A DNA stretch of 64,000 nt from an uncultured virus (IMG/VR IMGVR_UViG_3300010334_004649) (lineage: Duplodnaviria; Heunggongvirae; Uroviricota; Caudoviricetes), in IMG/VR virus record IMGVR_UViG_3300010334_004649; one strand, written 5' to 3'. Under the pieces are notes generated by a model. That model ran no database searches. It was not told the origin of the DNA and saw only the letters and a program-made list of their open reading frames with translations. Made by a program: the position numbers and the translations under genes. Position 1 is the first letter of the stretch. The number at the start of each line of letters is the position of its first letter. Below are positions 1-64,000 of the stretch, piece by piece.

Positions 1-1
1 T

Positions 2-1807
2 ATGTTTATGGCTCCTGCAATAATGGTCGGGTCAGACATAATGTCTTCGGCCATTGAAAATTTAGGAAAGGCCGTTGGCACAGCAGTCAAAGAATCTGGA
101 CCAGGTTTTGAAACTCTAGTTACTGGGTTTGAAAGGCTTGCAAAAATAGCAGGCAATGGTTTGCTGCAGGCATCACTAGGCATAGATGCCCTAGGCAAGG
201 TCTTTGCAGGTAATCTGTTTGGATCCACACAGGGCCTGTCAAAACTTGGCACGTTTTTTGAAATGCTTGCCAAAAACAAAGCCAATATCGAGTCAGGATC
301 GCAGGCAATTAGAGTTCTTGGTAGATTGGACATTACTCGGGAGGGAGTCGAAGGAATTGAAGCACTGGGACGCATGTTCTCAAACAGTTATATCTGGGAA
401 AAAGGACTAAGTTCGGCTGATACAAAAAATGTTGAAAAACTAGTGGCTTTGATGTCGGCCTTGGGAACTGATCAATCAGCATTGATCAGAGGTTCTATGT
501 CATTGGCAATTCTTTCTTCTGTAAATATAAACAAGGAAACCGTTACTGGTCTGTCGACATTTGCAGAAATGTTTAACAACAGTTACTGGCTGGTTGGATC
601 TGGTCTTGACAAGGCTGATCTTAAATTGGTAACCAAACTTGGAGAAATTTTTGGTTCATTGGGAAACCAAGCAGCCAATTTCAATGCTGGGGCAGCTGCT
701 CTTGATGCTATTTTGCAACTAGATCTCACTGCTGAAAAAATCAAAGGTTTTTCAGCTCTGAGTGAGTTTTTCATGACCAGTCATATGATATGGAATTCAG
801 ACGTTGGTGATGTGAAACCAGAAAATATCAAAGCATTTGCCAACATCTTCGAAGCTCTGGGTGATGCACAGGTTGATATTGTACGCGGTGCATTGTCTAT
901 AGCAGCACTTACTTCGTTTGATTTTAGTGAAGAAAAAGCCAAAGGTCTGTCCGGGCTTGCATATATGTTTGAGAGCGGAACGCGCACAGGGCTCAATCAT
1001 GTTGACATGGGCAACGTAGATGTATTTGGTCAAATCTTTAAAAAATTAGCAGATAACGGTGCAACAATTACTGCTGGATCCAATGTCTTAGATGCACTAA
1101 GCAGTGTTGATCTTTCTGAAGACAAAATAAAAGGCATAACTTTTCTAATCAATTTCTTCAGCAGTAGTATCAAACCAAATTTTGCCAGTATTGACAATTT
1201 TGTTCAAATTTTTACCAAACTTGGTGATGCTCAAGCCAGGATAATCAGTGGTTCTTTGTCATTGGTATCACTGAGCAGTATAAGTGTTAGTAAAGAACAA
1301 GTTGATGTCTTGACGCAAGTCATCAAAATATTAGACAGCGGCACAACAGGTAACAACATAGACGGACTCCTGAATATTTTTGATAAGTTTGCTAGTTCCA
1401 GTGCATTAATTATTGCTGGTGTTGACAGCATGAATTACATGGGTAATCTAGATCTCAACAGAATATCCAATATCATGGATCTCATAACAGCATTTACCGG
1501 CAGCAGCATGACTGGATTAAGTACGCCGGCGCCAGCAAGTAATATCAGACTGCCGAGATCAATTGCTGACAGCCAACAAGACCAACTTACGGATGTTGCA
1601 ACACCACCGGTTACGCCAGTTGTCCCGGTCAGTGTATTAAATGATGCCACAGTGGAATATTATGCAAAAACCACTATGCAATTCAACAAGATGATAGAGG
1701 TTCTGGAAAGAATTGAATCAATATCCATTAAGGTCAAAGACAACATAAGTGACGCCAACGATGACATTGTTGATGCGGTCAAATCTATCAGCGGCACACT
1801 CTTTTAA
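2..1807 (+). CDS. Tape-measure-like helical repeat protein, probably 5'-truncated by the window edge
   Basis: 601 aa, Ala/Gly/Leu/Ser-rich, with ~70-aa degenerate repeats (F..LG..QA.I..G..SL..LSS....E...GL..LA.MF); lies directly upstream of the portal gene. Confidence 0.55.
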   Translation: MFMAPAIMVGSDIMSSAIENLGKAVGTAVKESGPGFETLVTGFERLAKIAGNGLLQASLGIDALGKVFAGNLFGSTQGLSKLGTFFEMLAKNKANIESGSQAIRVLGRLDITREGVEGIEALGRMFSNSYIWEKGLSSADTKNVEKLVALMSALGTDQSALIRGSMSLAILSSVNINKETVTGLSTFAEMFNNSYWLVGSGLDKADLKLVTKLGEIFGSLGNQAANFNAGAAALDAILQLDLTAEKIKGFSALSEFFMTSHMIWNSDVGDVKPENIKAFANIFEALGDAQVDIVRGALSIAALTSFDFSEEKAKGLSGLAYMFESGTRTGLNHVDMGNVDVFGQIFKKLADNGATITAGSNVLDALSSVDLSEDKIKGITFLINFFSSSIKPNFASIDNFVQIFTKLGDAQARIISGSLSLVSLSSISVSKEQVDVLTQVIKILDSGTTGNNIDGLLNIFDKFASSSALIIAGVDSMNYMGNLDLNRISNIMDLITAFTGSSMTGLSTPAPASNIRLPRSIADSQQDQLTDVATPPVTPVVPVSVLNDATVEYYAKTTMQFNKMIEVLERIESISIKVKDNISDANDDIVDAVKSISGTLF

Positions 1808-1883
1808 TCTTTCAAGACAAAGTCTGTTGGCCTTTAGGACAACAATGGCATTTATATTCACAACTCACCACTATATATGGTGG

Positions 1884-1889
1884 TAAATA
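1884..1889 (+). promoter_or_regulatory. T4-like late promoter core TAAATA upstream of the portal gene
   Basis: GGTAAATAC in an intergenic gap; the same core recurs before most structural genes. Confidence 0.6.
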
Positions 1890-1919
1890 CTAGGGTATAA
1901 TATTGGATGGGTATATTAA

Positions 1920-4316
1920 ATGGCATCATGGAAAAAATACTTTTCAGCAGTACCGTCTCAGTCGCGTTTAAACCAACGACTGTCAGTTGAAAGCCAACGA
2001 TCAGAAGGGGTCAATGCCAGTTCTGGGGCCAAATACTCAAGTTATTTGCCAGAAGTTTACAGTGGAGCGCCCAATCGTATCGAACGGTATGTTTCATATG
2101 AGCAAATGGATCTTGATTCTGAAATCAGCAAAGGTCTTGATGTTCTAGCAGATTATTCAGTGCAGAACTATGACATCAGAGACCAGCCATTCCAGGTGGT
2201 CTACAACGACAACATGACTGAAACTGAAATTGGCCTACTGAAAGACATGCTGAGACAGTGGTGTAAACTGAACCGTTGGCACCAACGACTGTGGCGGACA
2301 TTTCGTAGCACATTGAAATATGGCGACCAAATTTTTGTTAGGGATCCAGAAACTTTCAAGTTGATTTGGATAGATCCGGCCAAAGTTGAAAAAATCATTG
2401 TCAACGAAGACAAAGGCAAAAGTGCACAGCAATATGTTATCAAAGATCTAGATCTCAACTTGACCACGCTGGTGGGCACCAACATGCTGATACACGATCA
2501 GTATAGTTTTCCGGGTGGTTATCCACGCAGCAGCAATCCTGCGGCTGGTGCAGGCACTATCAATTATGGCACACCCAGTAGCCCTGGCAGCCGCACCAGC
2601 AGATTCAACATACAGCCAAACGAGTTGGCAGTTGATGCTGCACATGTTGTGCATCTCAGTCTCAGTGAGGGTATGGATAGTCAGTGGCCGTTTGGAACCA
2701 GCATATTGGAAAGTATTTACAAGGTCTACAAACAAAAGGACCTATTGGAAGACTGCATATTGATATATCGTGTGGTTCGCGCACCAGAACGCAGAGTTTT
2801 CTACATTGACACAGGCAGCCTGAGTGGTCCAAGAGCACAGCAGGTAATAGAACGCATGAAAAATGAAATCTATCAACGACGTATACCAAACCGTACTGGC
2901 GGAGGTCAGTGTCTTGATTTAGATACCGTTATTCCACTTCTTGATGGCAGATCTGTGACATTATCTAAATTAATTAGCGAATTTAATAATGGAAAAACAA
3001 ATTGGGTTTATTCAGTTGATGTTAAAACTGGCGGTATTGTACCTGGTTTGATTTCTTGGGCAGGTATCACACGTAAAAATACTCAAGTTATCAAATTGAC
3101 ATTAGATAATGGCGAAATGTTGATTGTTACACCAGATCATAAGATTCCAATATTAGGAAAAGGCAATATTCAAGCCAAAGATATTGAGATAAATCGAGAC
3201 AGTTTGATTAGTTTTAATACTAGAACTAGATCAATAACCAACAATAACAGTCATGCAGATCCTCAATATCATCAGATATTTGATCATGGTACAAAAGATT
3301 GGATATTTACTCATCGTATGGCTGCAAATTATTTCAAATCAATTGGGTTACAGAACGAGTTAATATATGACCGACCAGTTGTTGATGGTATCTCAGTAAA
3401 CACTATGCTACCATCACTTGGTTATTCTTGGTTGGCAGATTTTAAAAATAAAGCGTTAAATTTTAATCACAAAGTTGTTGCTATAGAATGGTTGGACGAC
3501 AACAGGGATACCGGTACTATAACCGTTGATGGTAAAGAAATTTATCATGATTTTCATAATTTTGCAACCAACTCGGGGGTGTTTGTTTGTAACAGTATAC
3601 TTGACGCAGCCTACAGTCCCATTGCTATCAACGAGGATTTCTTCTTGGCCCAGAACAGTGAGGGCAAAGGGACTAGAATTGAAACACTACCCGGCGGTGA
3701 AAATCTTGGCCAGATTGACGATTTAAAATACTTCAATAACAAAATGATACGTGGTCTAGGTATCCCCAGTTCATATCTACCAACTGGCCCAGAAGATGGT
3801 ACCACTGCCTATACTGACGGCAAGGTGGGTACAGCATATGTCCAAGAATTTCGTTTTGCCAAAGTCTGTCAACGATTACAGAATCTAATGACTCCTATTC
3901 TAGACAAAGAGTTCAAGATGTTTGTCAAATCTCGTGGTATTGAGATATCCAGCGACGAATTTGATCTAAAGATGTGGGAACCGCAAAGTTTCTCTCAATA
4001 TAGGCAAATGGCGCTGGATTCTGAACAGATTGGTGTGTTCAGCAGTCTTATCCAGACAGATGCTGCCAAATATATCAGCAAGCGTTTTGCTTTGAAACGT
4101 TATCTCAACTGGACTGATGAGGATATATTGGAAAACGAACGGCAGTGGAAGGAAGAAAATGCCAAGAAGGTGACTGACAAAATAGGTGTAAAGATAGGTG
4201 CTGATACTAAACCTGGTCTCAACAGTGTTGGTATCAGACCCAATTCTGATACCGCAGCGGAACCAGAACCCAGTGCAGATGGTGAAAATGCGCCGGATGA
4301 CTCTACAACAGCATAA
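1920..4316 (+). CDS. 20: Portal protein (T4 gp20-like) containing an intein
   Basis: Motifs YEQMDLDSEI, LEDCILIYRVVRAPERRVFYID, EDFFL...G.GTRIETLPGGENLGQIDDLKYF; position before core, protease, scaffold and capsid genes. Confidence 0.95.
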   Translation: MASWKKYFSAVPSQSRLNQRLSVESQRSEGVNASSGAKYSSYLPEVYSGAPNRIERYVSYEQMDLDSEISKGLDVLADYSVQNYDIRDQPFQVVYNDNMTETEIGLLKDMLRQWCKLNRWHQRLWRTFRSTLKYGDQIFVRDPETFKLIWIDPAKVEKIIVNEDKGKSAQQYVIKDLDLNLTTLVGTNMLIHDQYSFPGGYPRSSNPAAGAGTINYGTPSSPGSRTSRFNIQPNELAVDAAHVVHLSLSEGMDSQWPFGTSILESIYKVYKQKDLLEDCILIYRVVRAPERRVFYIDTGSLSGPRAQQVIERMKNEIYQRRIPNRTGGGQCLDLDTVIPLLDGRSVTLSKLISEFNNGKTNWVYSVDVKTGGIVPGLISWAGITRKNTQVIKLTLDNGEMLIVTPDHKIPILGKGNIQAKDIEINRDSLISFNTRTRSITNNNSHADPQYHQIFDHGTKDWIFTHRMAANYFKSIGLQNELIYDRPVVDGISVNTMLPSLGYSWLADFKNKALNFNHKVVAIEWLDDNRDTGTITVDGKEIYHDFHNFATNSGVFVCNSILDAAYSPIAINEDFFLAQNSEGKGTRIETLPGGENLGQIDDLKYFNNKMIRGLGIPSSYLPTGPEDGTTAYTDGKVGTAYVQEFRFAKVCQRLQNLMTPILDKEFKMFVKSRGIEISSDEFDLKMWEPQSFSQYRQMALDSEQIGVFSSLIQTDAAKYISKRFALKRYLNWTDEDILENERQWKEENAKKVTDKIGVKIGADTKPGLNSVGIRPNSDTAAEPEPSADGENAPDDSTTA
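2910..3593 (+). mobile_element. Intein in portal (228 aa), no intact endonuclease
   Basis: GGGQ|CLDLDTVIPLL block A, VTPDHKI block B, ends HNFATNSGVFVCN|S; more AT-rich than the flanks. Confidence 0.9.
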
Positions 4317-4319
4317 ATA
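4314..4319 (+). promoter_or_regulatory. Late promoter core TAAATA overlapping the portal stop codon
   Basis: CATAAATAT, then GAGGA RBS and ATG at 4335. Confidence 0.6.
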
Positions 4320-4334
4320 TACCAGAGGAACCAC

Positions 4335-4550
4335 ATGAACGCCAACGAAATTGACCCCAGTTATCGCGATATAAATCAGGATAGGCTCATGCAGCGCCAG
4401 ACTACTGATAGTCGCAAACCAACAATAACCCTGACTGTGCTTAATAAATTGAAAAAGATGAGAGCCGCCAAGGACCTAGAGGAACTCATGAGGGGCGACT
4501 TCTTAGAAATCATCTATTCAGACCAAGCTGCAGATAGCGGAGGCATTTAA
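4335..4550 (+). CDS. Small hypothetical head-module protein
   Basis: 71 aa, has RBS, late promoter and TAATG overlap with the next gene; DSRKPTITL..LNKLKKMR segment. Confidence 0.75.
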   Translation: MNANEIDPSYRDINQDRLMQRQTTDSRKPTITLTVLNKLKKMRAAKDLEELMRGDFLEIIYSDQAADSGGI

Positions 4551-5668
4551 TGCCCTATAACATCAACAACTATTGTGGCAGTTTTCTAGTCAGTGTACAA
4601 AACAGTACGATCTGTACAACCAGCACCAGTCTTGGTCTAATAGGACAAAATTCGGTAAATTTTGGTCTGGCTTTGAATGAAAATTTTGTCTATCTTCTGC
4701 AGAATTTCAGCAGCAGCACACCGCCAGCCAGTCCAATACAGGGACAGATCTGGTACAACAATGTAACAGCGGTTATGAATTACTACGATGGTCAGCAATG
4801 GCATGTTTTGAGTCCACCGTTTGATGGAGATGCAGGTACCGCACAGGTATTGATCACCGCAGTGAATCCTCAGGTAGAAGTCACTGTGATTTTTTCAGCA
4901 GGATTGATTGTCAGTGCAGTCAGTCATTTTGCCCTGAGTCCTGCCAGTCTACCATTGTATGCGCAGATAGGCGATATCAATTTTCCGTTCCAGTCTAGAT
5001 TTCCATCGGGTATCAGTCCAGGCATTACTCTGGCTACAGATTCACATGGTTACAAGTTTGCAGGCACAGCTACAAGTGCAAACGTTTTGGCCACAGGTCG
5101 GTGCATCACTCTGCAGGGATCTGTCACAGGCAATGTAACATTCAACGGCAGTAACAATGTGGTATTAAATACCACATTGATAAATGCTTTGAATGGTTCC
5201 GTAATTGCCAATTCCAGTGTTACATCACTACCAAATTGGTTTACCAATGTCTATGTAAATTCAAACGGTGTGGTTTCTGACGCAACAGCATTGATCGATA
5301 AAGATGTCTACAATGCACTGGGCTATACTCCGGCCAGTATCATATTGTTCAACGGTGATGTACATGGTAATACCGTCAGCAATGGCACCACCTGGACTGG
5401 CAATATTTTTATCAACAATCAGGCAAATATCACACCGGGCTATTACAGCAACATCTATGTAGGACAAAATGGCCTGGTGGTAGCTGCCAACAACAACAAT
5501 GCAGTACCACTACAGGGCATAATACTATGGGCCAATCCGGGACTGCTGCCAACCGGTTGGGCTCTGTGCAACGGACAGACGATAACATTGCCCAACGGAC
5601 AGACACTAATTACTCCCGACATTCCCGGAATTAATGGAACTGTATATATCATCAATATAGGGATCTAG
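4550..5668 (+). CDS. Fibre or baseplate-wedge-like virion protein with a C-terminal tail-collar-like motif
   Basis: TSLGLIGQN...ENFVYLLQNF...P..PIQGQIWY N-terminal module; C-terminal GIILWA...P.GWALCNGQ. Confidence 0.7.
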   Translation: MPYNINNYCGSFLVSVQNSTICTTSTSLGLIGQNSVNFGLALNENFVYLLQNFSSSTPPASPIQGQIWYNNVTAVMNYYDGQQWHVLSPPFDGDAGTAQVLITAVNPQVEVTVIFSAGLIVSAVSHFALSPASLPLYAQIGDINFPFQSRFPSGISPGITLATDSHGYKFAGTATSANVLATGRCITLQGSVTGNVTFNGSNNVVLNTTLINALNGSVIANSSVTSLPNWFTNVYVNSNGVVSDATALIDKDVYNALGYTPASIILFNGDVHGNTVSNGTTWTGNIFINNQANITPGYYSNIYVGQNGLVVAANNNNAVPLQGIILWANPGLLPTGWALCNGQTITLPNGQTLITPDIPGINGTVYIINIGI

Positions 5669-5725
5669 TTTTTCCTAAAATCTACATTTTTTACCGTTGA
5701 TAAACAGCGATATAGCCGTTCGTCT

Positions 5726-5731
5726 TAAATA
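5726..5731 (+). promoter_or_regulatory. Late promoter core TAAATA
   Basis: Upstream of AAGGAG RBS and ATG at 5773. Confidence 0.55.
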
Positions 5732-5772
5732 AATGCGAGTCTGTCTTACACCAATTTAACAAGGAGCGTGAA

Positions 5773-6924
5773 ATGACTAGTAATCCAAAGTTGTCAAAGG
5801 TTCTTGAATATCTCATCAAGAATGACGAAGACAAAGCCAAAGAACTTCTACACCAAGTATTTATTGAAAAGGCCCGTGCAATTCATGAAGAAATGATGGG
5901 ACACGACGACATGGAAGAAGACATGATCGGCGGTTCTGGCGACATGGGCAAGGATTTTAGACACAGTGTGAATGCTCGTCGCAAGACACGTGATCAATAT
6001 GCCGACGACATCAACTCAGATCTAAAACACATGCATGACGAAATTGATTTTGAAGAGACCATAAACGAAGACAGCATGATGGAGTGCGAAGTCAACGGCC
6101 GTCCAGTGGCTATAGAAACCATTGAAGTCGACAGCGACACCGGCAGCGACGAAGTCTATGCTGCCTACGCAGAGTTTGAGGATGGTCAACCACTGAGCAT
6201 GGCAGAACTTGATCGACTCACTGACAAGTATGCTGATGAACTCATGAGCATGTCCCGCAAGAAAATGTTCGAAGGCGATGACATGGAACTGGACATTGAA
6301 GACAGTGACGAAGACCATGACGAAGACCATGACGACGACGGTGACGAAGACCATGAAGATCATGAGAGAATCATGAACAAGATGGGCGATCTTCAAACTG
6401 CACTGGCCGAGCTCAAATCTGAGTTTGAAAAACTAGAAGCCCAAGAGCACGGCGACGACGAAGAAGAAGAAGCAGACGAAAGTTGGGAAATGGACGACGA
6501 GTTCGATGACATTGCTGAAAGTCTTGATCTTGAAGTTGTAGTCAAAGATATGGAAAAAACCATTCCTGCCAAAGACGTTGGTGCAGCATCCAGCGGCATG
6601 AGCGACGGCAACATGGCTCGCAGTCCAACACCTCCAACTCAGACCACACGTTTTGGAGCCAAACCGGTTGAAATTGGTGCAGGTCCAGATCATCGCGGAT
6701 ATGATCGTGAGCCTGCTCCCAAGAGCAACATGGATGCCATGAAGATAGCTGATCCAGATATGGGTGCTGATAATCGTCGCAAGACTTTTGAAAAAGGCAT
6801 GTCAAAGATGGACAAGCAGGGCAACAAGCCCGATGCAGCGCTCAACAAGACTGCAAAGGAATTTGGTGCTGATACAGTTGGCAAGATGAGCCCCCTCAGC
6901 AAAGGCGGCGACAATCTCAAGTAA
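5773..6924 (+). CDS. Acidic prohead core or internal protein (gp67/gp68 position)
   Basis: Very D/E-rich, AKELLHQVFIEKARAIHE N-terminus, DEDH repeats; lies between portal and protease. Confidence 0.7.
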   Translation: MTSNPKLSKVLEYLIKNDEDKAKELLHQVFIEKARAIHEEMMGHDDMEEDMIGGSGDMGKDFRHSVNARRKTRDQYADDINSDLKHMHDEIDFEETINEDSMMECEVNGRPVAIETIEVDSDTGSDEVYAAYAEFEDGQPLSMAELDRLTDKYADELMSMSRKKMFEGDDMELDIEDSDEDHDEDHDDDGDEDHEDHERIMNKMGDLQTALAELKSEFEKLEAQEHGDDEEEEADESWEMDDEFDDIAESLDLEVVVKDMEKTIPAKDVGAASSGMSDGNMARSPTPPTQTTRFGAKPVEIGAGPDHRGYDREPAPKSNMDAMKIADPDMGADNRRKTFEKGMSKMDKQGNKPDAALNKTAKEFGADTVGKMSPLSKGGDNLK

Positions 6925-6933
6925 CTGCCGGCT

Positions 6934-6967
6934 ATGCCAGGGAGAAATCACCTCCCTGGCATTTTTT
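6934..6967 (+). terminator. Intrinsic terminator
   Basis: ATGCCAGGGAG / CTCCCTGGCAT stem followed by a T-tract. Confidence 0.8.
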
Positions 6968-7009
6968 GCAATTCTAGACGCTTAAACGTCAGTAAATGCA
7001 AGAAGTCGT

Positions 7010-7015
7010 TAAATA
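7010..7015 (+). promoter_or_regulatory. Late promoter core TAAATA for the protease-scaffold-capsid operon
   Basis: Downstream of the terminator and upstream of ATG 7046. Confidence 0.6.
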
Positions 7016-7045
7016 AAACTGCGCGCCAATCAAGGTAATAATGGA

Positions 7046-7693
7046 ATGACCAAACACAACATACTGATCGAGCACTTGAACTATGATTCAGCTAGAGCCG
7101 AGGTCATCATGGAAGACGCTGTCAACCAAGGCGGTGTCAAAAATGTCTACATGAAGGGCATCTTCATCCAAGGTGACCTTCGCAACCACAATGGTCGTGT
7201 GTATCCAATACATGAAATACGCAAGGCTGTTGAAAATATCAAAGAATCCATTACCAAAGATTCTGGTGTGTTGGGTGAATGCGACCACCCACAAGAACTA
7301 CAGATTCACCTAGATCGCGTAAGCCACAAAATTACCGATATGTGGATGGATGGGCCCAATGGATATGGCAAGTTGCAGATCTTGCCAACACCCTGCGGCA
7401 ACATCGTAAAAACGCTGCTGGACTGCGGGATCAAGCTGGGTGTCAGCTCTCGCGGATCTGGCAATGTTGATGACAACGGTCGAGTGTCAGATTTTGACAT
7501 GTTGACAGTTGATATAGTGGCAAAGCCAAGTGCGCCTAATGCTTATCCCACACCTATGTATGAGGCAATCATGAACCGCAAACATGGCTACAAGATTCAT
7601 GAACTGGCCGAAAGCATGCGACATGATTCAGTGGCACAACAGCACCTGAAGAAGATCCTGCTGGGCTGGGTCGATGAATTGAAACTTTATTAA
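7046..7693 (+). CDS. 21: Prohead protease (T4 gp21-like)
   Basis: GIFIQGD.RN.NGRVYP, LGECDHP, VSHKI, GVSSRGSG, DIVAKPSAPNAY. Confidence 0.95.
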   Translation: MTKHNILIEHLNYDSARAEVIMEDAVNQGGVKNVYMKGIFIQGDLRNHNGRVYPIHEIRKAVENIKESITKDSGVLGECDHPQELQIHLDRVSHKITDMWMDGPNGYGKLQILPTPCGNIVKTLLDCGIKLGVSSRGSGNVDDNGRVSDFDMLTVDIVAKPSAPNAYPTPMYEAIMNRKHGYKIHELAESMRHDSVAQQHLKKILLGWVDELKLY

Positions 7694-7706
7694 GGAGTAG
7701 TGTCCT

Positions 7707-8927
7707 ATGGAAAAGGAAATAAAAGACCTCCTGGAAAATGAAGTACTTGGCAATGATGTCAAGACCGCACTCCAAGAGGCCTTTAACAACAAGGTCAAAG
7801 CAGCGGAGCAAAAACTCCAGGAAGACTATGCCGTTCGCTATAACAACGACAAAGCACAGCTTGTTGAAGCCATGGACATGATGCTGAGTGATGCTATTCG
7901 CGCTGAATTGAGTGAGTTTGCAGAAGATCGTTCTGCACTGATTCGTCAGCGTGCCAAAACGAGTAAGGCAATCCAAGAAGCCAAACAGCACTACAAGACC
8001 AAGATGAACGAACATGCAAAGATGTTGAATTCATTTGTGGCCAAGCAGCTGAAAAGTGAAATTGCAGAATTCGTTGAGGATCGCAAGACCCTCACCGCAC
8101 AGCGTCGTGAACTGGCAGAAGAACTGCGCACCATCAAGGAAAGCAGCCAGCGTGAGATGTCATCTCGCGTCAACAAGTTGGAAGGATTCGTTCTCAAGCA
8201 GCTCAGCGAAGAAATCGCAGAGTTCCATGCTGATAAAAAGGCATTGATTGAGCAACGTGTAAAACTTGCTCAAGAAGGCAAGAAAAAGATCTCTGAAGCA
8301 CAGAACAAGTTTATCAATCGCGCTGCCAAGGCCGTAGACAAGACCTTGAACGAAGTGATCAAAACTGAACTGGTGCAGTGGAGAGACGACATCAAGGTTG
8401 CTCGTCAGAACAACTTTGGACGCCGGATCTTTGAAGCAGTGGCTGCCGAATATATGGCCAGTTATCTGTCAGAAGGCAGCGAAGTAAAGAAGCTGAACCG
8501 TCAGCTTCAGGAGCAGAAAGCAGAATTGGCTATGGCTCAGTCCAAGATCAACGAGCAGACAAAGCTCGTAGAATCAGCCAATGCACGGGCACGTTCTGCT
8601 CAAGATCGCATACTACGAGAAGAGACTCTAAAGGATCTACTTTCTCCGTTGTCACGCGATAAAAAAGCCGTGATGGAAGACATGTTGAGAGAAATCAAAA
8701 CAGCGAATCTAAAGGAAGCCTTTAATCGCTATCTACCAGCACTGGTCAACGGTACACCAAGTTCTCAGGGCAAGGTCAACCTTGCTGAGAACGCAACCCC
8801 AAAAAATGTCGCTGTAACTGGTGACAGACTAAACAACAACAAACTCGCCCAAGCAGTGCAAGCAGAATCTCGAGACGAACACAGCGATCTCGGCATGATA
8901 CTTCACCTCGCCGGTATAAAGCATTAA
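7707..8927 (+). CDS. 22: Prohead scaffolding protein (gp22-like)
   Basis: 406 aa coiled-coil between protease and capsid; strong RBS; FGRRIFEA motif. Confidence 0.85.
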   Translation: MEKEIKDLLENEVLGNDVKTALQEAFNNKVKAAEQKLQEDYAVRYNNDKAQLVEAMDMMLSDAIRAELSEFAEDRSALIRQRAKTSKAIQEAKQHYKTKMNEHAKMLNSFVAKQLKSEIAEFVEDRKTLTAQRRELAEELRTIKESSQREMSSRVNKLEGFVLKQLSEEIAEFHADKKALIEQRVKLAQEGKKKISEAQNKFINRAAKAVDKTLNEVIKTELVQWRDDIKVARQNNFGRRIFEAVAAEYMASYLSEGSEVKKLNRQLQEQKAELAMAQSKINEQTKLVESANARARSAQDRILREETLKDLLSPLSRDKKAVMEDMLREIKTANLKEAFNRYLPALVNGTPSSQGKVNLAENATPKNVAVTGDRLNNNKLAQAVQAESRDEHSDLGMILHLAGIKH

Positions 8928-8938
8928 GGAGCTATAAA

Positions 8939-10138
8939 ATGAGTAAGAACCTTTTCGAAACACATTGGACGGCTACCAAGACCGCCCTCTGCGAAGGTCT
9001 AACCGGCAATCGCAAGAAGGTCATGGAAGTCGTGCTTGAGAACACACGCAAGGACCTACAGGCCAAAAGTGGAATACTGTTTGAAAGTGCAACACCAGGT
9101 GCTACCAGCGCTGGCAACGTGGCCACTCTCAACAAGGTGATCCTCCCAGTGATCCGTCGTGTGATGCCCACAGTGATTGCCAACGAAATCATTGGCGTGC
9201 AGCCAATGAGTGGTCCAGTTGGACAGATTCACACACTGCGCGTACGCTATGCTGACACATTTGGTACCCCAACTCCAGTGGTTGCTGGTAGCGAAGCACT
9301 CAGCCCATTTGATATTGCACGTTTCTATTCTGGCAACGGCAACAGCACCTATCCCGCTGCTGCACCAGTCAGCGTGCTGGAAGGAACTGCTGGTAAGCGT
9401 TTGAACATCCAGATTCTCAAGGAAACAGTTGAAGCCAAGACACGCAAGTTGTCAGCTCGTTGGACCTTTGAGGCTGCACAGGATGCACAGGCTCAGCAGG
9501 GCATTGACATTGAAGCAGAAATCATGGCTGCGTTGGCTCAGGAAATAACCGCAGAAATCGACCAGGAAATTCTGGTTAGCCTGCGCACATTGGCTGGTAC
9601 AACACTGACCTACGATCAGGGTGCTGTTTCCGGTACTGCTACCTATGTTGGTGATGAGCATGCTGCTCTTGCAGTGCTGATCAACCGTGGTGCAAACTTG
9701 ATCGCTGCACGTACACGCCGTGGTGCTGGTAACTGGGTTGTGGTTAGCCCAACCGCTCTTACCATTCTGCAGAGTGCTACAACTTCAGCGTTCGCTCGTA
9801 CCACAGAAGGCACCTTCGAAGCACCAACCAATACCAAGTTCGTTGGTACACTGAACAACAGCATGCGCGTGTATGTTGACCAGTATGCTGCTGATGACAC
9901 CAACGTGCTGGTTGGCTACAAGGGGCCCGGCGAAATCGATGCGGCTGCGTATTATTGCCCGTATGTTCCGCTGACAAGCTCAGGCGTGATCATTGATCCT
10001 TCCACTTTTGAACCAGTGGTCAGCTTTATGACACGTTATGGTTATCTTGAGCTAAACAACACTGCGTCAAGCCTTGGCAACGCAGCTGATTATTTGGCTG
10101 GTATCGGGATAAATACTGCCCATTTGAAATTTTTATGA
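8939..10138 (+). CDS. 23: Major capsid protein (gp23-like)
   Basis: LPVIRRVMP..IANEIIGVQPMSGPVGQI, KTRKLSARWTFEAAQD, EITAEIDQE, YCPYVPL, FMTRYG. Confidence 0.97.
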   Translation: MSKNLFETHWTATKTALCEGLTGNRKKVMEVVLENTRKDLQAKSGILFESATPGATSAGNVATLNKVILPVIRRVMPTVIANEIIGVQPMSGPVGQIHTLRVRYADTFGTPTPVVAGSEALSPFDIARFYSGNGNSTYPAAAPVSVLEGTAGKRLNIQILKETVEAKTRKLSARWTFEAAQDAQAQQGIDIEAEIMAALAQEITAEIDQEILVSLRTLAGTTLTYDQGAVSGTATYVGDEHAALAVLINRGANLIAARTRRGAGNWVVVSPTALTILQSATTSAFARTTEGTFEAPTNTKFVGTLNNSMRVYVDQYAADDTNVLVGYKGPGEIDAAAYYCPYVPLTSSGVIIDPSTFEPVVSFMTRYGYLELNNTASSLGNAADYLAGIGINTAHLKFL

Positions 10139-10142
10139 ATCC

Positions 10143-10180
10143 TTTGTTTTCAATGGGTTACAAGGTCCATTGAAAACAAA
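10143..10180. repeat. 14-bp perfect inverted repeat just after the capsid stop codon
   Basis: TTTGTTTTCAATGG-10 nt-CCATTGAAAACAAA. Confidence 0.8.
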
Positions 10181-10201
10181 TTTCATAAAACTAAACAAGT
10201 C

Positions 10202-10232
10202 AACCCCGGGGTTAATCCCGGGGTTTTCTTTT
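10202..10232 (+). terminator. Intrinsic terminator of the capsid operon
   Basis: AACCCCGGG-GTTAAT-CCCGGGGTT followed by TTCTTTT. Confidence 0.85.
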
Positions 10233-10293
10233 GAAGATGTCACAACAGTATTCTTCCAAATAATTGTTTGTCAAATCCCTGTCTATCAGGGGT

Positions 10294-11088
10294 TCAAGGA
10301 ATCTCGTTCATGTTCATGTTGGATCCCATCAAATGTTTCTCTTTTTCAAGGGTGAAAAACAGCTCTCTTATTTCGTCGATGTTGGAGACCAGTGATTCCG
10401 GATTGACATGTTGATCAGCAGTTGTGACCTCAAGGGATTCTTGCATCCCCGGCAGGTGTCCAGTTATGGCATCCTCAAATGGAACCAACACACCCCTGCC
10501 GCTTGCGACCAACCAGTCCTGCATGGCACTGACCTGCTGTAGTTTCCAATATTGGTATGAAAACATCGCACCATCGATGTTGATTATCGAGCTATGAGTT
10601 TCTCCGTCTGGATTTCTGTTGTACCATACCAGCATCCTGCTGATCAGTTGATCCCAGTTGTTTCGGCGTGGACACAGCCAGAAATGATCTCGATATTGCC
10701 ACATCATCATCGGAAAAAGGCTGACATTTTCGTGCCAGAGGGTGATGACGTATTTACGATGGGATGTGTTGATCGATGAATGCCGACGCATGGTTTCAAG
10801 AAGATGCCGATATCCCTGGCGGCCTGGATTTTCCATGTTTTTTAGATATCGCGTTTGTTGATCGTCGGCTGCCATGCGCACCGTTTGTGCCCCTTCCATA
10901 CGGCTGGTCCATGTATCATACCATTCACCGTGTGAATGATAGCCTTTTTGTTTCAGGAATGACGCTATCAGCTTGCTAGCACATCGCGGATATCCAAATA
11001 TCACCATGCGATGGTGATCCATAAGATTGAAGACTTTTACCATCTCAAATAGTTTCACCATCGTGGATATTGTATCATGTGAATACAC
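10294..11088 (-). CDS. Degenerate Stf0-like sulfotransferase-fold protein (start uncertain, probably downstream)
   Basis: VIFGYPRCASKLI resembles the PAPS 5'-loop (PRSGS); RRNNWDQLISR resembles the R.N...Q..S motif. Confidence 0.5.
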   Translation of the reverse strand: MYSHDTISTMVKLFEMVKVFNLMDHHRMVIFGYPRCASKLIASFLKQKGYHSHGEWYDTWTSRMEGAQTVRMAADDQQTRYLKNMENPGRQGYRHLLETMRRHSSINTSHRKYVITLWHENVSLFPMMMWQYRDHFWLCPRRNNWDQLISRMLVWYNRNPDGETHSSIINIDGAMFSYQYWKLQQVSAMQDWLVASGRGVLVPFEDAITGHLPGMQESLEVTTADQHVNPESLVSNIDEIRELFFTLEKEKHLMGSNMNMNEIP

Positions 11089-11198
11089 ATATGGTCAAGT
11101 GAATACCAGCATGAGGAAACTGGCATTTATTATTCATGCTCTTGGTTAGATACAGCAATATTGACCATTTCACCAAGCCCTTCTTGATAAATAATTTT

Positions 11199-11558
11199 AT
11201 GAACATAAGATCAATCATCACGATTTTGGAAACCATCGAGTCATCAGAAGAAACCCATCATGGTGACGAATTTTACAAAGCCTATGGCAATCTTCCTTGG
11301 CCAGAAGACTCTGAACTATTGGAAGCAGAATATCACGGACACAAGGTACCACTTGGCAAGCCCATGCGAGGGGATATCAAGAAATTCAAAGTCTATTTGA
11401 AAAAAGGCGATCGTGTGGTCAAGGTCAACTTTGGCGATCCCAACATGCGCATTCGACGAAGCAATCCTAAGGCACGCAAGAGTTTTCGAGCAAGACATCA
11501 CTGTGAAAATCCGGGATCTCGATACAAAGCTCGTTATTGGTCATGTCGTAATTGGTAA
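11199..11558 (+). CDS. Basic small phage protein, probable internal head protein
   Basis: Late core TAAATA 5 nt before ATG; acidic leader ending LLE followed by a basic domain KFKVY...VNFGDPNM.IRRSNP.ARKSFRARH.C......ARYWSC. Confidence 0.75.
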   Translation: MNIRSIITILETIESSEETHHGDEFYKAYGNLPWPEDSELLEAEYHGHKVPLGKPMRGDIKKFKVYLKKGDRVVKVNFGDPNMRIRRSNPKARKSFRARHHCENPGSRYKARYWSCRNW

Positions 11559-11568
11559 CCATGCAGCT

Positions 11569-12522
11569 CTAAGTTTTTTCTATTACGGCTAGTATATCAT
11601 CCACAGTATTGGCTATCAAATGATTGGCCATAACATGATCATATGCAGCTGCTACTGGAAAATCTAGAGTGTCCCATTTTTTCAGCAGATAGGCAAATTC
11701 TCCATTGGTTTGATAGGTTTTGCCATAGTCCTGCAGGAGAGCAGCTCCTGCTATCCTTCGTGCTATCCACGGTGTGCGGTTCAGCATGGCTTCTAACAAC
11801 ACAAGACCAAAACCTTCTGTATAACTGTGCATGATCACACAGTCGGCTTCGCTCATAGCACTGAGTACGTCTGATCTATCATCCAACAGCAGGGGCAAAA
11901 CTGCTGCACTGGGTTCTGGCATGAGGTTCATGCGGTTGTCATAACCAGTAGTGACCAACACAGCATTGGGCATGCGCGTTATAGTCCAAAGCCTCGCCAG
12001 TTCCTGCATGGCCTTATTGGGCCAATAGCCGCCGCAACTCAAGAACATTCTGGTATTGATGCCATGCCTAGCTTTGAAACCTGGTCGCCCTAGACAGTCT
12101 CCGGCAGTGACACCATGCCGGATCCTTACTGCTTTGTGACCAACGCCGTGTAGGGCACAATGATCCCAGTCTTGTGCAGTGCTGCAGCCCAGCCAATCAC
12201 AATCCTGTAGAGCCTGTAGACACACTGCACTTTGGCTGGGCAATACCAACAGCCATAACACGGGGCTGGCAATCACCGTGGCGTTGCTCAGCACAAAGTC
12301 CTGCACAGACACGTCACCGCCATGCACTATGATCAGATCCCAGGGCTGCATCAAAATATTAGGGTTATTTGACACCACAACACCATTCATGTCCCCTCGA
12401 TGCTCTCCTGCAAACACTGCCACAGCGTGACCACGTCGCAGACATTCTTCTGCCATGCTCTGTGTGTAGATTTCACTGCCTCCTGGATAGCCGTATCTAT
12501 GCACTACAAACAACAACTTCAT
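11569..12522 (-). CDS. GT-B (GT4-like) glycosyltransferase
   Basis: GGSEIY N-terminal loop and EGFGLVLLEAM motif; ATGA overlap sets the start. Confidence 0.88.
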   Translation of the reverse strand: MKLLFVVHRYGYPGGSEIYTQSMAEECLRRGHAVAVFAGEHRGDMNGVVVSNNPNILMQPWDLIIVHGGDVSVQDFVLSNATVIASPVLWLLVLPSQSAVCLQALQDCDWLGCSTAQDWDHCALHGVGHKAVRIRHGVTAGDCLGRPGFKARHGINTRMFLSCGGYWPNKAMQELARLWTITRMPNAVLVTTGYDNRMNLMPEPSAAVLPLLLDDRSDVLSAMSEADCVIMHSYTEGFGLVLLEAMLNRTPWIARRIAGAALLQDYGKTYQTNGEFAYLLKKWDTLDFPVAAAYDHVMANHLIANTVDDILAVIEKT

Positions 12523-13232
12523 AGCCATTTGGTCTCCGTTCTATCTATGTCATACCAAAAATTACCCCAGGTGCCCATTCCGGCAAGACTGCCGATCTTG
12601 ATGCCGGCAGTCTGCCAGCACTTGGTCTGTATGATCTCTGGTATGCGTACATGGTGTAGTAGGCCCTGCGCTGTCCACTCCTGTGCTTGACCTCGCAGTT
12701 GCCAAAATGTTAGATTAGCTCTATCGATAGCCGCCGTGGGCCCAAGATAAAAATTATCAACCATTCGGGGCTGAGCTGTGTGATCGTCTATTACTGGATT
12801 CCAACCTTGATTAGAACACAGCACAGCATCTAGGTCTATGGCTCGCTGACACTGTTCAACCGTGAGTTTTTCAAAGAATACACAGTCACTGCGAGCCTGT
12901 ATCACTAGATCGTATGACACACTCTGCTGCTGCTGATAGACCTGCCGCAGTTGGTTTACTCGATAGAATTTGTAACTCATACTGGGCATATTTTTATGCA
13001 CATTAAATGTAAACAAATCGTCAAAATATGGTTTTATAGTGTAGTGGTTTTCAATTTCAGTGAGGCATGGTCGCAACACCTGTTGATACACTGGCAGAGT
13101 GGTTGGCCGTTCTGGCTGCCAGAAACTGAAAAACACATCTGGCTGCAGCGGTTCTATTATGGCTCCTACTAGACTGTTGAGACTGGCTTCTGTGAATCTC
13201 AGCCTTCCGCTGATCTGCAGTGCTATCTTCAC
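12519..13232 (-). CDS. Putative glycosyltransferase (KIAL.ISG..R / YDLVI..R.D family), GTG start
   Basis: KIALQISGRLR and YDLVIQARSD motifs; GTGA overlap with the upstream mini-ORF. Confidence 0.6.
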   Translation of the reverse strand: MKIALQISGRLRFTEASLNSLVGAIIEPLQPDVFFSFWQPERPTTLPVYQQVLRPCLTEIENHYTIKPYFDDLFTFNVHKNMPSMSYKFYRVNQLRQVYQQQQSVSYDLVIQARSDCVFFEKLTVEQCQRAIDLDAVLCSNQGWNPVIDDHTAQPRMVDNFYLGPTAAIDRANLTFWQLRGQAQEWTAQGLLHHVRIPEIIQTKCWQTAGIKIGSLAGMGTWGNFWYDIDRTETKWL

Positions 13233-13303
13233 AGTGGCACCCTGCTGAACATACAGTTGGTACCGCAGGTACCAAACAGTGACCTGTGCAGGACGATTTT
13301 CAC
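13229..13303 (-). CDS. 24-aa coupling mini-ORF (MKIVLHRSLFGTCGTNCMFSRVPL), possibly a relic of a deleted gene
   Basis: GTGA overlaps with both neighbouring genes. Confidence 0.4.
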   Translation of the reverse strand: MKIVLHRSLFGTCGTNCMFSRVPL

Positions 13304-14250
13304 CATACGAACCTCTTGCTGTGACAGTGTACAATAGACCGCAGTTCATCGTCAAAGTTTTTGGTATTGCACCAGCCCAGCGCCCGCAACTTGCTGTCGT
13401 TGATACTGTATCTCACGTCTTGACCAGGTCTTTGCACGGAAAAATCCACATGATCTTCAATGGCATCGCGGTTAATGCCCATGCAGTCCAAGATCTTTGT
13501 TAATATATTGATGTTGCTGTCCTCATAGTTGCCCGAAATGTTATAGATCTCATTTAGAACTTGAAGATCAATCAGCCGTATCACAGCAGCAGCCGTGTCC
13601 TCTGCATGCAGCCATGTTCTGCGGGGTGTTCCACGTTGGTGAAGTGGCACTTTCTTGCCCAGGGCAAGATACTGTATGGTTTTAGGTATGAACTTTTCTA
13701 TGTATTGACCTATACCATAGTTGTTGCTGGGGCGCACAATAACATAAGGTATGCCGTAGGTCCTATGCCAAGCCATGACCAGCAGGTCTGCAGCTGATTT
13801 GGTAGCAGCATAGGGGTTACTGGGCTTCATCAACTGTGTTTCATCGAAACTGCCAACGTCACTGTCGCCGTATACTTCGTCTGTGGAAAAATGCAGCAGT
13901 GTGGGCATGCGAAACCTATGTTTGGTCTGTATCAACCTCAGGAGATTGTGAACACCATCGATATTGCTGCGTATGAATTCACTGCTGTTGGCAATGCTGT
14001 TGTCTACATGTGTTTCAGCAGCAGTGTTGATTATGTAATCGCAGTCATAGAGCATGTTGAGGTCATTGATGTTTTTCTCACAAAACTTAAAGTTTTCAAA
14101 GGCACCAAACTCCAACAACAGGCTGCGGTCTGCAGCATAGGTGCAACTGTCTACACCCAGCACTTTCCAGCCGCGGACAAGACAGGCACGAGTGATATAA
14201 CTGCCAATAAATCCTAGACAACCCGTTATGTAGACCACTTTGATTGTCAT
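13300..14250 (-). CDS. rmlB: dTDP-glucose 4,6-dehydratase-like SDR
   Basis: TGCLGFIG, AAETHVDNS, STDEVYG, PSNPYAATK, NNYG, RPGQDVRY; ATGA overlap at the start. Confidence 0.9.
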   Translation of the reverse strand: MTIKVVYITGCLGFIGSYITRACLVRGWKVLGVDSCTYAADRSLLLEFGAFENFKFCEKNINDLNMLYDCDYIINTAAETHVDNSIANSSEFIRSNIDGVHNLLRLIQTKHRFRMPTLLHFSTDEVYGDSDVGSFDETQLMKPSNPYAATKSAADLLVMAWHRTYGIPYVIVRPSNNYGIGQYIEKFIPKTIQYLALGKKVPLHQRGTPRRTWLHAEDTAAAVIRLIDLQVLNEIYNISGNYEDSNINILTKILDCMGINRDAIEDHVDFSVQRPGQDVRYSINDSKLRALGWCNTKNFDDELRSIVHCHSKRFVW

Positions 14251-14729
14251 ATCTTCCTCGTGAGGTTGAGATAGGCCGGACTGGGGCTGAACAGAAATTC
14301 TGACCATTGCTGCTGTAGATCTCGTATGGTAGCTGGCTTAAAGATCTTGATATTGGGCAATGCTGACAATACCGCACTGTCATCATGCGCCCAGTGACTG
14401 ATACCATCGTGGCTGTAGTCACGATCTCTGCCACTGCCAATCAGTTTCACAGGTATTTTTTCGTAGTTGACATAGTTTCTAAGAAATTCAAAAGGCCGAT
14501 ACAGTAGGAAAGAACTCATACTGTAGCAAACTGCAGTTTTGCCGGCAGTGGCTAGACCGATACCAGCACCGATCATCAGTTGTTCGGCTGCTCCCACATT
14601 CCAGAACCTCATTGGATAGGTATCGCGTATGCTGTCCAACAGGCCAAATCCAAGATCGGCGGTCAGTACTACAATATCGCTGTGGTCAGCCATGCTGTTC
14701 CACAGCAGGTCCATGCATTCTTTTCTCAC
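14247..14729 (-). CDS. Transketolase-like pyrimidine-binding subunit (short)
   Basis: LTADLG, NVGAAEQLMIG...GLA..G, DGISHWA..D; no C-terminal domain. Confidence 0.88.
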   Translation of the reverse strand: MRKECMDLLWNSMADHSDIVVLTADLGFGLLDSIRDTYPMRFWNVGAAEQLMIGAGIGLATAGKTAVCYSMSSFLLYRPFEFLRNYVNYEKIPVKLIGSGRDRDYSHDGISHWAHDDSAVLSALPNIKIFKPATIRDLQQQWSEFLFSPSPAYLNLTRKI

Positions 14730-15334
14730 AGGGTTTGGTACTCCTCGTTGGTCATGACCTTGTAGTGTGTCAACAGTCCTTGAGCAAACCCCAAGTCTGT
14801 AGGTAGCGAAATCCTCAACTGTATGCTGGGCAGAAATGCAGTTAACCTTGACACGAGATAATCCACGTCAAGATACTCATATGCACTTTGACCATTGATA
14901 TTAACATAGACCCTGAGGTTGTCCAGCCCAGCAGTGTGAATAAATCTCAGGCTTTCCCAGATACTGCCTTCTGCTGCTTCGCCGTCGGATATAATGCACC
15001 AAACATTTTTACTGCGATCAGCTAGAGCATGGCCAACTGCTATAGGTAGGCCACTGCCAAGGCTGCCTGTGCTGCAATACAAATGGTTCTCTGGATCTCT
15101 ACTGGGGTGTATGCCGTGTTTGTGCAGCAGCATCAGAGGATCAATGCCATAACGCCACTCCAACTCGCAGTAAAGTGCTAGGCCTGCATGGCCGTTGCTC
15201 AATATAAAAATCTCGTCTTCTTGCTTTTGATCATAAATCTCATGTATGATGGGCCATGTGCTGAGAACGCTGCTGAGATGACTTAGTTTTTCTTGGTAGG
15301 TAATGTCGATTATGCGTCGTTGTATTGAGTGCAT
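14726..15334 (-). CDS. Transketolase-like TPP-binding subunit
   Basis: HLSSVLS, LSNGHA, STGSLGSGL, SDGEAAEGSIWE. Confidence 0.9.
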   Translation of the reverse strand: MHSIQRRIIDITYQEKLSHLSSVLSTWPIIHEIYDQKQEDEIFILSNGHAGLALYCELEWRYGIDPLMLLHKHGIHPSRDPENHLYCSTGSLGSGLPIAVGHALADRSKNVWCIISDGEAAEGSIWESLRFIHTAGLDNLRVYVNINGQSAYEYLDVDYLVSRLTAFLPSIQLRISLPTDLGFAQGLLTHYKVMTNEEYQTL

Positions 15335-15336
15335 TT

Positions 15337-16050
15337 TTAAACCTTGTAAGCATAAAGTGCGTCGTAGCGATGTGGGAAGGCAGTGTAACCGTTGTTGAAC
15401 AGTATACGCATCAAATGGTCACGATTGCGATTTAGACTGACTTCTGGCCGCAATGCAGAGTCTGTGGCATGTACTTCTATGCTCCATACTCGCACGCGAT
15501 CTTTCACTGCTGAAATGGTTTCATCAGTCAGTGCTGACATTTCCGACCCTTCAATATCGCACTTGACAAAATCAACTGTGTTGGTGCCCATTTCATCTAT
15601 GATGCTGTGCAGGGTTCTACCCTGGACCATGACTTTGGTGCCGTATTGGTTCACTGTGCTGTTCATGGTGCTGTTGTTGTTGCTGATCCAAAATGGTATC
15701 AGTTCATTGGTATTGTGCAGTGCTGCATTGACAGGACAGATGTTGGCATAGTCTTTGGTCATGGCCTGTAATATGTCAAAATGTCCCGGTGTTGGCTCCA
15801 GGGTCCACACCACCTTGGCCTTGGGCTGTATATAGAGTGAAAACAGACCGATGTTACCGCCTATATCCAACACAGTGAGATTGTCCCAGCCATGGAAAAA
15901 TTCATCGTAGAACCGATCCTTGTTGAACATGTCCAACACTACATCTGCGTAATTGGCTGGATCCGCAAAATGATTGATGATTTTTGGATCATCAGTGGAA
16001 ATATTCACAATGGTGCTCGCGGCAGTCAGTAGCTGTCTATGCAGTGTCAT
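15337..16050 (-). CDS. FkbM-family SAM methyltransferase
   Basis: VLDIGGNIGLFS, EPTP, DFVKCDIEGSE, IEVH. Confidence 0.9.
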   Translation of the reverse strand: MTLHRQLLTAASTIVNISTDDPKIINHFADPANYADVVLDMFNKDRFYDEFFHGWDNLTVLDIGGNIGLFSLYIQPKAKVVWTLEPTPGHFDILQAMTKDYANICPVNAALHNTNELIPFWISNNNSTMNSTVNQYGTKVMVQGRTLHSIIDEMGTNTVDFVKCDIEGSEMSALTDETISAVKDRVRVWSIEVHATDSALRPEVSLNRNRDHLMRILFNNGYTAFPHRYDALYAYKV

Positions 16051-16880
16051 GGTTGTTCCTTGAGATATTTTGCTGTGTCTAGGAAATCTCTGATACCAGA
16101 TTCTAGATCATATGTGCACTCAAATCCATATGCAGATTGTGCATAGGCACAATCACATTGCCAGCATTCAGTTTCAAATGCCTTGGCCATGCCGGGTACA
16201 TGGGTCACAGGGGCTATTCGGCCTGTGACCTGCTGAAATTTCTCCAGCACTGCTAGGTTGCTGTATTGTTGTCCGGAACCAAAGTTAACTATGTCGCCCG
16301 GTCTATGGCCAGTGTCATTGATCAATATATCAAGGCCTCTGACAAAATCATCAATATAGATAAAGTCATGCTGTCCGTCAAACAGTGTCATTGGTTGATC
16401 AAGATTGAATGCACGCCACAGTCTTGGAAACAGTCGATGTGGTTTTTCATAGCGCCCGTAGACACTGTAGGGGCGTGCAATTTTCACATTTAAATCCCAG
16501 GTTCTAGCATAGCCTTGGCACAACAGGGTGGCCATGCCTTTGGTGGCCTGGTACATGTCAACCGGATTGATTCTATCAGTTTCTGCGCTGGGGCCGGACC
16601 TTGGACCGTATTCGGAACTGGACCCAATGTGTATCATCTTGGTCCAAGGCCTTGATTTTACATAATCTAGGCAGGTTTTGGTCAGGTCAAGATTGGCCTG
16701 CCACATCAGCGCGGGTTGATAGATTTCAGCAGCACAGTGTATCACCAGATCTGGATTGGCTATCAACAGTTGTTCAAACAGATCCAAATGTCGATTCCAG
16801 GCCGTGACTTGGTGGTTTTTCCAGTGTTCTGTGAGATTCCGGCCTATGAATCCGCTGGCACCTGTAATGAATATCTTCAT
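16047..16880 (-). CDS. NAD-dependent NDP-sugar epimerase/reductase
   Basis: ITGASGFIG, GSSSEYG, YQATK, RPYSVYG, DFIYIDD. Confidence 0.9.
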   Translation of the reverse strand: MKIFITGASGFIGRNLTEHWKNHQVTAWNRHLDLFEQLLIANPDLVIHCAAEIYQPALMWQANLDLTKTCLDYVKSRPWTKMIHIGSSSEYGPRSGPSAETDRINPVDMYQATKGMATLLCQGYARTWDLNVKIARPYSVYGRYEKPHRLFPRLWRAFNLDQPMTLFDGQHDFIYIDDFVRGLDILINDTGHRPGDIVNFGSGQQYSNLAVLEKFQQVTGRIAPVTHVPGMAKAFETECWQCDCAYAQSAYGFECTYDLESGIRDFLDTAKYLKEQP

Positions 16881-16885
16881 GTTAA

Positions 16886-17536
16886 CTAGACTATCACTTC
16901 TGGCAATATTTGATTGAACAGCGACATACGCACATGCAACGGGTGATCTGGACAGTGTATGAGAAAATCTCCCTTGTGCCATTGACCACTGAAACCCAGT
17001 GCATCAAGATTGTTTCTAGCCCCTTTGTTGCGATACAGCGGATAGTGATAGGCATTGAGATATCTCTGAGGCACAATCTTGATTAGATCTCGATAGTTTT
17101 GATAACTTTCCATGACCACACCCTGTTCAAAAAAGGGATGGCGACTGTAGTCCTGCTGCTTTTGCATGATCATCTCAAGCCAGGCTCTAGCACGCGGAGT
17201 TTTGCGTATGACAAAACTGTCGATTTGGATACCATTGAAATCTGTGGCCATGGTCACATCAAAACCATCATAGACAAACTCTGTTAGCGGTATGTGCCAG
17301 TTGGTGATCATGGTGTCAGTGCCGCTGAAATGCAGCAGTTCATAGTCACTGTGGTTGAATATTTCCAAACACCATGCAATCTTTTCCCACCCAATGATGG
17401 GCTGTGAAAAGCCTGTGGTCTTGGCCAATGCGCCGTAGCCCATTTTAGCAGCATACATCACACGGTTTTGATGCCAGGTGAGATCAGCCATGATCTTGTA
17501 GTTGTCGTCGTGTGTGGTTACCACCGCTGCTTTCAT
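16886..17536 (-). CDS. GT34 (GMA12/MNN10)-like glycosyltransferase
   Basis: WEKIAW, GTDTMITN (DxD position altered), EQG, QRYLNAY, W.KGDFLIHCP. Confidence 0.7.
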   Translation of the reverse strand: MKAAVVTTHDDNYKIMADLTWHQNRVMYAAKMGYGALAKTTGFSQPIIGWEKIAWCLEIFNHSDYELLHFSGTDTMITNWHIPLTEFVYDGFDVTMATDFNGIQIDSFVIRKTPRARAWLEMIMQKQQDYSRHPFFEQGVVMESYQNYRDLIKIVPQRYLNAYHYPLYRNKGARNNLDALGFSGQWHKGDFLIHCPDHPLHVRMSLFNQILPEVIV

Positions 17537-18711
17537 TGTGCTGCTCCTGTGTGCTGCTGCCACATTTTGAGATGTTGTTTCAAAAGAATGTTTTCCTGAA
17601 GATCTTCTCTGTTGCCTAGGAATTTATCGCGTTGATAACTCCAATTGGTGTTCATGGCAAAATAATGACCAAATGTAATTTCTTTGGTTTTGGCATGCGG
17701 GCCGTAGGTCTTGTGGAGATGCCATTGATAGTTCATGTTGCGTTGCGGATTCAACAGCCACTTGACACCAATGCCGCGACCATTGCCGTTGGTGGTATGC
17801 CAGTATTGACCAAAATGCCGTTGTTGCTGTGGGATATCGGCGGCGACAACACCTGAAACGCTGTCGATGGGTTCTATCCAAACACCATCATACAGCAGCA
17901 CAGAATGTTGGCCTGTAGCACAATAATCGGCCACACCGTTGAGATTGCTGTTGTTGATCAACAGCAATTCGTCTGTGTCTGCATTAATGGCCAATCTAGC
18001 ACAGTGTAGATACCTCCATTTAGCATGTTCCAACATCACATACTGACTGAAGTCACTGTCCCAGGGTAGATAGTGTCCCTGACGTCCTTCCCAGGCCCAG
18101 TCGCCGCCGCCCATAACACCAAATGGTACGTCGTAATCCACAACTTTGATCACCATGTCGGAACGTTGCAGAGCCGCATGCAATTGATCACTTGTATAGA
18201 GCCTACTGCGGTTGTTGTAAATCAAAATACCTTCTATGTTATGAACCCTGTTGTGGTAGTCTATCCACTGCTGAAGCCAGCTCACTGGATGGTCTTGGCT
18301 GATAGTGACCATGACCTTGAGATTGTTGAAATCTGCTGTTGCATGATTGACCTGAAATGTATAACGGCCAAACGGAGTTTCAAGATGAAATTCATTCATC
18401 CAGTTTTCTGTGTCTAACCGGATGACCTGAGTCCTGTCCATAGCACTGAATCGCCATGTCATGACTCGGCGGTTTTGATCTAAAAACCTGCAGGTGCTGT
18501 TGAGCCACTGGACTGACTCGTATAATGGAGGTCCTATCAGCAGTATGGTATTGGCATTGACCTGTACAGCATCGTTCCAGAATGTGTCATAATCATAGTT
18601 TGTGTGAAAATCCAACACCTGTAGATCAACTGGGCGAACTGGTTGCCGACGAAATCCCCACTGAGGTTGGTAGGTGAACCTGTTCATCTGTTCAGACATC
18701 TTTGATTCCAT
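17533..18711 (-). CDS. GT-A glycosyltransferase, GT92/GT2-like
   Basis: LQQWIDYH......ILIYNN.S, ADTDELL, KW...P. Confidence 0.7.
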   Translation of the reverse strand: MESKMSEQMNRFTYQPQWGFRRQPVRPVDLQVLDFHTNYDYDTFWNDAVQVNANTILLIGPPLYESVQWLNSTCRFLDQNRRVMTWRFSAMDRTQVIRLDTENWMNEFHLETPFGRYTFQVNHATADFNNLKVMVTISQDHPVSWLQQWIDYHNRVHNIEGILIYNNRSRLYTSDQLHAALQRSDMVIKVVDYDVPFGVMGGGDWAWEGRQGHYLPWDSDFSQYVMLEHAKWRYLHCARLAINADTDELLLINNSNLNGVADYCATGQHSVLLYDGVWIEPIDSVSGVVAADIPQQQRHFGQYWHTTNGNGRGIGVKWLLNPQRNMNYQWHLHKTYGPHAKTKEITFGHYFAMNTNWSYQRDKFLGNREDLQENILLKQHLKMWQQHTGAAQ

Positions 18712-19678
18712 ATTTTGTTTTGATATGTCGCATGGTCATGTGATAGCCCATTTCATTGGCCACATCGTCATTGAACGGGATTTCACCTTGCCAGCGGAAT
18801 TTGTTCAAATTGCGATGGTTGAACAATTCTCGGCCTTGACGATCGCGTTGTACCATTACTGTGCCCCCACCATACTTGTGCCAAGGGTTCGGCACACCTT
18901 TGTGAAATGGCCCATATGGCATGAAACCATAGGGTACCTCAGTATCAGCATGGTAGTTGTGTTTTCGATGATAGCCATTGGTCTTGCTGGAAACATACTG
19001 CCAAGCCATCCTCCAACATTCTGCATCACCTCCAAAGTTGAAATAGATTTGGCAGTTTTCGGTAAAATGCAGCATCATGCACATCTGCGGCCATACCAAG
19101 GGTTTGTTGATCAAAAACTGGCCACTTTCAAATGGTTCCCCATCGTTTGGTGCAACATCAAAGACCTGCCACATTTCTCCACCGTCGTGATATTGATTGG
19201 CTCTGTCTGTGCTGTAGACATCACGCCAAAATAAGCTGCCTTTTTCACGGTATTCTGCGTCGTCAAACAGTTCCAAGCAGTTGCGTATTGGATAATTGTC
19301 GCCGTCGATCCAGAGGTTTTCTTGATAGTCACTTTCCCAGATGGCATGTACTTTGGTGCTCCAACCCTTGCTATTGCCCCAGCGATCTGTAAAGTCTTTG
19401 GCGTTGGCTCGCAGTTGTTTAAAAATGATATTGTTGGGCATCACGCTGGTCATTTCGTGGATTTCGCCCTGGTCCAGTTCACCCGGCCTGTAGAAAATTT
19501 CAATGGGTAAATTGAAATCCAGTCGATTGAGTTCCTTCAACAGCACAAACATGCCGGGGATTTCTTGTCGATAACAACTGGTAACTATGCTGCGACCTTG
19601 ACGATAACTGGGTTGTGGGACCAAATGCTCTAATACATATTCTTTGGCTTGGTGTAGTTTGATGAGATTCACTTCCAT
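18692..19678 (-). CDS. GT71 (MNN1/MNN2)-like alpha-mannosyltransferase homolog
   Basis: LPIEIFY..GEL, WIDGDNYP.RN...LFD..EY...GSLFWRD, FESGQFLINK, GDAECWR.AW; TAATG overlap at the start. Confidence 0.8.
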   Translation of the reverse strand: MEVNLIKLHQAKEYVLEHLVPQPSYRQGRSIVTSCYRQEIPGMFVLLKELNRLDFNLPIEIFYRPGELDQGEIHEMTSVMPNNIIFKQLRANAKDFTDRWGNSKGWSTKVHAIWESDYQENLWIDGDNYPIRNCLELFDDAEYREKGSLFWRDVYSTDRANQYHDGGEMWQVFDVAPNDGEPFESGQFLINKPLVWPQMCMMLHFTENCQIYFNFGGDAECWRMAWQYVSSKTNGYHRKHNYHADTEVPYGFMPYGPFHKGVPNPWHKYGGGTVMVQRDRQGRELFNHRNLNKFRWQGEIPFNDDVANEMGYHMTMRHIKTKYGIKDV

Positions 19679-20532
19679 TATCCGTACCTTTGTTCTATTG
19701 CGGTTTTCCAAGTAGCTATGCGATCCCATTGATGCAGGACCACATGTGGTTGTTTCATGCTGGTCAGACACTGCTGGCCATCCCAGATTGGTTCTGGTTC
19801 CAGCAGATTTGGTCTAAACTCAGTAATTTTTGTTGGATCAACAGTGGTCCCCACCTGTGCGGCCCATCCATCTTCGCTCATGGTCTTTTTGGTAATGCTG
19901 TCCCAGGCTTTGGTATTCAGCAGAAGATTATAAGCTGCCTGGTCAGGATTTGACCTTCCTGCGGCCTTGCACAACAACCAGATGTTTAACCAGAGTTCTC
20001 GTATTGCCTGCTGCCGTCCTGCCTGCACACCGCAGTTCCAAATTGGCTGGTTCTTGATTCTTGGCCAAATCATTGGATAGCTGCCCTGTAAATTGTCTGC
20101 ACCCCATGGTTCGTTTTGGTAGCGCAGGCTTTCACAGCTGGCTACAAGATCACTGTTGTCAACATGGTTCTGGAGCCATTCGCTGGGGTTGCGTTGAAAG
20201 ACCACGTCTTTGACATCTGTTGATATTATCCAGCGATAGGTGTTATCAGGTATTTGATCAAGAAACTGCCAAAGATGAAAAAATCTCTCCACAACAATTA
20301 CCAGGTCATGAGGCCAAAAGCAGTTGCCTGATACCGAGTCTTGGTAAAATGCCATTACTTTAAAATCTCTGCTCAACAACTGCTGCACGGTGTTGCGATC
20401 GCTGTTGTAAACAATCACTGCTTTGTCACCAGTAAAACCAGATCGTTCAATACTGTTGGCCCAATATTTGATCTGATCCCAGTTGTAATTGGTATAGGCT
20501 CCAATTATTAGGTCTTTTGATAATTGATTCAT
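19678..20532 (-). CDS. Putative GT-A glycosyltransferase
   Basis: ERF, ISTDVKDVVFQ.NP, NCGV.AG, DQAAYN, HQWDR. Confidence 0.7.
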   Translation of the reverse strand: MNQLSKDLIIGAYTNYNWDQIKYWANSIERSGFTGDKAVIVYNSDRNTVQQLLSRDFKVMAFYQDSVSGNCFWPHDLVIVVERFFHLWQFLDQIPDNTYRWIISTDVKDVVFQRNPSEWLQNHVDNSDLVASCESLRYQNEPWGADNLQGSYPMIWPRIKNQPIWNCGVQAGRQQAIRELWLNIWLLCKAAGRSNPDQAAYNLLLNTKAWDSITKKTMSEDGWAAQVGTTVDPTKITEFRPNLLEPEPIWDGQQCLTSMKQPHVVLHQWDRIATWKTAIEQRYG

Positions 20533-20561
20533 ATTGAATCAATTATATCAAAGGTGGGGGT

Positions 20562-21311
20562 TTAGTTGCAAGTAATATCTAGCTGCTCTGCTACACTCAG
20601 GTCGCACATCAGTTTAAAAATTTTTTGCGAATTTTTGGCAGTCAATAGGTTCGAAAGCAGCAGTTTGGTCCTGTCATCGTCGCGTATAAGGCCTACTTTA
20701 CTGGCATTTCGTTGTATCAGCAATTGATCGCGCTGTAACCATTTGGGATTTTGGAACAAACTCACTGCTTTGAACCATCTAAGAATTATAATTGGGTCTT
20801 GGTCTATCTTTGTCTGTGGATCTGGACAGAATTTCACAAGGCTTTCCGCTAGATCTGATTCTCCATTTTGGTAATCGTACAGATTACCTTGCAGGTCTAG
20901 ACTCATGCTGTTGATGGTAATATCGCGGCTGGCACTGTCTCGTTCCCAACTGTTGTTGCGGGCGATTTTGATATGATTGTCTGTTACCTTCATCTTGTAG
21001 GTAATGCTGGTAACATCTACCTTGTCGTCGCCAAACACCGCTTTGACCGTGCCGTGACCAATTCCGCCTGCATCGTAGTCAATGCCTTCTAGGTCAAAGA
21101 TAAAGATCAGTTCAGCAGGTTCAGCATCTGTAGCAAAATCCACATCTCTTGGCTTGTTGCCCAGCAGGAAATCTCTGACAGCACCTCCTACTACTCGCAG
21201 ATCAAATCCATATTTGCGTATGGTTTCTATTGTAGTTTTCACATCCGGAGTGAAAACCTGAGAAAAATCAGTTATGTTGATGCGATTTTCTATTTCAAAT
21301 AGGTTTTTCAT
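20562..21311 (-). CDS. Class II tRNA nucleotidyltransferase / poly(A) polymerase family enzyme with a variant template motif
   Basis: VVGGAVRD.LLG..PRDVDFAT and RDITINSM; the EDxxR position reads QDPII; ATGA overlap gives the start MKNLFE. Confidence 0.88.
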   Translation of the reverse strand: MKNLFEIENRINITDFSQVFTPDVKTTIETIRKYGFDLRVVGGAVRDFLLGNKPRDVDFATDAEPAELIFIFDLEGIDYDAGGIGHGTVKAVFGDDKVDVTSITYKMKVTDNHIKIARNNSWERDSASRDITINSMSLDLQGNLYDYQNGESDLAESLVKFCPDPQTKIDQDPIIILRWFKAVSLFQNPKWLQRDQLLIQRNASKVGLIRDDDRTKLLLSNLLTAKNSQKIFKLMCDLSVAEQLDITCN

Positions 21312-23215
21312 AGTGCTATGGTCCAATATCCAGGAAAGTATTCTGCTGCTACAACTGGTGCCCAAAATCCATATTTCCATTGATACAATCTATTCGAATT
21401 GAGATTCAAGATGAGTTGGGTAGCGCTGTCGATTGTACTGTTGAAATCAACTACCCAGGCATTGCTATCATAGGTAATGATGTCATTCGACGTGCCACGT
21501 GCATAGAAATTTATCGGCGCATAATTGTCATTGGTTATGGTAATATTGCTGTTGAGCGGATCTACTTGGTTAATTACTGTAATTGTTGTGCTGTTGACTG
21601 ACAAAACAGTGCTACCATCTGGTATTCCAACATTGGCACTGACAATCAACTGTCCAGCAGAGATTGATATATTTGGTGATGACAGCTGTATTTCTGTGGT
21701 ACCAGCCGTCCATTTTCCTGCTGCTACGGCCACTGGGTTTGACTGAGATATACTGATATTGCCCCAAGACTGGCTAGCAATTGGAAGGTTTTCGGTCAGT
21801 AGATATCTTTGTCCGGGTGTTGCATCAGGCAGATTGATGCCGGGTCCGCTGACAGTTGGATCAATTATTGCATTGATCGGAGGCAAGGTTGACGAAGGAA
21901 AACTTTCTGGTTCGGCTATCCAGTAGAGTATGTTTTGGTCAGTTGGATCTATTTCAATCCAACCAACTAGATCACTATTGGTCTGAGCAAGATCATCTAC
22001 TGTTTTCAGCCTTATTTGGCTGGCATTGGTTCCGTATTGACTGTAGGGTTTTGGCGTACCATAAAATTGCAACAGTCTCCACCAAGCCAGATTGCCACCT
22101 TGATATGTAGCCGACTCAAGACCCAGTGCTGCTAATGACCCTGATACAACATCTGCAAATATATTGTCACCACCTGCTGTATTGATAAATTGCATAGTGG
22201 TATTGTTATACAGCACACAATTCAACTTTGTGTCAGTGAGATAACTGCGTATTTCAGCGATGGCGCTGACAACATTTGTAGTAGAGATAGTGATCTGTAT
22301 GGTATTCCAAATGAATACCATACCAACAAACAACCTTGGATAATTTGTAGCAAATGTAACAGTTGGTAGTTTTTCCTGGTCAATTGGTGAACCATTGCTA
22401 GCACAGAGGCTTAAAGCATATGTTGTGCTGTTGACATTGCTGACCCTTATAATGGCCTGTCCTGGTGTAACAACAGTCCTTGCTAGAAATTCGTAATCGT
22501 TCCATTCCATTGCACCGGGGCTGATACTGCCTTGTACTATATTTGTAATGACTTCCTGTATCAATACTTGTTTTTTGACTTTGGCTGGGGGATTGATCCA
22601 GATTGGAAATTTAAATTGTATGGTAGCTATATCAATGGGGTTTTCAGTGCCTATGGGGATTGTACGAGAACTCCATGTGATGTTTTCCATCATTTCTATA
22701 TAAGTCAACACGGTCCAATCTATTGGATTATTGCTGGTTTGTATGTTGATGCTGGGATTGTACAACACCATGATCTGTTCCAGCAATTGTTCTTTTATAT
22801 CTTCATTATTGGTCCATATATCAACCTGCATGGTAACATCGTATGGTACAGGCATGTATCTGTCAACACGGTAGCGATTGCCTATTTCATTAGTGTATTT
22901 CTGTTGTTGTTGATCGTAATATCGTTCGTCGACCTGTACTGATTGTGAAAAAAATGGATCCTGCCGTCTAGATGATGACATTACTAGGCTGTTGATATAA
23001 CAGGTAATGAATGGCACACTGAGAGTTTTGTTTTCGCTGTTGCCCCTGACTATTGTGGCCGCTACGCGAGATGGATCCCCGTATCTGCAGGGCACTTTGA
23101 TCAACTCTTCCGTGTTGTTGGGTCCACCTCGGCCAGTTTTAACAGAAAAACCACTGAAAGCACGTATGAACTGCAGGCGATATTGCCTTAACTGTGCAGA
23201 GTACCAATATTGCAT
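21308..23215 (-). CDS. 15: Tail terminator / sheath stabiliser (gp15-like) with a long C-terminal extension
   Basis: Y.Y..Q.RQY..QF, VP..YG, MPVPY......DIWT.N..QLLEQI..L.NP, WINPP.KV. Confidence 0.8.
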   Translation of the reverse strand: MQYWYSAQLRQYRLQFIRAFSGFSVKTGRGGPNNTEELIKVPCRYGDPSRVAATIVRGNSENKTLSVPFITCYINSLVMSSSRRQDPFFSQSVQVDERYYDQQQQKYTNEIGNRYRVDRYMPVPYDVTMQVDIWTNNEDIKEQLLEQIMVLYNPSINIQTSNNPIDWTVLTYIEMMENITWSSRTIPIGTENPIDIATIQFKFPIWINPPAKVKKQVLIQEVITNIVQGSISPGAMEWNDYEFLARTVVTPGQAIIRVSNVNSTTYALSLCASNGSPIDQEKLPTVTFATNYPRLFVGMVFIWNTIQITISTTNVVSAIAEIRSYLTDTKLNCVLYNNTTMQFINTAGGDNIFADVVSGSLAALGLESATYQGGNLAWWRLLQFYGTPKPYSQYGTNASQIRLKTVDDLAQTNSDLVGWIEIDPTDQNILYWIAEPESFPSSTLPPINAIIDPTVSGPGINLPDATPGQRYLLTENLPIASQSWGNISISQSNPVAVAAGKWTAGTTEIQLSSPNISISAGQLIVSANVGIPDGSTVLSVNSTTITVINQVDPLNSNITITNDNYAPINFYARGTSNDIITYDSNAWVVDFNSTIDSATQLILNLNSNRLYQWKYGFWAPVVAAEYFPGYWTIAL

Positions 23216-23236
23216 AAATCCTGCCTTGTTTGACAG

Positions 23237-23242
23237 TATTTA
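23237..23242 (-). promoter_or_regulatory. Late promoter core TAAATA for the gp15 and nucleotidyltransferase genes
   Basis: GATAAATAC on the minus strand upstream of ATG 23215. Confidence 0.6.
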
Positions 23243-23266
23243 TCATATATCTTCATGGTCTTGCAG

Positions 23267-23899
23267 TCACTGAGCACCAAGTACCTGCAGTGCTCGATTG
23301 TAGCGCGCTAGCCGTTGTTCTAACCCATTGGTTCCACCGTTGATCCGTTTGGTAATAGTCAGCAGGTCCCTGTTGTCGGCCAGCCCATTTAGTTCATGCG
23401 CATTCCAATACCAACAGGCACTGCGTATGGCACCATCCTGTTCTAGCAATAGTTCTGGAGAGTCAAGCAGACGACTGTCACCATAAAGAGCCATTGAGCA
23501 CGCATGATAATTTTCCTTGCCGGTAATCTGTATCAGTCCTCGACCATGGTATTTCCAACCTTCCTGTGTGGCTTCTGGTCCATTGCCCATACGACCTCCA
23601 TAGACCCTGCTGGCAATTTTCACTGGTTGGCGTGCATAGGCCAGCGCCATTGTATCACTGGGGAAATATCTTGGAAATGTTGCCTGCAGGCCGTGCGCAC
23701 TGTAGTTGAGATTTTCATCTATCTCAACTAGGTCACCACTTTCGTGTCCCATTTGTGCCAGCCATGCTGCTAATCTCAACATGCTGGTGATATCATAGTC
23801 TGGCAACACATCGCAGATGGGTTGATACCAGTCTGCGATATTGTGATTTGGCATGCATACAGACAGTTGATCCAATGTAAAATCAAAATCAAAACTCAT
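23267..23899 (-). CDS. GH19 (chitinase-class) endolysin or peptidoglycan hydrolase
   Basis: AQMGHESG, ENLNYS, YHGRGLIQITGKENY, TKRINGG.NGL..R. Confidence 0.92.
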   Translation of the reverse strand: MSFDFDFTLDQLSVCMPNHNIADWYQPICDVLPDYDITSMLRLAAWLAQMGHESGDLVEIDENLNYSAHGLQATFPRYFPSDTMALAYARQPVKIASRVYGGRMGNGPEATQEGWKYHGRGLIQITGKENYHACSMALYGDSRLLDSPELLLEQDGAIRSACWYWNAHELNGLADNRDLLTITKRINGGTNGLEQRLARYNRALQVLGAQ

Positions 23900-23912
23900 G
23901 TGGTTTCCTTTC

Positions 23913-25058
23913 TCAAATAATATCTGGGTCTAGTTTTGGTTTAACAACAGTTCTAATATTCTGCTGTTCTGGCAACACAGTGCCATTGGCCAGCGTAGTG
24001 ATGTTTTTGTTGTTGATAAAACTAACAAGACCTTGATTGGCTGGCAACCATTGATTGCGGAAGTCAGTCTGAACAAATTTCCAAATGCCATTGTTGTAGT
24101 TAAACAACTGTGGCGGGACCCAATCAGTTCTGAGAAAATAATCACCATTGAGCGGCTGTGAAGGCCACGATGAGCCCATAGCTACTGGTTTACTGCCATT
24201 TGGCGGAATGCCATCACCCGTCCATATGTCGTTGTCGCCTATGATTGGGCTGCCAACTTGATTGGGATCTTGGCCGGGGAGAATGTACCAAGACTGTGTT
24301 TGAAAATAATAAAATGGAACCTGCTGTTGAGCAGCAGCAGCAACCGCATCACTGATCTTGTTTTCAGCACCACGAGTGCTGAGTGCATCTTGCAATATCG
24401 CAAAGCCGCCGTTGCCGTCCAAGGCTGGTACTGGATCCCCGCTGGCATCAAGCAGAGGTGATTGCATGATATCTCTGAATTCTGTACTGTCTGTCATTGG
24501 ATTGCATTTGACTCTCCATAGATGCGGCCACCATGTTGGACTATAGCCTTCGGCAGGACGTGTTCCGTCCTCGACTACATAATATTTGTTGATAGCAGCA
24601 TCACTGCCTAGAACTGAGTCGTCTCGTTGATTCAATATTTCAATAACATCACCGCTGATTAATTTTCGTCCCAGCATGTCTAACATCTTGTTGAGATGAA
24701 ACGTTATAAAGATGGTGTCATTGCTGAGGAATAAACCAAACTGTCGAAGATCAAATTCAAGATCCTGCAGTTGGTAATGACCTTTGAGGCTGTAGACATT
24801 TGGGTCATATTTTCTGTCTCGGTTTTCCATGTTCAGCACGTCTTGGATCACAGTGCTTGGATCAGGTAGACCAGATGTTGATACATCAACTGGTATACTG
24901 TCATCATTGTTGGGTGGCGTCTGAGGGTATACTCCAACAGATTTATGTATGTAGAATTCTACACCCCCAATGTCATACATCTGTGCTATCATACGATCAA
25001 AAAATTTGAAATCGTTGGTTTTTACCGCTTGCCCCTTCCAGAGGCTCAATGGGGGCAT
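23913..25058 (-). CDS. 14: Neck protein (gp14-like)
   Basis: ENRDRKYD, FDLRQFGLFL.ND, GRKLISGDVIE, PTWWPHLWRVKC; divergent from gp13. Confidence 0.75.
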   Translation of the reverse strand: MPPLSLWKGQAVKTNDFKFFDRMIAQMYDIGGVEFYIHKSVGVYPQTPPNNDDSIPVDVSTSGLPDPSTVIQDVLNMENRDRKYDPNVYSLKGHYQLQDLEFDLRQFGLFLSNDTIFITFHLNKMLDMLGRKLISGDVIEILNQRDDSVLGSDAAINKYYVVEDGTRPAEGYSPTWWPHLWRVKCNPMTDSTEFRDIMQSPLLDASGDPVPALDGNGGFAILQDALSTRGAENKISDAVAAAAQQQVPFYYFQTQSWYILPGQDPNQVGSPIIGDNDIWTGDGIPPNGSKPVAMGSSWPSQPLNGDYFLRTDWVPPQLFNYNNGIWKFVQTDFRNQWLPANQGLVSFINNKNITTLANGTVLPEQQNIRTVVKPKLDPDII

Positions 25059-25085
25059 GACAAGTCCTTTGTTTTTAACTAGAGT

Positions 25086-25108
25086 TATTTATCGAAGCCT
25101 GATAAATA
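25086..25108. promoter_or_regulatory. Back-to-back divergent late promoters
   Basis: TATTTATC-7 nt-GATAAATA between the divergent neck genes. Confidence 0.7.
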
Positions 25109-25129
25109 CATCATCAAAAGGGACCACAC

Positions 25130-25882
25130 ATGGCAACTCCGTTAAGACAGCAGATAATAGATGAAATACGATTGATGATGGGCGGCCAGATGGTCGATAT
25201 CGAACTTGATCCAGAACACTATGAAACTGCTATGACTTTGTCATTTGACCGTTATAGGCAAAGAGCCGGCAACAGTTCTCAAGAATCATACTATTTTCTC
25301 CATATACTCTACGAAACCAACCAATATACACTACCAGATGAGATAATCCAAGTACGTGGCATCTTTCGCAGAGGTCTCGGCGAAACTCAAGGAGGGACCT
25401 ACCTTGATCCATTTTCTCTGGCCTATACAAACCTGTACCTGCTGCAGGCAGGTGCTGGCGGCGGTTACACAGCCGGTCTGCTGACCTATGAGTTGTTCAA
25501 CGAATATCTCAAACAAGCCGGGCGCATGTTTGGACAGTTCATCAACTATACATTCAATCCTGTAACCAAAGTATTACAATTGGTTCGTAAGCCCACTGGG
25601 GGCGAAACAGTTGTGCTATGGTGCCAACGTATCCGTGTTGACGATGAACTACTACAAGATCCTTTTGTACGACCCTGGGTAAGATCGTATGCTCTGTCTT
25701 GGTGCAAAACTATGCTGGGCGAAGCGTATAGCAAATTCAACACCATAGTTGGACCTGGCGGCGGAACAACATTAAAAGGTGATGCTCTCAAGACTGAAGC
25801 AATTGCTGAACGCGAACTTTTGGAAAAAGAACTTGATCTTTATATCGACAACAGTGATCCACCGTTGATAGTCATTGGATAA
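25130..25882 (+). CDS. 13: Neck protein (gp13-like)
   Basis: GG.MVDIELD, W.RSY....K.MLGEAYSKF....GPGGG..L.G. Confidence 0.85.
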   Translation: MATPLRQQIIDEIRLMMGGQMVDIELDPEHYETAMTLSFDRYRQRAGNSSQESYYFLHILYETNQYTLPDEIIQVRGIFRRGLGETQGGTYLDPFSLAYTNLYLLQAGAGGGYTAGLLTYELFNEYLKQAGRMFGQFINYTFNPVTKVLQLVRKPTGGETVVLWCQRIRVDDELLQDPFVRPWVRSYALSWCKTMLGEAYSKFNTIVGPGGGTTLKGDALKTEAIAERELLEKELDLYIDNSDPPLIVIG

Positions 25883-26485
25883 TCACAAAAGACTTTGTAT
25901 ATTTTGCTTGAGTTCATCTAAAGTACCATTATTATTCACTACATGTAATGGTCCGCAGTTTAGCCAAAGATATTCGCTTGGATGAATTTGTGGCCATAAC
26001 TGGGGCATGAGTTCTGGTGTTGATCGGGCACAATCAAACCAAATTGGCAACGGATCGCGTTTAACCCACCATAACTCGCCGCCCATGTGTCTTATTAGAT
26101 CTATCTCATTGCGAAATCGCACATCGGTAATGACACATGATCCGGAATCATTCATGATCTTGCGTTCAAGACTGGCAACCCAGATGTTACTGAAAAAATG
26201 GTTGCGCATTACATCTGTGCCAATACACTGCATGGCCCAACGAGGGGTCACAGGCCGGCCCAACGCAGTGGACCACCACTGGTCCGATTGCTCTCGCCAA
26301 GCACGGCTTTCTGCCGTAGCCCCTTCTAGAAGATCTCTGGGCCATCCAAAAATAGATGCAAGAACATCTTTAAGGCTGCTGCCAAAACTATACGCAGTAA
26401 ATCCATGCGAATCTACCAAATACTCACCTATAGTGCCTTTGCCACTGCCTATAAATCCAACGATACCTATTATCTTTTGGTGCAT
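25883..26485 (-). CDS. 1: Deoxynucleoside monophosphate kinase (T4 gp1-like)
   Basis: GFIGSGKGT P-loop, TPRWAMQ.IGTD, VITDVRF.NE, HPSE. Confidence 0.92.
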   Translation of the reverse strand: MHQKIIGIVGFIGSGKGTIGEYLVDSHGFTAYSFGSSLKDVLASIFGWPRDLLEGATAESRAWREQSDQWWSTALGRPVTPRWAMQCIGTDVMRNHFFSNIWVASLERKIMNDSGSCVITDVRFRNEIDLIRHMGGELWWVKRDPLPIWFDCARSTPELMPQLWPQIHPSEYLWLNCGPLHVVNNNGTLDELKQNIQSLL

Positions 26486-26561
26486 GCCATAGCATATTGT
26501 AAAAAATTTGACCAATCAATCAACCTATGGAGAAATCTTATGGTTTTTTATATGGCATTGA

Positions 26562-26567
26562 TAAATA
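26562..26567 (+). promoter_or_regulatory. Late promoter core TAAATA for the tail sheath gene
   Basis: GATAAATAG upstream of a GAGGT RBS. Confidence 0.65.
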
Positions 26568-26598
26568 GACTACAACAAAATCCAATGCGAGGTATATC

Positions 26599-29500
26599 AT
26601 GTCAGGTTCGTTAACTTCTCCGGGCGTAAAGGTAAGTATAATAGATCAAAGTGCCTACGGTGTGTCAGGAACTGGCACAGTGCCTTTGATCGTAATAGCC
26701 ACTGCATCTAATAAAATAGCTCCGGGTAGCACAACGATCGCACCAGGTACATTGCCACAAAATGCTGGCAATCTTTATCTAATCACCAGTCAACGAGATG
26801 CTCTGCAGACTTTTGGTAATCCAACCTTTTACAGCGCTGCTGGCACTGTACAGTATAACAATGAACTCAACGAACTGGGCCTTTTCACACTATATACATA
26901 CCTTGGTGTTGCCACAAGCGCTTATGTCATACGTGCAGATGTTGATCTTGATCAATTAATTCCCAGCACTGTTGCTCCATCTGGACCAACCACCAACGGC
27001 ACTTATTGGTTGGACACTACTAAAACAACCTGGGGCATATTCCAAAGCAATGGCAATATAAATCCGGCATATTCATGGCAGAACAAAGTTCCAGCTGTAA
27101 TCAGCAACAGCAGCCAACTGTGTGCTATTGTGCAGGGATACAGCACTCATAACGGTCCAATAGCCAGTGGCTCAGCATCTTGCATAACAGCATCTGGCAG
27201 TTTGGTAATTAATGGTGTCACAGTTGCACTGACAGCAGGTAGCAGTTTGGCACAGGTAGCCAGTGCTATCAACAGCAACACTACCCTGCAGATTGCAGGA
27301 ATTTCTGCTACAATATTCATACGCAACGGCAAGTTTTACCCAACTGGTGAGACCATAAGCGGCTACACCACCGGAGATGTCTATAACCTGCGCATGGTCA
27401 ACAAAGTCTACACCAAAACTTTTGCACTGTCGGGGTCAACTCCATCAATCCTTCAAGATCTTGGATTGTCTGCAGATCCAATGACAATCGTGCAACCAGT
27501 CAGCAGTTTTGGAACATCTAACCAATATGCTGTAAACACACTAGAGGATGGTACCGGCTTTTATGATAATACAGTATTCCAAAAAATCACACTTACTTCC
27601 AGTAGTGCAACTACCGATTGGTGGTTTGCTGTAGGGTCAAGTGAAGCAGAATATCCTGGGTACTCTTGGATGGACGCAGTTCCAACTGTGATAACTGGTA
27701 CTATTCCAAATCCAACATTTACTGCAGCCACTGCATGTACTATCAAAATTGGTAACGGGTCACCCCTGACAGTAACAGTGCCTGCTGCACCAAACAACAC
27801 ACTAGTTGGTTTTGTTGCTGCTATTAATACCCAACTCAACAGCGGTGAAGGTACTAATGCAGTTGCCAGTATCACAACACAGGGTGGTTTGAACTATCTC
27901 ACCCTGACTAACTATGATGCCAGTGATATATTCCTGCAGGATCTTACCGATCAGTATGGCAATGGAACACCATGGGGAAATGCTGGTATCTCAGCAGCCA
28001 ACACCTATTGGGCCAGCGTAACTGGTACAGTGGCCTCTCCAACCTATGTGGCTGCTACCTTGAAAACCCAGTCAGCATCGGTAGTAGCCCCTGGTGTAAA
28101 CTATCTAAATGGTGACACGGTCACAACACTAGGCGGAACTGCTGCTACTGATACCATATTGACTGTGGCTAGCCTGCAGGCTGTAAGTGCAGCCCCAAAT
28201 GCCCCTGGCACGTCCTATGCGGTCAACGATACATTGACATTTGGTACCAGCAACGGCAGTTATACATCAACAGTGATACTGCAGGTAACAGCCATTGATG
28301 GTAATGGAGGTATTACCGGAGTGTCCATATTGCAAAATGGACAATTTACAGGTGTTACTCCGCCAACATCAGGGGCAACACCCAGTGCCACTAGTGGCAA
28401 CGGGTCCAGCGCTACAATTGATCTGTCATGGGGCGTTAATACTGTCACTGTGAGCACACCTGGTAATTACACAGTGTATCCAACCAATCCGGTTACCACT
28501 ACTTCGGGCGGTTCAGGCACCGGGGCAACCTTTAATTTGGTGCCAACATGGTTGACCAGCAACAGTTTCAGCATCACCCTGCCAGGTCTGTCACCCACAA
28601 TAGTACATGTGCCTGCCAGTCCAAATAATACCCTAAATGGATTGGTATCAGAAATCAACACTGTGGCCTTCCCCAATGGTCCAATCGTAGCATCGGCTGT
28701 TAACAACCAATTGGTGATAACCAACACCAATGGAACAGCATTTACTCTACAAGATTTGAGCGGAACTCCGTTGAACAGTTCAGGAATAGCCACGGGAGCT
28801 ACATTTGCTAGAGGTATAATCTACCAGGGTTATCAACCAACTCTCACTGTACCATCTAAATTGCCTCAGTTGGCTGCCAACAATGTATGGATCAACACCA
28901 CAGTTGGCGGCATGGGTGCAAACATCGTGCTAAAACGCTATGAAAGTGGACAATGGATTGTACAGAATACTGTACCAAATACAGGTTCTATTCCATTCTA
29001 TGCCAATGATGATGCTGCAAACACTGCCTTTGGTGCCCTCAAAGCCACCGGTAGCATTTATGCACAATATAATTATTATGATGATATGCCAGCAACGGCA
29101 AATTTTGTGCTGCAGGTTTGGACTGGATCTTCCTGGGAAGCACTTGGATATACTCCAAGTCTACTAGCGCCAAAGGGACCACCCTTGGATGGCACTCTTT
29201 GGTACAACACCTCTCTGCAAGTTGACATAATGGTCAACAATGGACAGGAATGGTTGGGATATAGAAACTTGTATCCAGGAACTGATCCAAATGGTCCCAT
29301 ACTCAGCTCAGCAACCCCTGTAACACAGAGCACCGGTGCACCATTGGTTGACTACGATATCTGGGTTGATACTGAGATTGTTCCGTATCCATCTATCTCT
29401 CGCTATAATGCCAGCACTGCATCTTGGATCCAGATCGACAATCAAGATCATGTGGACAGCGCTGGTATAATCTTTGCTGATGCTCGCAGCACAGCAGATG

Positions 29501-30681
29501 GGACCGTAACAGGCAGCACCAGCGAGGCTGACATGGTTCGCAGCAACTATGTTGACCCAGATTGTCCAAATGCACTGCTGTACCCACCTGGAATACTGTT
29601 GTTCAACACACGCTACAGCACCTACAATGTCAAACGTTGGTCAGTCAATTATTTCCCACAAAACTACGGTACCATATACCCAACTGATACCTGGGTAACC
29701 TTCAGTGGCAACGACAATCTTGGAGTTGCCTATATGGGTCCACAGGCTCAGCGTGCAGTAGTAGTAAATGCACTCAATGCTGCACTAGAGAACAGCACTG
29801 ATGCAAGGTCGATACAGAACTACTTCACTCTGATATCAACACCAGGTTATCCAGAGTGTATTGCACAGATGGTTCAACTGAATGTTGACATCAATAACGT
29901 TGCATTTGTGGTAGGTGACACTCCAAGCACGCTGCAGCCAACTGGTACCAGCATACAAAACTGGGCTACCAATGCTGCCAATGCTGCAGAAAATGGACCT
30001 CTTGGTCTTATCACTCACAGTTCTTATCTTGGTCTTTGGTATCCATGGGGATTGACTGCTGATCTTCAGGGAAATAACGTTGTTGTTCCACCAAGCCTTA
30101 TTGCACTGACTACTATTGCATATAATGATTCTGTATCGTATCCGTGGTTTGCACCTGCAGGATTCAATCGCGGGTTGGTCAGTGTGGTATCCAGCGTAGG
30201 GTACATTGACGCAGCAGGGGATTATATTCCAGTTAGTCTAAACCAAGGACAACGTGATGTGTTATATATCAACAGTATCAATCCAGTTGCCTACATGCCA
30301 GGTCGTGGGTTGGTTGTATTTGGACAAAAGACACTAGATCCAATAGCAACTGCTCTTGATAGGATCAATGTGGTACGCTTGTGCTGCTATCTTGCATATA
30401 ACCTCAACAACTTGGCACAGCCATTCTTGTTTGAACAGAATGATTCAACCACCCAGGCAAACGTTACTGCACTGTTCAAATCATATCTGCAGGGTCTAGT
30501 GGGTTTGAGAGCCATCTATGACTTCTCAGTGGTTTGCAACAGCAGCAACAATACTCCTGCTAGAATTGCAGCGAATCAATTGTGGATTGACATTGCTATA
30601 CAGCCAGAGATAGCAATAGAATTCATCTATATACCTGTGCGTGTGTTGGCCACTGGCGCTGCACTTCCAACCGGCGGCTAA
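26599..30681 (+). CDS. 18: Tail sheath protein (gp18-like), 1360 aa with large beta-rich insertions
   Basis: SPGVKV...D.S, FG.P, PWFAPAG.NRG, QRD.LY...INP, GQKTL.....ALDRINV.RL, FEQND. Confidence 0.93.
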   Translation: MSGSLTSPGVKVSIIDQSAYGVSGTGTVPLIVIATASNKIAPGSTTIAPGTLPQNAGNLYLITSQRDALQTFGNPTFYSAAGTVQYNNELNELGLFTLYTYLGVATSAYVIRADVDLDQLIPSTVAPSGPTTNGTYWLDTTKTTWGIFQSNGNINPAYSWQNKVPAVISNSSQLCAIVQGYSTHNGPIASGSASCITASGSLVINGVTVALTAGSSLAQVASAINSNTTLQIAGISATIFIRNGKFYPTGETISGYTTGDVYNLRMVNKVYTKTFALSGSTPSILQDLGLSADPMTIVQPVSSFGTSNQYAVNTLEDGTGFYDNTVFQKITLTSSSATTDWWFAVGSSEAEYPGYSWMDAVPTVITGTIPNPTFTAATACTIKIGNGSPLTVTVPAAPNNTLVGFVAAINTQLNSGEGTNAVASITTQGGLNYLTLTNYDASDIFLQDLTDQYGNGTPWGNAGISAANTYWASVTGTVASPTYVAATLKTQSASVVAPGVNYLNGDTVTTLGGTAATDTILTVASLQAVSAAPNAPGTSYAVNDTLTFGTSNGSYTSTVILQVTAIDGNGGITGVSILQNGQFTGVTPPTSGATPSATSGNGSSATIDLSWGVNTVTVSTPGNYTVYPTNPVTTTSGGSGTGATFNLVPTWLTSNSFSITLPGLSPTIVHVPASPNNTLNGLVSEINTVAFPNGPIVASAVNNQLVITNTNGTAFTLQDLSGTPLNSSGIATGATFARGIIYQGYQPTLTVPSKLPQLAANNVWINTTVGGMGANIVLKRYESGQWIVQNTVPNTGSIPFYANDDAANTAFGALKATGSIYAQYNYYDDMPATANFVLQVWTGSSWEALGYTPSLLAPKGPPLDGTLWYNTSLQVDIMVNNGQEWLGYRNLYPGTDPNGPILSSATPVTQSTGAPLVDYDIWVDTEIVPYPSISRYNASTASWIQIDNQDHVDSAGIIFADARSTADGTVTGSTSEADMVRSNYVDPDCPNALLYPPGILLFNTRYSTYNVKRWSVNYFPQNYGTIYPTDTWVTFSGNDNLGVAYMGPQAQRAVVVNALNAALENSTDARSIQNYFTLISTPGYPECIAQMVQLNVDINNVAFVVGDTPSTLQPTGTSIQNWATNAANAAENGPLGLITHSSYLGLWYPWGLTADLQGNNVVVPPSLIALTTIAYNDSVSYPWFAPAGFNRGLVSVVSSVGYIDAAGDYIPVSLNQGQRDVLYINSINPVAYMPGRGLVVFGQKTLDPIATALDRINVVRLCCYLAYNLNNLAQPFLFEQNDSTTQANVTALFKSYLQGLVGLRAIYDFSVVCNSSNNTPARIAANQLWIDIAIQPEIAIEFIYIPVRVLATGAALPTGG

Positions 30682-30686
30682 TTTAA

Positions 30687-30720
30687 TTGTTCAGGGAGGG
30701 ATAGATCCCTCCCTGAACAA
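30687..30720. terminator. Long perfect hairpin after the sheath gene (terminator or stabiliser)
   Basis: TTGTTCAGGGAGGGA-TAGA-TCCCTCCCTGAACAA. Confidence 0.75.
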
Positions 30721-30756
30721 GTTGATTTTCAGCAGATTTGATCTAATAATCTTTAT

Positions 30757-30951
30757 ATGATACGATCAAATTCTATAAAAAATGCACAGGCATGGCAATT
30801 GTCAGAATCAGTGCGGATGTCGAGGCATGGTCTCCTAGACCAATCCAGCTTTGATCCAACACGTGACTGGTCAGAACTAGCAATCATAAAACCGGTAATT
30901 GAACCTGCAAGATCTAGTGTCACATCATCGGAAATTCTAACAAAAAAATGA
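30757..30951 (+). CDS. Small hypothetical protein
   Basis: 64 aa; ATGA overlap with the next gene. Confidence 0.5.
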   Translation: MIRSNSIKNAQAWQLSESVRMSRHGLLDQSSFDPTRDWSELAIIKPVIEPARSSVTSSEILTKK

Positions 30952-31235
30952 TCGATAATCAGCAACTTTTAGAAACTCAGCAAAAATTCAATATTCTAGT
31001 CTATGAAACCATAATGGTTATCTATACAAAAGTATTGGAGGAAGTTGAAGCCAAAGAAGCCCTTGGATTGGTGATCTCTGCTCTAGCAACAAACCTTGGG
31101 GGAATTATAGCACAAATTCCAGATGAATACCGCATACAATATGCTGAAATGACCCAGCATATATTGCGCGACAGCATAAACAAAAACCTTGAGACTATGG
31201 CTAGACAAATATATGGACAGGTTGGACATGCATAG
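30948..31235 (+). CDS. Small helical hypothetical protein
   Basis: 95 aa; overlaps both neighbours. Confidence 0.7.
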   Translation: MIDNQQLLETQQKFNILVYETIMVIYTKVLEEVEAKEALGLVISALATNLGGIIAQIPDEYRIQYAEMTQHILRDSINKNLETMARQIYGQVGHA

Positions 31236-31791
31236 TATAACAATACCAACAGATGCTTTCAGCAGCGGTCAAATATCCAGCAAGATCTGGCTCTGCAGAG
31301 AACTAGAAAACCTCAACATCAGAAAACCTCAGATTGTCTATGTTTACGGAGGTTGGATTGGTGTAGCTAGTTTTTTACTCTTGACTCGTGAGAAATATCC
31401 AATCAAACACATACGTAGTTTTGACATAGATGCTGAATGCGAAGTCATAGCCGATCATCTTATGGAGAATTATGTTTGGCAGCAATGGAAATTTAAAGCA
31501 GTAACGGCTGACTGTAATAAAATCGACTTCAACGCCGAACAACCAGATCTTGTGATTAATTGCAGCACCGAGCATTTTGATTCACTGGAATGGTTTGATG
31601 CCATTCCAGACGGCACTCTGTTAGCGCTGCAAAACAACGATATGCCACACGATCAACATTCAACCTGTGTTGGTGGATTAAAAGAAATGATAGAGCGGTT
31701 TCCGTTGCAAGATATCAAATTTACTGGTCAAATGGATTTCTGTTACCCAACTTGGCAGTTTAGTCGTTTCATGATAATAGGTAGAAAATGA
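31228..31791 (+). CDS. Class I SAM-dependent methyltransferase-like protein
   Basis: GQ..SK.WL, VYGGWIG, SFDID, DLVINCSTEH, RFMIIG; start chosen from RBS spacing. Confidence 0.75.
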   Translation: MHSITIPTDAFSSGQISSKIWLCRELENLNIRKPQIVYVYGGWIGVASFLLLTREKYPIKHIRSFDIDAECEVIADHLMENYVWQQWKFKAVTADCNKIDFNAEQPDLVINCSTEHFDSLEWFDAIPDGTLLALQNNDMPHDQHSTCVGGLKEMIERFPLQDIKFTGQMDFCYPTWQFSRFMIIGRK

Positions 31792-32336
31792 CAAATTTTA
31801 TTACCAAAATAAATCACACGGTCGACCTCAGCAGGCTTTCCTCTGATCTAGACAGCATACTTGAAATGACCTCCTGGGACCCTGAAAACCAAATAGGTCT
31901 TAGACATCGACCAAACTGCGTTGATCCTTGGAAAGACAGTATTGGCAGCATACATGATCCAATTACCAATGTGATTCATGCTAGAGAACAGGATTTCAAT
32001 ATCTGGAACGCAGACTGTCCGCAATATACCAAATCTATTTTAGAAGATTTTGGGCAGCAGCAAGGGTTAACCTGGGGCCGTATACGTTTCATGAGAGCAC
32101 AGCCAAAACACGGGCTGTCAATGCACTGGGACAAGGAACCACGTTATCATATTGTGCTGAAAACAAATATATCAGCGATATTTGGCGAATGCTTTAGAAA
32201 TGATCCTGTAAGGGCCACAGCCTATCACATGCCGGCAGACGGTCACTGGTACAGAGTCGACACCACTCGAGAACATTTTGTCTACAATGGTGGGCGCGAA
32301 CCGCGCATACATTTGGTATGTTGTCCTGTGATATGA
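31788..32336 (+). CDS. 2OG-Fe(II) oxygenase, Asp/Asn beta-hydroxylase-like
   Basis: GRIR.M, HWD...RYHI facial triad, DT...H...NGG...RIHLV. Confidence 0.8.
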   Translation: MTNFITKINHTVDLSRLSSDLDSILEMTSWDPENQIGLRHRPNCVDPWKDSIGSIHDPITNVIHAREQDFNIWNADCPQYTKSILEDFGQQQGLTWGRIRFMRAQPKHGLSMHWDKEPRYHIVLKTNISAIFGECFRNDPVRATAYHMPADGHWYRVDTTREHFVYNGGREPRIHLVCCPVI

Positions 32337-32813
32337 TCACAGTGTTTGCAATTCAGTTTTGAAAATCTTATCCCATAATGGATGGAACAGCCCGTAGTTT
32401 TTGCGCTGTTTTCTATGATGTACAAGATGCCATCTGCCACTGGTAATCCATGGGTAGAAATCAAACTTGGAATTGTGTTCTAGTTGCTCCTGAAGGAGAG
32501 CAGCCCATAGATAATAGGCAACACTCAACCACCAAAACCCAGTAACGGCAGAAAACAGCAGAGTTGGTATTACCTCTGTTATCCACAGATCAATAGTACT
32601 GGCAATGGTGTCATTGTAAAGCAAGAGATTGTTCCAGTGCCAAGCAGTTCCTCCATGACGATCTATGAAGCGATGATGATCCTGATGATATCTGTTAAAA
32701 ACGTGTATGCGATGCACGGCCCTGTGTATCCAATAAAGCATGAATGTCCAGGCTAGGAACACTGCTGCAATAATCAAAATTTGTTGTGATATGAATAAAA
32801 TTTGCTCGATCAT
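32337..32813 (-). CDS. Sterol desaturase / fatty acid hydroxylase family membrane enzyme
   Basis: His boxes HRAVH, HQDHH, HLVHH; NYGLF...WD.IF.T. Confidence 0.88.
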   Translation of the reverse strand: MIEQILFISQQILIIAAVFLAWTFMLYWIHRAVHRIHVFNRYHQDHHRFIDRHGGTAWHWNNLLLYNDTIASTIDLWITEVIPTLLFSAVTGFWWLSVAYYLWAALLQEQLEHNSKFDFYPWITSGRWHLVHHRKQRKNYGLFHPLWDKIFKTELQTL

Positions 32814-33886
32814 TGGCTGTCCAACAGGTTTTTTGATGCTGTGTACTTATCTGTAGTTTGATCATAATAGATAAAATCATGCATGTTGGCATAGCGAGTA
32901 AGACTGGGAATGCTGGGATATTTTGTCTTGTATTTGAAATATTCTATATCATGATTTACTGCATAAATCATCTGTTTTGCGGGCAGTTTATAACTGAACC
33001 AATCATCTAATACTTTCTGTTCATCGGTCAACACTGCCCAATCTTGGAATTGCTGTGTTTCAAAGAAGTGAACTACACGTTTGGCCATAGCGTCTACCAA
33101 ATCCGGTGAAGGAGCATGGCTAACCAAGCGAAATTTAACAGCCTGCCACTTCAGCACAAAATTCAACCACCAAAAGCAGTCATGATTGCTGCTGCAACCG
33201 CGTGGGTTGACAGCAAACAGACGTTCCATAAGGTCTTGGCATACTGTGCGCTGAGATTGATCAGTGATTTTGGCCAGCATCCAATCTCTTCCAGTTTTAC
33301 TGAATGGCTTGTGTATGGCCTGCTGATCGCCTGTGGCATCCATGTAACTTTTGACTGTGAGGCTGCCAAAAATGTTGTCTGCAAACTCACCTGTGAGGCA
33401 TAGGTTGTTGGGGTCAGCTATGAGAGAATGAAAATTAGCAGCATTGGCAAATCTTGTACCAAAGGCTGGTATCAGACAGTCGTACCAAAATTTTGGATTT
33501 TCCTTAATGCTGTCTTCAGTGAGAACCAACAGCATGCGGTGTTTTGTCTTGGCAAACAGATCATGCGATATGGCCAGTGCTGCTATTAATGTGCTGTCGA
33601 TTCCGCCGCTGTAGAATATCACCAACTGCTGATTGTTTTCCATAGCAGTACGGAGGATGGTGTTGAATCTATCACGAGCAATATCTTCAAATGATCTTGG
33701 TTTTGACCATGCAGTAATGGGGTCAAAACATTTCATTGGTATTGGCGGACAATTGATCACTCCTGATCGATCCAACAGACTTATGCTGGCATTGAACATC
33801 TGTGCAAACGAAGCCTGAACAGGGTTGGTCGCAGACATGTTGTGATCAGCATAGAGACGATGTGGGGTATAATAAACCAATTCCAT
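32810..33886 (-). CDS. PP-loop ATP pyrophosphatase, asparagine-synthetase C-terminal-like
   Basis: FYSGGIDST and TGEFADNIFG motifs; no glutaminase domain. Confidence 0.8.
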   Translation of the reverse strand: MELVYYTPHRLYADHNMSATNPVQASFAQMFNASISLLDRSGVINCPPIPMKCFDPITAWSKPRSFEDIARDRFNTILRTAMENNQQLVIFYSGGIDSTLIAALAISHDLFAKTKHRMLLVLTEDSIKENPKFWYDCLIPAFGTRFANAANFHSLIADPNNLCLTGEFADNIFGSLTVKSYMDATGDQQAIHKPFSKTGRDWMLAKITDQSQRTVCQDLMERLFAVNPRGCSSNHDCFWWLNFVLKWQAVKFRLVSHAPSPDLVDAMAKRVVHFFETQQFQDWAVLTDEQKVLDDWFSYKLPAKQMIYAVNHDIEYFKYKTKYPSIPSLTRYANMHDFIYYDQTTDKYTASKNLLDSQ

Positions 33887-33895
33887 GATCAGTTC

Positions 33896-34537
33896 CTATA
33901 ACAATATGTTGACAAACATGTCCTTGTCCAGGTCTGCGGAGATTTTTTCAAAATCTCTAGTGGTTTGGGCACGTTTTACAGCTTCAAAATATCTCAAACG
34001 TAGACGTTCAACATGACGCAAATGTTGATACCAACCGTCATGTTTCAGCAATATCAAGGTTGCTGCTGTGTCGATATCTAGACCACGCTCCTGAGCAAAA
34101 TCAAATACAAACCCATCTTGTCTAAAATCACTGAGTTTATTTGATAAAATGTCTTTAGATTCAATGACTTTAGCATGGTAAATATCTATTTGTTGTGTAG
34201 TAATAGTGCGATGTTTATTCAGTGCATGTTCCAATCTACTTTTGATGTTGGCCAATGCTTTGAGTCTAGCCTTGTAGATCTGCGATAGCGTTTGTGTGCA
34301 CAGGGTCCTATTACAGGGCTTTAACCAAGTTGATCGCAGGTTTTTATAGATTATTGTGAAATCATAACATTCTGATTTCAAACTTTCGTACTCACCCGTT
34401 GTAACTCCGTAGATTTTCACTATGGTTTGGAAGTCATGCTCTGTGATGATCTGCAGTTTTACTACATCATCGTCGGCAATTATTACTTCGTTGTCGACTG
34501 TTGCTGCAATGGCTATCCAACGCATGCAGTTCTCCAT
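33896..34537 (-). CDS. Hypothetical protein with a tail-fibre-assembly-like C-terminal domain
   Basis: Y.AK..E...IL.....F....AQERG.....AA.LIL.K...W......ERLR......VKRAQT pattern. Confidence 0.55.
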   Translation of the reverse strand: MENCMRWIAIAATVDNEVIIADDDVVKLQIITEHDFQTIVKIYGVTTGEYESLKSECYDFTIIYKNLRSTWLKPCNRTLCTQTLSQIYKARLKALANIKSRLEHALNKHRTITTQQIDIYHAKVIESKDILSNKLSDFRQDGFVFDFAQERGLDIDTAATLILLKHDGWYQHLRHVERLRLRYFEAVKRAQTTRDFEKISADLDKDMFVNILL

Positions 34538-35379
34538 AGCCCCCAGAGACGTTTGGTCTCAGACCAGGGCGATATCAATGGTACCAGCAGGAGACAGGGA
34601 TCAAATTCATACCAACGACAGCTGACACTGGTGCCAAAATCAAAACTTTTTGGCTGTGCGTGATGGTTATTGTGCCAACCCTGCCCCCAACCTAGGTAAC
34701 CAAGATACCAGACATTTTCACTGTTGTCTTTGGTTTCAAACGGTCTATAACCGGTATTGCGGCTGTGACAGATGAGATTCACGAGGTTTTCTGTGTGCAG
34801 CATGATCACAGCGGGAATTGCTATGAAAAACAGACAAAACGCAGGGTCGATAGCCAGTGACACTGCCCAAGTGGTCCATATGACCTTGTTGTAATTTTTA
34901 TGAAACCAAATTAGAGTACCATCGCGCAGGAGACTGGTACCGTATTTGAGATTTACAGTATCATGTGTTACCCCAAACATCCAACCCATGTAGGCCTGCC
35001 ACTTGCCTTTGATTGGACTGTGTATGTCTCGTTCGCTGTCGGCGTGAGCATGATGATAACCTCTGTGTAGAGCAGCCCACCAGATAGGTGAACCCTGCCC
35101 GGTCAAACAGGCCAGCCAATATAGAACAGGTTTCAACCATGAGCGTACCTGAATACTTTGGTGAGAAAGATATCTATGCAGTGTGACAGCATCGCCGATG
35201 CCACCGATCACTACCCAACCTGCTAGCAACCATATGAAATAGGTCCATGACCATGATGTGACTGCAACGTAAATGCCTGCTAGAGCAGCAAGGTGATAGG
35301 GCCATACAATGGCAAACATCGCAGGTATTTGCCCTGTGACACGAAAGGTGGCTATGTTAAGTTTTATCCAATTTTTCAT
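34513..35379 (-). CDS. Delta-9-type membrane acyl desaturase
   Basis: HRYLSH, GSPIWW...HRGYHH...D...DIHSP, G.GWHNNHH.P.S, WYEFDP. Confidence 0.92.
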   Translation of the reverse strand: MKNWIKLNIATFRVTGQIPAMFAIVWPYHLAALAGIYVAVTSWSWTYFIWLLAGWVVIGGIGDAVTLHRYLSHQSIQVRSWLKPVLYWLACLTGQGSPIWWAALHRGYHHAHADSERDIHSPIKGKWQAYMGWMFGVTHDTVNLKYGTSLLRDGTLIWFHKNYNKVIWTTWAVSLAIDPAFCLFFIAIPAVIMLHTENLVNLICHSRNTGYRPFETKDNSENVWYLGYLGWGQGWHNNHHAQPKSFDFGTSVSCRWYEFDPCLLLVPLISPWSETKRLWGLWRTACVG

Positions 35380-35944
35380 CTGGGTCTCTCTTCAGTATGT
35401 AACGACGTATATTAATGTCATATGGATATAATGTGTAACCCATGATTGACCAATAAAGGCTGAAATCTGGTTTCATGCCACTAGATATCTTGGTTTCTAC
35501 AAATGTCCAATATTTAGTTCTCAAGGGCTGCATTAACCTGCGGTAGGCTTCTTCTCTATCGCAGGGACTTATCACATAAAACTCATTGAGATTTTGTGAT
35601 TCGTAATGACGACATAAAAACTGCACAATGTCACGCCATATTTTCACAAATGCAATGGTTTGTACTTCACTTATGGTCCAAGAAAGATACCAACAGGGAT
35701 ATGTCTTAAGGGACCTAGCACCTACTGCAGTTATCAAGTGGCCAGAATCATCGAACACTCCTAATACTCGTCGAATATCGCTGTCGACTGTGTTTGCTGG
35801 GATCAAGAACAGATCAAAAAGTGAAGATTTTGCAGAATTTAAGGCATTGGGATAATTGTTTTTTTCATTTTTATACACATGGTCACTCAGGGCTTGTATC
35901 CTGTGACGTTCGCCATGCTGCAACCATCTCATGCTATATTGCAT
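35357..35944 (-). CDS. Hypothetical protein, possible GNAT fold
   Basis: RRVLGVFDDSGHLITAVG strand pattern followed by WYLSW; translationally coupled in the operon. Confidence 0.5.
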   Translation of the reverse strand: MQYSMRWLQHGERHRIQALSDHVYKNEKNNYPNALNSAKSSLFDLFLIPANTVDSDIRRVLGVFDDSGHLITAVGARSLKTYPCWYLSWTISEVQTIAFVKIWRDIVQFLCRHYESQNLNEFYVISPCDREEAYRRLMQPLRTKYWTFVETKISSGMKPDFSLYWSIMGYTLYPYDINIRRYILKRDPDEKLDKT

Positions 35945-36870
35945 GTCATACTCCTGTTGTTTTGCAGATTATTCAACAGCAGTTTGGCATCAAAAAGAAA
36001 TTCTGCAGGATCGTCATGTAGTATCAGACTGGTTTTGGTCTGGACATATTCCCATATGTGCGTCATCTTTTCCATGCCATGTCTTTTGTGTCTTTTTTTC
36101 ATATCAAATGCTGTGAGTTCGGTATATATTTTGTGTTTACTGCTGGTCCAACCCAGTTTGCCTGGAATACGGTCATGTATCAAATCGTCCACTGTGGGCG
36201 ATTGCAAAAAGTGCAGGATTGTAGTTGGATCATAGGTATAGAAATTATTATATGCAAGTATACCAGTTTTACCAACAAACCGATGCCAGCAGCCGTCTTG
36301 ATCTTCTTTTTTTACCAACCACCAATTGTTGTGATGTTTTTGTATTTCTATCTCATCTATGGTTATCATAGGCTTTGGTGATCGTTCGGCTATTGACAAC
36401 AACAGTTGTTGATAAAACGTATAACATTGATAGGTCTCGGCAATACGCTGCCAGTCTCCTGAATGGAAAAATGCCACAGGATCTATGGTAACAATCTTTG
36501 GAAGTATATTAAGTTCAGCACACAGGGTCTGTGCAGAGTCAACATCTGGTCGATTGAGATCATCTGTGAATTCTAAAACCACCACGTCCACAGCGAGACC
36601 CTGCTGGTGAAACATACGCAGTGCTACCTCGCTGTCTAGACCGCCACTGAGAAAGAACCGCAGGTCGTTGCCATGACGCGCATGCAGAGTTTTTGCCGTG
36701 GCCATGAGACTTTCTACAAAAGAACCGCCGTTGTCGACCTCAGCATCGCCGATACAGCAGTGGGCGACTTCGTAAGGATGACTGCGGCGCAGTTGTTGAT
36801 TTTGCCAATTGAACCAGTAACGCAGATGATTGGCTTTGGTCAATTCATATGCAGAATATACGTATCTCAT
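35929..36870 (-). CDS. Second PP-loop (adenine nucleotide alpha hydrolase) protein
   Basis: FLSGGLDSE motif, K..IY......K..GME C-terminus; ATGA overlap sets the start. Confidence 0.75.
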   Translation of the reverse strand: MRYVYSAYELTKANHLRYWFNWQNQQLRRSHPYEVAHCCIGDAEVDNGGSFVESLMATAKTLHARHGNDLRFFLSGGLDSEVALRMFHQQGLAVDVVVLEFTDDLNRPDVDSAQTLCAELNILPKIVTIDPVAFFHSGDWQRIAETYQCYTFYQQLLLSIAERSPKPMITIDEIEIQKHHNNWWLVKKEDQDGCWHRFVGKTGILAYNNFYTYDPTTILHFLQSPTVDDLIHDRIPGKLGWTSSKHKIYTELTAFDMKKRHKRHGMEKMTHIWEYVQTKTSLILHDDPAEFLFDAKLLLNNLQNNRSMTCNIA

Positions 36871-37496
36871 GTTTTGATCAAGGCCTCTGCTATAACAAGG
36901 GTTTGATAATGATCCAGTGGTTTTAACACGCACCACTGCGGTGTGTGTCTAATGTTGACAGGATTTGGTATCGCCAAACAGTCATTCCACCAGCTGCTCC
37001 AGACCTTGCCAAGACCAGCGGCCTTGGCAGATGATTTTCTCACAATAGCATCATAAATCTGCTTGTTGTAATCGTTAAATGTCAACATCATTGCTGCAGC
37101 ATTCTGCAATTGACTCCACAATAGATTGCTGGACAATAGATATCTAGTAACTTGGTTGTGTTGCCGATGCTGATCATCTAGCCAGCATCTGATGCCACCA
37201 ATGGTGAGTTGGGGCGCAATTGCTGTATGTTCAACACAGCTGATGCCTATCATGATATTGCCATGCCTTAAAATGGTTATTTCACCTTGGTCTTTGGTCC
37301 ATCTCAATTGGTTTTTGATGTTGAACAATAGGCCTGCTTGGTGATCGATCAACATATTGTCTATGGCAGGATGATCAGGATGCCTGAGTCTTTGAACTTC
37401 TACAAATTGGCATATGTCCTGCCATTGATTGGCAGATATGTTATTGCTGCTCAGTCGTTCACAGAGATAGCTAGTGTCAACAGATACTTCAGACAT
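36867..37496 (-). CDS. Hypothetical protein, possible GNAT fold
   Basis: HPA..NM, IMIGISCV, GGIRCWL...HR, LTFNDYN; first gene of the operon. Confidence 0.55.
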   Translation of the reverse strand: MSEVSVDTSYLCERLSSNNISANQWQDICQFVEVQRLRHPDHPAIDNMLIDHQAGLLFNIKNQLRWTKDQGEITILRHGNIMIGISCVEHTAIAPQLTIGGIRCWLDDQHRQHNQVTRYLLSSNLLWSQLQNAAAMMLTFNDYNKQIYDAIVRKSSAKAAGLGKVWSSWWNDCLAIPNPVNIRHTPQWCVLKPLDHYQTLVIAEALIKT

Positions 37497-37579
37497 GGCT
37501 TAATGATAATAGGAACGTTGATGATATTCAATCTGTATTGATCCAAAACTTTGGGTGATTTAAAAAAAGACAAATAGCA

Positions 37580-37585
37580 TAAATA
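37580..37585 (+). promoter_or_regulatory. Late promoter core TAAATA for the tail tube gene
   Basis: CATAAATAG upstream of an AAGGAG RBS. Confidence 0.65.
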
Positions 37586-37609
37586 GTTTCACGCACAAGG
37601 AGAATCAAA

Positions 37610-38260
37610 ATGGCTATCGTCCAAAATCAAAATCCAGGATTAACTACTTTAAGCAACTTTGGTGTCCCAGTTGGTCCAAATGGACAGGGCCCTGGGAATG
37701 GCGGGTTTGGCCTACTGATGCCTAAACTCAAAAATAGGTTCCAAATCGAACTTACCAATTTTGCTGATAGTTCGCCGGGGTCTACGCGAATACTTACACG
37801 ACAGGTTGTAACATGTGCACGACCAAGTCTACAGTTCAACAGCACAGCATTGCATAGTTACAACAATATTGTTTATATTCCGCAAAAACCTGAATGGACC
37901 GAAATAGAACTGACTCTGCGGGATGATATAACCAACGAACTCACCAGTGCAGTAAGTTTTCAACTCCAACGACAGATGAACCACTATACTCAGAGTGCGG
38001 CGGCAGCTGGCTCTGACTTCAAATTTCAGATGTATATTAATGTTCTAGATGGGACAATTTCTGAACAAGCGGCAACCAGTCTCGAATCATGGTATCTTGA
38101 GGGTTGCTATATACAACAGGCCCAATATGACAGTCTTGACTATAGCAGTTCTGATCCGGTAATGATAACCCTGACTATACGTTACGATAACGCAACACAG
38201 GGCGATGAGGCAAATATTCCGCTTCCAGTGAGAGATCCTGCAAGTAACGCTGCAGGCTAA
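37610..38260 (+). CDS. 19: Tail tube protein (gp19-like)
   Basis: LMPKLKNRF, RP, W..I.LTLRDD, E.W.LEGC........LDY......I.LTIRYDNA. Confidence 0.88.
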   Translation: MAIVQNQNPGLTTLSNFGVPVGPNGQGPGNGGFGLLMPKLKNRFQIELTNFADSSPGSTRILTRQVVTCARPSLQFNSTALHSYNNIVYIPQKPEWTEIELTLRDDITNELTSAVSFQLQRQMNHYTQSAAAAGSDFKFQMYINVLDGTISEQAATSLESWYLEGCYIQQAQYDSLDYSSSDPVMITLTIRYDNATQGDEANIPLPVRDPASNAAG

Positions 38261-38286
38261 TAAATTTTCTTTACCCTTGTGACAGC

Positions 38287-38317
38287 AAAAAAAGCGGAGA
38301 TTGCTCTCCGCTTTTTT
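38287..38317. terminator. Bidirectional intrinsic terminator
   Basis: AAAAAAAGCGGAGA-TTGC-TCTCCGCTTTTTT. Confidence 0.85.
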
Positions 38318-38334
38318 CTTTGGTAAATATCTAC

Positions 38335-39405
38335 ATGACAACAATCATATTGCAGTCGCCACAGATCGCCAGCAGAGCCTTTGGTACCAATGTACCCGGT
38401 AGTGTAATGCAGGCCATTCCTCGCATCAAGTTTGAATTCTATGTACAATTTGTGCTGGGACCATCTGCACAGCAGATGTTACCGCCATCAGCCAAATTGT
38501 CCAATTACGGCAATGAAAGAGGCATCTCATTCAAAGTCAAAACAGTTGACAAGCCAAAGGTTACACTGCAGGTTGACGAGTTGAATCAATATAATAAAAA
38601 GGTTCTAGTTTACAAAAAGGTCGACTACGGCGACATGACAGTGAGACTACATGACACCGTAGATGACAGTATTTTGGCAACCTGGGTGGATTATTTTACC
38701 TTTTACTTTGCCGACAGCAGGAAAAAAACTGGAGATGATCCAAACAATGCCACACCTGCAGCACCCTACGAACAGTCTCCCTATAACCCCAACATGCAGT
38801 GGGACAGCGGTTGGGGCTTCCAACCGCTGGTCAACAACGACACTAATTTTTTTACCAGTATTATAGTCTATGTTCTGTATGCCAATACCTACACAGCGTG
38901 GAGTTACGTCAACCCCAAAATCACCGCCATTGACTGGCAAAGTCTTGATTACTCTTCCAGTGAACCAGAAGAGGTCAACGTTTCATTCAAATATGAAGCA
39001 ATACGTTACCTTGCGTTTGGAGTTCCAATCAATACCAATACCACACTGGGATTCATGCCGGATTTTGGTTTTACACCAGCAGATTTTATAAATCCTCCCC
39101 TGACACCACCTACACCTGGGCCTCATGCCTCTCCGAGGATTTTCACATCCGCTCTTTCACCTGTACAAAACACCACCACTCAAATCACTACACCCAGCAA
39201 CAACATATCAAATCCCAGTGCCAATACACCAACTTTAACAGGGGTTGGACCTGCTCAGGTATCACAAGCAGCCCAGGCCGCAGCACAGGCAACTGCAAAT
39301 GCATCAGCATCTCTGTCTAATCCTACTACACAGGTTCCACTAGAGACAGCAGCCACTACCACTTTGAACCAACAGGTGAGCTTTGGCGGAAGTTATAATT
39401 TTTAA
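38335..39405 (+). CDS. Tube-initiator or tube-like baseplate protein (gp54/gp48-like) with a Thr/Pro/Ala-rich tail
   Basis: PR.KF, VKTVD.P, NQYN.K, HD, NPKIT......LDY, F.YE. Confidence 0.7.
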   Translation: MTTIILQSPQIASRAFGTNVPGSVMQAIPRIKFEFYVQFVLGPSAQQMLPPSAKLSNYGNERGISFKVKTVDKPKVTLQVDELNQYNKKVLVYKKVDYGDMTVRLHDTVDDSILATWVDYFTFYFADSRKKTGDDPNNATPAAPYEQSPYNPNMQWDSGWGFQPLVNNDTNFFTSIIVYVLYANTYTAWSYVNPKITAIDWQSLDYSSSEPEEVNVSFKYEAIRYLAFGVPINTNTTLGFMPDFGFTPADFINPPLTPPTPGPHASPRIFTSALSPVQNTTTQITTPSNNISNPSANTPTLTGVGPAQVSQAAQAAAQATANASASLSNPTTQVPLETAATTTLNQQVSFGGSYNF

Positions 39406-39419
39406 AATCTGGAAGCAAC

Positions 39420-39896
39420 ATGGCAGCAAATTTCACCCAACAAACGATACAGCAGCAGATAGCACAGCAAAGCGGCCAAATAGCCATTACTCAAGCTGGC
39501 GGTGGGTTTCAATATGTCAATACCATTACTGGGCAGGTGTTAAATCTACCACCTGTTAGTTCAGCAATACTCAATAACCCCATCACCAGCAAGAACCCAA
39601 AATTATCCAACACTGCACTGGCACTGGCCAGGGGCTATTATGCCAATACCACAGCACCACAGGCTCTGGTTGAAGCCATTGCCAGTGTAGCAGCATATGT
39701 CACTGCAACACAGGGGATTCCTATTGGAGCCCTGTTTGATGCTAATGGAGTGACATCGGCATTTCTATCGGCCTATAATTCACTGTCGCCGGTGGGATCA
39801 CAAATAGGTGTTGCCACTATAAACACAGCGCCAGTCTGGGAAAATAATCCCACGCTGCGCGGATCTATTGCCGCTGCGCTGACTGAACAGGCATGA
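39420..39896 (+). CDS. Hypothetical virion protein
   Basis: 158 aa within a late operon; ATGA overlap with gp4. Confidence 0.7.
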   Translation: MAANFTQQTIQQQIAQQSGQIAITQAGGGFQYVNTITGQVLNLPPVSSAILNNPITSKNPKLSNTALALARGYYANTTAPQALVEAIASVAAYVTATQGIPIGALFDANGVTSAFLSAYNSLSPVGSQIGVATINTAPVWENNPTLRGSIAAALTEQA

Positions 39897-40339
39897 GTAA
39901 ATACAGCACTGGTATATTCATACCAAAAAACCCACACAAATTGGTTGGCAATCCCAATCCAACGTTTAGGTCCAGTTGGGAAAATCGCGTGATGATGATG
40001 TTGGATCAACATCCAAATGTCATCAACTGGGCTAGTGAAAGCATAGCCATTCCCTATAAAAGTCCACTAGATGGCAAAATGCACAGATACATACCTGATT
40101 TCTTGATTGTCTACAAAGACAAGACTGGCCAACAACGTGCTGAATTGGTAGAAGTAAAACCAGCCAAAGAAGCCATGGCTGAAAATGCCAAAAGCAAGCG
40201 CGACAAAGCAGCAGTGTTGTTGAACACTGCCAAATGGGGTGCAGCTATGATGTATTGCAAGAAAAATGGTTTGAATTTCCGCATACTCACTGAAGATCAA
40301 ATTTTTGTCAAAAAAGGTGTGCACAACCGCAAGCGTTGA
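39893..40339 (+). CDS. 4: Head completion nuclease (T4 gp4 / TnsA-like)
   Basis: P.NP.K, RSSWE, WASE...IPY, HRYIPDF, EVKP, N.AKW.AA. Confidence 0.92.
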   Translation: MSKYSTGIFIPKNPHKLVGNPNPTFRSSWENRVMMMLDQHPNVINWASESIAIPYKSPLDGKMHRYIPDFLIVYKDKTGQQRAELVEVKPAKEAMAENAKSKRDKAAVLLNTAKWGAAMMYCKKNGLNFRILTEDQIFVKKGVHNRKR

Positions 40340-40412
40340 TCAGACTGCCATCAGCCTGGAAATAGTCCCAGTTCAGCAATTGCTGCCTCAAATTTAACTC
40401 ATAAATATCCAC

Positions 40413-40874
40413 ATGAGCGCAAAGTTTGACAAACTCCAGCAGGCATTTAACCTGCCTGGTATGGAAGAAGTATCACCTGATACAGCACAGGAAATTGAAG
40501 CTGCATTGGCACAGGCCAAGGACCTTGAGCAGCATTTTGACCAAATGGACGGCTATGATCAGCATGATCACGAAATGGATGAATTGGCAGGATTGGCCAT
40601 TCAGGCCCACAAGGATCTGCAGGACCTCGGCATGAATGTTGAAATAAAACACGCAGGCGAAATATTTTCCAGTGCAGGGCAGATGTTGAAAATAGCCGTA
40701 GACGCCAAGAACCTCAAAGTTGAAAAAAAACTCAAACTATTGAGGCTACAATTGGACAAGATGAAGATAGATCGTGCTCATAGTCCTCCAGATGCTGTCG
40801 ATGGCACTGCAGTGAGTTTAGATCGCAACGAGATATTGAAACAACTGCGTCAAATGGGCGGCAATGATAAATAA
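40413..40874 (+). CDS. Probable terminase small subunit (gp16-like)
   Basis: Helical 153 aa, DL..LG.NVE...AG, C-terminal DRNEILK; upstream of TerL. Confidence 0.5.
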   Translation: MSAKFDKLQQAFNLPGMEEVSPDTAQEIEAALAQAKDLEQHFDQMDGYDQHDHEMDELAGLAIQAHKDLQDLGMNVEIKHAGEIFSSAGQMLKIAVDAKNLKVEKKLKLLRLQLDKMKIDRAHSPPDAVDGTAVSLDRNEILKQLRQMGGNDK

Positions 40875-40895
40875 CAGACATAGGAGCCGCCTAAC

Positions 40896-41684
40896 ATGAA
40901 AAATTTCAGGGATTATCTCGAGGAAAGTGTCAAGGATCACAATTATGTGATAAAATTTTCTCAGCAACCAACTGAAGAACAGGTACAGATCATAGGAAAA
41001 TGGCTCAAGAGGTATGAACTCAAAAGCATAACACATCCAGAAAAAGTGCCCATAGATCACAAGGACTTTATAGACATACCCAACAAGGACGTGTATATGA
41101 TGGCCTTTACCATCGGTACACCCTGTGTTAGTTACATACTGCAGCAGGATCTAAGACTTTGCACCAACATACCGGAAAAATACATTGTGGTGCGTGCTGC
41201 TAATGAGCCCATTGAGCGCTATGCTGAATACGATGTTTGGAGCAGATTGGCTGACAAGGCCGCAGCACAAGATGGTGATACCCATGCTGCGCGACTCAGT
41301 ACCAACAGAGAATACAATGCTGCTGAACAACCACCCGCAGGACCGCTATTTGGTAATGAATACAACAAGAACCTGCTGACATATCTGGCAGGTGTGGCAG
41401 ATTCGCGCCCCAGCATGGAAGTTCATGCATCAGCACCACTGTTTAGTTGGCTTCAGATGGAAGACATTGCACCAGGTGAACCAATGCAGGACACTAGTGA
41501 CTTCAATGCTCAATTCAACACACCTAAACCCACTACAGCTGGTGACAAAAGACCTGTGGTTGATGATGCCTATGTCAACAGCAAAGGAACCATGAGCGAC
41601 AACGCTATACCACATGTCAAATTTATAAAAGATCCCAAAACTGGCAAGGCTCGACAAATGGTTCAACCGGCGGAGAAAAATTAA
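40896..41684 (+). CDS. Hypothetical head-internal protein
   Basis: N-terminus MKNFRDYLEE resembles the T4 capsid-targeting sequence; late core at 40868-40873; AGGAG RBS. Confidence 0.7.
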   Translation: MKNFRDYLEESVKDHNYVIKFSQQPTEEQVQIIGKWLKRYELKSITHPEKVPIDHKDFIDIPNKDVYMMAFTIGTPCVSYILQQDLRLCTNIPEKYIVVRAANEPIERYAEYDVWSRLADKAAAQDGDTHAARLSTNREYNAAEQPPAGPLFGNEYNKNLLTYLAGVADSRPSMEVHASAPLFSWLQMEDIAPGEPMQDTSDFNAQFNTPKPTTAGDKRPVVDDAYVNSKGTMSDNAIPHVKFIKDPKTGKARQMVQPAEKN

Positions 41685-41685
41685 A

Positions 41686-42336
41686 ATGGAAAGACACTAC
41701 AAACTGGCTGTTACCAGCGACACCACCAACATTGATGTCAACAGTGTTGACGCAGCCGAAGTTGCTCGCATTGTGCAATTGGCCGGAATGAGCCAAAGTA
41801 TGCCAGATACCATGCCTACTGCAACTGACAACAACGCACTTCAGCGCAAGACTTCAGATCAACAACAGCTGTCAGATCTTACAGTCCTTCGTAAAAATGC
41901 AGGCATGTCTCCGATGCCGCCAGCTCCGTCGTTGTTGGGTTCGGCTCATGACGATCATCCAATGGATGTAATACAAAAGGTGGACGAGGACGTGGCGGAA
42001 TATGATTTTGGTCACAGAACATTCAAAGACGAGGGTGAAGAAATCGACGAACCGGACTATATTTGGCAGGCCGTAGAAAATCCACAACGCATCAAAGGTT
42101 CAGCCGGAGATAATGGTTTAATCCAAGAATTGCATACTAGACTCACCCTGCAATATCAGCAATATCTAACTGAGGAAGAAGCCGTAGAACGTGAGAATGA
42201 TGCAGGTTTAATGAGTCCATTGAGCGATCCTACTAAACCTAGTTTTGACAAGGATCCTCTCAGTGATGTTGAACCTGTTACAGACGGTAGCCACAGTCCA
42301 ATGAGCACCATTGTAAGGCAGCACGCATTCAAGTGA
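41686..42336 (+). CDS. Acidic hypothetical head-internal protein
   Basis: 216 aa; RIVQLAGM motif and several (L/V)xE sites. Confidence 0.7.
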   Translation: MERHYKLAVTSDTTNIDVNSVDAAEVARIVQLAGMSQSMPDTMPTATDNNALQRKTSDQQQLSDLTVLRKNAGMSPMPPAPSLLGSAHDDHPMDVIQKVDEDVAEYDFGHRTFKDEGEEIDEPDYIWQAVENPQRIKGSAGDNGLIQELHTRLTLQYQQYLTEEEAVERENDAGLMSPLSDPTKPSFDKDPLSDVEPVTDGSHSPMSTIVRQHAFK

Positions 42337-42380
42337 AAACTGCGGATATAGATCAGGTAATCAACATAAACTGAAATTCA

Positions 42381-42782
42381 ATGGCAAAAAACAACACCGA
42401 TTTTGAAAAACTCAAACCAGCTGGGAAAAAGGTATCGTTCAACAAAGAACAGTTGGCCGAAATCTATGCATGTCATAGTAATCCGATACATTTTATGGAA
42501 AACTTCATGTGCATCCAGCATCCGGTCAAGGGCAAGATGCCATTCGAAGCCTATCAATTCCAACGGGAACTAATCAATACCTATTGGCAAAATCGCAATA
42601 CAATTGCTATGATTCCTCGCCAGAGTGGTAAATGCTGTCTAAATAGTACTATAATAACTGTTAAACAAAATAGTACAGGAAAGCAATATGATATACCAAT
42701 CGGCGAATATCATCAGTGGGCATCTGACATGCGAGATCACGGTACCTCTGGTATTGATATCAATCGATACCAAAAAAAATAG
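42381..42782 (+). CDS. 17: Terminase large subunit N-part fused to split-intein N fragment (IntN 42633-42779, 49 aa)
   Basis: IQHPVKG...F..Y.FQ, PRQSGK|CCLNSTII; the ORF stops after the intein N-terminal strands. Confidence 0.9.
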   Translation: MAKNNTDFEKLKPAGKKVSFNKEQLAEIYACHSNPIHFMENFMCIQHPVKGKMPFEAYQFQRELINTYWQNRNTIAMIPRQSGKCCLNSTIITVKQNSTGKQYDIPIGEYHQWASDMRDHGTSGIDINRYQKK

Positions 42783-42901
42783 TTGGACAAAAATTACCAA
42801 TATTATGTCTGCCTCTTGGCAGCGTAGATGGCCTTCACTTTATGGACTTGGGATGCTGATTCCTTTTATTAACTCAAATACCCAATCACGGGATAAGAAC
42901 T

Positions 42902-44614
42902 ATGAATGAGCTTTCTGAAACCATAACTCGCAAATTTATAGACGTAGTCGATCTCGATGATTGGTCAGTAATGTCAGATACCGGTTGGCAAGACTGCATC
43001 TCCATAAACAAAACCGTGATGTATGATGTATGGAGGTTGGAATTAGAAAACGGACAGATTTTGTTGTGTGCAGACGATCACATAGTATTTGATGAACACT
43101 ATCATGAAACATTTGTCAAGGACCTTGCTCCAACCCATGTGGTGATCACAGCGTCTGGCCCGGTCAGGGTGCGGTCAGTGATCAATCTCAATTACAGCGA
43201 CAACATGTATGATCTGTCAGTAGATTCTCCGGAACATAGATATTTTGCAGATGGCATATTGAGCCATAATACAACCACTGCAGCAGGATATTTACTTTGG
43301 TATGCCATGTTCAACGACGATGTAACGGTGCTGATCGCAGCCAACAAGTTCAAGGCCGCTAATGAGATCATGATGCGCATCAAATATGCCTATGAGGAGA
43401 TGCCCGATCACATAAGATGTGGTGTAGTGGAATACAATGTTACCAGTATAAGGTTTGACAACGGTTCACGTATTGTGGCCACTACAACGACACCAGACAG
43501 TGGCCGCGGCATGAGTATCAGCCTATTGTATCTAGATGAGTTTGCCTATGTACGACCTAGAGTGGCTGTTGAGTTTTGGACAGCTATGGCCCCTACCTTG
43601 GCCACCGGTGGCAAATGCATCATCACTTCAACCCCCGCCAGCGATGAGGATATGTTTGCTCAACTGTGGTTTGGCGCTATTAATACCATTGACGAAAAAG
43701 GCAACGAGATACCCAACGGCATTGGTAGAAACGGATTCAAAGGGTTTTCTGCGCATTACAGCGACGTTCCCGGACGCGATGAAATCTGGGCCGAAGTAGA
43801 GCGTGCCAAAATTGGCGACGAGCGTTTCATGCGTGAATATGAATGTCAGTTTGCCGGTGAAGAAAGCACACTGATCAGTGGGTTGACTCTGCAGCGATTG
43901 AAAGGTATAGATCCTCTCTACAAGACCAATGACGTGAGATGGTATGTCAAACCTGCTCCGGAACTTACCTATCTTGTGAGCCTTGATCCCAGTGCAGGCA
44001 TCGGCAAGGACCCTGCAGCCATAGAGGTATTTTCAATACCAAACATGGTCCAGGTTGCCGAATGGAGCAGCAACAGGGCCAGTGTACCAAATCAAGTTCG
44101 AACGCTGCAGGTCATTATTGAAAAGATCTACAATGACTGCAAACGCGGTGGCATAAAAGGCGAACCAGACATATACTTTTCATTTGAAAACAACTCCTGG
44201 GGAGAGGCTGCATTACAGACCATATCTGATATAGGCGAGGAAAATTTTCTTGGCCAGTTGTTGAACGAACCAAAAAAAGTGGGATTAACTAGAACCCGCA
44301 AGGGTCTCAATACCAATGGACGCAGCAAGGCCATGGCCTGCAGTAAACTGAAAAGTTTAGTAGAAGGCAATAGGCTAACACTTCACAGTAAATTATTGAT
44401 AAAACAAATGAAATTTTTCACCAGCAGAGGCGATGGTTTTGCTGCCAAGCAGGGTGAACATGACGATTGTGTAATGGCGACCATTCTTTGTGTGCGCATG
44501 ATGCAGATGGTCACAAACTGGGACGACCGAATCGGCGAAATACTCAAGGATGCATTTGATGATGACACGACCGATACTAGAGATCCACTGCCGTTTTCGG
44601 TCATCTTCAACTAA
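42902..44614 (+). CDS. 17: Split-intein C fragment (42902-43270, 123 aa) fused to terminase large subunit C-part
   Basis: CADDHIV block B, YDL.V....HRYFADGILSHN|TTT, then LDEFA Walker B, ITSTP, DPSAG.G.D, HDDCVMA. Confidence 0.93.
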   Translation: MNELSETITRKFIDVVDLDDWSVMSDTGWQDCISINKTVMYDVWRLELENGQILLCADDHIVFDEHYHETFVKDLAPTHVVITASGPVRVRSVINLNYSDNMYDLSVDSPEHRYFADGILSHNTTTAAGYLLWYAMFNDDVTVLIAANKFKAANEIMMRIKYAYEEMPDHIRCGVVEYNVTSIRFDNGSRIVATTTTPDSGRGMSISLLYLDEFAYVRPRVAVEFWTAMAPTLATGGKCIITSTPASDEDMFAQLWFGAINTIDEKGNEIPNGIGRNGFKGFSAHYSDVPGRDEIWAEVERAKIGDERFMREYECQFAGEESTLISGLTLQRLKGIDPLYKTNDVRWYVKPAPELTYLVSLDPSAGIGKDPAAIEVFSIPNMVQVAEWSSNRASVPNQVRTLQVIIEKIYNDCKRGGIKGEPDIYFSFENNSWGEAALQTISDIGEENFLGQLLNEPKKVGLTRTRKGLNTNGRSKAMACSKLKSLVEGNRLTLHSKLLIKQMKFFTSRGDGFAAKQGEHDDCVMATILCVRMMQMVTNWDDRIGEILKDAFDDDTTDTRDPLPFSVIFN

Positions 44615-44640
44615 ATACACTATCTAACAAGGATTTTAAC

Positions 44641-46584
44641 ATGGCTTTTGACTGGTCTATTGTCACTGACAAACTATATGGAATCGTCAAAGGTTCGGCC
44701 AAAAAATTGAGCATGTATGATGCACGAGGCAACGAAACTATAGATCCCAGCGACGCTACACGGTTTTTTGCTACCTTTTCCAGCAGCGACCCAGACCTCG
44801 ATGATTTTACCATCTTGGTAGCAATACATGATCTAGGACAAAGCAGTTATATCAACATAAAAACACCATCTCTAGATGATGACAGAGATTTCGACAAGGT
44901 TCATCAAATACGCAATCATATACGCAGTGCCGTTGGCCAGCGAGAAGGCATCAAAACAGTTTGGCAGAAGTTTGACCAAGAGATAGATCCCAGGGAGGAA
45001 GCCGTGCATAATATCAAAGAAAGCAAAGACATGGGCAAGTGGCATGGAACCACCAAGAGTTCTTTTCAAAAAATAGGCACAGCAAAACTGATAATCCGGC
45101 ATACAGGTGCTGTCAATGAAAACCTAGCTGGTGCTAGGACGCGACATATAAGAGCACTGTTTGTTGAAAGTGATCAAGGAGAAAGATTTGTATATCCTTA
45201 TCTGCACATGTCAGGAGCCCGAGCCTTTGCTCGCCATATCAGCAATGGCGGGACCAATCATGATACTGTATCACAGGGTATAACGAAACTAAGTGGAGAT
45301 TACATGAGCCTGCGCAGAGCATCACATGCCATGCGGCAAAATGGTGCGGTCAGCGGATGGACAGTTTCGGTACGCGAAAGTATGAACAGTATCAATGGTC
45401 GTTTGAAGAGCCTACAGGGACCAAAAGGTCATGCACGCGCTGAGAGACTGCTGGCCAATCAACATGTGATACTAGACGAGACCACAACCAATAGTCTCTG
45501 GCAGCGCCTGGCAGAAGTCTGCGGTTGCGATCAAGAACAGCCACTGTACAGTGATCTTGGAGTAGCGGCTCGCTACCTCAGTGGTGTAGACAAGTCATCG
45601 CACGTTGTTAAATTTTCCTGGCACCGCCGACCTGATATCAGCGGAGTGGCACATACACAGCCAGTGTTGGCACGACTTCACCTGCAGTTGATAGAGCTGG
45701 CCGATGCCTGTTCTGACTCACATGCTGCTGCCCGACTGAGAGAAATAGCAGCCATGCTGGGACAAAACAGGAAACCCAGCACAGAGGACCTAGCATTTGT
45801 GCGCGAAGCCATAGCCAGCGGCACCAAATATACTACTGAGACCGAACTGCCAGAAGAAAGAGAAATCGACGAATTTCTCATGGAATTCTCTTTGGATAAA
45901 ATGTTCACCACAGATGCCTCAGTAGGCAGCAGGGTCGATTCGATTGATGAAGCATTCGAAACTGACACCAGTGATTACGAAATGTCCCATGGCAAAAAAC
46001 CTCGAGGCAGCGGCGGATGGGTAATTGGTGTTGGTTCAAAAGACGCCAAGGATCATGTGGAATACAGTGGGTCGTTGTCAGACGCTTTGCAAAGGGCCAA
46101 ACAAGTTGCCAGAGACAAAGGTTTGACCAAAAGTTCATCGCCTGTGAGACTGCACGTCATGTCTGAAAATGATACATATGGTGTGAAACAGAAAAAACAC
46201 GAGCGTGAAGACGAAATTGCATATAACAAAGAACAGCGTGCAAAACGTTGGAACTTTGGCGATCCATTGCCAGATTCAACACCAGCAGACAATGACCTAG
46301 AAGAAATGGAGAAAAACAGCATGATTCAGCACATACCCGGCCAGTCGGGCAAGGTTATCAATCAAAGTGGAGACTTTTATCTTGTGCATGACGAGGATAA
46401 CTATGATCGTACGATCAAACACGAGTATATTGTGTATCAAAAGACAGGTGAAAGATTCAAAGAGATTGAAAACCTAAACATGCCATACCAAAGACCCAGC
46501 GAAGCAATGGCAGTGTTTAAGAAAAAATATATGGCCCCGCATGAAGCCATGCTGGAACGCATGAAAAATCTCGCTGGTATCTAA
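44641..46584 (+). CDS. Large hypothetical virion or internal protein, probably multi-domain
   Basis: Late core at 44612-44617; GT.KSS, LIIRH, R.R.I..LFVE...GERF, GARAFARH; ends ERMKNLAGI. Confidence 0.75.
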   Translation: MAFDWSIVTDKLYGIVKGSAKKLSMYDARGNETIDPSDATRFFATFSSSDPDLDDFTILVAIHDLGQSSYINIKTPSLDDDRDFDKVHQIRNHIRSAVGQREGIKTVWQKFDQEIDPREEAVHNIKESKDMGKWHGTTKSSFQKIGTAKLIIRHTGAVNENLAGARTRHIRALFVESDQGERFVYPYLHMSGARAFARHISNGGTNHDTVSQGITKLSGDYMSLRRASHAMRQNGAVSGWTVSVRESMNSINGRLKSLQGPKGHARAERLLANQHVILDETTTNSLWQRLAEVCGCDQEQPLYSDLGVAARYLSGVDKSSHVVKFSWHRRPDISGVAHTQPVLARLHLQLIELADACSDSHAAARLREIAAMLGQNRKPSTEDLAFVREAIASGTKYTTETELPEEREIDEFLMEFSLDKMFTTDASVGSRVDSIDEAFETDTSDYEMSHGKKPRGSGGWVIGVGSKDAKDHVEYSGSLSDALQRAKQVARDKGLTKSSSPVRLHVMSENDTYGVKQKKHEREDEIAYNKEQRAKRWNFGDPLPDSTPADNDLEEMEKNSMIQHIPGQSGKVINQSGDFYLVHDEDNYDRTIKHEYIVYQKTGERFKEIENLNMPYQRPSEAMAVFKKKYMAPHEAMLERMKNLAGI

Positions 46585-46600
46585 TTATATCAAAAAAATA

Positions 46601-46663
46601 TGTCATGGATGTTTTTAAAATTTGTTCTTACTACTTCAGGACTAATGATTTGCATCCATGACA
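46601..46663. repeat. 11-bp perfect inverted repeat with a 41-nt spacer
   Basis: TGTCATGGATG ... CATCCATGACA directly upstream of the gp32 promoter core (46669-46674). Confidence 0.7.
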
Positions 46664-46753
46664 GGTGATAAATAGTATTGTCAGTAGAGGGACAGAAAGA
46701 TGACCCAACACTGTCTTTAGACCATTATTAGGCACACAAAGGAGGCACACACA

Positions 46754-47806
46754 ATGGCACTAACTCTTAAAGAAATCCAGGCTAAACTGCTGGCACAGCA
46801 GGCCAATAAAGACCGCGCTAAGAATGGCAGCGGATTCGGTGGCGACAATGCCATTTATCCATTTTGGAATAATCCCGAAGGTTCCAGCGCTACCATGCGA
46901 TTTCTGCCAGACGGCGATGAATCCAACGATTTTTTCTGGCTTGAACGTCTTATTATCAAACTGCCATTCCCCGGAGTCAAGGGAGACTCAGCAGGCAAGG
47001 CTGTAGAGGTACAGGTTCCCTGCACTGACATGTGGAAAGCCAACACCTGTCCAATTACTGCTGAAATCCGCCCGTGGTGGAAGGACAAGAGTCTGGAAGA
47101 TATGGCTCGCAAGTATTATCGCAAGAAGAGTTATCTATTTCAAGGCTTTGTAACTGCCAATCCCAACAAGGAAGATCAAGAACCAGCCAACCCAATACGT
47201 AGATTCATCATCAACCCCAGTGTGTTTGACATTGTCAAGTCAATTCTCATGGACAAGGATCTTGAGAATAGTCCCACTGATTATCGACATGGGCGCGATT
47301 TTTACCTACTCAAGAATACCAAAGGCGGTTACGCAAACTATTCAAGCAGCAAGTGGGCTATGAAAGAGCGTGCACTCACTGATGATGAGACCAATGCTGT
47401 TAACCAATACGGACTATGGAATCTCAGTTCATTCCTGCCAAAGAAACCCGATGCCGCACATCTCGATGCCATTATGGAAATGTTCACTGCTAGTGTAAAT
47501 GAGGAACTCTACGACACTGACCGCTGGGGTCAATACTATCGTCCAAATGGCATGAGGATGGACGGTATTGCAGACAGTGATTCAGCGGTTGTTGTTCCGC
47601 AGACAACACCTGTGACTTCGTCGGGTACTGCAGCTGGTATTTTAAATAAGATTCCAAACAGGGCCGCAACCCAGGTCGATGATGTTCCACCCTGGGAAGA
47701 ACCACAACCAACCAAACCAGCCGCAGCACCTCAATCCGACAAGCCAAAAATGCAGACGCCGGATGATATTATTGCTGCTATCAGGCGCCGCCAACAGCAG
47801 AAGTAA
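46754..47806 (+). CDS. 32: Single-stranded DNA-binding protein (gp32-like)
   Basis: RFLPD, VPC..M.....CPI, Y..K.SY.FQG.V, PTDY..G.DF, GYANYS.S.W. Confidence 0.88.
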   Translation: MALTLKEIQAKLLAQQANKDRAKNGSGFGGDNAIYPFWNNPEGSSATMRFLPDGDESNDFFWLERLIIKLPFPGVKGDSAGKAVEVQVPCTDMWKANTCPITAEIRPWWKDKSLEDMARKYYRKKSYLFQGFVTANPNKEDQEPANPIRRFIINPSVFDIVKSILMDKDLENSPTDYRHGRDFYLLKNTKGGYANYSSSKWAMKERALTDDETNAVNQYGLWNLSSFLPKKPDAAHLDAIMEMFTASVNEELYDTDRWGQYYRPNGMRMDGIADSDSAVVVPQTTPVTSSGTAAGILNKIPNRAATQVDDVPPWEEPQPTKPAAAPQSDKPKMQTPDDIIAAIRRRQQQK

Positions 47807-47811
47807 ACTGG

Positions 47812-47840
47812 CTGGGAGGTTGATCCCTCCCAGACCTTTT
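47812..47840 (+). terminator. Probable terminator after gp32
   Basis: CTGGGAGG-TTGATC-CCTCCCAG then ACCTTTT. Confidence 0.6.
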
Positions 47841-47886
47841 GAGGCAATGCCAACATCTGACAACATTCTATTGATAGGAGAAAATC

Positions 47887-48960
47887 GTGCGCCCTTTCGA
47901 TTTGAGTAAATTTAGGAAAGATTTGACAAAAAATATCCCCGGTATCAGTTTGGGATTCCATGATCCAAAACACTGGGTTGACTGCGGAAACTACGCACTC
48001 AACTATTGTATTTCTGGCAATTTCAACAATGGTATTCCACTGGGCAAGGTAACCATGTTTGCTGGGCAATCAGGCAGTGGTAAATCCTATATCTGTTCCG
48101 GCAATCTTGTACGTAATGCACAAAAGGACGATATCTTTGTAGTATTGATCGATACCGAAAATGCACTTGACGAAAATTGGTTGAAGCCATTAGGTGTTGA
48201 CACCAGCGAAGACAAACTGCTGAAAGTCAACATGAGTATGATCGATGATGTAGCAAAACTCATGAGTGATTTCATGAAGGACTACAAGACACGTTTTGAT
48301 TCGGCGGATGAAAAAGACAGGCCAAAGGTCTTGTTTATACTTGACAGTCTAGGCATGCTGTTGACGCCAACTGATGTGAATCAATTCCAAAGTGGAGACC
48401 TCAAAGGTGATATGGGACGCAAGCCAAAAGCACTAGCAGCACTTGTTCGCAATTGTGTTAACATGTTTGGCGAATATGATGTGGGCATGGTAGTGACCAA
48501 TCACAGTTATGCCAGTCAGGACATGTTTGATCCAGATGACAAGATCTCGGGTGGACAGGGATTCATCTACGCCAGTTCTATTGTAGTGGCCATGCAGAAA
48601 CGCAAACTCAAGGAAGATGAAGATGGCAAGAAAGTCACTGATGTTCGAGGCATCCGCGCTGCTTGCAAAATCATGAAGACTCGGTATAATAAACCATTTG
48701 AAAATGTTGAGATCAAAATCCCCTGGGACAAGGGCATGGATCCCTACAGTGGTCTGATTGAACTTTTTGAGAAAAAAGGAGTTCTGTTTAAAGACAGTAC
48801 CAAACTCAAATATGTTGACACAAGTGGCAAAGAACACAAATATTTCCGTTCAGCTATTCCCAATAGTCTGTTAGATCAGATCATGGAAGAATGGGACGAA
48901 ACCAAAATTAACCCCGTGTTGGAAGCAGCGGGAGACATGACAGAAGAACTGGGAGAATAA
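47887..48960 (+). CDS. uvsX: RecA/UvsX recombinase (GTG start)
   Basis: AGQSGSGKS Walker A, IDTENALD, LDSLG, SGGQG..YASS; AGGAG RBS. Confidence 0.93.
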   Translation: MRPFDLSKFRKDLTKNIPGISLGFHDPKHWVDCGNYALNYCISGNFNNGIPLGKVTMFAGQSGSGKSYICSGNLVRNAQKDDIFVVLIDTENALDENWLKPLGVDTSEDKLLKVNMSMIDDVAKLMSDFMKDYKTRFDSADEKDRPKVLFILDSLGMLLTPTDVNQFQSGDLKGDMGRKPKALAALVRNCVNMFGEYDVGMVVTNHSYASQDMFDPDDKISGGQGFIYASSIVVAMQKRKLKEDEDGKKVTDVRGIRAACKIMKTRYNKPFENVEIKIPWDKGMDPYSGLIELFEKKGVLFKDSTKLKYVDTSGKEHKYFRSAIPNSLLDQIMEEWDETKINPVLEAAGDMTEELGE

Positions 48961-48961
48961 C

Positions 48962-49201
48962 ATGGAAATCGCTGATCGTACTGTTTTAGAAATCTGGGAA
49001 CTGTTTACAGATTACATCCAACCTGGCAAGAAAAATGATGCAGCAGTGCGTTATCTACGTATTTTTCTTGAACAAGATATTGAACTGGGTGATCTAGAAG
49101 ACCTACGTGAAGAAGACGAACACATCGACTATGCTCTGGATGAACTTAAAAACGACCTAGATGAGGACTACGCCGATGATACAGAATACGAAGAAGAATA
49201 A
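48962..49201 (+). CDS. Small acidic hypothetical protein
   Basis: 79 aa; GGGAG RBS. Confidence 0.75.
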   Translation: MEIADRTVLEIWELFTDYIQPGKKNDAAVRYLRIFLEQDIELGDLEDLREEDEHIDYALDELKNDLDEDYADDTEYEEE

Positions 49202-49203
49202 AT

Positions 49204-49240
49204 TCAGCAATAGATTCCTTGCGAAGGAATCTATTGCTGA
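49204..49240. terminator. 17-bp perfect hairpin
   Basis: TCAGCAATAGATTCCTT-GCG-AAGGAATCTATTGCTGA. Confidence 0.75.
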
Positions 49241-49307
49241 TATTGATCATCTGCAGAGGCCGGGATCAACGACCAAAAAGAAATTAGATTTATCTAATCG
49301 TAATTCT

Positions 49308-49601
49308 ATGAATACAACACAGCTAGATCGCAAAGACAACAGCATGATCAAACACAAGATCGTGCATCATACACCTAGTCAAACGGATCATGACTCGGTT
49401 GAAAACACATTGAAACCTGCAATTGTCATGTCTGATCATGAACTGCGTGAACTTCTAGTTAGATCTGATCTAGCGGCCAATTCATTAGATCCAATACAAA
49501 CAGCTGCGGTACAAACTGAACTACAGGCCAAAACGCTGCTGATGCTCAATGCCATAGACTGGAAACTGTGGGTATTATACAACAAATTTGCCAAGGCATA
49601 A
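49308..49601 (+). CDS. Hypothetical protein (start uncertain)
   Basis: C-terminal AIDWKLW motif; the upstream part of the computed ORF runs through the hairpin. Confidence 0.6.
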   Translation: MNTTQLDRKDNSMIKHKIVHHTPSQTDHDSVENTLKPAIVMSDHELRELLVRSDLAANSLDPIQTAAVQTELQAKTLLMLNAIDWKLWVLYNKFAKA

Positions 49602-49604
49602 TAC

Positions 49605-50075
49605 ATGTGGTATAATCGGGTAGTTGAAGATCTCTTTGAAATTACAAATGCCATAACTCATTTTAACAAAGAATTAGATCTAGCTCAAAACGAAACAAAG
49701 ATCACAGGTAATCTCGAAAAAAACTCACAAGAACTATCTGGTATTACCAGTCATCGATTTGGACAACTGCAGGAAATCGAAGCCATACTGAAACATGTTA
49801 ACATTCGCTATGACAAACTACGCAGCGATCATTATCGCAAATATTTAGAAAGATACAATCGACAACTAACAGACAGAAGCATAGAAAAATATATCGACGG
49901 TGAAGATGACGTGGTCAGTATGGCAACTATCATCAATGAAGTAAGCCTAGTTAGGAACAAGTATTTGGCTTTGATGAAGGGACTTGATATCAAAGCCTGG
50001 CAAATTGGACATATTGTCAAGCTACGGGTGGTTGGTTTAGAAACCATAACCCTTGAGAACAATACTCGATTTTAG
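49605..50075 (+). CDS. uvsY: Recombination mediator (UvsY-like)
   Basis: Helical; YLE.Y.R.L..R..EKYIDGE, K.WQIG.IVKLR; between UvsX and UvsW. Confidence 0.8.
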   Translation: MWYNRVVEDLFEITNAITHFNKELDLAQNETKITGNLEKNSQELSGITSHRFGQLQEIEAILKHVNIRYDKLRSDHYRKYLERYNRQLTDRSIEKYIDGEDDVVSMATIINEVSLVRNKYLALMKGLDIKAWQIGHIVKLRVVGLETITLENNTRF

Positions 50076-50231
50076 GCATGATTTCTGATTCTACCTGGTT
50101 GAAGATTCTGATCAATAATTTTTTGGATAATTCTCAAACAGGTAGAATTGCGTTATTACGTCTTGATGCTATTTGCGTTCCTTGACAGCACTCTTGCCAA
50201 ACATTGGATTATTTTTACCTGCTCCAGCCAT
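50072..50231 (-). pseudogene. Decayed homing-endonuclease C-terminal remnant (NUMOD3-like)
   Basis: Minus strand reads MAGAGKNNPMFGKSAVKERK*..QFYLFENYPK, then a frameshift in an A6 run, then IIDQNLQPGRIRNHA*. Confidence 0.6.
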
Positions 50232-50347
50232 TATTAAATGTTTCTATAATGATATTTTTCAACAGCAGCCGAGACACAATATTAACTGACTACGAGCTTT
50301 GCAGGTACCTTGTATTACCGGATCCAAGACAAACAGGAAGATAAAGA

Positions 50348-52900
50348 ATGATAAAGACCGCTGAGATAGTCATTACTGACGAAGTTGGGGTAAAGATTGA
50401 AGGCCTTGATCTAGCCACCAGGCGGGCATGTGTCAATGCAGTGAAATACTTCCTACCACATGCAAGATATAGTCCAGCATACAAGCTTGGAAGATGGGAT
50501 GGGTGCCAGAGCTTTTGCACCCTGGGAGGTAGGACATATCTAAATCTTCTCGATAAAATACTTCCAGTACTGATCAAGGAAGGCTATGAGTTTGAGATCA
50601 AAGATTGTCGAGCATCCCACAGTTTTGAGTTTGAGAAGATTGATGAGAATTTCCTCAGCCATATCAGTTGGCCTGCTGGGCATAGATTTGCAGGTGAGCC
50701 TATAGTCATCCGTGATTATCAGATACAGGCCATCAACGAATGCATCAACAACCTACAGGGAATCTCCATTGCACCAACCAGCGCGGGGAAGGCTCAACCT
50801 CTATCAAGCCTTGTTAAGGTTCCTGGTGGCTGGAAGGCAATGGGGGATATCGTGATAGGTGACCTCGTTACGACACCCGACGGATCTTCGGCTGTAGTCA
50901 GTGGAACCTTTGATCATGATCCAAAGGATGTGTATGAGATCACATTTGAGGACGGTCGCAAGGTTAGATCATGCGACGAACATCTGTGGAAGGTACATAA
51001 CCACAATTGGACCGAAAAATGGAAGGTAATCTCTCTTAAGGAGATCATCAAGTATCAGGCAACCAACCAACGGACCATGTCAGTCCCTTTACCAACGATG
51101 GTATCTGATGCAACGAATGATACAGACTTACCAATTGATCCGTACATACTGGGAGCATTACTTGGAGATGGATCATTTAGAGATAATTTTGGCATCTCAA
51201 CAGCTGATCAGTTCATTGTCGATAAAATCTCATCTAAGCTTGACCCGAGATATGTTCTAAAACACAAGGATCGATATGATTATAGCATTTCATTTGGCTC
51301 AAATGAGCTTCATATGGAAGCAAGATCTAAATGGATGCGTGATATCAACACACAGCCAGATATCAAAAAACCAACATACCATCTCTACAAGGCACGTATC
51401 AAAGAACTTGGCCTAAAGGGAGCGTATAGTCATACCAAGTTTATACCGCCTATATATCTCAACAGTAGCTATTCGCAGAGACTGTCATTGATACAAGGTC
51501 TTCTGGATACTGACGGATATGTTGACAAGCGCGGATGCATTTCGTTCACAACAACTAGCCAACAATTGGCCGATGGATTTGCAAAACTGCTCCATAGCAT
51601 CGGAGGTATTGCCAATATCACCACCCGCACCAACCGGATTTATAAGGGAGAAATGATACCTTGTAAGGATGTTTATAACGTGTCTGTATACCATCCAACA
51701 CCTAGCATACTAGTCACGATGCCTAGGAAGGTTGATCGTGTATCATCGAGAGTTGTAAGACGGAGTCCGATGCTCCATATTACTGATATCAAAAAGGTAT
51801 CCAATGAACCGGTCCGGTGTATTATGGTCGATCATCCAGATCATCTATATCTAACAGATGGATATGTTGTAACTCACAATACCATCATCACGGCAAGCCT
51901 GAGCATGCTGGCTGAGAAATACGGTAGGACCATCGTCATCGTTCCCAACAAGAATCTCGTTCAACAAACTGAGGAGGATTATCGCAACATCGGGCTCGAC
52001 GTTGGTGTGCTTTATGGCGATCGCAAGGAATATGATCGGCAGCATACCATCTGCACATGGCAAAGCCTCATGGTGCTCGACAAGAAGAGCAAAGATGCAT
52101 TAGACGATGAACAGCTGGCGGTATTCATAGACAATCTAGTTGCAGTTATATGTGACGAGGTGCATGGAGTGAAGAACCTAAATGTGTTGCACAATCTTCT
52201 CACTACTACCTTTTCTAACATACCAATCCGGTGGGGGTTGACCGGGACCATTCCTGAGGAGGAATATAATCAGGTCAGCCTTTACAGCGCAATTGGGCCT
52301 ATCATCGGCAAGCTATCGGCAAAGGAACTGCAGGATAAAGGGTATCTTGCCAAGTGCCATGTGAATATACTACATACCCAGGATGCGGTATCGTACGGCG
52401 ACTATCAAGGAGAGCTAAAGTACTTGGTCACCAACCGTGATCGTCTATCTTGGATGGCTGGTAAGATCAAAGAGATAGCTGACACTGGCAACACCTTGGT
52501 GTTGATTGATCGAATCGAAACAGGTGAAATACTGCATGAGATGATTGCTGACTCAACTTTCATCAGCGGACAAATGAAAAGCACCAAGAGAAAGGAAGCA
52601 TACAAGGACATCAATCTAGCGGATAATGCCGTGATGATCGCCACATATGGTACCACCAGCACTGGCATCAGTATCAATCGCATATTCAATCTGGTATTGG
52701 TTGAACCGGGAAAAAGCTTTGTTCGTGTGATACAAAGCATTGGACGTGGCTTGCGGAAGGCAGATGACAAGGAGGCTGTTGAGATCTACGACATTGCTAG
52801 CAAATGCAAGTTTTCAAACAAACATTTGTTAAAACGCAAGAAGTTCTACGATTCGGTCGAATATCCATATACTACTACAAAGGTATCATATCAACCTTGA
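50348..52900 (+). CDS. uvsW: SF2 DNA helicase (UvsW-like) containing an intein
   Basis: RDYQ, PTSAGK|...|T Walker A, DEVH, GLTGT, QSIGRGLR. Confidence 0.93.
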   Translation: MIKTAEIVITDEVGVKIEGLDLATRRACVNAVKYFLPHARYSPAYKLGRWDGCQSFCTLGGRTYLNLLDKILPVLIKEGYEFEIKDCRASHSFEFEKIDENFLSHISWPAGHRFAGEPIVIRDYQIQAINECINNLQGISIAPTSAGKAQPLSSLVKVPGGWKAMGDIVIGDLVTTPDGSSAVVSGTFDHDPKDVYEITFEDGRKVRSCDEHLWKVHNHNWTEKWKVISLKEIIKYQATNQRTMSVPLPTMVSDATNDTDLPIDPYILGALLGDGSFRDNFGISTADQFIVDKISSKLDPRYVLKHKDRYDYSISFGSNELHMEARSKWMRDINTQPDIKKPTYHLYKARIKELGLKGAYSHTKFIPPIYLNSSYSQRLSLIQGLLDTDGYVDKRGCISFTTTSQQLADGFAKLLHSIGGIANITTRTNRIYKGEMIPCKDVYNVSVYHPTPSILVTMPRKVDRVSSRVVRRSPMLHITDIKKVSNEPVRCIMVDHPDHLYLTDGYVVTHNTIITASLSMLAEKYGRTIVIVPNKNLVQQTEEDYRNIGLDVGVLYGDRKEYDRQHTICTWQSLMVLDKKSKDALDDEQLAVFIDNLVAVICDEVHGVKNLNVLHNLLTTTFSNIPIRWGLTGTIPEEEYNQVSLYSAIGPIIGKLSAKELQDKGYLAKCHVNILHTQDAVSYGDYQGELKYLVTNRDRLSWMAGKIKEIADTGNTLVLIDRIETGEILHEMIADSTFISGQMKSTKRKEAYKDINLADNAVMIATYGTTSTGISINRIFNLVLVEPGKSFVRVIQSIGRGLRKADDKEAVEIYDIASKCKFSNKHLLKRKKFYDSVEYPYTTTKVSYQP
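50792..51880 (+). mobile_element. Class 3 intein (Ala1) with LAGLIDADG homing endonuclease, 363 aa
   Basis: Starts AQP; CDEHLW, VRCIMV, YLTDGYVVTHN|T (WCT triplet); LGALLGDGS and IQGLLDTDG. Confidence 0.9.
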
Positions 52901-53001
52901 GAAATTTGGACTAGAAGATCAAAGATAACGTGATGACCTGATTGGAATTTGGTGTGAATCCGCATTAAATAGCTGCCAAACCCATCACTAGGAGAAGGGC
53001 T

Positions 53002-53502
53002 ATACGGATCCTCACGCACGAAAATAAATCATATGCAATAAATCAAATCCCCGATCGCGTCGAAGATCTAAGATATTGTGTATTGGACTATTCAAACCAA
53101 GCAGACGTTGACTATTATTTCTTACCAATGATATTTTTGGAGAGTTTTAATAGTCCTTGTATAGATCTACGCATAGGCGAATATAGCCTACAGATGCCGT
53201 TGGATTGGAGTGTAATAATAGGAGATATGCATCTTGGACATCTTGAAATCATGCCTTTGGTCTATCTTATGGACAAGGATTTTGATGTCTATTGTTTTAA
53301 TCCTATCAAAGGCTACATGCCACGATTCCTCAAATTAGAAATTATCAACACATGGCCCGATGTCAAGTGGTATTTTCCCAAGTTGAAAAATGGACATTTG
53401 CTTGCAGTACCTTTAAAAGAAGGCGACAATCCACTGTGTGCATTTTTTGTCAAGGAAATTGCCAAGATACCAGACAATCTTGACATACGTAAACTTTTTT
53501 AG
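53002..53502 (+). CDS. Conserved-looking phage protein with a probable ATA start
   Basis: Late core at 52966-52971, AGGAGA RBS, 6 nt, ATA; frame is open into the computed ORF (IRILTHENKSY...FLESF..P...MPLDWS...KWYFPKLK). Confidence 0.7.
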   Translation: MRILTHENKSYAINQIPDRVEDLRYCVLDYSNQADVDYYFLPMIFLESFNSPCIDLRIGEYSLQMPLDWSVIIGDMHLGHLEIMPLVYLMDKDFDVYCFNPIKGYMPRFLKLEIINTWPDVKWYFPKLKNGHLLAVPLKEGDNPLCAFFVKEIAKIPDNLDIRKLF

Positions 53503-53504
53503 AT

Positions 53505-53549
53505 AGAAATCCCCGCTGATTTCGCTCTGGCTAATCAGCGGGGATTTCT
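53505..53549. terminator. 17-bp hairpin between convergent genes
   Basis: AGAAATCCCCGCTGATT ... AATCAGCGGGGATTTCT. Confidence 0.8.
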
Positions 53550-53574
53550 GAGTCTGCCTATTAACAGAGCAGTT

Positions 53575-54669
53575 TTATGCCGTTTGCAGCACTGCTTGAC
53601 CTGGGGCCGGTATGCAGCCAGTTGGTACCCAGGTGTAGGTGTTGTTGTTGAATGTTGAAACTGTTAGGTTGCGGATAATTTCAGCATATTCAGTGCTGGC
53701 CACCGGCGACACAGTTATAGTTGGTCGAGCTGGCCCAAAAGTTCCCGGAGCACATATTGTAAGTGCTGTTACAGCCCCGCAGGTCACTGTTCCCGATATC
53801 CTGGCAAAACCACAGCCGCTGACCACAGGAGCAACTGCTTGATAGTTGCTGCCACCTGCAATTATATGCGTACTGCTGATGCCATAGGTAGCAGTAGCAG
53901 CAGCACCAGTGCCGCGACCAGTTTGTGCTGTAAAAGCAACTGGGTTGCTGGGCGGAGTAGTGTAGTCACCAGAATTATGTACACGAAGAGCCGTCACATC
54001 CCAGCGTAGATTAAATGACGCTGACCTAGCCCAGGTGTTGGCAGTAGTAGATGAACTAAACACTGTGGTGTTGCTGATGCTGCTATTAGTAGCATTACCA
54101 GCACTGGTTATTGTAACCCCGCCGATGTTGCCATTGCCTGAGGTGGTTGCCACAGTGATCACTGTTGGCGTTGCCCAACCAGTATAGTTCCAAGTAAAGG
54201 TATCGCCAACAGTATAACCGTTGTTGGTATGGATATTACCAACAGCACCCAAGGCCACTGATTCAACAGTGGCATTTGCACGGTGATTGGTAAAATATGT
54301 GCCTCCATTAACACTGAGAATCTGTCCTGGAACATATCCTGCTGCTGTAGTACCAGAACCGCCAGATGTAACAGCAAATGATGTCACACCAATATTCGCA
54401 ACTGCTGAGGCACCACTGCCGGTGCTGCCATATGGACGCACAGTGACATTGGCCTGTCCTGGCTGCAGAGCTACACCGCCATTGGTTAATTGCACTCGGT
54501 TGCTGTAATTTCCGCAAACAGAGACCATGTTGTAGGTATTGGTGGCTCTTTGCGTGCAGATCCATGCCAGTGCGGTGCCCGGCTTGCAGATGAAATATGC
54601 AGTGGCCTGCAACTGTTGTCCAGTGTGACTGGTGTTGCCAATATAATTGGCGTTAATCGGGCGTCCCAT
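53575..54669 (-). CDS. Gly/Thr/Asn-rich beta-structured virion protein (decoration or fibre)
   Basis: MGRP N-terminus, AGGAG RBS, late core at 54743-54748; module shared with the sheath insertion. Confidence 0.75.
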   Translation of the reverse strand: MGRPINANYIGNTSHTGQQLQATAYFICKPGTALAWICTQRATNTYNMVSVCGNYSNRVQLTNGGVALQPGQANVTVRPYGSTGSGASAVANIGVTSFAVTSGGSGTTAAGYVPGQILSVNGGTYFTNHRANATVESVALGAVGNIHTNNGYTVGDTFTWNYTGWATPTVITVATTSGNGNIGGVTITSAGNATNSSISNTTVFSSSTTANTWARSASFNLRWDVTALRVHNSGDYTTPPSNPVAFTAQTGRGTGAAATATYGISSTHIIAGGSNYQAVAPVVSGCGFARISGTVTCGAVTALTICAPGTFGPARPTITVSPVASTEYAEIIRNLTVSTFNNNTYTWVPTGCIPAPGQAVLQTA

Positions 54670-54699
54670 GTTGTTTTATCTCCTGTTGATGTTGCCGTT

Positions 54700-54735
54700 C
54701 TAGGGCTACGCGGTTGGGTGACCGCATAATGCTAG
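54700..54735 (-). promoter_or_regulatory. Structured 5' leader hairpin
   Basis: CTAG-cat-TATGCGGT-cacccа-ACCGCGTA-gcc-CTAG between the late promoter and the RBS. Confidence 0.55.
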
Positions 54736-54832
54736 ATAACTTTATTTAGCAGAAGATAAAAAAAGAACGGCATCATGCCTTGTATAATGCCAAAAACAGC
54801 GCAACAATAAAACATGCTTGGAGATGTGTCGC

Positions 54833-55327
54833 ATGGCCTCAGATAAAAAACACAAATTAGATCTAGGCGAAGTGCTGTCTGCACTGGACGAACGCGATCT
54901 TGGATATTATGACAGACTCACTGCAGAGGAAAAGAAAAGTTATGTTCCTCTGGTATTGATGCGCTACATGAGTTCGCTGAATGGACAGAACAAAAATGCT
55001 GCATATGCAGTGGTAGCAACCAACGATCTAGTAAACATAGGATTTTGGAGCCTCACAAAACATCCAGAACTTCAACATAAACTGTTGTGTCTCACAGGTC
55101 TCGGTGGACGACAATTCCGTCCTTGGTTGAGTGCCAAAAATTCAAAAAAAAACAACAAAATCGACGCTTGGTTACTAGAAAAATTCCCAGGATTAAATAA
55201 TGATGAAGTAGCCATCATAAAATCCTTGCATGATGCCAAAAGTTGGGCGGTGTTCCTCAAAAGCAGCGGTATTGGTGATGGAGAAGTCAAAGAAATGCTC
55301 GAAGCATGGAAAAAACAAACCGCATGA
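54833..55327 (+). CDS. Clamp-loader small subunit (gp62)-like protein
   Basis: Y.P.VLMRYMS, N, HPELQ..L, F.PW pattern; GGAG RBS. Confidence 0.5.
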   Translation: MASDKKHKLDLGEVLSALDERDLGYYDRLTAEEKKSYVPLVLMRYMSSLNGQNKNAAYAVVATNDLVNIGFWSLTKHPELQHKLLCLTGLGGRQFRPWLSAKNSKKNNKIDAWLLEKFPGLNNDEVAIIKSLHDAKSWAVFLKSSGIGDGEVKEMLEAWKKQTA

Positions 55328-56010
55328 CAGGTTTTGAGTGTGAGTTTTGTAATAGGAAATTTGCCAAAGAATCATCACTGATAAATCACTCCTGTGAAAA
55401 AAAGCGTCGGTGGTTCACTAGAGATGACCCGCATGCAAGGTTTGGATTCTTTGCATGGAGCAGATTCTACGAACTCAACTCATTCAACAGGAGTAAAAAT
55501 TTCAAAAACAGCCAAAGGAATTTCATAGAAAGTCAGTTTTATCTTGCATTTGTAAAATTTGGCCGGCACATATGTGATCTCAATGCTATTGATCCTGAAA
55601 AATTTATAGACTATGTGATCAAAAACAATTTGCCGTTGGACAAGTGGACACATGATTTTGTCTATGAACAGTATGTGCGAGAACTCACTAGGCAAGAATC
55701 AGCTGAAGACGCATTGGAGCGCAACATCATGTTGATGAACGAGTGGAGCATGCAGAATGGTGAACCTTGGCCGGAATTTTTTCGCAAAGTCAATGCCAAC
55801 CAAGCAGTATCTTGGATACGTAGTGGTCGCATTTCTCCGTGGTTACTATATAATGTTGACAGTGCAGTTGATCTTTTTGAAAGGTGCACGCCAGAACAGT
55901 TGTCTATGATCAAAGAATATGCTCCCCCGGGGCCTTGGAAGATACGATTTAATAAAAGCCGAGACAGTTGTGAATTTATACGCAACACACTTAGAGAAAA
56001 TGGAATGTGA
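55324..56010 (+). CDS. Hypothetical protein with an N-terminal zinc finger
   Basis: CEFC..F......L..HSC; I.SGRISPW; ATGA overlap sets the start. Confidence 0.75.
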   Translation: MTGFECEFCNRKFAKESSLINHSCEKKRRWFTRDDPHARFGFFAWSRFYELNSFNRSKNFKNSQRNFIESQFYLAFVKFGRHICDLNAIDPEKFIDYVIKNNLPLDKWTHDFVYEQYVRELTRQESAEDALERNIMLMNEWSMQNGEPWPEFFRKVNANQAVSWIRSGRISPWLLYNVDSAVDLFERCTPEQLSMIKEYAPPGPWKIRFNKSRDSCEFIRNTLRENGM

Positions 56011-56013
56011 AAC

Positions 56014-56319
56014 ATGAGTGACACTTATCAAGATATGTATAGCAGTGAAGCTGCACTTGAAAAACCATCTATGGACCAAGAACGAGGCAGTTTTCTGCTC
56101 AATCGCGGGTTGATCAAAGACATCACTATAGATGGTAAAACCATTTCTGTAGTAGACGCCGCAGTGGTGATAAAACTTGAAAATCTCGTGAGAACCTTGG
56201 CAGCAGATCTTACCAAGGTAACCAACGATCTGCGCAGTATCCGTGATAGGATGAGTATAAACGAACGCAAACTATCAACCGTGACTGCAGAACTAGATAA
56301 CAAAGTCAGTTATGAATAA
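56014..56319 (+). CDS. Small coiled-coil hypothetical protein
   Basis: 101 aa with a heptad-pattern C-terminus; overlaps the next gene. Confidence 0.7.
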   Translation: MSDTYQDMYSSEAALEKPSMDQERGSFLLNRGLIKDITIDGKTISVVDAAVVIKLENLVRTLAADLTKVTNDLRSIRDRMSINERKLSTVTAELDNKVSYE

Positions 56320-56917
56320 AACTACTCAGATCCCAGCAGGCGATGTTGATATAGACTTTGCTGATCGCAACATGGCCCTTGCTGGTTTAGATCATGTTCC
56401 TGCTGCTATCATACGCAACAATACCATAGTCAAACACAATACCGGAGTCTATTTCCATGCAGTGCCAAGTGATCCTATATCGGGCATTGCTTCATTGCAC
56501 TATGAGGACGCTGAACAGCGTGGATGGTATAAGATAGATCTGCTGAATGTGCATGTCTATGAAATGGTCAAAAATGAACAGCACCTGCTGGACCTTATGA
56601 ATAGAGAATTTGACTGGAACCTGTTGACCTTTCCAGAATTCACATCCCAATTGATACACCTTGGCAACCATGGGCCGTTGGTGGCCAGTGTGCGACCGTG
56701 TAGCATAGCAGATTTGGCCATGACATTGGCACTGATAAGGCCGGGCAAGCGACATCTCATTAATACCTGTCAGAGCCTGGGATTTGATGCAATCCGCAAT
56801 GAAATTTGGCAACAAACGGACGGTGGTTATTCATTTCACAAGAGCCATGCAACTGGCTATGCTGTGTTGGTCAAAGTGCATGCCAATCTGTTGATTGAGC
56901 AACTCAACAGCAATTGA
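56312..56917 (+). CDS. Minimal family-C DNA polymerase (DnaE alpha palm/fingers core), 201 aa
   Basis: DVDIDF, KHNTGVY, YKIDLL, ALIRPG, YSFHKSHATGYA in DnaE order. Confidence 0.8.
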   Translation: MNKTTQIPAGDVDIDFADRNMALAGLDHVPAAIIRNNTIVKHNTGVYFHAVPSDPISGIASLHYEDAEQRGWYKIDLLNVHVYEMVKNEQHLLDLMNREFDWNLLTFPEFTSQLIHLGNHGPLVASVRPCSIADLAMTLALIRPGKRHLINTCQSLGFDAIRNEIWQQTDGGYSFHKSHATGYAVLVKVHANLLIEQLNSN

Positions 56918-56941
56918 CAGATTTTTATAAAGCGCTATAAT
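56914..56941 (+). promoter_or_regulatory. Consensus sigma70-type promoter
   Basis: TTGACA-16 nt-TATAAT, then AGGAG RBS and ATG 56965. Confidence 0.75.
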
Positions 56942-56964
56942 GACATGCAACTTAGGAGTCCAAA

Positions 56965-57441
56965 ATGCCGTCAAGGGTGCTGAAACTCAAATCTGAAACC
57001 AACAGTCTTGGTACAACGGTGTATCTTGTTGATAAAAACCGCAGTTATAATGAAAAAATTGTCGAATATTTGGATTATAACCCATTGAAGAACAACAAGG
57101 CAAATTTAACCGGCGGTTTACTATTCCGCAGTCCGGATATTGCCGCAGATGTATGGCCCGGCACACTAGAGACGCTGTCGCGCATTGATGGAGAATTTTC
57201 TATCACCGCTAGGCTAACCACCGACAAGAACAAAAAGCAGCAGATCACAGCCTGGGCTAGATTCTCCGACAAGAATGATGCCGCTATGTTTGCCTGGGCT
57301 AATGTGCAACACTGGCAGAAATGGAGTGATGCACAGGATGCAGAAGATCGTGCTGAGACCAAATCCAAGAAAAACACGTTGAAAATTACCAAGGATGGTA
57401 GATTGGTGGGCAATGTTACTTTGACCACGCTGTCAGACTAG
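56965..57441 (+). CDS. Hypothetical, probably early protein
   Basis: 158 aa with its own sigma70-type promoter and RBS. Confidence 0.75.
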   Translation: MPSRVLKLKSETNSLGTTVYLVDKNRSYNEKIVEYLDYNPLKNNKANLTGGLLFRSPDIAADVWPGTLETLSRIDGEFSITARLTTDKNKKQQITAWARFSDKNDAAMFAWANVQHWQKWSDAQDAEDRAETKSKKNTLKITKDGRLVGNVTLTTLSD

Positions 57442-57812
57442 GGTGTCTTGACCAACTGAATAGTGCGACGTTTCAATTTTTTGTTGATGAGATCCATGAC
57501 GCTGATCGAAGGACCTTCGATCAGCGTGACTTCCTTGCGAGCAAAGGTCTTGAGATATTGCTTGAATGGTCTAAATCTTTCGCGAAGAAAGAGATTAATT
57601 GGGATAGTCCGGTTACTTTCCCACCACCAAGTTTCACCACAAGATAAAAACTCTCGTTTTACATTCTGTGGCAATGTGGGCTCCAGTACATATAAACTGA
57701 CAAAATTTCCATCATAATTCTGCATGATTCCGATGTGTTCGGAATTGAGATATCTTATAATGGTTAGAAATGGAAATTTTTCTTGCAAAATTGCGTGAGT
57801 TTCTGGGTTCAT
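57438..57812 (-). CDS. Conserved-looking phage hypothetical protein
   Basis: FPFL, GI.QN, GE.WWWESNR.IPIN.FL; late core at 57836-57841. Confidence 0.75.
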   Translation of the reverse strand: MNPETHAILQEKFPFLTIIRYLNSEHIGIMQNYDGNFVSLYVLEPTLPQNVKREFLSCGETWWWESNRTIPINLFLRERFRPFKQYLKTFARKEVTLIEGPSISVMDLINKKLKRRTIQLVKTP

Positions 57813-57904
57813 AATATCAACTGGTCTGTTTGTGGTATTTATAACAGGAAGTGAACGTTGGTTAATAAAACGATAAATACCTTTAGAGAGGCAAATGGCA
57901 GCAC

Positions 57905-59053
57905 ATGGTCGACCAAGTTTTGTTCAAATACAAAGAGTATGTACAACTCTGGTATACCAAAGGTAATGCTCCCAACATAAATCCACCCATGATACAGTAC
58001 AATACCAAAATTTACAAAGGCGCTACAAATACCATAGATTTTGTGGTTAGAAACAATGACCGTAAGCCGGTTAATTTGGCCGGATATCAGATAGACGCAC
58101 TAATACAGCGTGTTGAAAGTGTAACCACTGTACCAGGCAATGGCTACAATCCACTAGCAGAACTGTTGTTGATTCAACCAGTTCAGACACTGCAGGATAC
58201 TGCTGGTACAGCACGTTTGACGCTGACAGATCTTGAAATTGGACAATGGCTTGGCGGCTATTACCGCTATACTATCAGACTCACAGCAGTTACGGGCGAA
58301 CAGACCTTTCTATTTACTGATATAAATCGCAGTACATATGGTAATTTTGAACTGATTGAGGGCATGAGCACGTCATTGGTCCCAGCCATAAACATTCCAG
58401 CCTATCAATTTACTCCTGAGACAGTAGACGATCTCACCAATCAATATATATTTGCCTCTGGTGCTCTACAGGGCAATGCCCAGGCAGAGCGCAGCAGTGG
58501 TATGCATACAATGGTAGCCTACACCGGCAACGGGTATGCTGGAAAGTTTTGGATACAGGCCAGTCTCACATTGAATGCCCCCAATAGTGTAGATTGGACC
58601 AATATACCAATAGGTAATGGCACTGACTACTTTCAATACTCGCCGCCATATAACAGTCCACCGATCAAAGTTTTTAATTTCACCGGTAACTACTACTGGG
58701 TTCGTGCTGTGTTTGAAAACCCTCTGTATCAACAGTGCGGTATGTGCAATCAATACTATCAAACCACACCAATAATTCCCAGTTGTGGTCCTTTACCATT
58801 TACCTGCGCCAGCCGTAATAATCGTCAGTTTCAGCCTCCCCAGGGACCATGGACTTGTGGACCAAATCCGCCAGCATGGCCACCAAGGTGTTGCACACCT
58901 CCACCTCCATATCCGCCAGCACCATATCCTCCGCCCCCGGGTCCATACCCACCGGCACCTCCTCCTATACCTTATCCAAACCCACCGCCTGGGCCACCAC
59001 CACCACCGCCATGTAATCACGGATACTTTGCTGGAATTCTCTATAAAAACTGA
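57905..59053 (+). CDS. Ig/BppU-like virion protein with a Pro/Tyr/Cys-rich insertion
   Basis: KIYKG..N.IDF...N.DRKPV N-terminal domain, NFTGNY.WVR C-terminal domain; late core at 57874-57879. Confidence 0.75.
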   Translation: MVDQVLFKYKEYVQLWYTKGNAPNINPPMIQYNTKIYKGATNTIDFVVRNNDRKPVNLAGYQIDALIQRVESVTTVPGNGYNPLAELLLIQPVQTLQDTAGTARLTLTDLEIGQWLGGYYRYTIRLTAVTGEQTFLFTDINRSTYGNFELIEGMSTSLVPAINIPAYQFTPETVDDLTNQYIFASGALQGNAQAERSSGMHTMVAYTGNGYAGKFWIQASLTLNAPNSVDWTNIPIGNGTDYFQYSPPYNSPPIKVFNFTGNYYWVRAVFENPLYQQCGMCNQYYQTTPIIPSCGPLPFTCASRNNRQFQPPQGPWTCGPNPPAWPPRCCTPPPPYPPAPYPPPPGPYPPAPPPIPYPNPPPGPPPPPPCNHGYFAGILYKN

Positions 59054-59087
59054 GGTTGTAATACCAATTACCACCGTATAAACTAGA

Positions 59088-60113
59088 GTGATGTTGCTTG
59101 TTCATCAACTGGTACAGGATCATCTACCAACAAAACGTCGACAAACGGCCAAAGGTTGGATAACATTCAACGGAGTCTGTTGTCATCACAGAGGTCACAA
59201 TCCTGACACTCGTTCTCGTGGTAATCTGTTGATCAGTGCAGATGGCAGTATGGTAATCAATTGCTACAACTGCGGTTTCAAGACCATGCACAAAGGTGGC
59301 GATATCAGCGGTAATTTTGAAATATGGCTGGGTTACCTAGGTATTCCTCGTGCAAAGATACAGGCTGCCAAATTGGAATTGTTGAGTTTAAAACTCAGCG
59401 GAGAGATAGAATCAATTGAAACTGGTGACTTCTTACGACCAGAAAATTTTCCTGAGGCGTCATTACCAAAACACGCTAGACCAATTAACGAATGGCTAGA
59501 GTCAGATGAAGTAGCCCCAGAACTGGCGACCTGTATGGAATATCTCATCAGCAGAGGACGTGCTGTGGCAGAAAATCATTCCTATTATTGGACTCCGATC
59601 ACACGCTGGGATCTTAATCATAGGATACTGATACCATTTTATCATCGTGATCGCATCATCGGATGGACAGGTAGATATGCAGGTTTACCTCCAAAAGAAG
59701 TACCGCGTTATTATAATAGTGATTTACCAAGTGGATACTTGTTTAACAACAGTGTGTTGGATCACAAGAACAGACGGTATGTCCTGATAACAGAAGGTCC
59801 ATTTGACGCCATAGCAGTGGATGGGATTGCTGTGCTGGGCAGTAAGATCAACCAACAACAGATAGCATGGTTGAATTCATCACCTAAGGAAAAGATTGTA
59901 GTGCCGGATCGACAGATGAAAAACCAAGAACTAATAGACACGGCTCTAGAACAGGGATGGTCGGTGAGTTTTCCTGACTGGGCACAGGGCATCAAGGATG
60001 CTGCAGATTCTAGCAAACGATATGGTAGGTTATATACTATAGCCAGTGTTATACAGGCTAGAACCAAAAGCACGTTGGAAATCAGCATGAAACGACAGAT
60101 GATGAGGAGTTAA
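59088..60113 (+). CDS. 61: DNA primase (gp61-like)
   Basis: Zn ribbon (CCHH...CYNC), RILIPF, G.TGR, TOPRIM EGPFDA, PD, KDAAD. Confidence 0.9.
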   Translation: MMLLVHQLVQDHLPTKRRQTAKGWITFNGVCCHHRGHNPDTRSRGNLLISADGSMVINCYNCGFKTMHKGGDISGNFEIWLGYLGIPRAKIQAAKLELLSLKLSGEIESIETGDFLRPENFPEASLPKHARPINEWLESDEVAPELATCMEYLISRGRAVAENHSYYWTPITRWDLNHRILIPFYHRDRIIGWTGRYAGLPPKEVPRYYNSDLPSGYLFNNSVLDHKNRRYVLITEGPFDAIAVDGIAVLGSKINQQQIAWLNSSPKEKIVVPDRQMKNQELIDTALEQGWSVSFPDWAQGIKDAADSSKRYGRLYTIASVIQARTKSTLEISMKRQMMRS

Positions 60114-60114
60114 C

Positions 60115-60747
60115 GTGGCCAAAACACCTACAGAAACCAAAGAATACACTGAGGAAAAACAAAAACTACTCATTGACGTCCTTTTGAGCAGCGAAGAAAT
60201 CTTTGCTCGCTGCCAAAATATCCTCAATGCCAAGTACTTCGTCAACAAATATCGCCCTGCCATGCGATTTATCATGCAGCATGCTGAAAAATATCGCATC
60301 TTACCAAAATTTGAACAGGTCAATGCTGAAACTGGGCTAACATTTAACAAGATAGAAAACATAGCCCCACAGCATCAGGATGCTTTTCTAGACGAGATTG
60401 AAGAGTTCTGTAAAAACCGTGCACTGGCTGATGCGGTGTTGAATGCTGTCGATCTCATAGAAAAAGGCAACTACGGCGAAGTTGAAAAATTAGTTAGAGA
60501 AGCCATACTGATTAGTCTGCAAAGTGATATAGGCACTAACTATTTCGAAGATCCTAGATTAAGGCTGATGAAGATCAAAGACAACAATGGTCAGATCAGC
60601 ACTGGCTGGCGAGACATTGACGACAAACTCTATGGTGGAGTAAATCGTGGTGAGATAACCATTTGGTGTGGCGGTAGTGGATGTGTAGTGGCAGATACCA
60701 AGATTCAGATCATTAAATTGTTAGATTTGTCAGAGTCAGCAAGGTGA
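60115..60747 (+). CDS. 41: Replicative helicase (gp41-like) N-part fused to a 21-aa split-intein N fragment (60682-60744)
   Basis: ISTGW..ID..L.GG.NRGEITIWCGGSG|CVVADTKI; stops inside Walker A. Confidence 0.9.
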   Translation: MAKTPTETKEYTEEKQKLLIDVLLSSEEIFARCQNILNAKYFVNKYRPAMRFIMQHAEKYRILPKFEQVNAETGLTFNKIENIAPQHQDAFLDEIEEFCKNRALADAVLNAVDLIEKGNYGEVEKLVREAILISLQSDIGTNYFEDPRLRLMKIKDNNGQISTGWRDIDDKLYGGVNRGEITIWCGGSGCVVADTKIQIIKLLDLSESAR

Positions 60748-60778
60748 AGCAGATCTCAAGAAGAAAGGTTCAATATAG

Positions 60779-62488
60779 ATGATTTACAACGTAAAAAAAT
60801 ATGAATATGTCAATCAGTATTATACTGCTGCTCAGATTGAATCATATTGCGCTGGTGACAACTCTAAATTAGATAAACTTTGGCATTCTGCACAACCAGT
60901 GGAAATCACAATAAAGGATTTTATTGACCAATGGGAATACGGCAAATATTTGATTAACAGTCCCGACGGATACATACCCGTTGTTGATACTATTATTAAG
61001 CAGAAAATAAAGATGTATGAGATAACAACAGAATTGGGCAAGTCGTTGACCTGCAGTTATGATCATTATCTACAGGGCCCGTCAGCGGAGTGGATATACG
61101 CTCAGAATCTCAGCATTGGAGACAAGATACTAACCAAAGACGGTATAGAACGCATAACCTGTGTGCAAGAATTACCCGGAGACACGACATATGACATTGA
61201 AGTAGGACACGAAAATCATAGGTACTACACCAATGGGCTATCTAGCCACAATAGTGGCAAATCGCTGTTCTTGCAGAACATTAGCCTCAACCTGGTCAAA
61301 CAGGGTATGAATGTAATCTACATCACATTGGAGTTGAGTGAGGAACTTTGTAGCATGCGCATGGACAGTATGTTGAGCGAAGTTCAAACCAAAGAAATCT
61401 TTCGCAAGATAGATGAGGTAGAAATACGTGTAAAACAAGCAGGCAAGCGCAGTGGTTTGCTGCATGTCAAACAGTTACCCCAAGGCAGTACCTGCAATGA
61501 TATCAAGGCCTATCTCAAGACCTATGAGATTGAAACACAACGTAAACCAGATGTTCTAGTTGTAGACTATCTCGATCTATTGTTTCCCAACAACAAGAAA
61601 ATTGACCCCAGCAACCTATTTGTCAAGGACAAGTTTGTCACAGAAGAACTGCGCGGACTAATGGTAGAACGTCAAATGATTGGCATGACCGCCGCCCAGT
61701 TGAATCGCTGCCTTTCTACAGATACTGAGGTAGTTTCAAATGGAGTTAAAACAAAAATCTTAGAAGTTAACGTTGGCGATTGGCTAGATTCATCTGAAGG
61801 TCCAGTGCAAATTTTAGAAAAATTGCCTGTAATTAAACAACCAGTGTTCAAAATCACAACAAAAAGTGGTAAAACTGTGACATGTAGTGCAAAACATAAA
61901 TTTCCCACCAAATCTGGATTAAAAAGTTTAGAATCTGGGCTAAAGATTGGCGATTCTTTGTCTGTAGTGATAAACATGTATCAACTTTTTAAAATAGATG
62001 ACGAAATTACATCAATTGAATATATTGGAGTTGAAGATACAGTAGATATAAATGTATCTGGAAATAAATTATTTTATGCCAACGAAATTTTAACACACAA
62101 TTCCTCAGTTCAAGAACAAGAACACGATCACAGTCATATTTCGGGTGGTATTTCCAAGATCCAAACGGCGGATAATGTGATTTCTATCTTTGCCAGCGCT
62201 GCTATGAAAGAACGTGGTCAGTATCAGGTGCAGTTTCTCAAGACGCGCTCGTCTAGTGGTGTTGGTAGCAAGGTCAATCTTGGATTTGATCCAAATACCT
62301 TGCAGATATTCAACAGTGATGATGACAGTGCAGCAGTTGTAACCAGCAGTGCCACTGCAGATGTTTTTGCAGATCTCAGAAGGAAGAATTCATCCGCTGC
62401 TAAGAAGGCTGATGGCGACCAAAAGTCTACAGATTCAACAAAAAGCATCAAAGATCTCAGCGCATTAACAGCACTGGTACGTCGTTAA
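60779..62488 (+). CDS. 41: Split-intein C fragment (60779-61252, 158 aa) plus helicase C-part, which contains a second contiguous intein
   Basis: CSYDH block B, HRYYTNGLSSHN|SGKS, TLELSE, VVDYLDL, AQLNR|...|S, KTR. Confidence 0.92.
   Translation: MIYNVKKYEYVNQYYTAAQIESYCAGDNSKLDKLWHSAQPVEITIKDFIDQWEYGKYLINSPDGYIPVVDTIIKQKIKMYEITTELGKSLTCSYDHYLQGPSAEWIYAQNLSIGDKILTKDGIERITCVQELPGDTTYDIEVGHENHRYYTNGLSSHNSGKSLFLQNISLNLVKQGMNVIYITLELSEELCSMRMDSMLSEVQTKEIFRKIDEVEIRVKQAGKRSGLLHVKQLPQGSTCNDIKAYLKTYEIETQRKPDVLVVDYLDLLFPNNKKIDPSNLFVKDKFVTEELRGLMVERQMIGMTAAQLNRCLSTDTEVVSNGVKTKILEVNVGDWLDSSEGPVQILEKLPVIKQPVFKITTKSGKTVTCSAKHKFPTKSGLKSLESGLKIGDSLSVVINMYQLFKIDDEITSIEYIGVEDTVDINVSGNKLFYANEILTHNSSVQEQEHDHSHISGGISKIQTADNVISIFASAAMKERGQYQVQFLKTRSSSGVGSKVNLGFDPNTLQIFNSDDDSAAVVTSSATADVFADLRRKNSSAAKKADGDQKSTDSTKSIKDLSALTALVRR
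61709..62101 (+). mobile_element. Contiguous mini-intein (131 aa) in the helicase
   Basis: QLNR|CLSTDT, CSAKHKFP, DINV...LFYANEILTHN|SS. Confidence 0.92.
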
Positions 62489-63246
62489 TGCGCTGACTTG
62501 TACTGTAGCACATCTCCAACCAGCAGCATCAGAGCCACTACTATGTGTGAAAATTCTCTGCTGCTGATGGCCTGCTCATCGCCCTCAACATGGTTTACCA
62601 TGCTGGCAATACTTTTCAATGCTGATGCTTCTTGACCATTTTTGGCGGCTGTAAGTGCAGACACTACACCTGTCATAACATGTGAAATGCCGCCATTTTT
62701 TGTTCGATTATTCATACCCTTGATGATATGGTAGACCAGTTTGGTTGCCTGAAGTTTAGACACTGGACTGGTATTACCGGCATCCTTGATTACTGTTGTT
62801 AGATCTTTAATGCTGGCAATTTTGGTTTTGGTATCATTAGCCTCGGTAATTTCTTCAGTTGATTCAGCTGCAGATACGGCCTTGATATTATTCAACAGGG
62901 ATCCTTTATCGCCCGATGCCAACATATGATCAAATGCCGTAGCCAGCGCCAGAGTTTGTTTACTGTCTAGTTGCGGTTTATCGCTTTGTAGTGCCGCTAT
63001 AGCACTTTTGAAACTACCCTGAAGATCCTGCGGAATGTCAAGCCTTTGTATCAGTTCACCAACATTGAGATTACCTGCTATCTTCTGAAGTCCGGCTGGT
63101 TTAGTCAAAAGGTCATCAATAGATTGGCTGCTTTTGGAGGCTGACAAATCATCGGCTTCATCGACTGCAGACATATATTCAGATAGTGTATCTACCAGAC
63201 GCCTAAAGTCTTCGGCAATATATTGTGACATGATTTGACTCTCCAA
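62485..63246 (-). CDS. Hypothetical helical, probably internal, protein
   Basis: Late core at 63257-63262; FRRLVDTLSE leader; VDE and ITE sites. Confidence 0.7.
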   Translation of the reverse strand: MESQIMSQYIAEDFRRLVDTLSEYMSAVDEADDLSASKSSQSIDDLLTKPAGLQKIAGNLNVGELIQRLDIPQDLQGSFKSAIAALQSDKPQLDSKQTLALATAFDHMLASGDKGSLLNNIKAVSAAESTEEITEANDTKTKIASIKDLTTVIKDAGNTSPVSKLQATKLVYHIIKGMNNRTKNGGISHVMTGVVSALTAAKNGQEASALKSIASMVNHVEGDEQAISSREFSHIVVALMLLVGDVLQYKSAH

Positions 63247-63312
63247 GGTATCAGTCTATTTATATATTTGGCTAGCAGGTATAAATATCGCTAGATCAAA
63301 CAGGAATATATC

Positions 63313-63558
63313 GTGGATCATATTAAGAATTTCATAGATGAACTCGACGCGATTGTTCCAGCAAAGAGCAAACATACCGTCATCGAAAGCAGAGCCACTC
63401 ATCTCATTGCTAGTGCAGTTAATCTTGTGCGCTTAATCAGAGAAAGTTATCCGACTGAGCAGGCCGAAGATTTGGTCAAACGTTTGCATCGCAGCATCCT
63501 TAGTGAGGATGACAAAAAATTCACCCGCAAAATCAAAGAATTGAGGAAAGACAGATGA
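63313..63558 (+). CDS. Small conserved-looking phage protein (GTG start)
   Basis: Late core at 63282-63287; IESRA.H.I.SA.NL...I.E.Y. Confidence 0.75.
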   Translation: MDHIKNFIDELDAIVPAKSKHTVIESRATHLIASAVNLVRLIRESYPTEQAEDLVKRLHRSILSEDDKKFTRKIKELRKDR

Positions 63559-64000
63559 ACTCGGAGATGAGACATTATCTTGACATCGTAGAAGATAAAA
63601 ATTCAATAATACACGAAGGAATACTGGACAGTATCAAGAAATGGGTATCAGGCCTTGGAGGCCCGGTAAAACAACGCGGCCAAGAATTGATCAACGATCT
63701 TGCAGCACAATTGAAAAGCAAATATGGTGCTGCTGTCCCAAAACAGACACAGCAGGCCAATCGTGATTGGATGTGGGGCAAACTTACTTATAAAAATCTC
63801 TATGACTTTTTAAAGAAAAACCAATTTGAGGATGCTGATATTGATACAGCATTGCGTAATTCTATAGTCAGCAACAACCTCAAACAGTTGTTTCGTACTC
63901 TACCAGCAGATGTTGAAAAACCAACACTGCCGCTGAAAGGCGCAACCATACGGAACAATACTAATTTTATCTCTGCGGCTGTTGACAGCCAGACTAAACA
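63555..64000 (+). CDS. Hypothetical protein, 3'-truncated by the window edge
   Basis: ATGA overlap; open to the window end; MRHYLDIVE...IHE|GILDSIKKW leader. Confidence 0.7.
   Translation, partial: MNSEMRHYLDIVEDKNSIIHEGILDSIKKWVSGLGGPVKQRGQELINDLAAQLKSKYGAAVPKQTQQANRDWMWGKLTYKNLYDFLKKNQFEDADIDTALRNSIVSNNLKQLFRTLPADVEKPTLPLKGATIRNNTNFISAAVDSQTK

Follow-up and report, generated by a model that had tools for sequence, protein, structure and literature searches.

The closest described systems each share part of their chemistry with the locus analyzed here. In lasso-peptide cyclase systems, an AsnB-like amide ligase that lacks a glutaminase works alongside a partner protein of its own, and the JamABC/TtuABC cassettes for terminal alkynes and polyynes follow a logic of ligase, ACP, and membrane desaturase. 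In the ornithine-lipid and acyloxyacyl aminolipid systems (OlsB, OlsH, OlsC/OlsD, OlsE, OlsG), LpxO-type 2OG hydroxylases, a di-iron fatty-acyl hydroxylase, and an N-methyltransferase act after N-acyl transfer or an ATP-dependent amide step (PMC12971839). Cyanophages carry lipid desaturases, the vFADs, which are delta9/DesC-like membrane enzymes with three His boxes (PMC5776448). Large environmental phages often carry arrays of oxygenases, desaturases, and PP-loop enzymes, most of which have no assigned product; the block described below is among the most constant of these arrays. No published description of its gene set was found in open-licence PMC and bioRxiv articles.

The window, a 64,000-nucleotide stretch of DNA from a large uncultured T4-like phage of the Caudoviricetes, contains an island of 11 ORFs (30757..37496) in two convergent arms between the tail sheath and tail tube genes (Table 1). 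The initial annotation had reported seven coupled minus-strand genes converging without a gap on a plus arm in this position, and all ORFs were recovered at those coordinates, with flanks matching phrog_10581 and phrog_4542. Read 5′ to 3′, the minus arm consists of G209, PP335, G195, DES288, X213, PP358, and FAH158, joined by overlaps of 4, 16, 23, 13, and 4 nt and a single 9-nt gap, and the plus arm of g64, g95, MT200, and OG182; the last genes of the two arms end on adjacent nucleotides, 32336 (OG182, plus) and 32337 (FAH158, minus). The motifs SGGLDS, SGGIDS, and TGEFAD are all present in island ORFs. Both GC and GC3 of the island fall inside the range of the other window genes, giving no compositional sign of recent foreign origin by horizontal insertion.

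Table 1 Features of the island and its flanks in the window
Feature	Position	Strand	Basis or remark
Tail sheath, left flank	26599..30681	+	phrog_10581 E 5.6e-223; PF17482; late TAAATA motif at 26562
15-bp perfect inverted repeat, terminator-like	30687..30720	+	directly 3′ of sheath stop
Sigma70-like site TTGATT-17-AATAAT	30722..30750	+	6 nt 5′ of g64 ATG
g64, small conserved gene	30757..30951	+	diverged orthologue at same place in close relatives, by-eye similarity
g95, helical protein, close clade only	30948..31235	+	PF08765 (Mor) E 7e-4, below cut-off
MT200, probable class I SAM methyltransferase	31189..31791	+	likely ATG start 31213 or 31228; motifs only
OG182, AspH/LpxO-family Fe(II)/2-oxoglutarate oxygenase	31788..32336	+	PF05118 37 bits, cut-off 22.6
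FAH158, membrane di-iron fatty-acid-hydroxylase-family protein	32337..32813	-	PF04116 56.8 bits, over cut-off
PP358, predicted stand-alone asparagine-synthetase-B-type ATP-dependent amide ligase domain	32810..33886	-	fold and PP-loop
X213, partner of PP358	33896..34525 (likely start)	-	longest frame begins 34537
DES288, putative membrane delta9/OLE1-type desaturase, variant second box HRGxHH	34513..35379	-	PF00487 63.7 bits, over cut-off
G195, divergent predicted GNAT-fold protein	35357..35944	-	TM 0.61-0.65 to named GNAT clusters
PP335, second PP-loop enzyme, C-terminal RxKxxGxE	35929..36870 (likely start)	-	longest frame begins 36936
G209, probable GNAT, motif A-like segment	36867..37496	-	weak profile match
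Sigma70-like site TTGAAT-17-TATCAT	37503..37531	-	6 nt 5′ of G209 ATG
Tail tube, right flank	37610..38260	+	phrog_4542 E 3.9e-47; late TAAATA motif at 37580

From its model, PP358 is predicted to be an amide ligase that consists of an AsnB-class synthetase domain and lacks a glutaminase domain. The AF2 model (pLDDT 94.6) matched the structures of TsnB9 (Z 12.5, rmsd 5.0, 267 aligned), ASNS (11.3), beta-lactam synthetase (11.3), and CarA (10.7), combining the synthetase-domain fold with an SGGxDS PP-loop, and SGGIDS, D170, and K300/K304/K320/K322 are invariant in the family. The alignments to TsnB9, ASNS, and AsnB begin only at target residues 148-204, and a glutaminase domain with Cys1 is absent from the 358-aa protein, whose consensus has no N-terminal Cys. 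PP358 thus shares its fold, PP-loop, GExAD-like motif, and C-terminal lysines with the AsnB class (ASNS/AsnB, TsnB9, and the beta-lactam and carbapenam synthetases; PDB 9b6c, 1ct9, 7ylz, 1jgt, 1q15), but differs from it in lacking an N-terminal glutaminase-like domain, in its identity of 10-14%, and in its near-constant partner X213. Global profile alignment (79%, E 1.8e-6) marks PP335 as a putative distant paralogue of PP358, and its PDB sequence matches are confined to the PP-loop. The fold search and this paralogy agree with the earlier proposal of glutaminase-less, Asn-synthetase-like PP-loop enzymes. A collection of cultured phages yielded zero matches for PP335, a single weak match for PP358 (Pseudomonas phage Cygsa01), and three weak desaturase matches.

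In 81/85 groups, X213 immediately precedes PP358. Its model comprises a small alpha/beta N-domain and a helical bundle, resembling DUF4376/HI1402-type phage proteins, with no conserved catalytic residue. Weak matches were obtained to phrog_8258 (tail-fibre assembly, E 0.007) and to DUF4376 rows (E 0.08-0.29), PF27318 was found in 13% of one Atlas cluster, and a PDB fold search with the model returned generic three-helix bundles and no clear match. A complex prediction for PP358 with X213 reached 0.23 against a mark of 0.32 and was used neither for nor against. No RRE/PqqD fold was matched by the model of X213, in contrast to the lasso partner. Pfam and NCBIfam searches of the 11 ORFs picked up no lasso precursor, RRE (B1), or B2 protease, and g95 gave only E 0.035 and 14 bits against a PqqD-family model with a cut-off of 110.

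DES288 is assigned by family to the putative membrane desaturases of the delta9/OLE1 type on its three His boxes, transmembrane segments, and SCD1/OLE1 homology (E 3e-11 to SCD1). All three boxes are present in 78/78 members and HRGxHH in 75 of these; this variant box and the constant link with both a PP-loop enzyme and a GNAT set DES288 apart from the vFADs (PMC5776448). G195 has a predicted GNAT fold, the match being between predicted models on both sides with a query pLDDT of 0.58, and PF13420 was matched by 1 of 30 members. G209 is probably a GNAT as well, on weak profile evidence: its comparison with a profile around a Pfam-positive GNAT cluster gave a probability of 58.7% (E 9e-5, 54 columns), and Pfam-positive GNATs take its position in some relatives. 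None of 28 G209 members matched Pfam, G209 and G195 did not match in direct profile comparison (0.3%), and PDB sequence searches with both profiles returned zero matches.

Among the putative tailoring enzymes, OG182 carries the HxD...H pattern of AspH/LpxO-type oxygenases in 90/90 cluster members, and the His boxes of the FAH158 family are present in 55/55. FAH158 is swappable, a Rieske oxygenase taking its place in some close relatives. MT200 is probably a class I SAM methyltransferase, judged from the conserved columns GGWxG, DID, and INxSxEH and from weak matches (PDB profile E 0.58; profile probability 4%); no methyltransferase Pfam family was found in 18 members, and the gene occurs in 24 of 25 well-flanked groups. 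The small protein g95 gave a weak match to a late activator (phrog_532, E 0.006). Of the labels in the initial annotation, desaturase, fatty acid hydroxylase, 2OG oxygenase, Asn-synthetase-like enzyme (PP358), and GNAT fold (G195) were upheld by these tools, whereas G209 as a GNAT, MT200 as a methyltransferase, and X213 as a chaperone drew little support.

This mix of families (GNAT, LpxO-type 2OG oxygenase, di-iron hydroxylase, and methyltransferase) parallels ornithine-lipid tailoring (PMC12971839), in which, however, the ATP-dependent enzyme OlsH is GH3-like, whereas that of the island is AsnB-like. The island also differs in having a desaturase in its core and no identified O-acyltransferase, and family searches assigned no Ols-named NCBIfam or matching Pfam to its proteins. 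Compared with JamABC, whose ligase is an AMP-binding acyl-ACP synthetase, the island has a PP-loop ligase of the AsnB class together with GNATs; no AMP-binding family was found in the 11 ORFs, and searches of the window with motifs and profiles turned up no ACP.

Chance does not account for the gene set, which is found again in dozens of distinct phage groups. The neighbourhood search proposed in the initial annotation found all six core genes in 25/25 well-flanked relatives whose anchor enzyme was at least 33% identical. Within 8 kb of the desaturase, G195 was present in 33/33 well-flanked groups, PP335 in 32/33, and X213 with PP358 in 27/33, the desaturase being the only anchor used to assess module independence. 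The block comprises two sub-modules, X213-PP358 and PP335-G195-DES with a further GNAT, which are usually, not always, together; distant X213-PP358 pairs occur with no desaturase (1/19 well-flanked groups at an identity below 33%), beside radical SAM/Cys-rich adhesin or YcaO genes. The placement between sheath and tube, to which weight had been given, is a relocation in the closest clade (6/39 groups) and gives no clue to function, since it is found only there and the sheath and tube genes are adjacent to each other in three other carriers checked.

The inverted repeat behind the sheath gene is terminator-like and would close the sheath transcript, setting the island apart from it; a hairpin followed by a T run lies at the same spot in 5/5 close relatives shown. 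The sigma70-like site before g64 scores 9/12 with the same geometry in 5/6 loci tested, the window included (background 24/4209 ATGs), and G209-headed arms have such sites scoring 8-9 in 4/4 loci (background at a score of at least 8, 72/4209); the arm head gene of locus L001 has no site of this type. A generic promoter scan found 26 sites where 19.8 +/- 5.0 were expected, and promoter evidence was restricted to position-conserved sites at arm heads. The late TAAATA motif precedes 7 structural genes of the window and neither island arm. The terminator-like repeat and the sites at both arm heads would fit early or middle expression, and these sites, with the missing late motif, argue against lipidation of the neighbouring tail proteins. 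In the commonest clade, a late-type TAA[AG]TA lies just 5′ of the ATG of the gene directly upstream of X213-PP358 in 18/21 cases and just 5′ of the fatty acid hydroxylase ATG in 17/22. In one lake metatranscriptome, 5% of the window's words were present, and nine short contigs match the window at 99% or above, including 31357-31509 (MT200) and 37258-37421 (G209), but such contigs cannot show transcription, strand, or level and were not counted as evidence.

A link to ACPs appears elsewhere. In one phage clade, PP358 has an ACP gene at a distance of 2-3 kb and a 4HBT thioesterase gene close by, and in a relative with a complete genome of 453 kb and the same island between sheath and tube, an ACP is encoded 59 kb away. 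An ACP was present within 8 kb in just 3/33 desaturase-anchored groups, and none was found in 4/5 long records searched, three of those four being 52-65% complete. One Bdellovibrionales genome has an ACP directly between a G195 homologue and a desaturase, and another has the gene run X-PP358-PP358-ORF-ACP. In Duganella sacchari, five core genes form a single operon (2804-8685 of locus L206) in the run PP335-G195-DES-GNAT-X-PP358-cupin, and no virion genes were recognised at this locus.

Given the co-occurrence, the AsnB-type PP358 with its putative paralogue PP335, and the ACPs elsewhere, an acyl-tailoring, amide-forming pathway is the best reading, and we consider it an even chance that the island is a biosynthetic pathway of the infected cell leading to an amide-linked, unsaturated, hydroxylated acyl compound of the aminolipid or N-acyl amino-acid type. 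An acyl thioester on a host ACP, or on a phage ACP encoded elsewhere, would be desaturated by DES288 with host electron donors, and G195, perhaps with G209, would pass this chain on to an amine, for example that of an amino acid or a polyamine. PP335, and PP358 with X213, would adenylate a carboxylate and join it to ammonia or a free amine in another amide bond, in the manner of AsnB-class enzymes that lack a glutaminase, and FAH158, OG182, and MT200 may serve as a changeable tailoring set that hydroxylates and methylates the product. Its purpose might be membrane remodelling, signalling, or exclusion of other phages. The points against this reading are the lack of an ACP match in the window and the few ACPs near the module in other groups, the late-type motifs of the commonest clade, the tail and glycosyltransferase-like neighbours of the block in two other carriers, and the distant X213-PP358 pairs that have no desaturase. 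The single pathway proposed in the initial annotation is subject to a caveat, as the two sub-modules are not always together.

The enzymes might instead decorate virion proteins (an adhesin, a fibre, or their glycans) with acyl or amide groups, X213 serving PP358 as an adaptor that binds the fibre. The block adjoins tail genes in all three clades checked, with baseplate, tail-fibre, and glycosyltransferase-like genes abutting it in the two carriers other than the window. The resemblances of X213 to DUF4376, HI1402, and tail-assembly-type phage proteins, all weak, are in line with this, as are the two PP358 homologues of phage Cygsa01, directly after a tail fibre gene and a Gly-rich adhesin-like gene, the Cys-rich adhesin-like and SPASM radical SAM genes that precede X213-PP358 in other phages, and a late-type motif 5′ of the X213-PP358 transcript in the 40-50% clade. 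We nevertheless judge virion decoration unlikely, as the window arms lack the TAAATA motif of the structural genes, bacterial chromosomal copies come without recognised virion genes, sheath and tube adjoin each other in the three other carriers, and a membrane desaturase and hydroxylase point to lipid-like substrates.

It is rather improbable that there is no single pathway and that two sub-modules (G209-PP335-G195-DES and X213-PP358) and a number of mobile oxygenases work independently of each other at a variable genomic hotspot, such as in membrane-lipid remodelling on the one hand and a separate amidation on the other. X213-PP358 is missing within 8 kb in 6/33 desaturase-anchored groups, occurs without the rest or with a cupin or solute symporter in distant loci and bacteria, and up to four PP358 paralogues are present per genome; in the 40-50% clade the sub-modules lie on opposite strands with thymidylate synthase between them; yet both parts form a single coupled run in the window, several other clades, and Duganella, and both are kept in all 25 groups at or above 33%. 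Thymidylate synthase is nearby in 21/25 groups, which, with the weak matches of PP335 to QueC, MnmA, and ThiI, could suggest modification of DNA or tRNA bases by QueC/TilS/ThiI-like PP-loop and GNAT enzymes, with base-modifying 2OG oxygenases and methyltransferase. This is very improbable: the PP335 matches cover the PP-loop only and are far below cut-offs, PP358 has an AsnB-class fold, and a membrane desaturase belongs to the constant core.

A bolder form of the preferred pathway reading, which we hold tentatively and at somewhat less than even chance, is that large freshwater T4-like phages carry a complete, previously undescribed secondary-metabolite-like pathway, exchanged with Bdellovibrionota and other bacteria. 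Its components would be a pair of stand-alone ligases of the AsnB class, divergent GNATs, a desaturase linked to an ACP, and the new adaptor family X213, and it would yield amide lipids of a new class, which either remodel or mark the infected cell or become attached to the virion. If the product were defined, it would be a phage-made lipid or signal of a new kind, and the orphan families X213, G195, G209, and PP335 would gain functions. The practical gain is a cultured soil carrier of the five-gene operon, Duganella sacchari Sac-22, in which the product question is answerable by knock-out lipidomics without phage isolation. A single-protein query with its G195 homologue matched 1 of 401 sampled genomes of the family, its own.

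The window comes from a large T4-like phage, with portal, gp23 capsid, terminase, sheath and tube genes, and the ORF coordinates bear out the layout claimed in the initial annotation, namely eleven ORFs in two convergent arms between sheath and tube, a tightly coupled minus arm (junctions of 4-23 nt overlap and a single 9-nt gap) and a zero gap where the arms converge at 32336/32337. An alignment of PP358, the second PP-loop protein of the minus arm, was used to search for related loci, and the best 80 of 445 viral loci and best 80 of 285 metagenome loci, together with two earlier loci, were collapsed to 100 groups at 90% identity, with the window excluded, the Cygsa01 locus left out, and gene content and flank length pooled within each group. 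Within these best-80 sets, 39 groups were at least about 33% identical, and all 25 of those with at least 6 kb on both flanks contained a G209-type GNAT, the PP-loop protein PP335, the GNAT candidate G195, the desaturase (DES) and the PP358 partner X, with the methyltransferase (MT) in 24, the 2OG oxygenase (OG) in 23 and the fatty-acid hydroxylase (FAH) in 15. The same neighbourhood is thus present in other viral and metagenome loci, which contradicts the possibility raised at the outset that these genes do not co-occur elsewhere. In well-flanked groups of the same sets below 33%, X was retained (19/19) together with few other core genes (PP335 2/19, DES 1/19, G195 0/19), and of 85 testable groups, 81 had X immediately upstream of PP358. 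A desaturase-anchored search (best 80 of 204 loci, 40 groups, 33 well-flanked) found G195 in 33, PP335 in 32, X with PP358 in 27, a G209-type GNAT in 28, another GNAT in three more and an acyl carrier protein (ACP) in 3/33. Together, the two sets of counts indicate that the block consists of two sub-modules, PP335-G195-DES(+GNAT) and X-PP358, which mostly occur together, surrounded by a variable set of Rieske, TauD, B12 radical SAM, short-chain dehydrogenase, thioesterase and other oxygenase or tailoring genes.

PP358 only marginally exceeded the asparagine synthase Pfam cut-off, over its PP-loop part. Its confident structure model (pLDDT 94.6) matched best the TsnB9 synthetase domain (Z 12.5, rmsd 5.0, 267 aligned), followed by those of human ASNS (Z 11.3), beta-lactam synthetase (11.3), carbapenam synthetase (10.7) and E. 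coli AsnB (9.3), with other PP-loop folds at Z about 8 or less and Foldseek concordant; the glutaminase domain is absent, and the initial label of an Asn-synthetase-like PP-loop protein lacking it therefore holds. We read PP335 as a probable PP358 paralogue, as the profiles align globally (79%, E 1.8e-6) and SGGxDSE and the C-terminal RxKxxGxE are retained. X213 was modelled confidently (pLDDT 95.3) as a small alpha/beta domain with a helical bundle, and its profile drew 1342 representatives with E values of at most 0.001. An adaptor role rather than an enzymatic one would fit X213, since an alignment of 67 sequences has zero invariant residues; the earlier chaperone-like label finds some echo in weak links to DUF4376/HI1402/tail-assembly proteins, but its best matches are uncharacterised phage proteins.

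The desaturase, fatty-acid hydroxylase and 2OG oxygenase labels were confirmed by Pfam matches over cut-off (AspH-type for OG182), with His boxes kept in 78/78 DES288 and 55/55 FAH158 cluster members and HxD...H in 90/90 OG182 members, redundant loci included. MT200 is a putative methyltransferase by motifs only. Among the two ORFs called GNAT-like, G195 has a GNAT fold (TM 0.61-0.65 to named clusters, from a low-confidence query model), and G209 has a motif-A-like segment (profile probability 58.7%) and in three loci Pfam-positive GNATs take its place, but a Pfam search of 28 G209 cluster members gave zero matches.

Enzyme classes and gene linkage are observed here, and we infer substrates, step order and purpose. 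An acyl thioester would be desaturated, G195 or G209 would move the acyl chain to an amine, PP335 and X213-PP358 would extend the product through an adenylate, and hydroxylation and methylation would come last. We give about an even chance to this pathway making an aminolipid-like compound inside the infected cell. Decoration of the virion, which we consider rather unlikely, is favoured by two observations: X213 shows weak kinship to tail proteins, and other phages, the cultured Cygsa01 among them, have X-PP358 or PP358 pairs behind adhesin-like genes. The claim of a single pathway agrees with the joint presence of the core genes in every well-flanked group at about 33% identity or more, but less well with the division of the block, and that the two sub-modules act independently seems to us unlikely; modification of nucleic acid is very improbable.

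No ACP was found in the 64-kb window. In one clade, PP358 has a canonical ACP gene at a distance of 2-3 kb and a 4HBT thioesterase in the vicinity, and among five records searched one, the complete 453-kb relative G002, which shares the sheath-tube island, had an ACP gene, 59 kb away. Bacterial PP358 homologues (best 78 loci of 160 matches) are distant, at 33% identity or less, come from Patescibacteria, Bdellovibrionota, Bacteroidota and others, and mostly neighbour X, a cupin or a solute symporter, sometimes YcaO. In Duganella sacchari Sac-22, a single run follows an unknown 246-aa gene in the order PP335-G195-DES-GNAT-X-PP358-cupin, with a convergent ATP-grasp gene opposite; DES is 47% identical, and of 401 genomes sampled from the family, one had the G195. 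This cultured carrier is new and allows a direct test. A 13-kb stretch of a Bdellovibrionales genome holds OG, B12 radical SAM, PP335, desaturase, G195, ACP, another desaturase and a G209 homologue. Of 301 Bdellovibrionota genomes sampled, 15 have PP335 homologues, often adjacent to GNATs, 2OG oxygenases or desaturases, and these homologues and clusters point to Bdellovibrionota as a possible partner for gene exchange.

Coordinates of island flanks, other window genes and related loci
Feature	Location	Strand	Remark
Tail sheath	26599-30681		left flank of island
Tail tube	37610-38260		right flank of island
CCA-adding / poly(A) polymerase head-domain gene	20562-21380	-	PF01743
Genes with intein-like inserts or breaks	1920-4316, 42381-44614, 50348-52900, 60115-62488
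Stand-alone ACP gene, G002	L170 8872-9114	-	among baseplate genes
Duganella sacchari Sac-22 operon	L206 2804-9685		five core genes, second GNAT, cupin; unannotated 246-aa first gene
Bdellovibrionales (G008) chromosomal cluster	L252 1285-15863		also two B12 radical SAM genes, 2OG oxygenases, transketolase pair

The insertion between sheath and tube is correctly located, but its significance did not hold up: the block adjoins sheath and/or tube only in the closest clade (6 of 39 groups, best-80 sets). In three other carriers the sheath lies about 66-86 kb from the block and dNMP kinase-sheath-tube-tube are contiguous, indicating that the island moved into the junction, a position incidental to one clade. 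In two of the three, the block is found at the far end of baseplate/tail-fibre and glycosyltransferase-like genes, beside thymidylate synthase.

Behind the sheath stop, the window has a perfect hairpin of 15 bp. The T4-type late motif, TAAATA, lies 27-47 nt before portal, scaffold, protease, sheath, tube and three genes presumed from position to be neck/tail-completion-like; none was found upstream of g64, g95 or G209 in the window. Both arm heads instead carry a putative sigma70-like site that stops 6 nt short of the ATG, scoring 9 on the plus arm (position kept in 5/6 loci; background 24 of 4209 ATGs) and 8-9 at G209 (4/4 loci; 72 of 4209). In the commonest clade, TAA[AG]TA stands 3-7 nt before the FA hydroxylase ATG in 17/22 and before that of the oxygenase-like gene immediately preceding X-PP358 in 18/21; set against the sigma70-like sites of the window, this late-type motif means that expression timing may differ between clades. 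The same spacing before oxygenase-gene ATGs in the 40-50% clade (e.g. L009, L025, L035, L096) suggests leaderless late transcripts.

JamABC and lasso systems are comparison systems. No description of this gene set was found in the open-access literature, which upholds the initial statement within that literature; the island is real, conserved and, as far as searched, undescribed. Its promoter/terminator anatomy and its two-sub-module structure with counts are new here. Ornithine-lipid tailoring, described in PMC12971839 with LpxO-type OlsC/OlsD, di-iron OlsE, methyltransferase OlsG and ATP-dependent GH3-like OlsH, may be a parallel in how the island works, a comparison that makes no claim of membership. 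Stand-alone delta9 desaturases are already known from cyanophages (PMC5776448).

In Pseudomonas phage Cygsa01 (L003 2080-8762), two PP358 homologues, whose MnmA annotation is probably wrong, lie directly behind tail-fibre and Gly-rich adhesin-like genes; virion modification could be tested in this cultured phage. At L075 6789-11766, one run behind a tail-fibre gene comprises a Cys-rich adhesin-like gene, SPASM radical SAM, two small genes, X, PP358 and a cupin. In Patescibacteria (L118 264-12544, L174-L177, L193, L199), X-PP358 and a solute symporter lie beside YcaO/SagB-type genes, and L118 has a small Cys-rich secreted-looking peptide upstream of X. Elsewhere in the window, a ten-gene sugar-nucleotide/glycosyltransferase operon (10294-20532, minus strand), with a sigma70-like site at its head (score 10 of 12), encodes GT4, two NDP-sugar epimerases/dehydratases, a split transketolase, an FkbM methyltransferase, and GT34-like and mannosyltransferase-like proteins. 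Intein-like inserts occur in the portal, a UvsW-like helicase (with LAGLIDADG) and a DnaB-like helicase, and the terminase and DnaB-like helicase are each two ORFs broken at intein-like sites.
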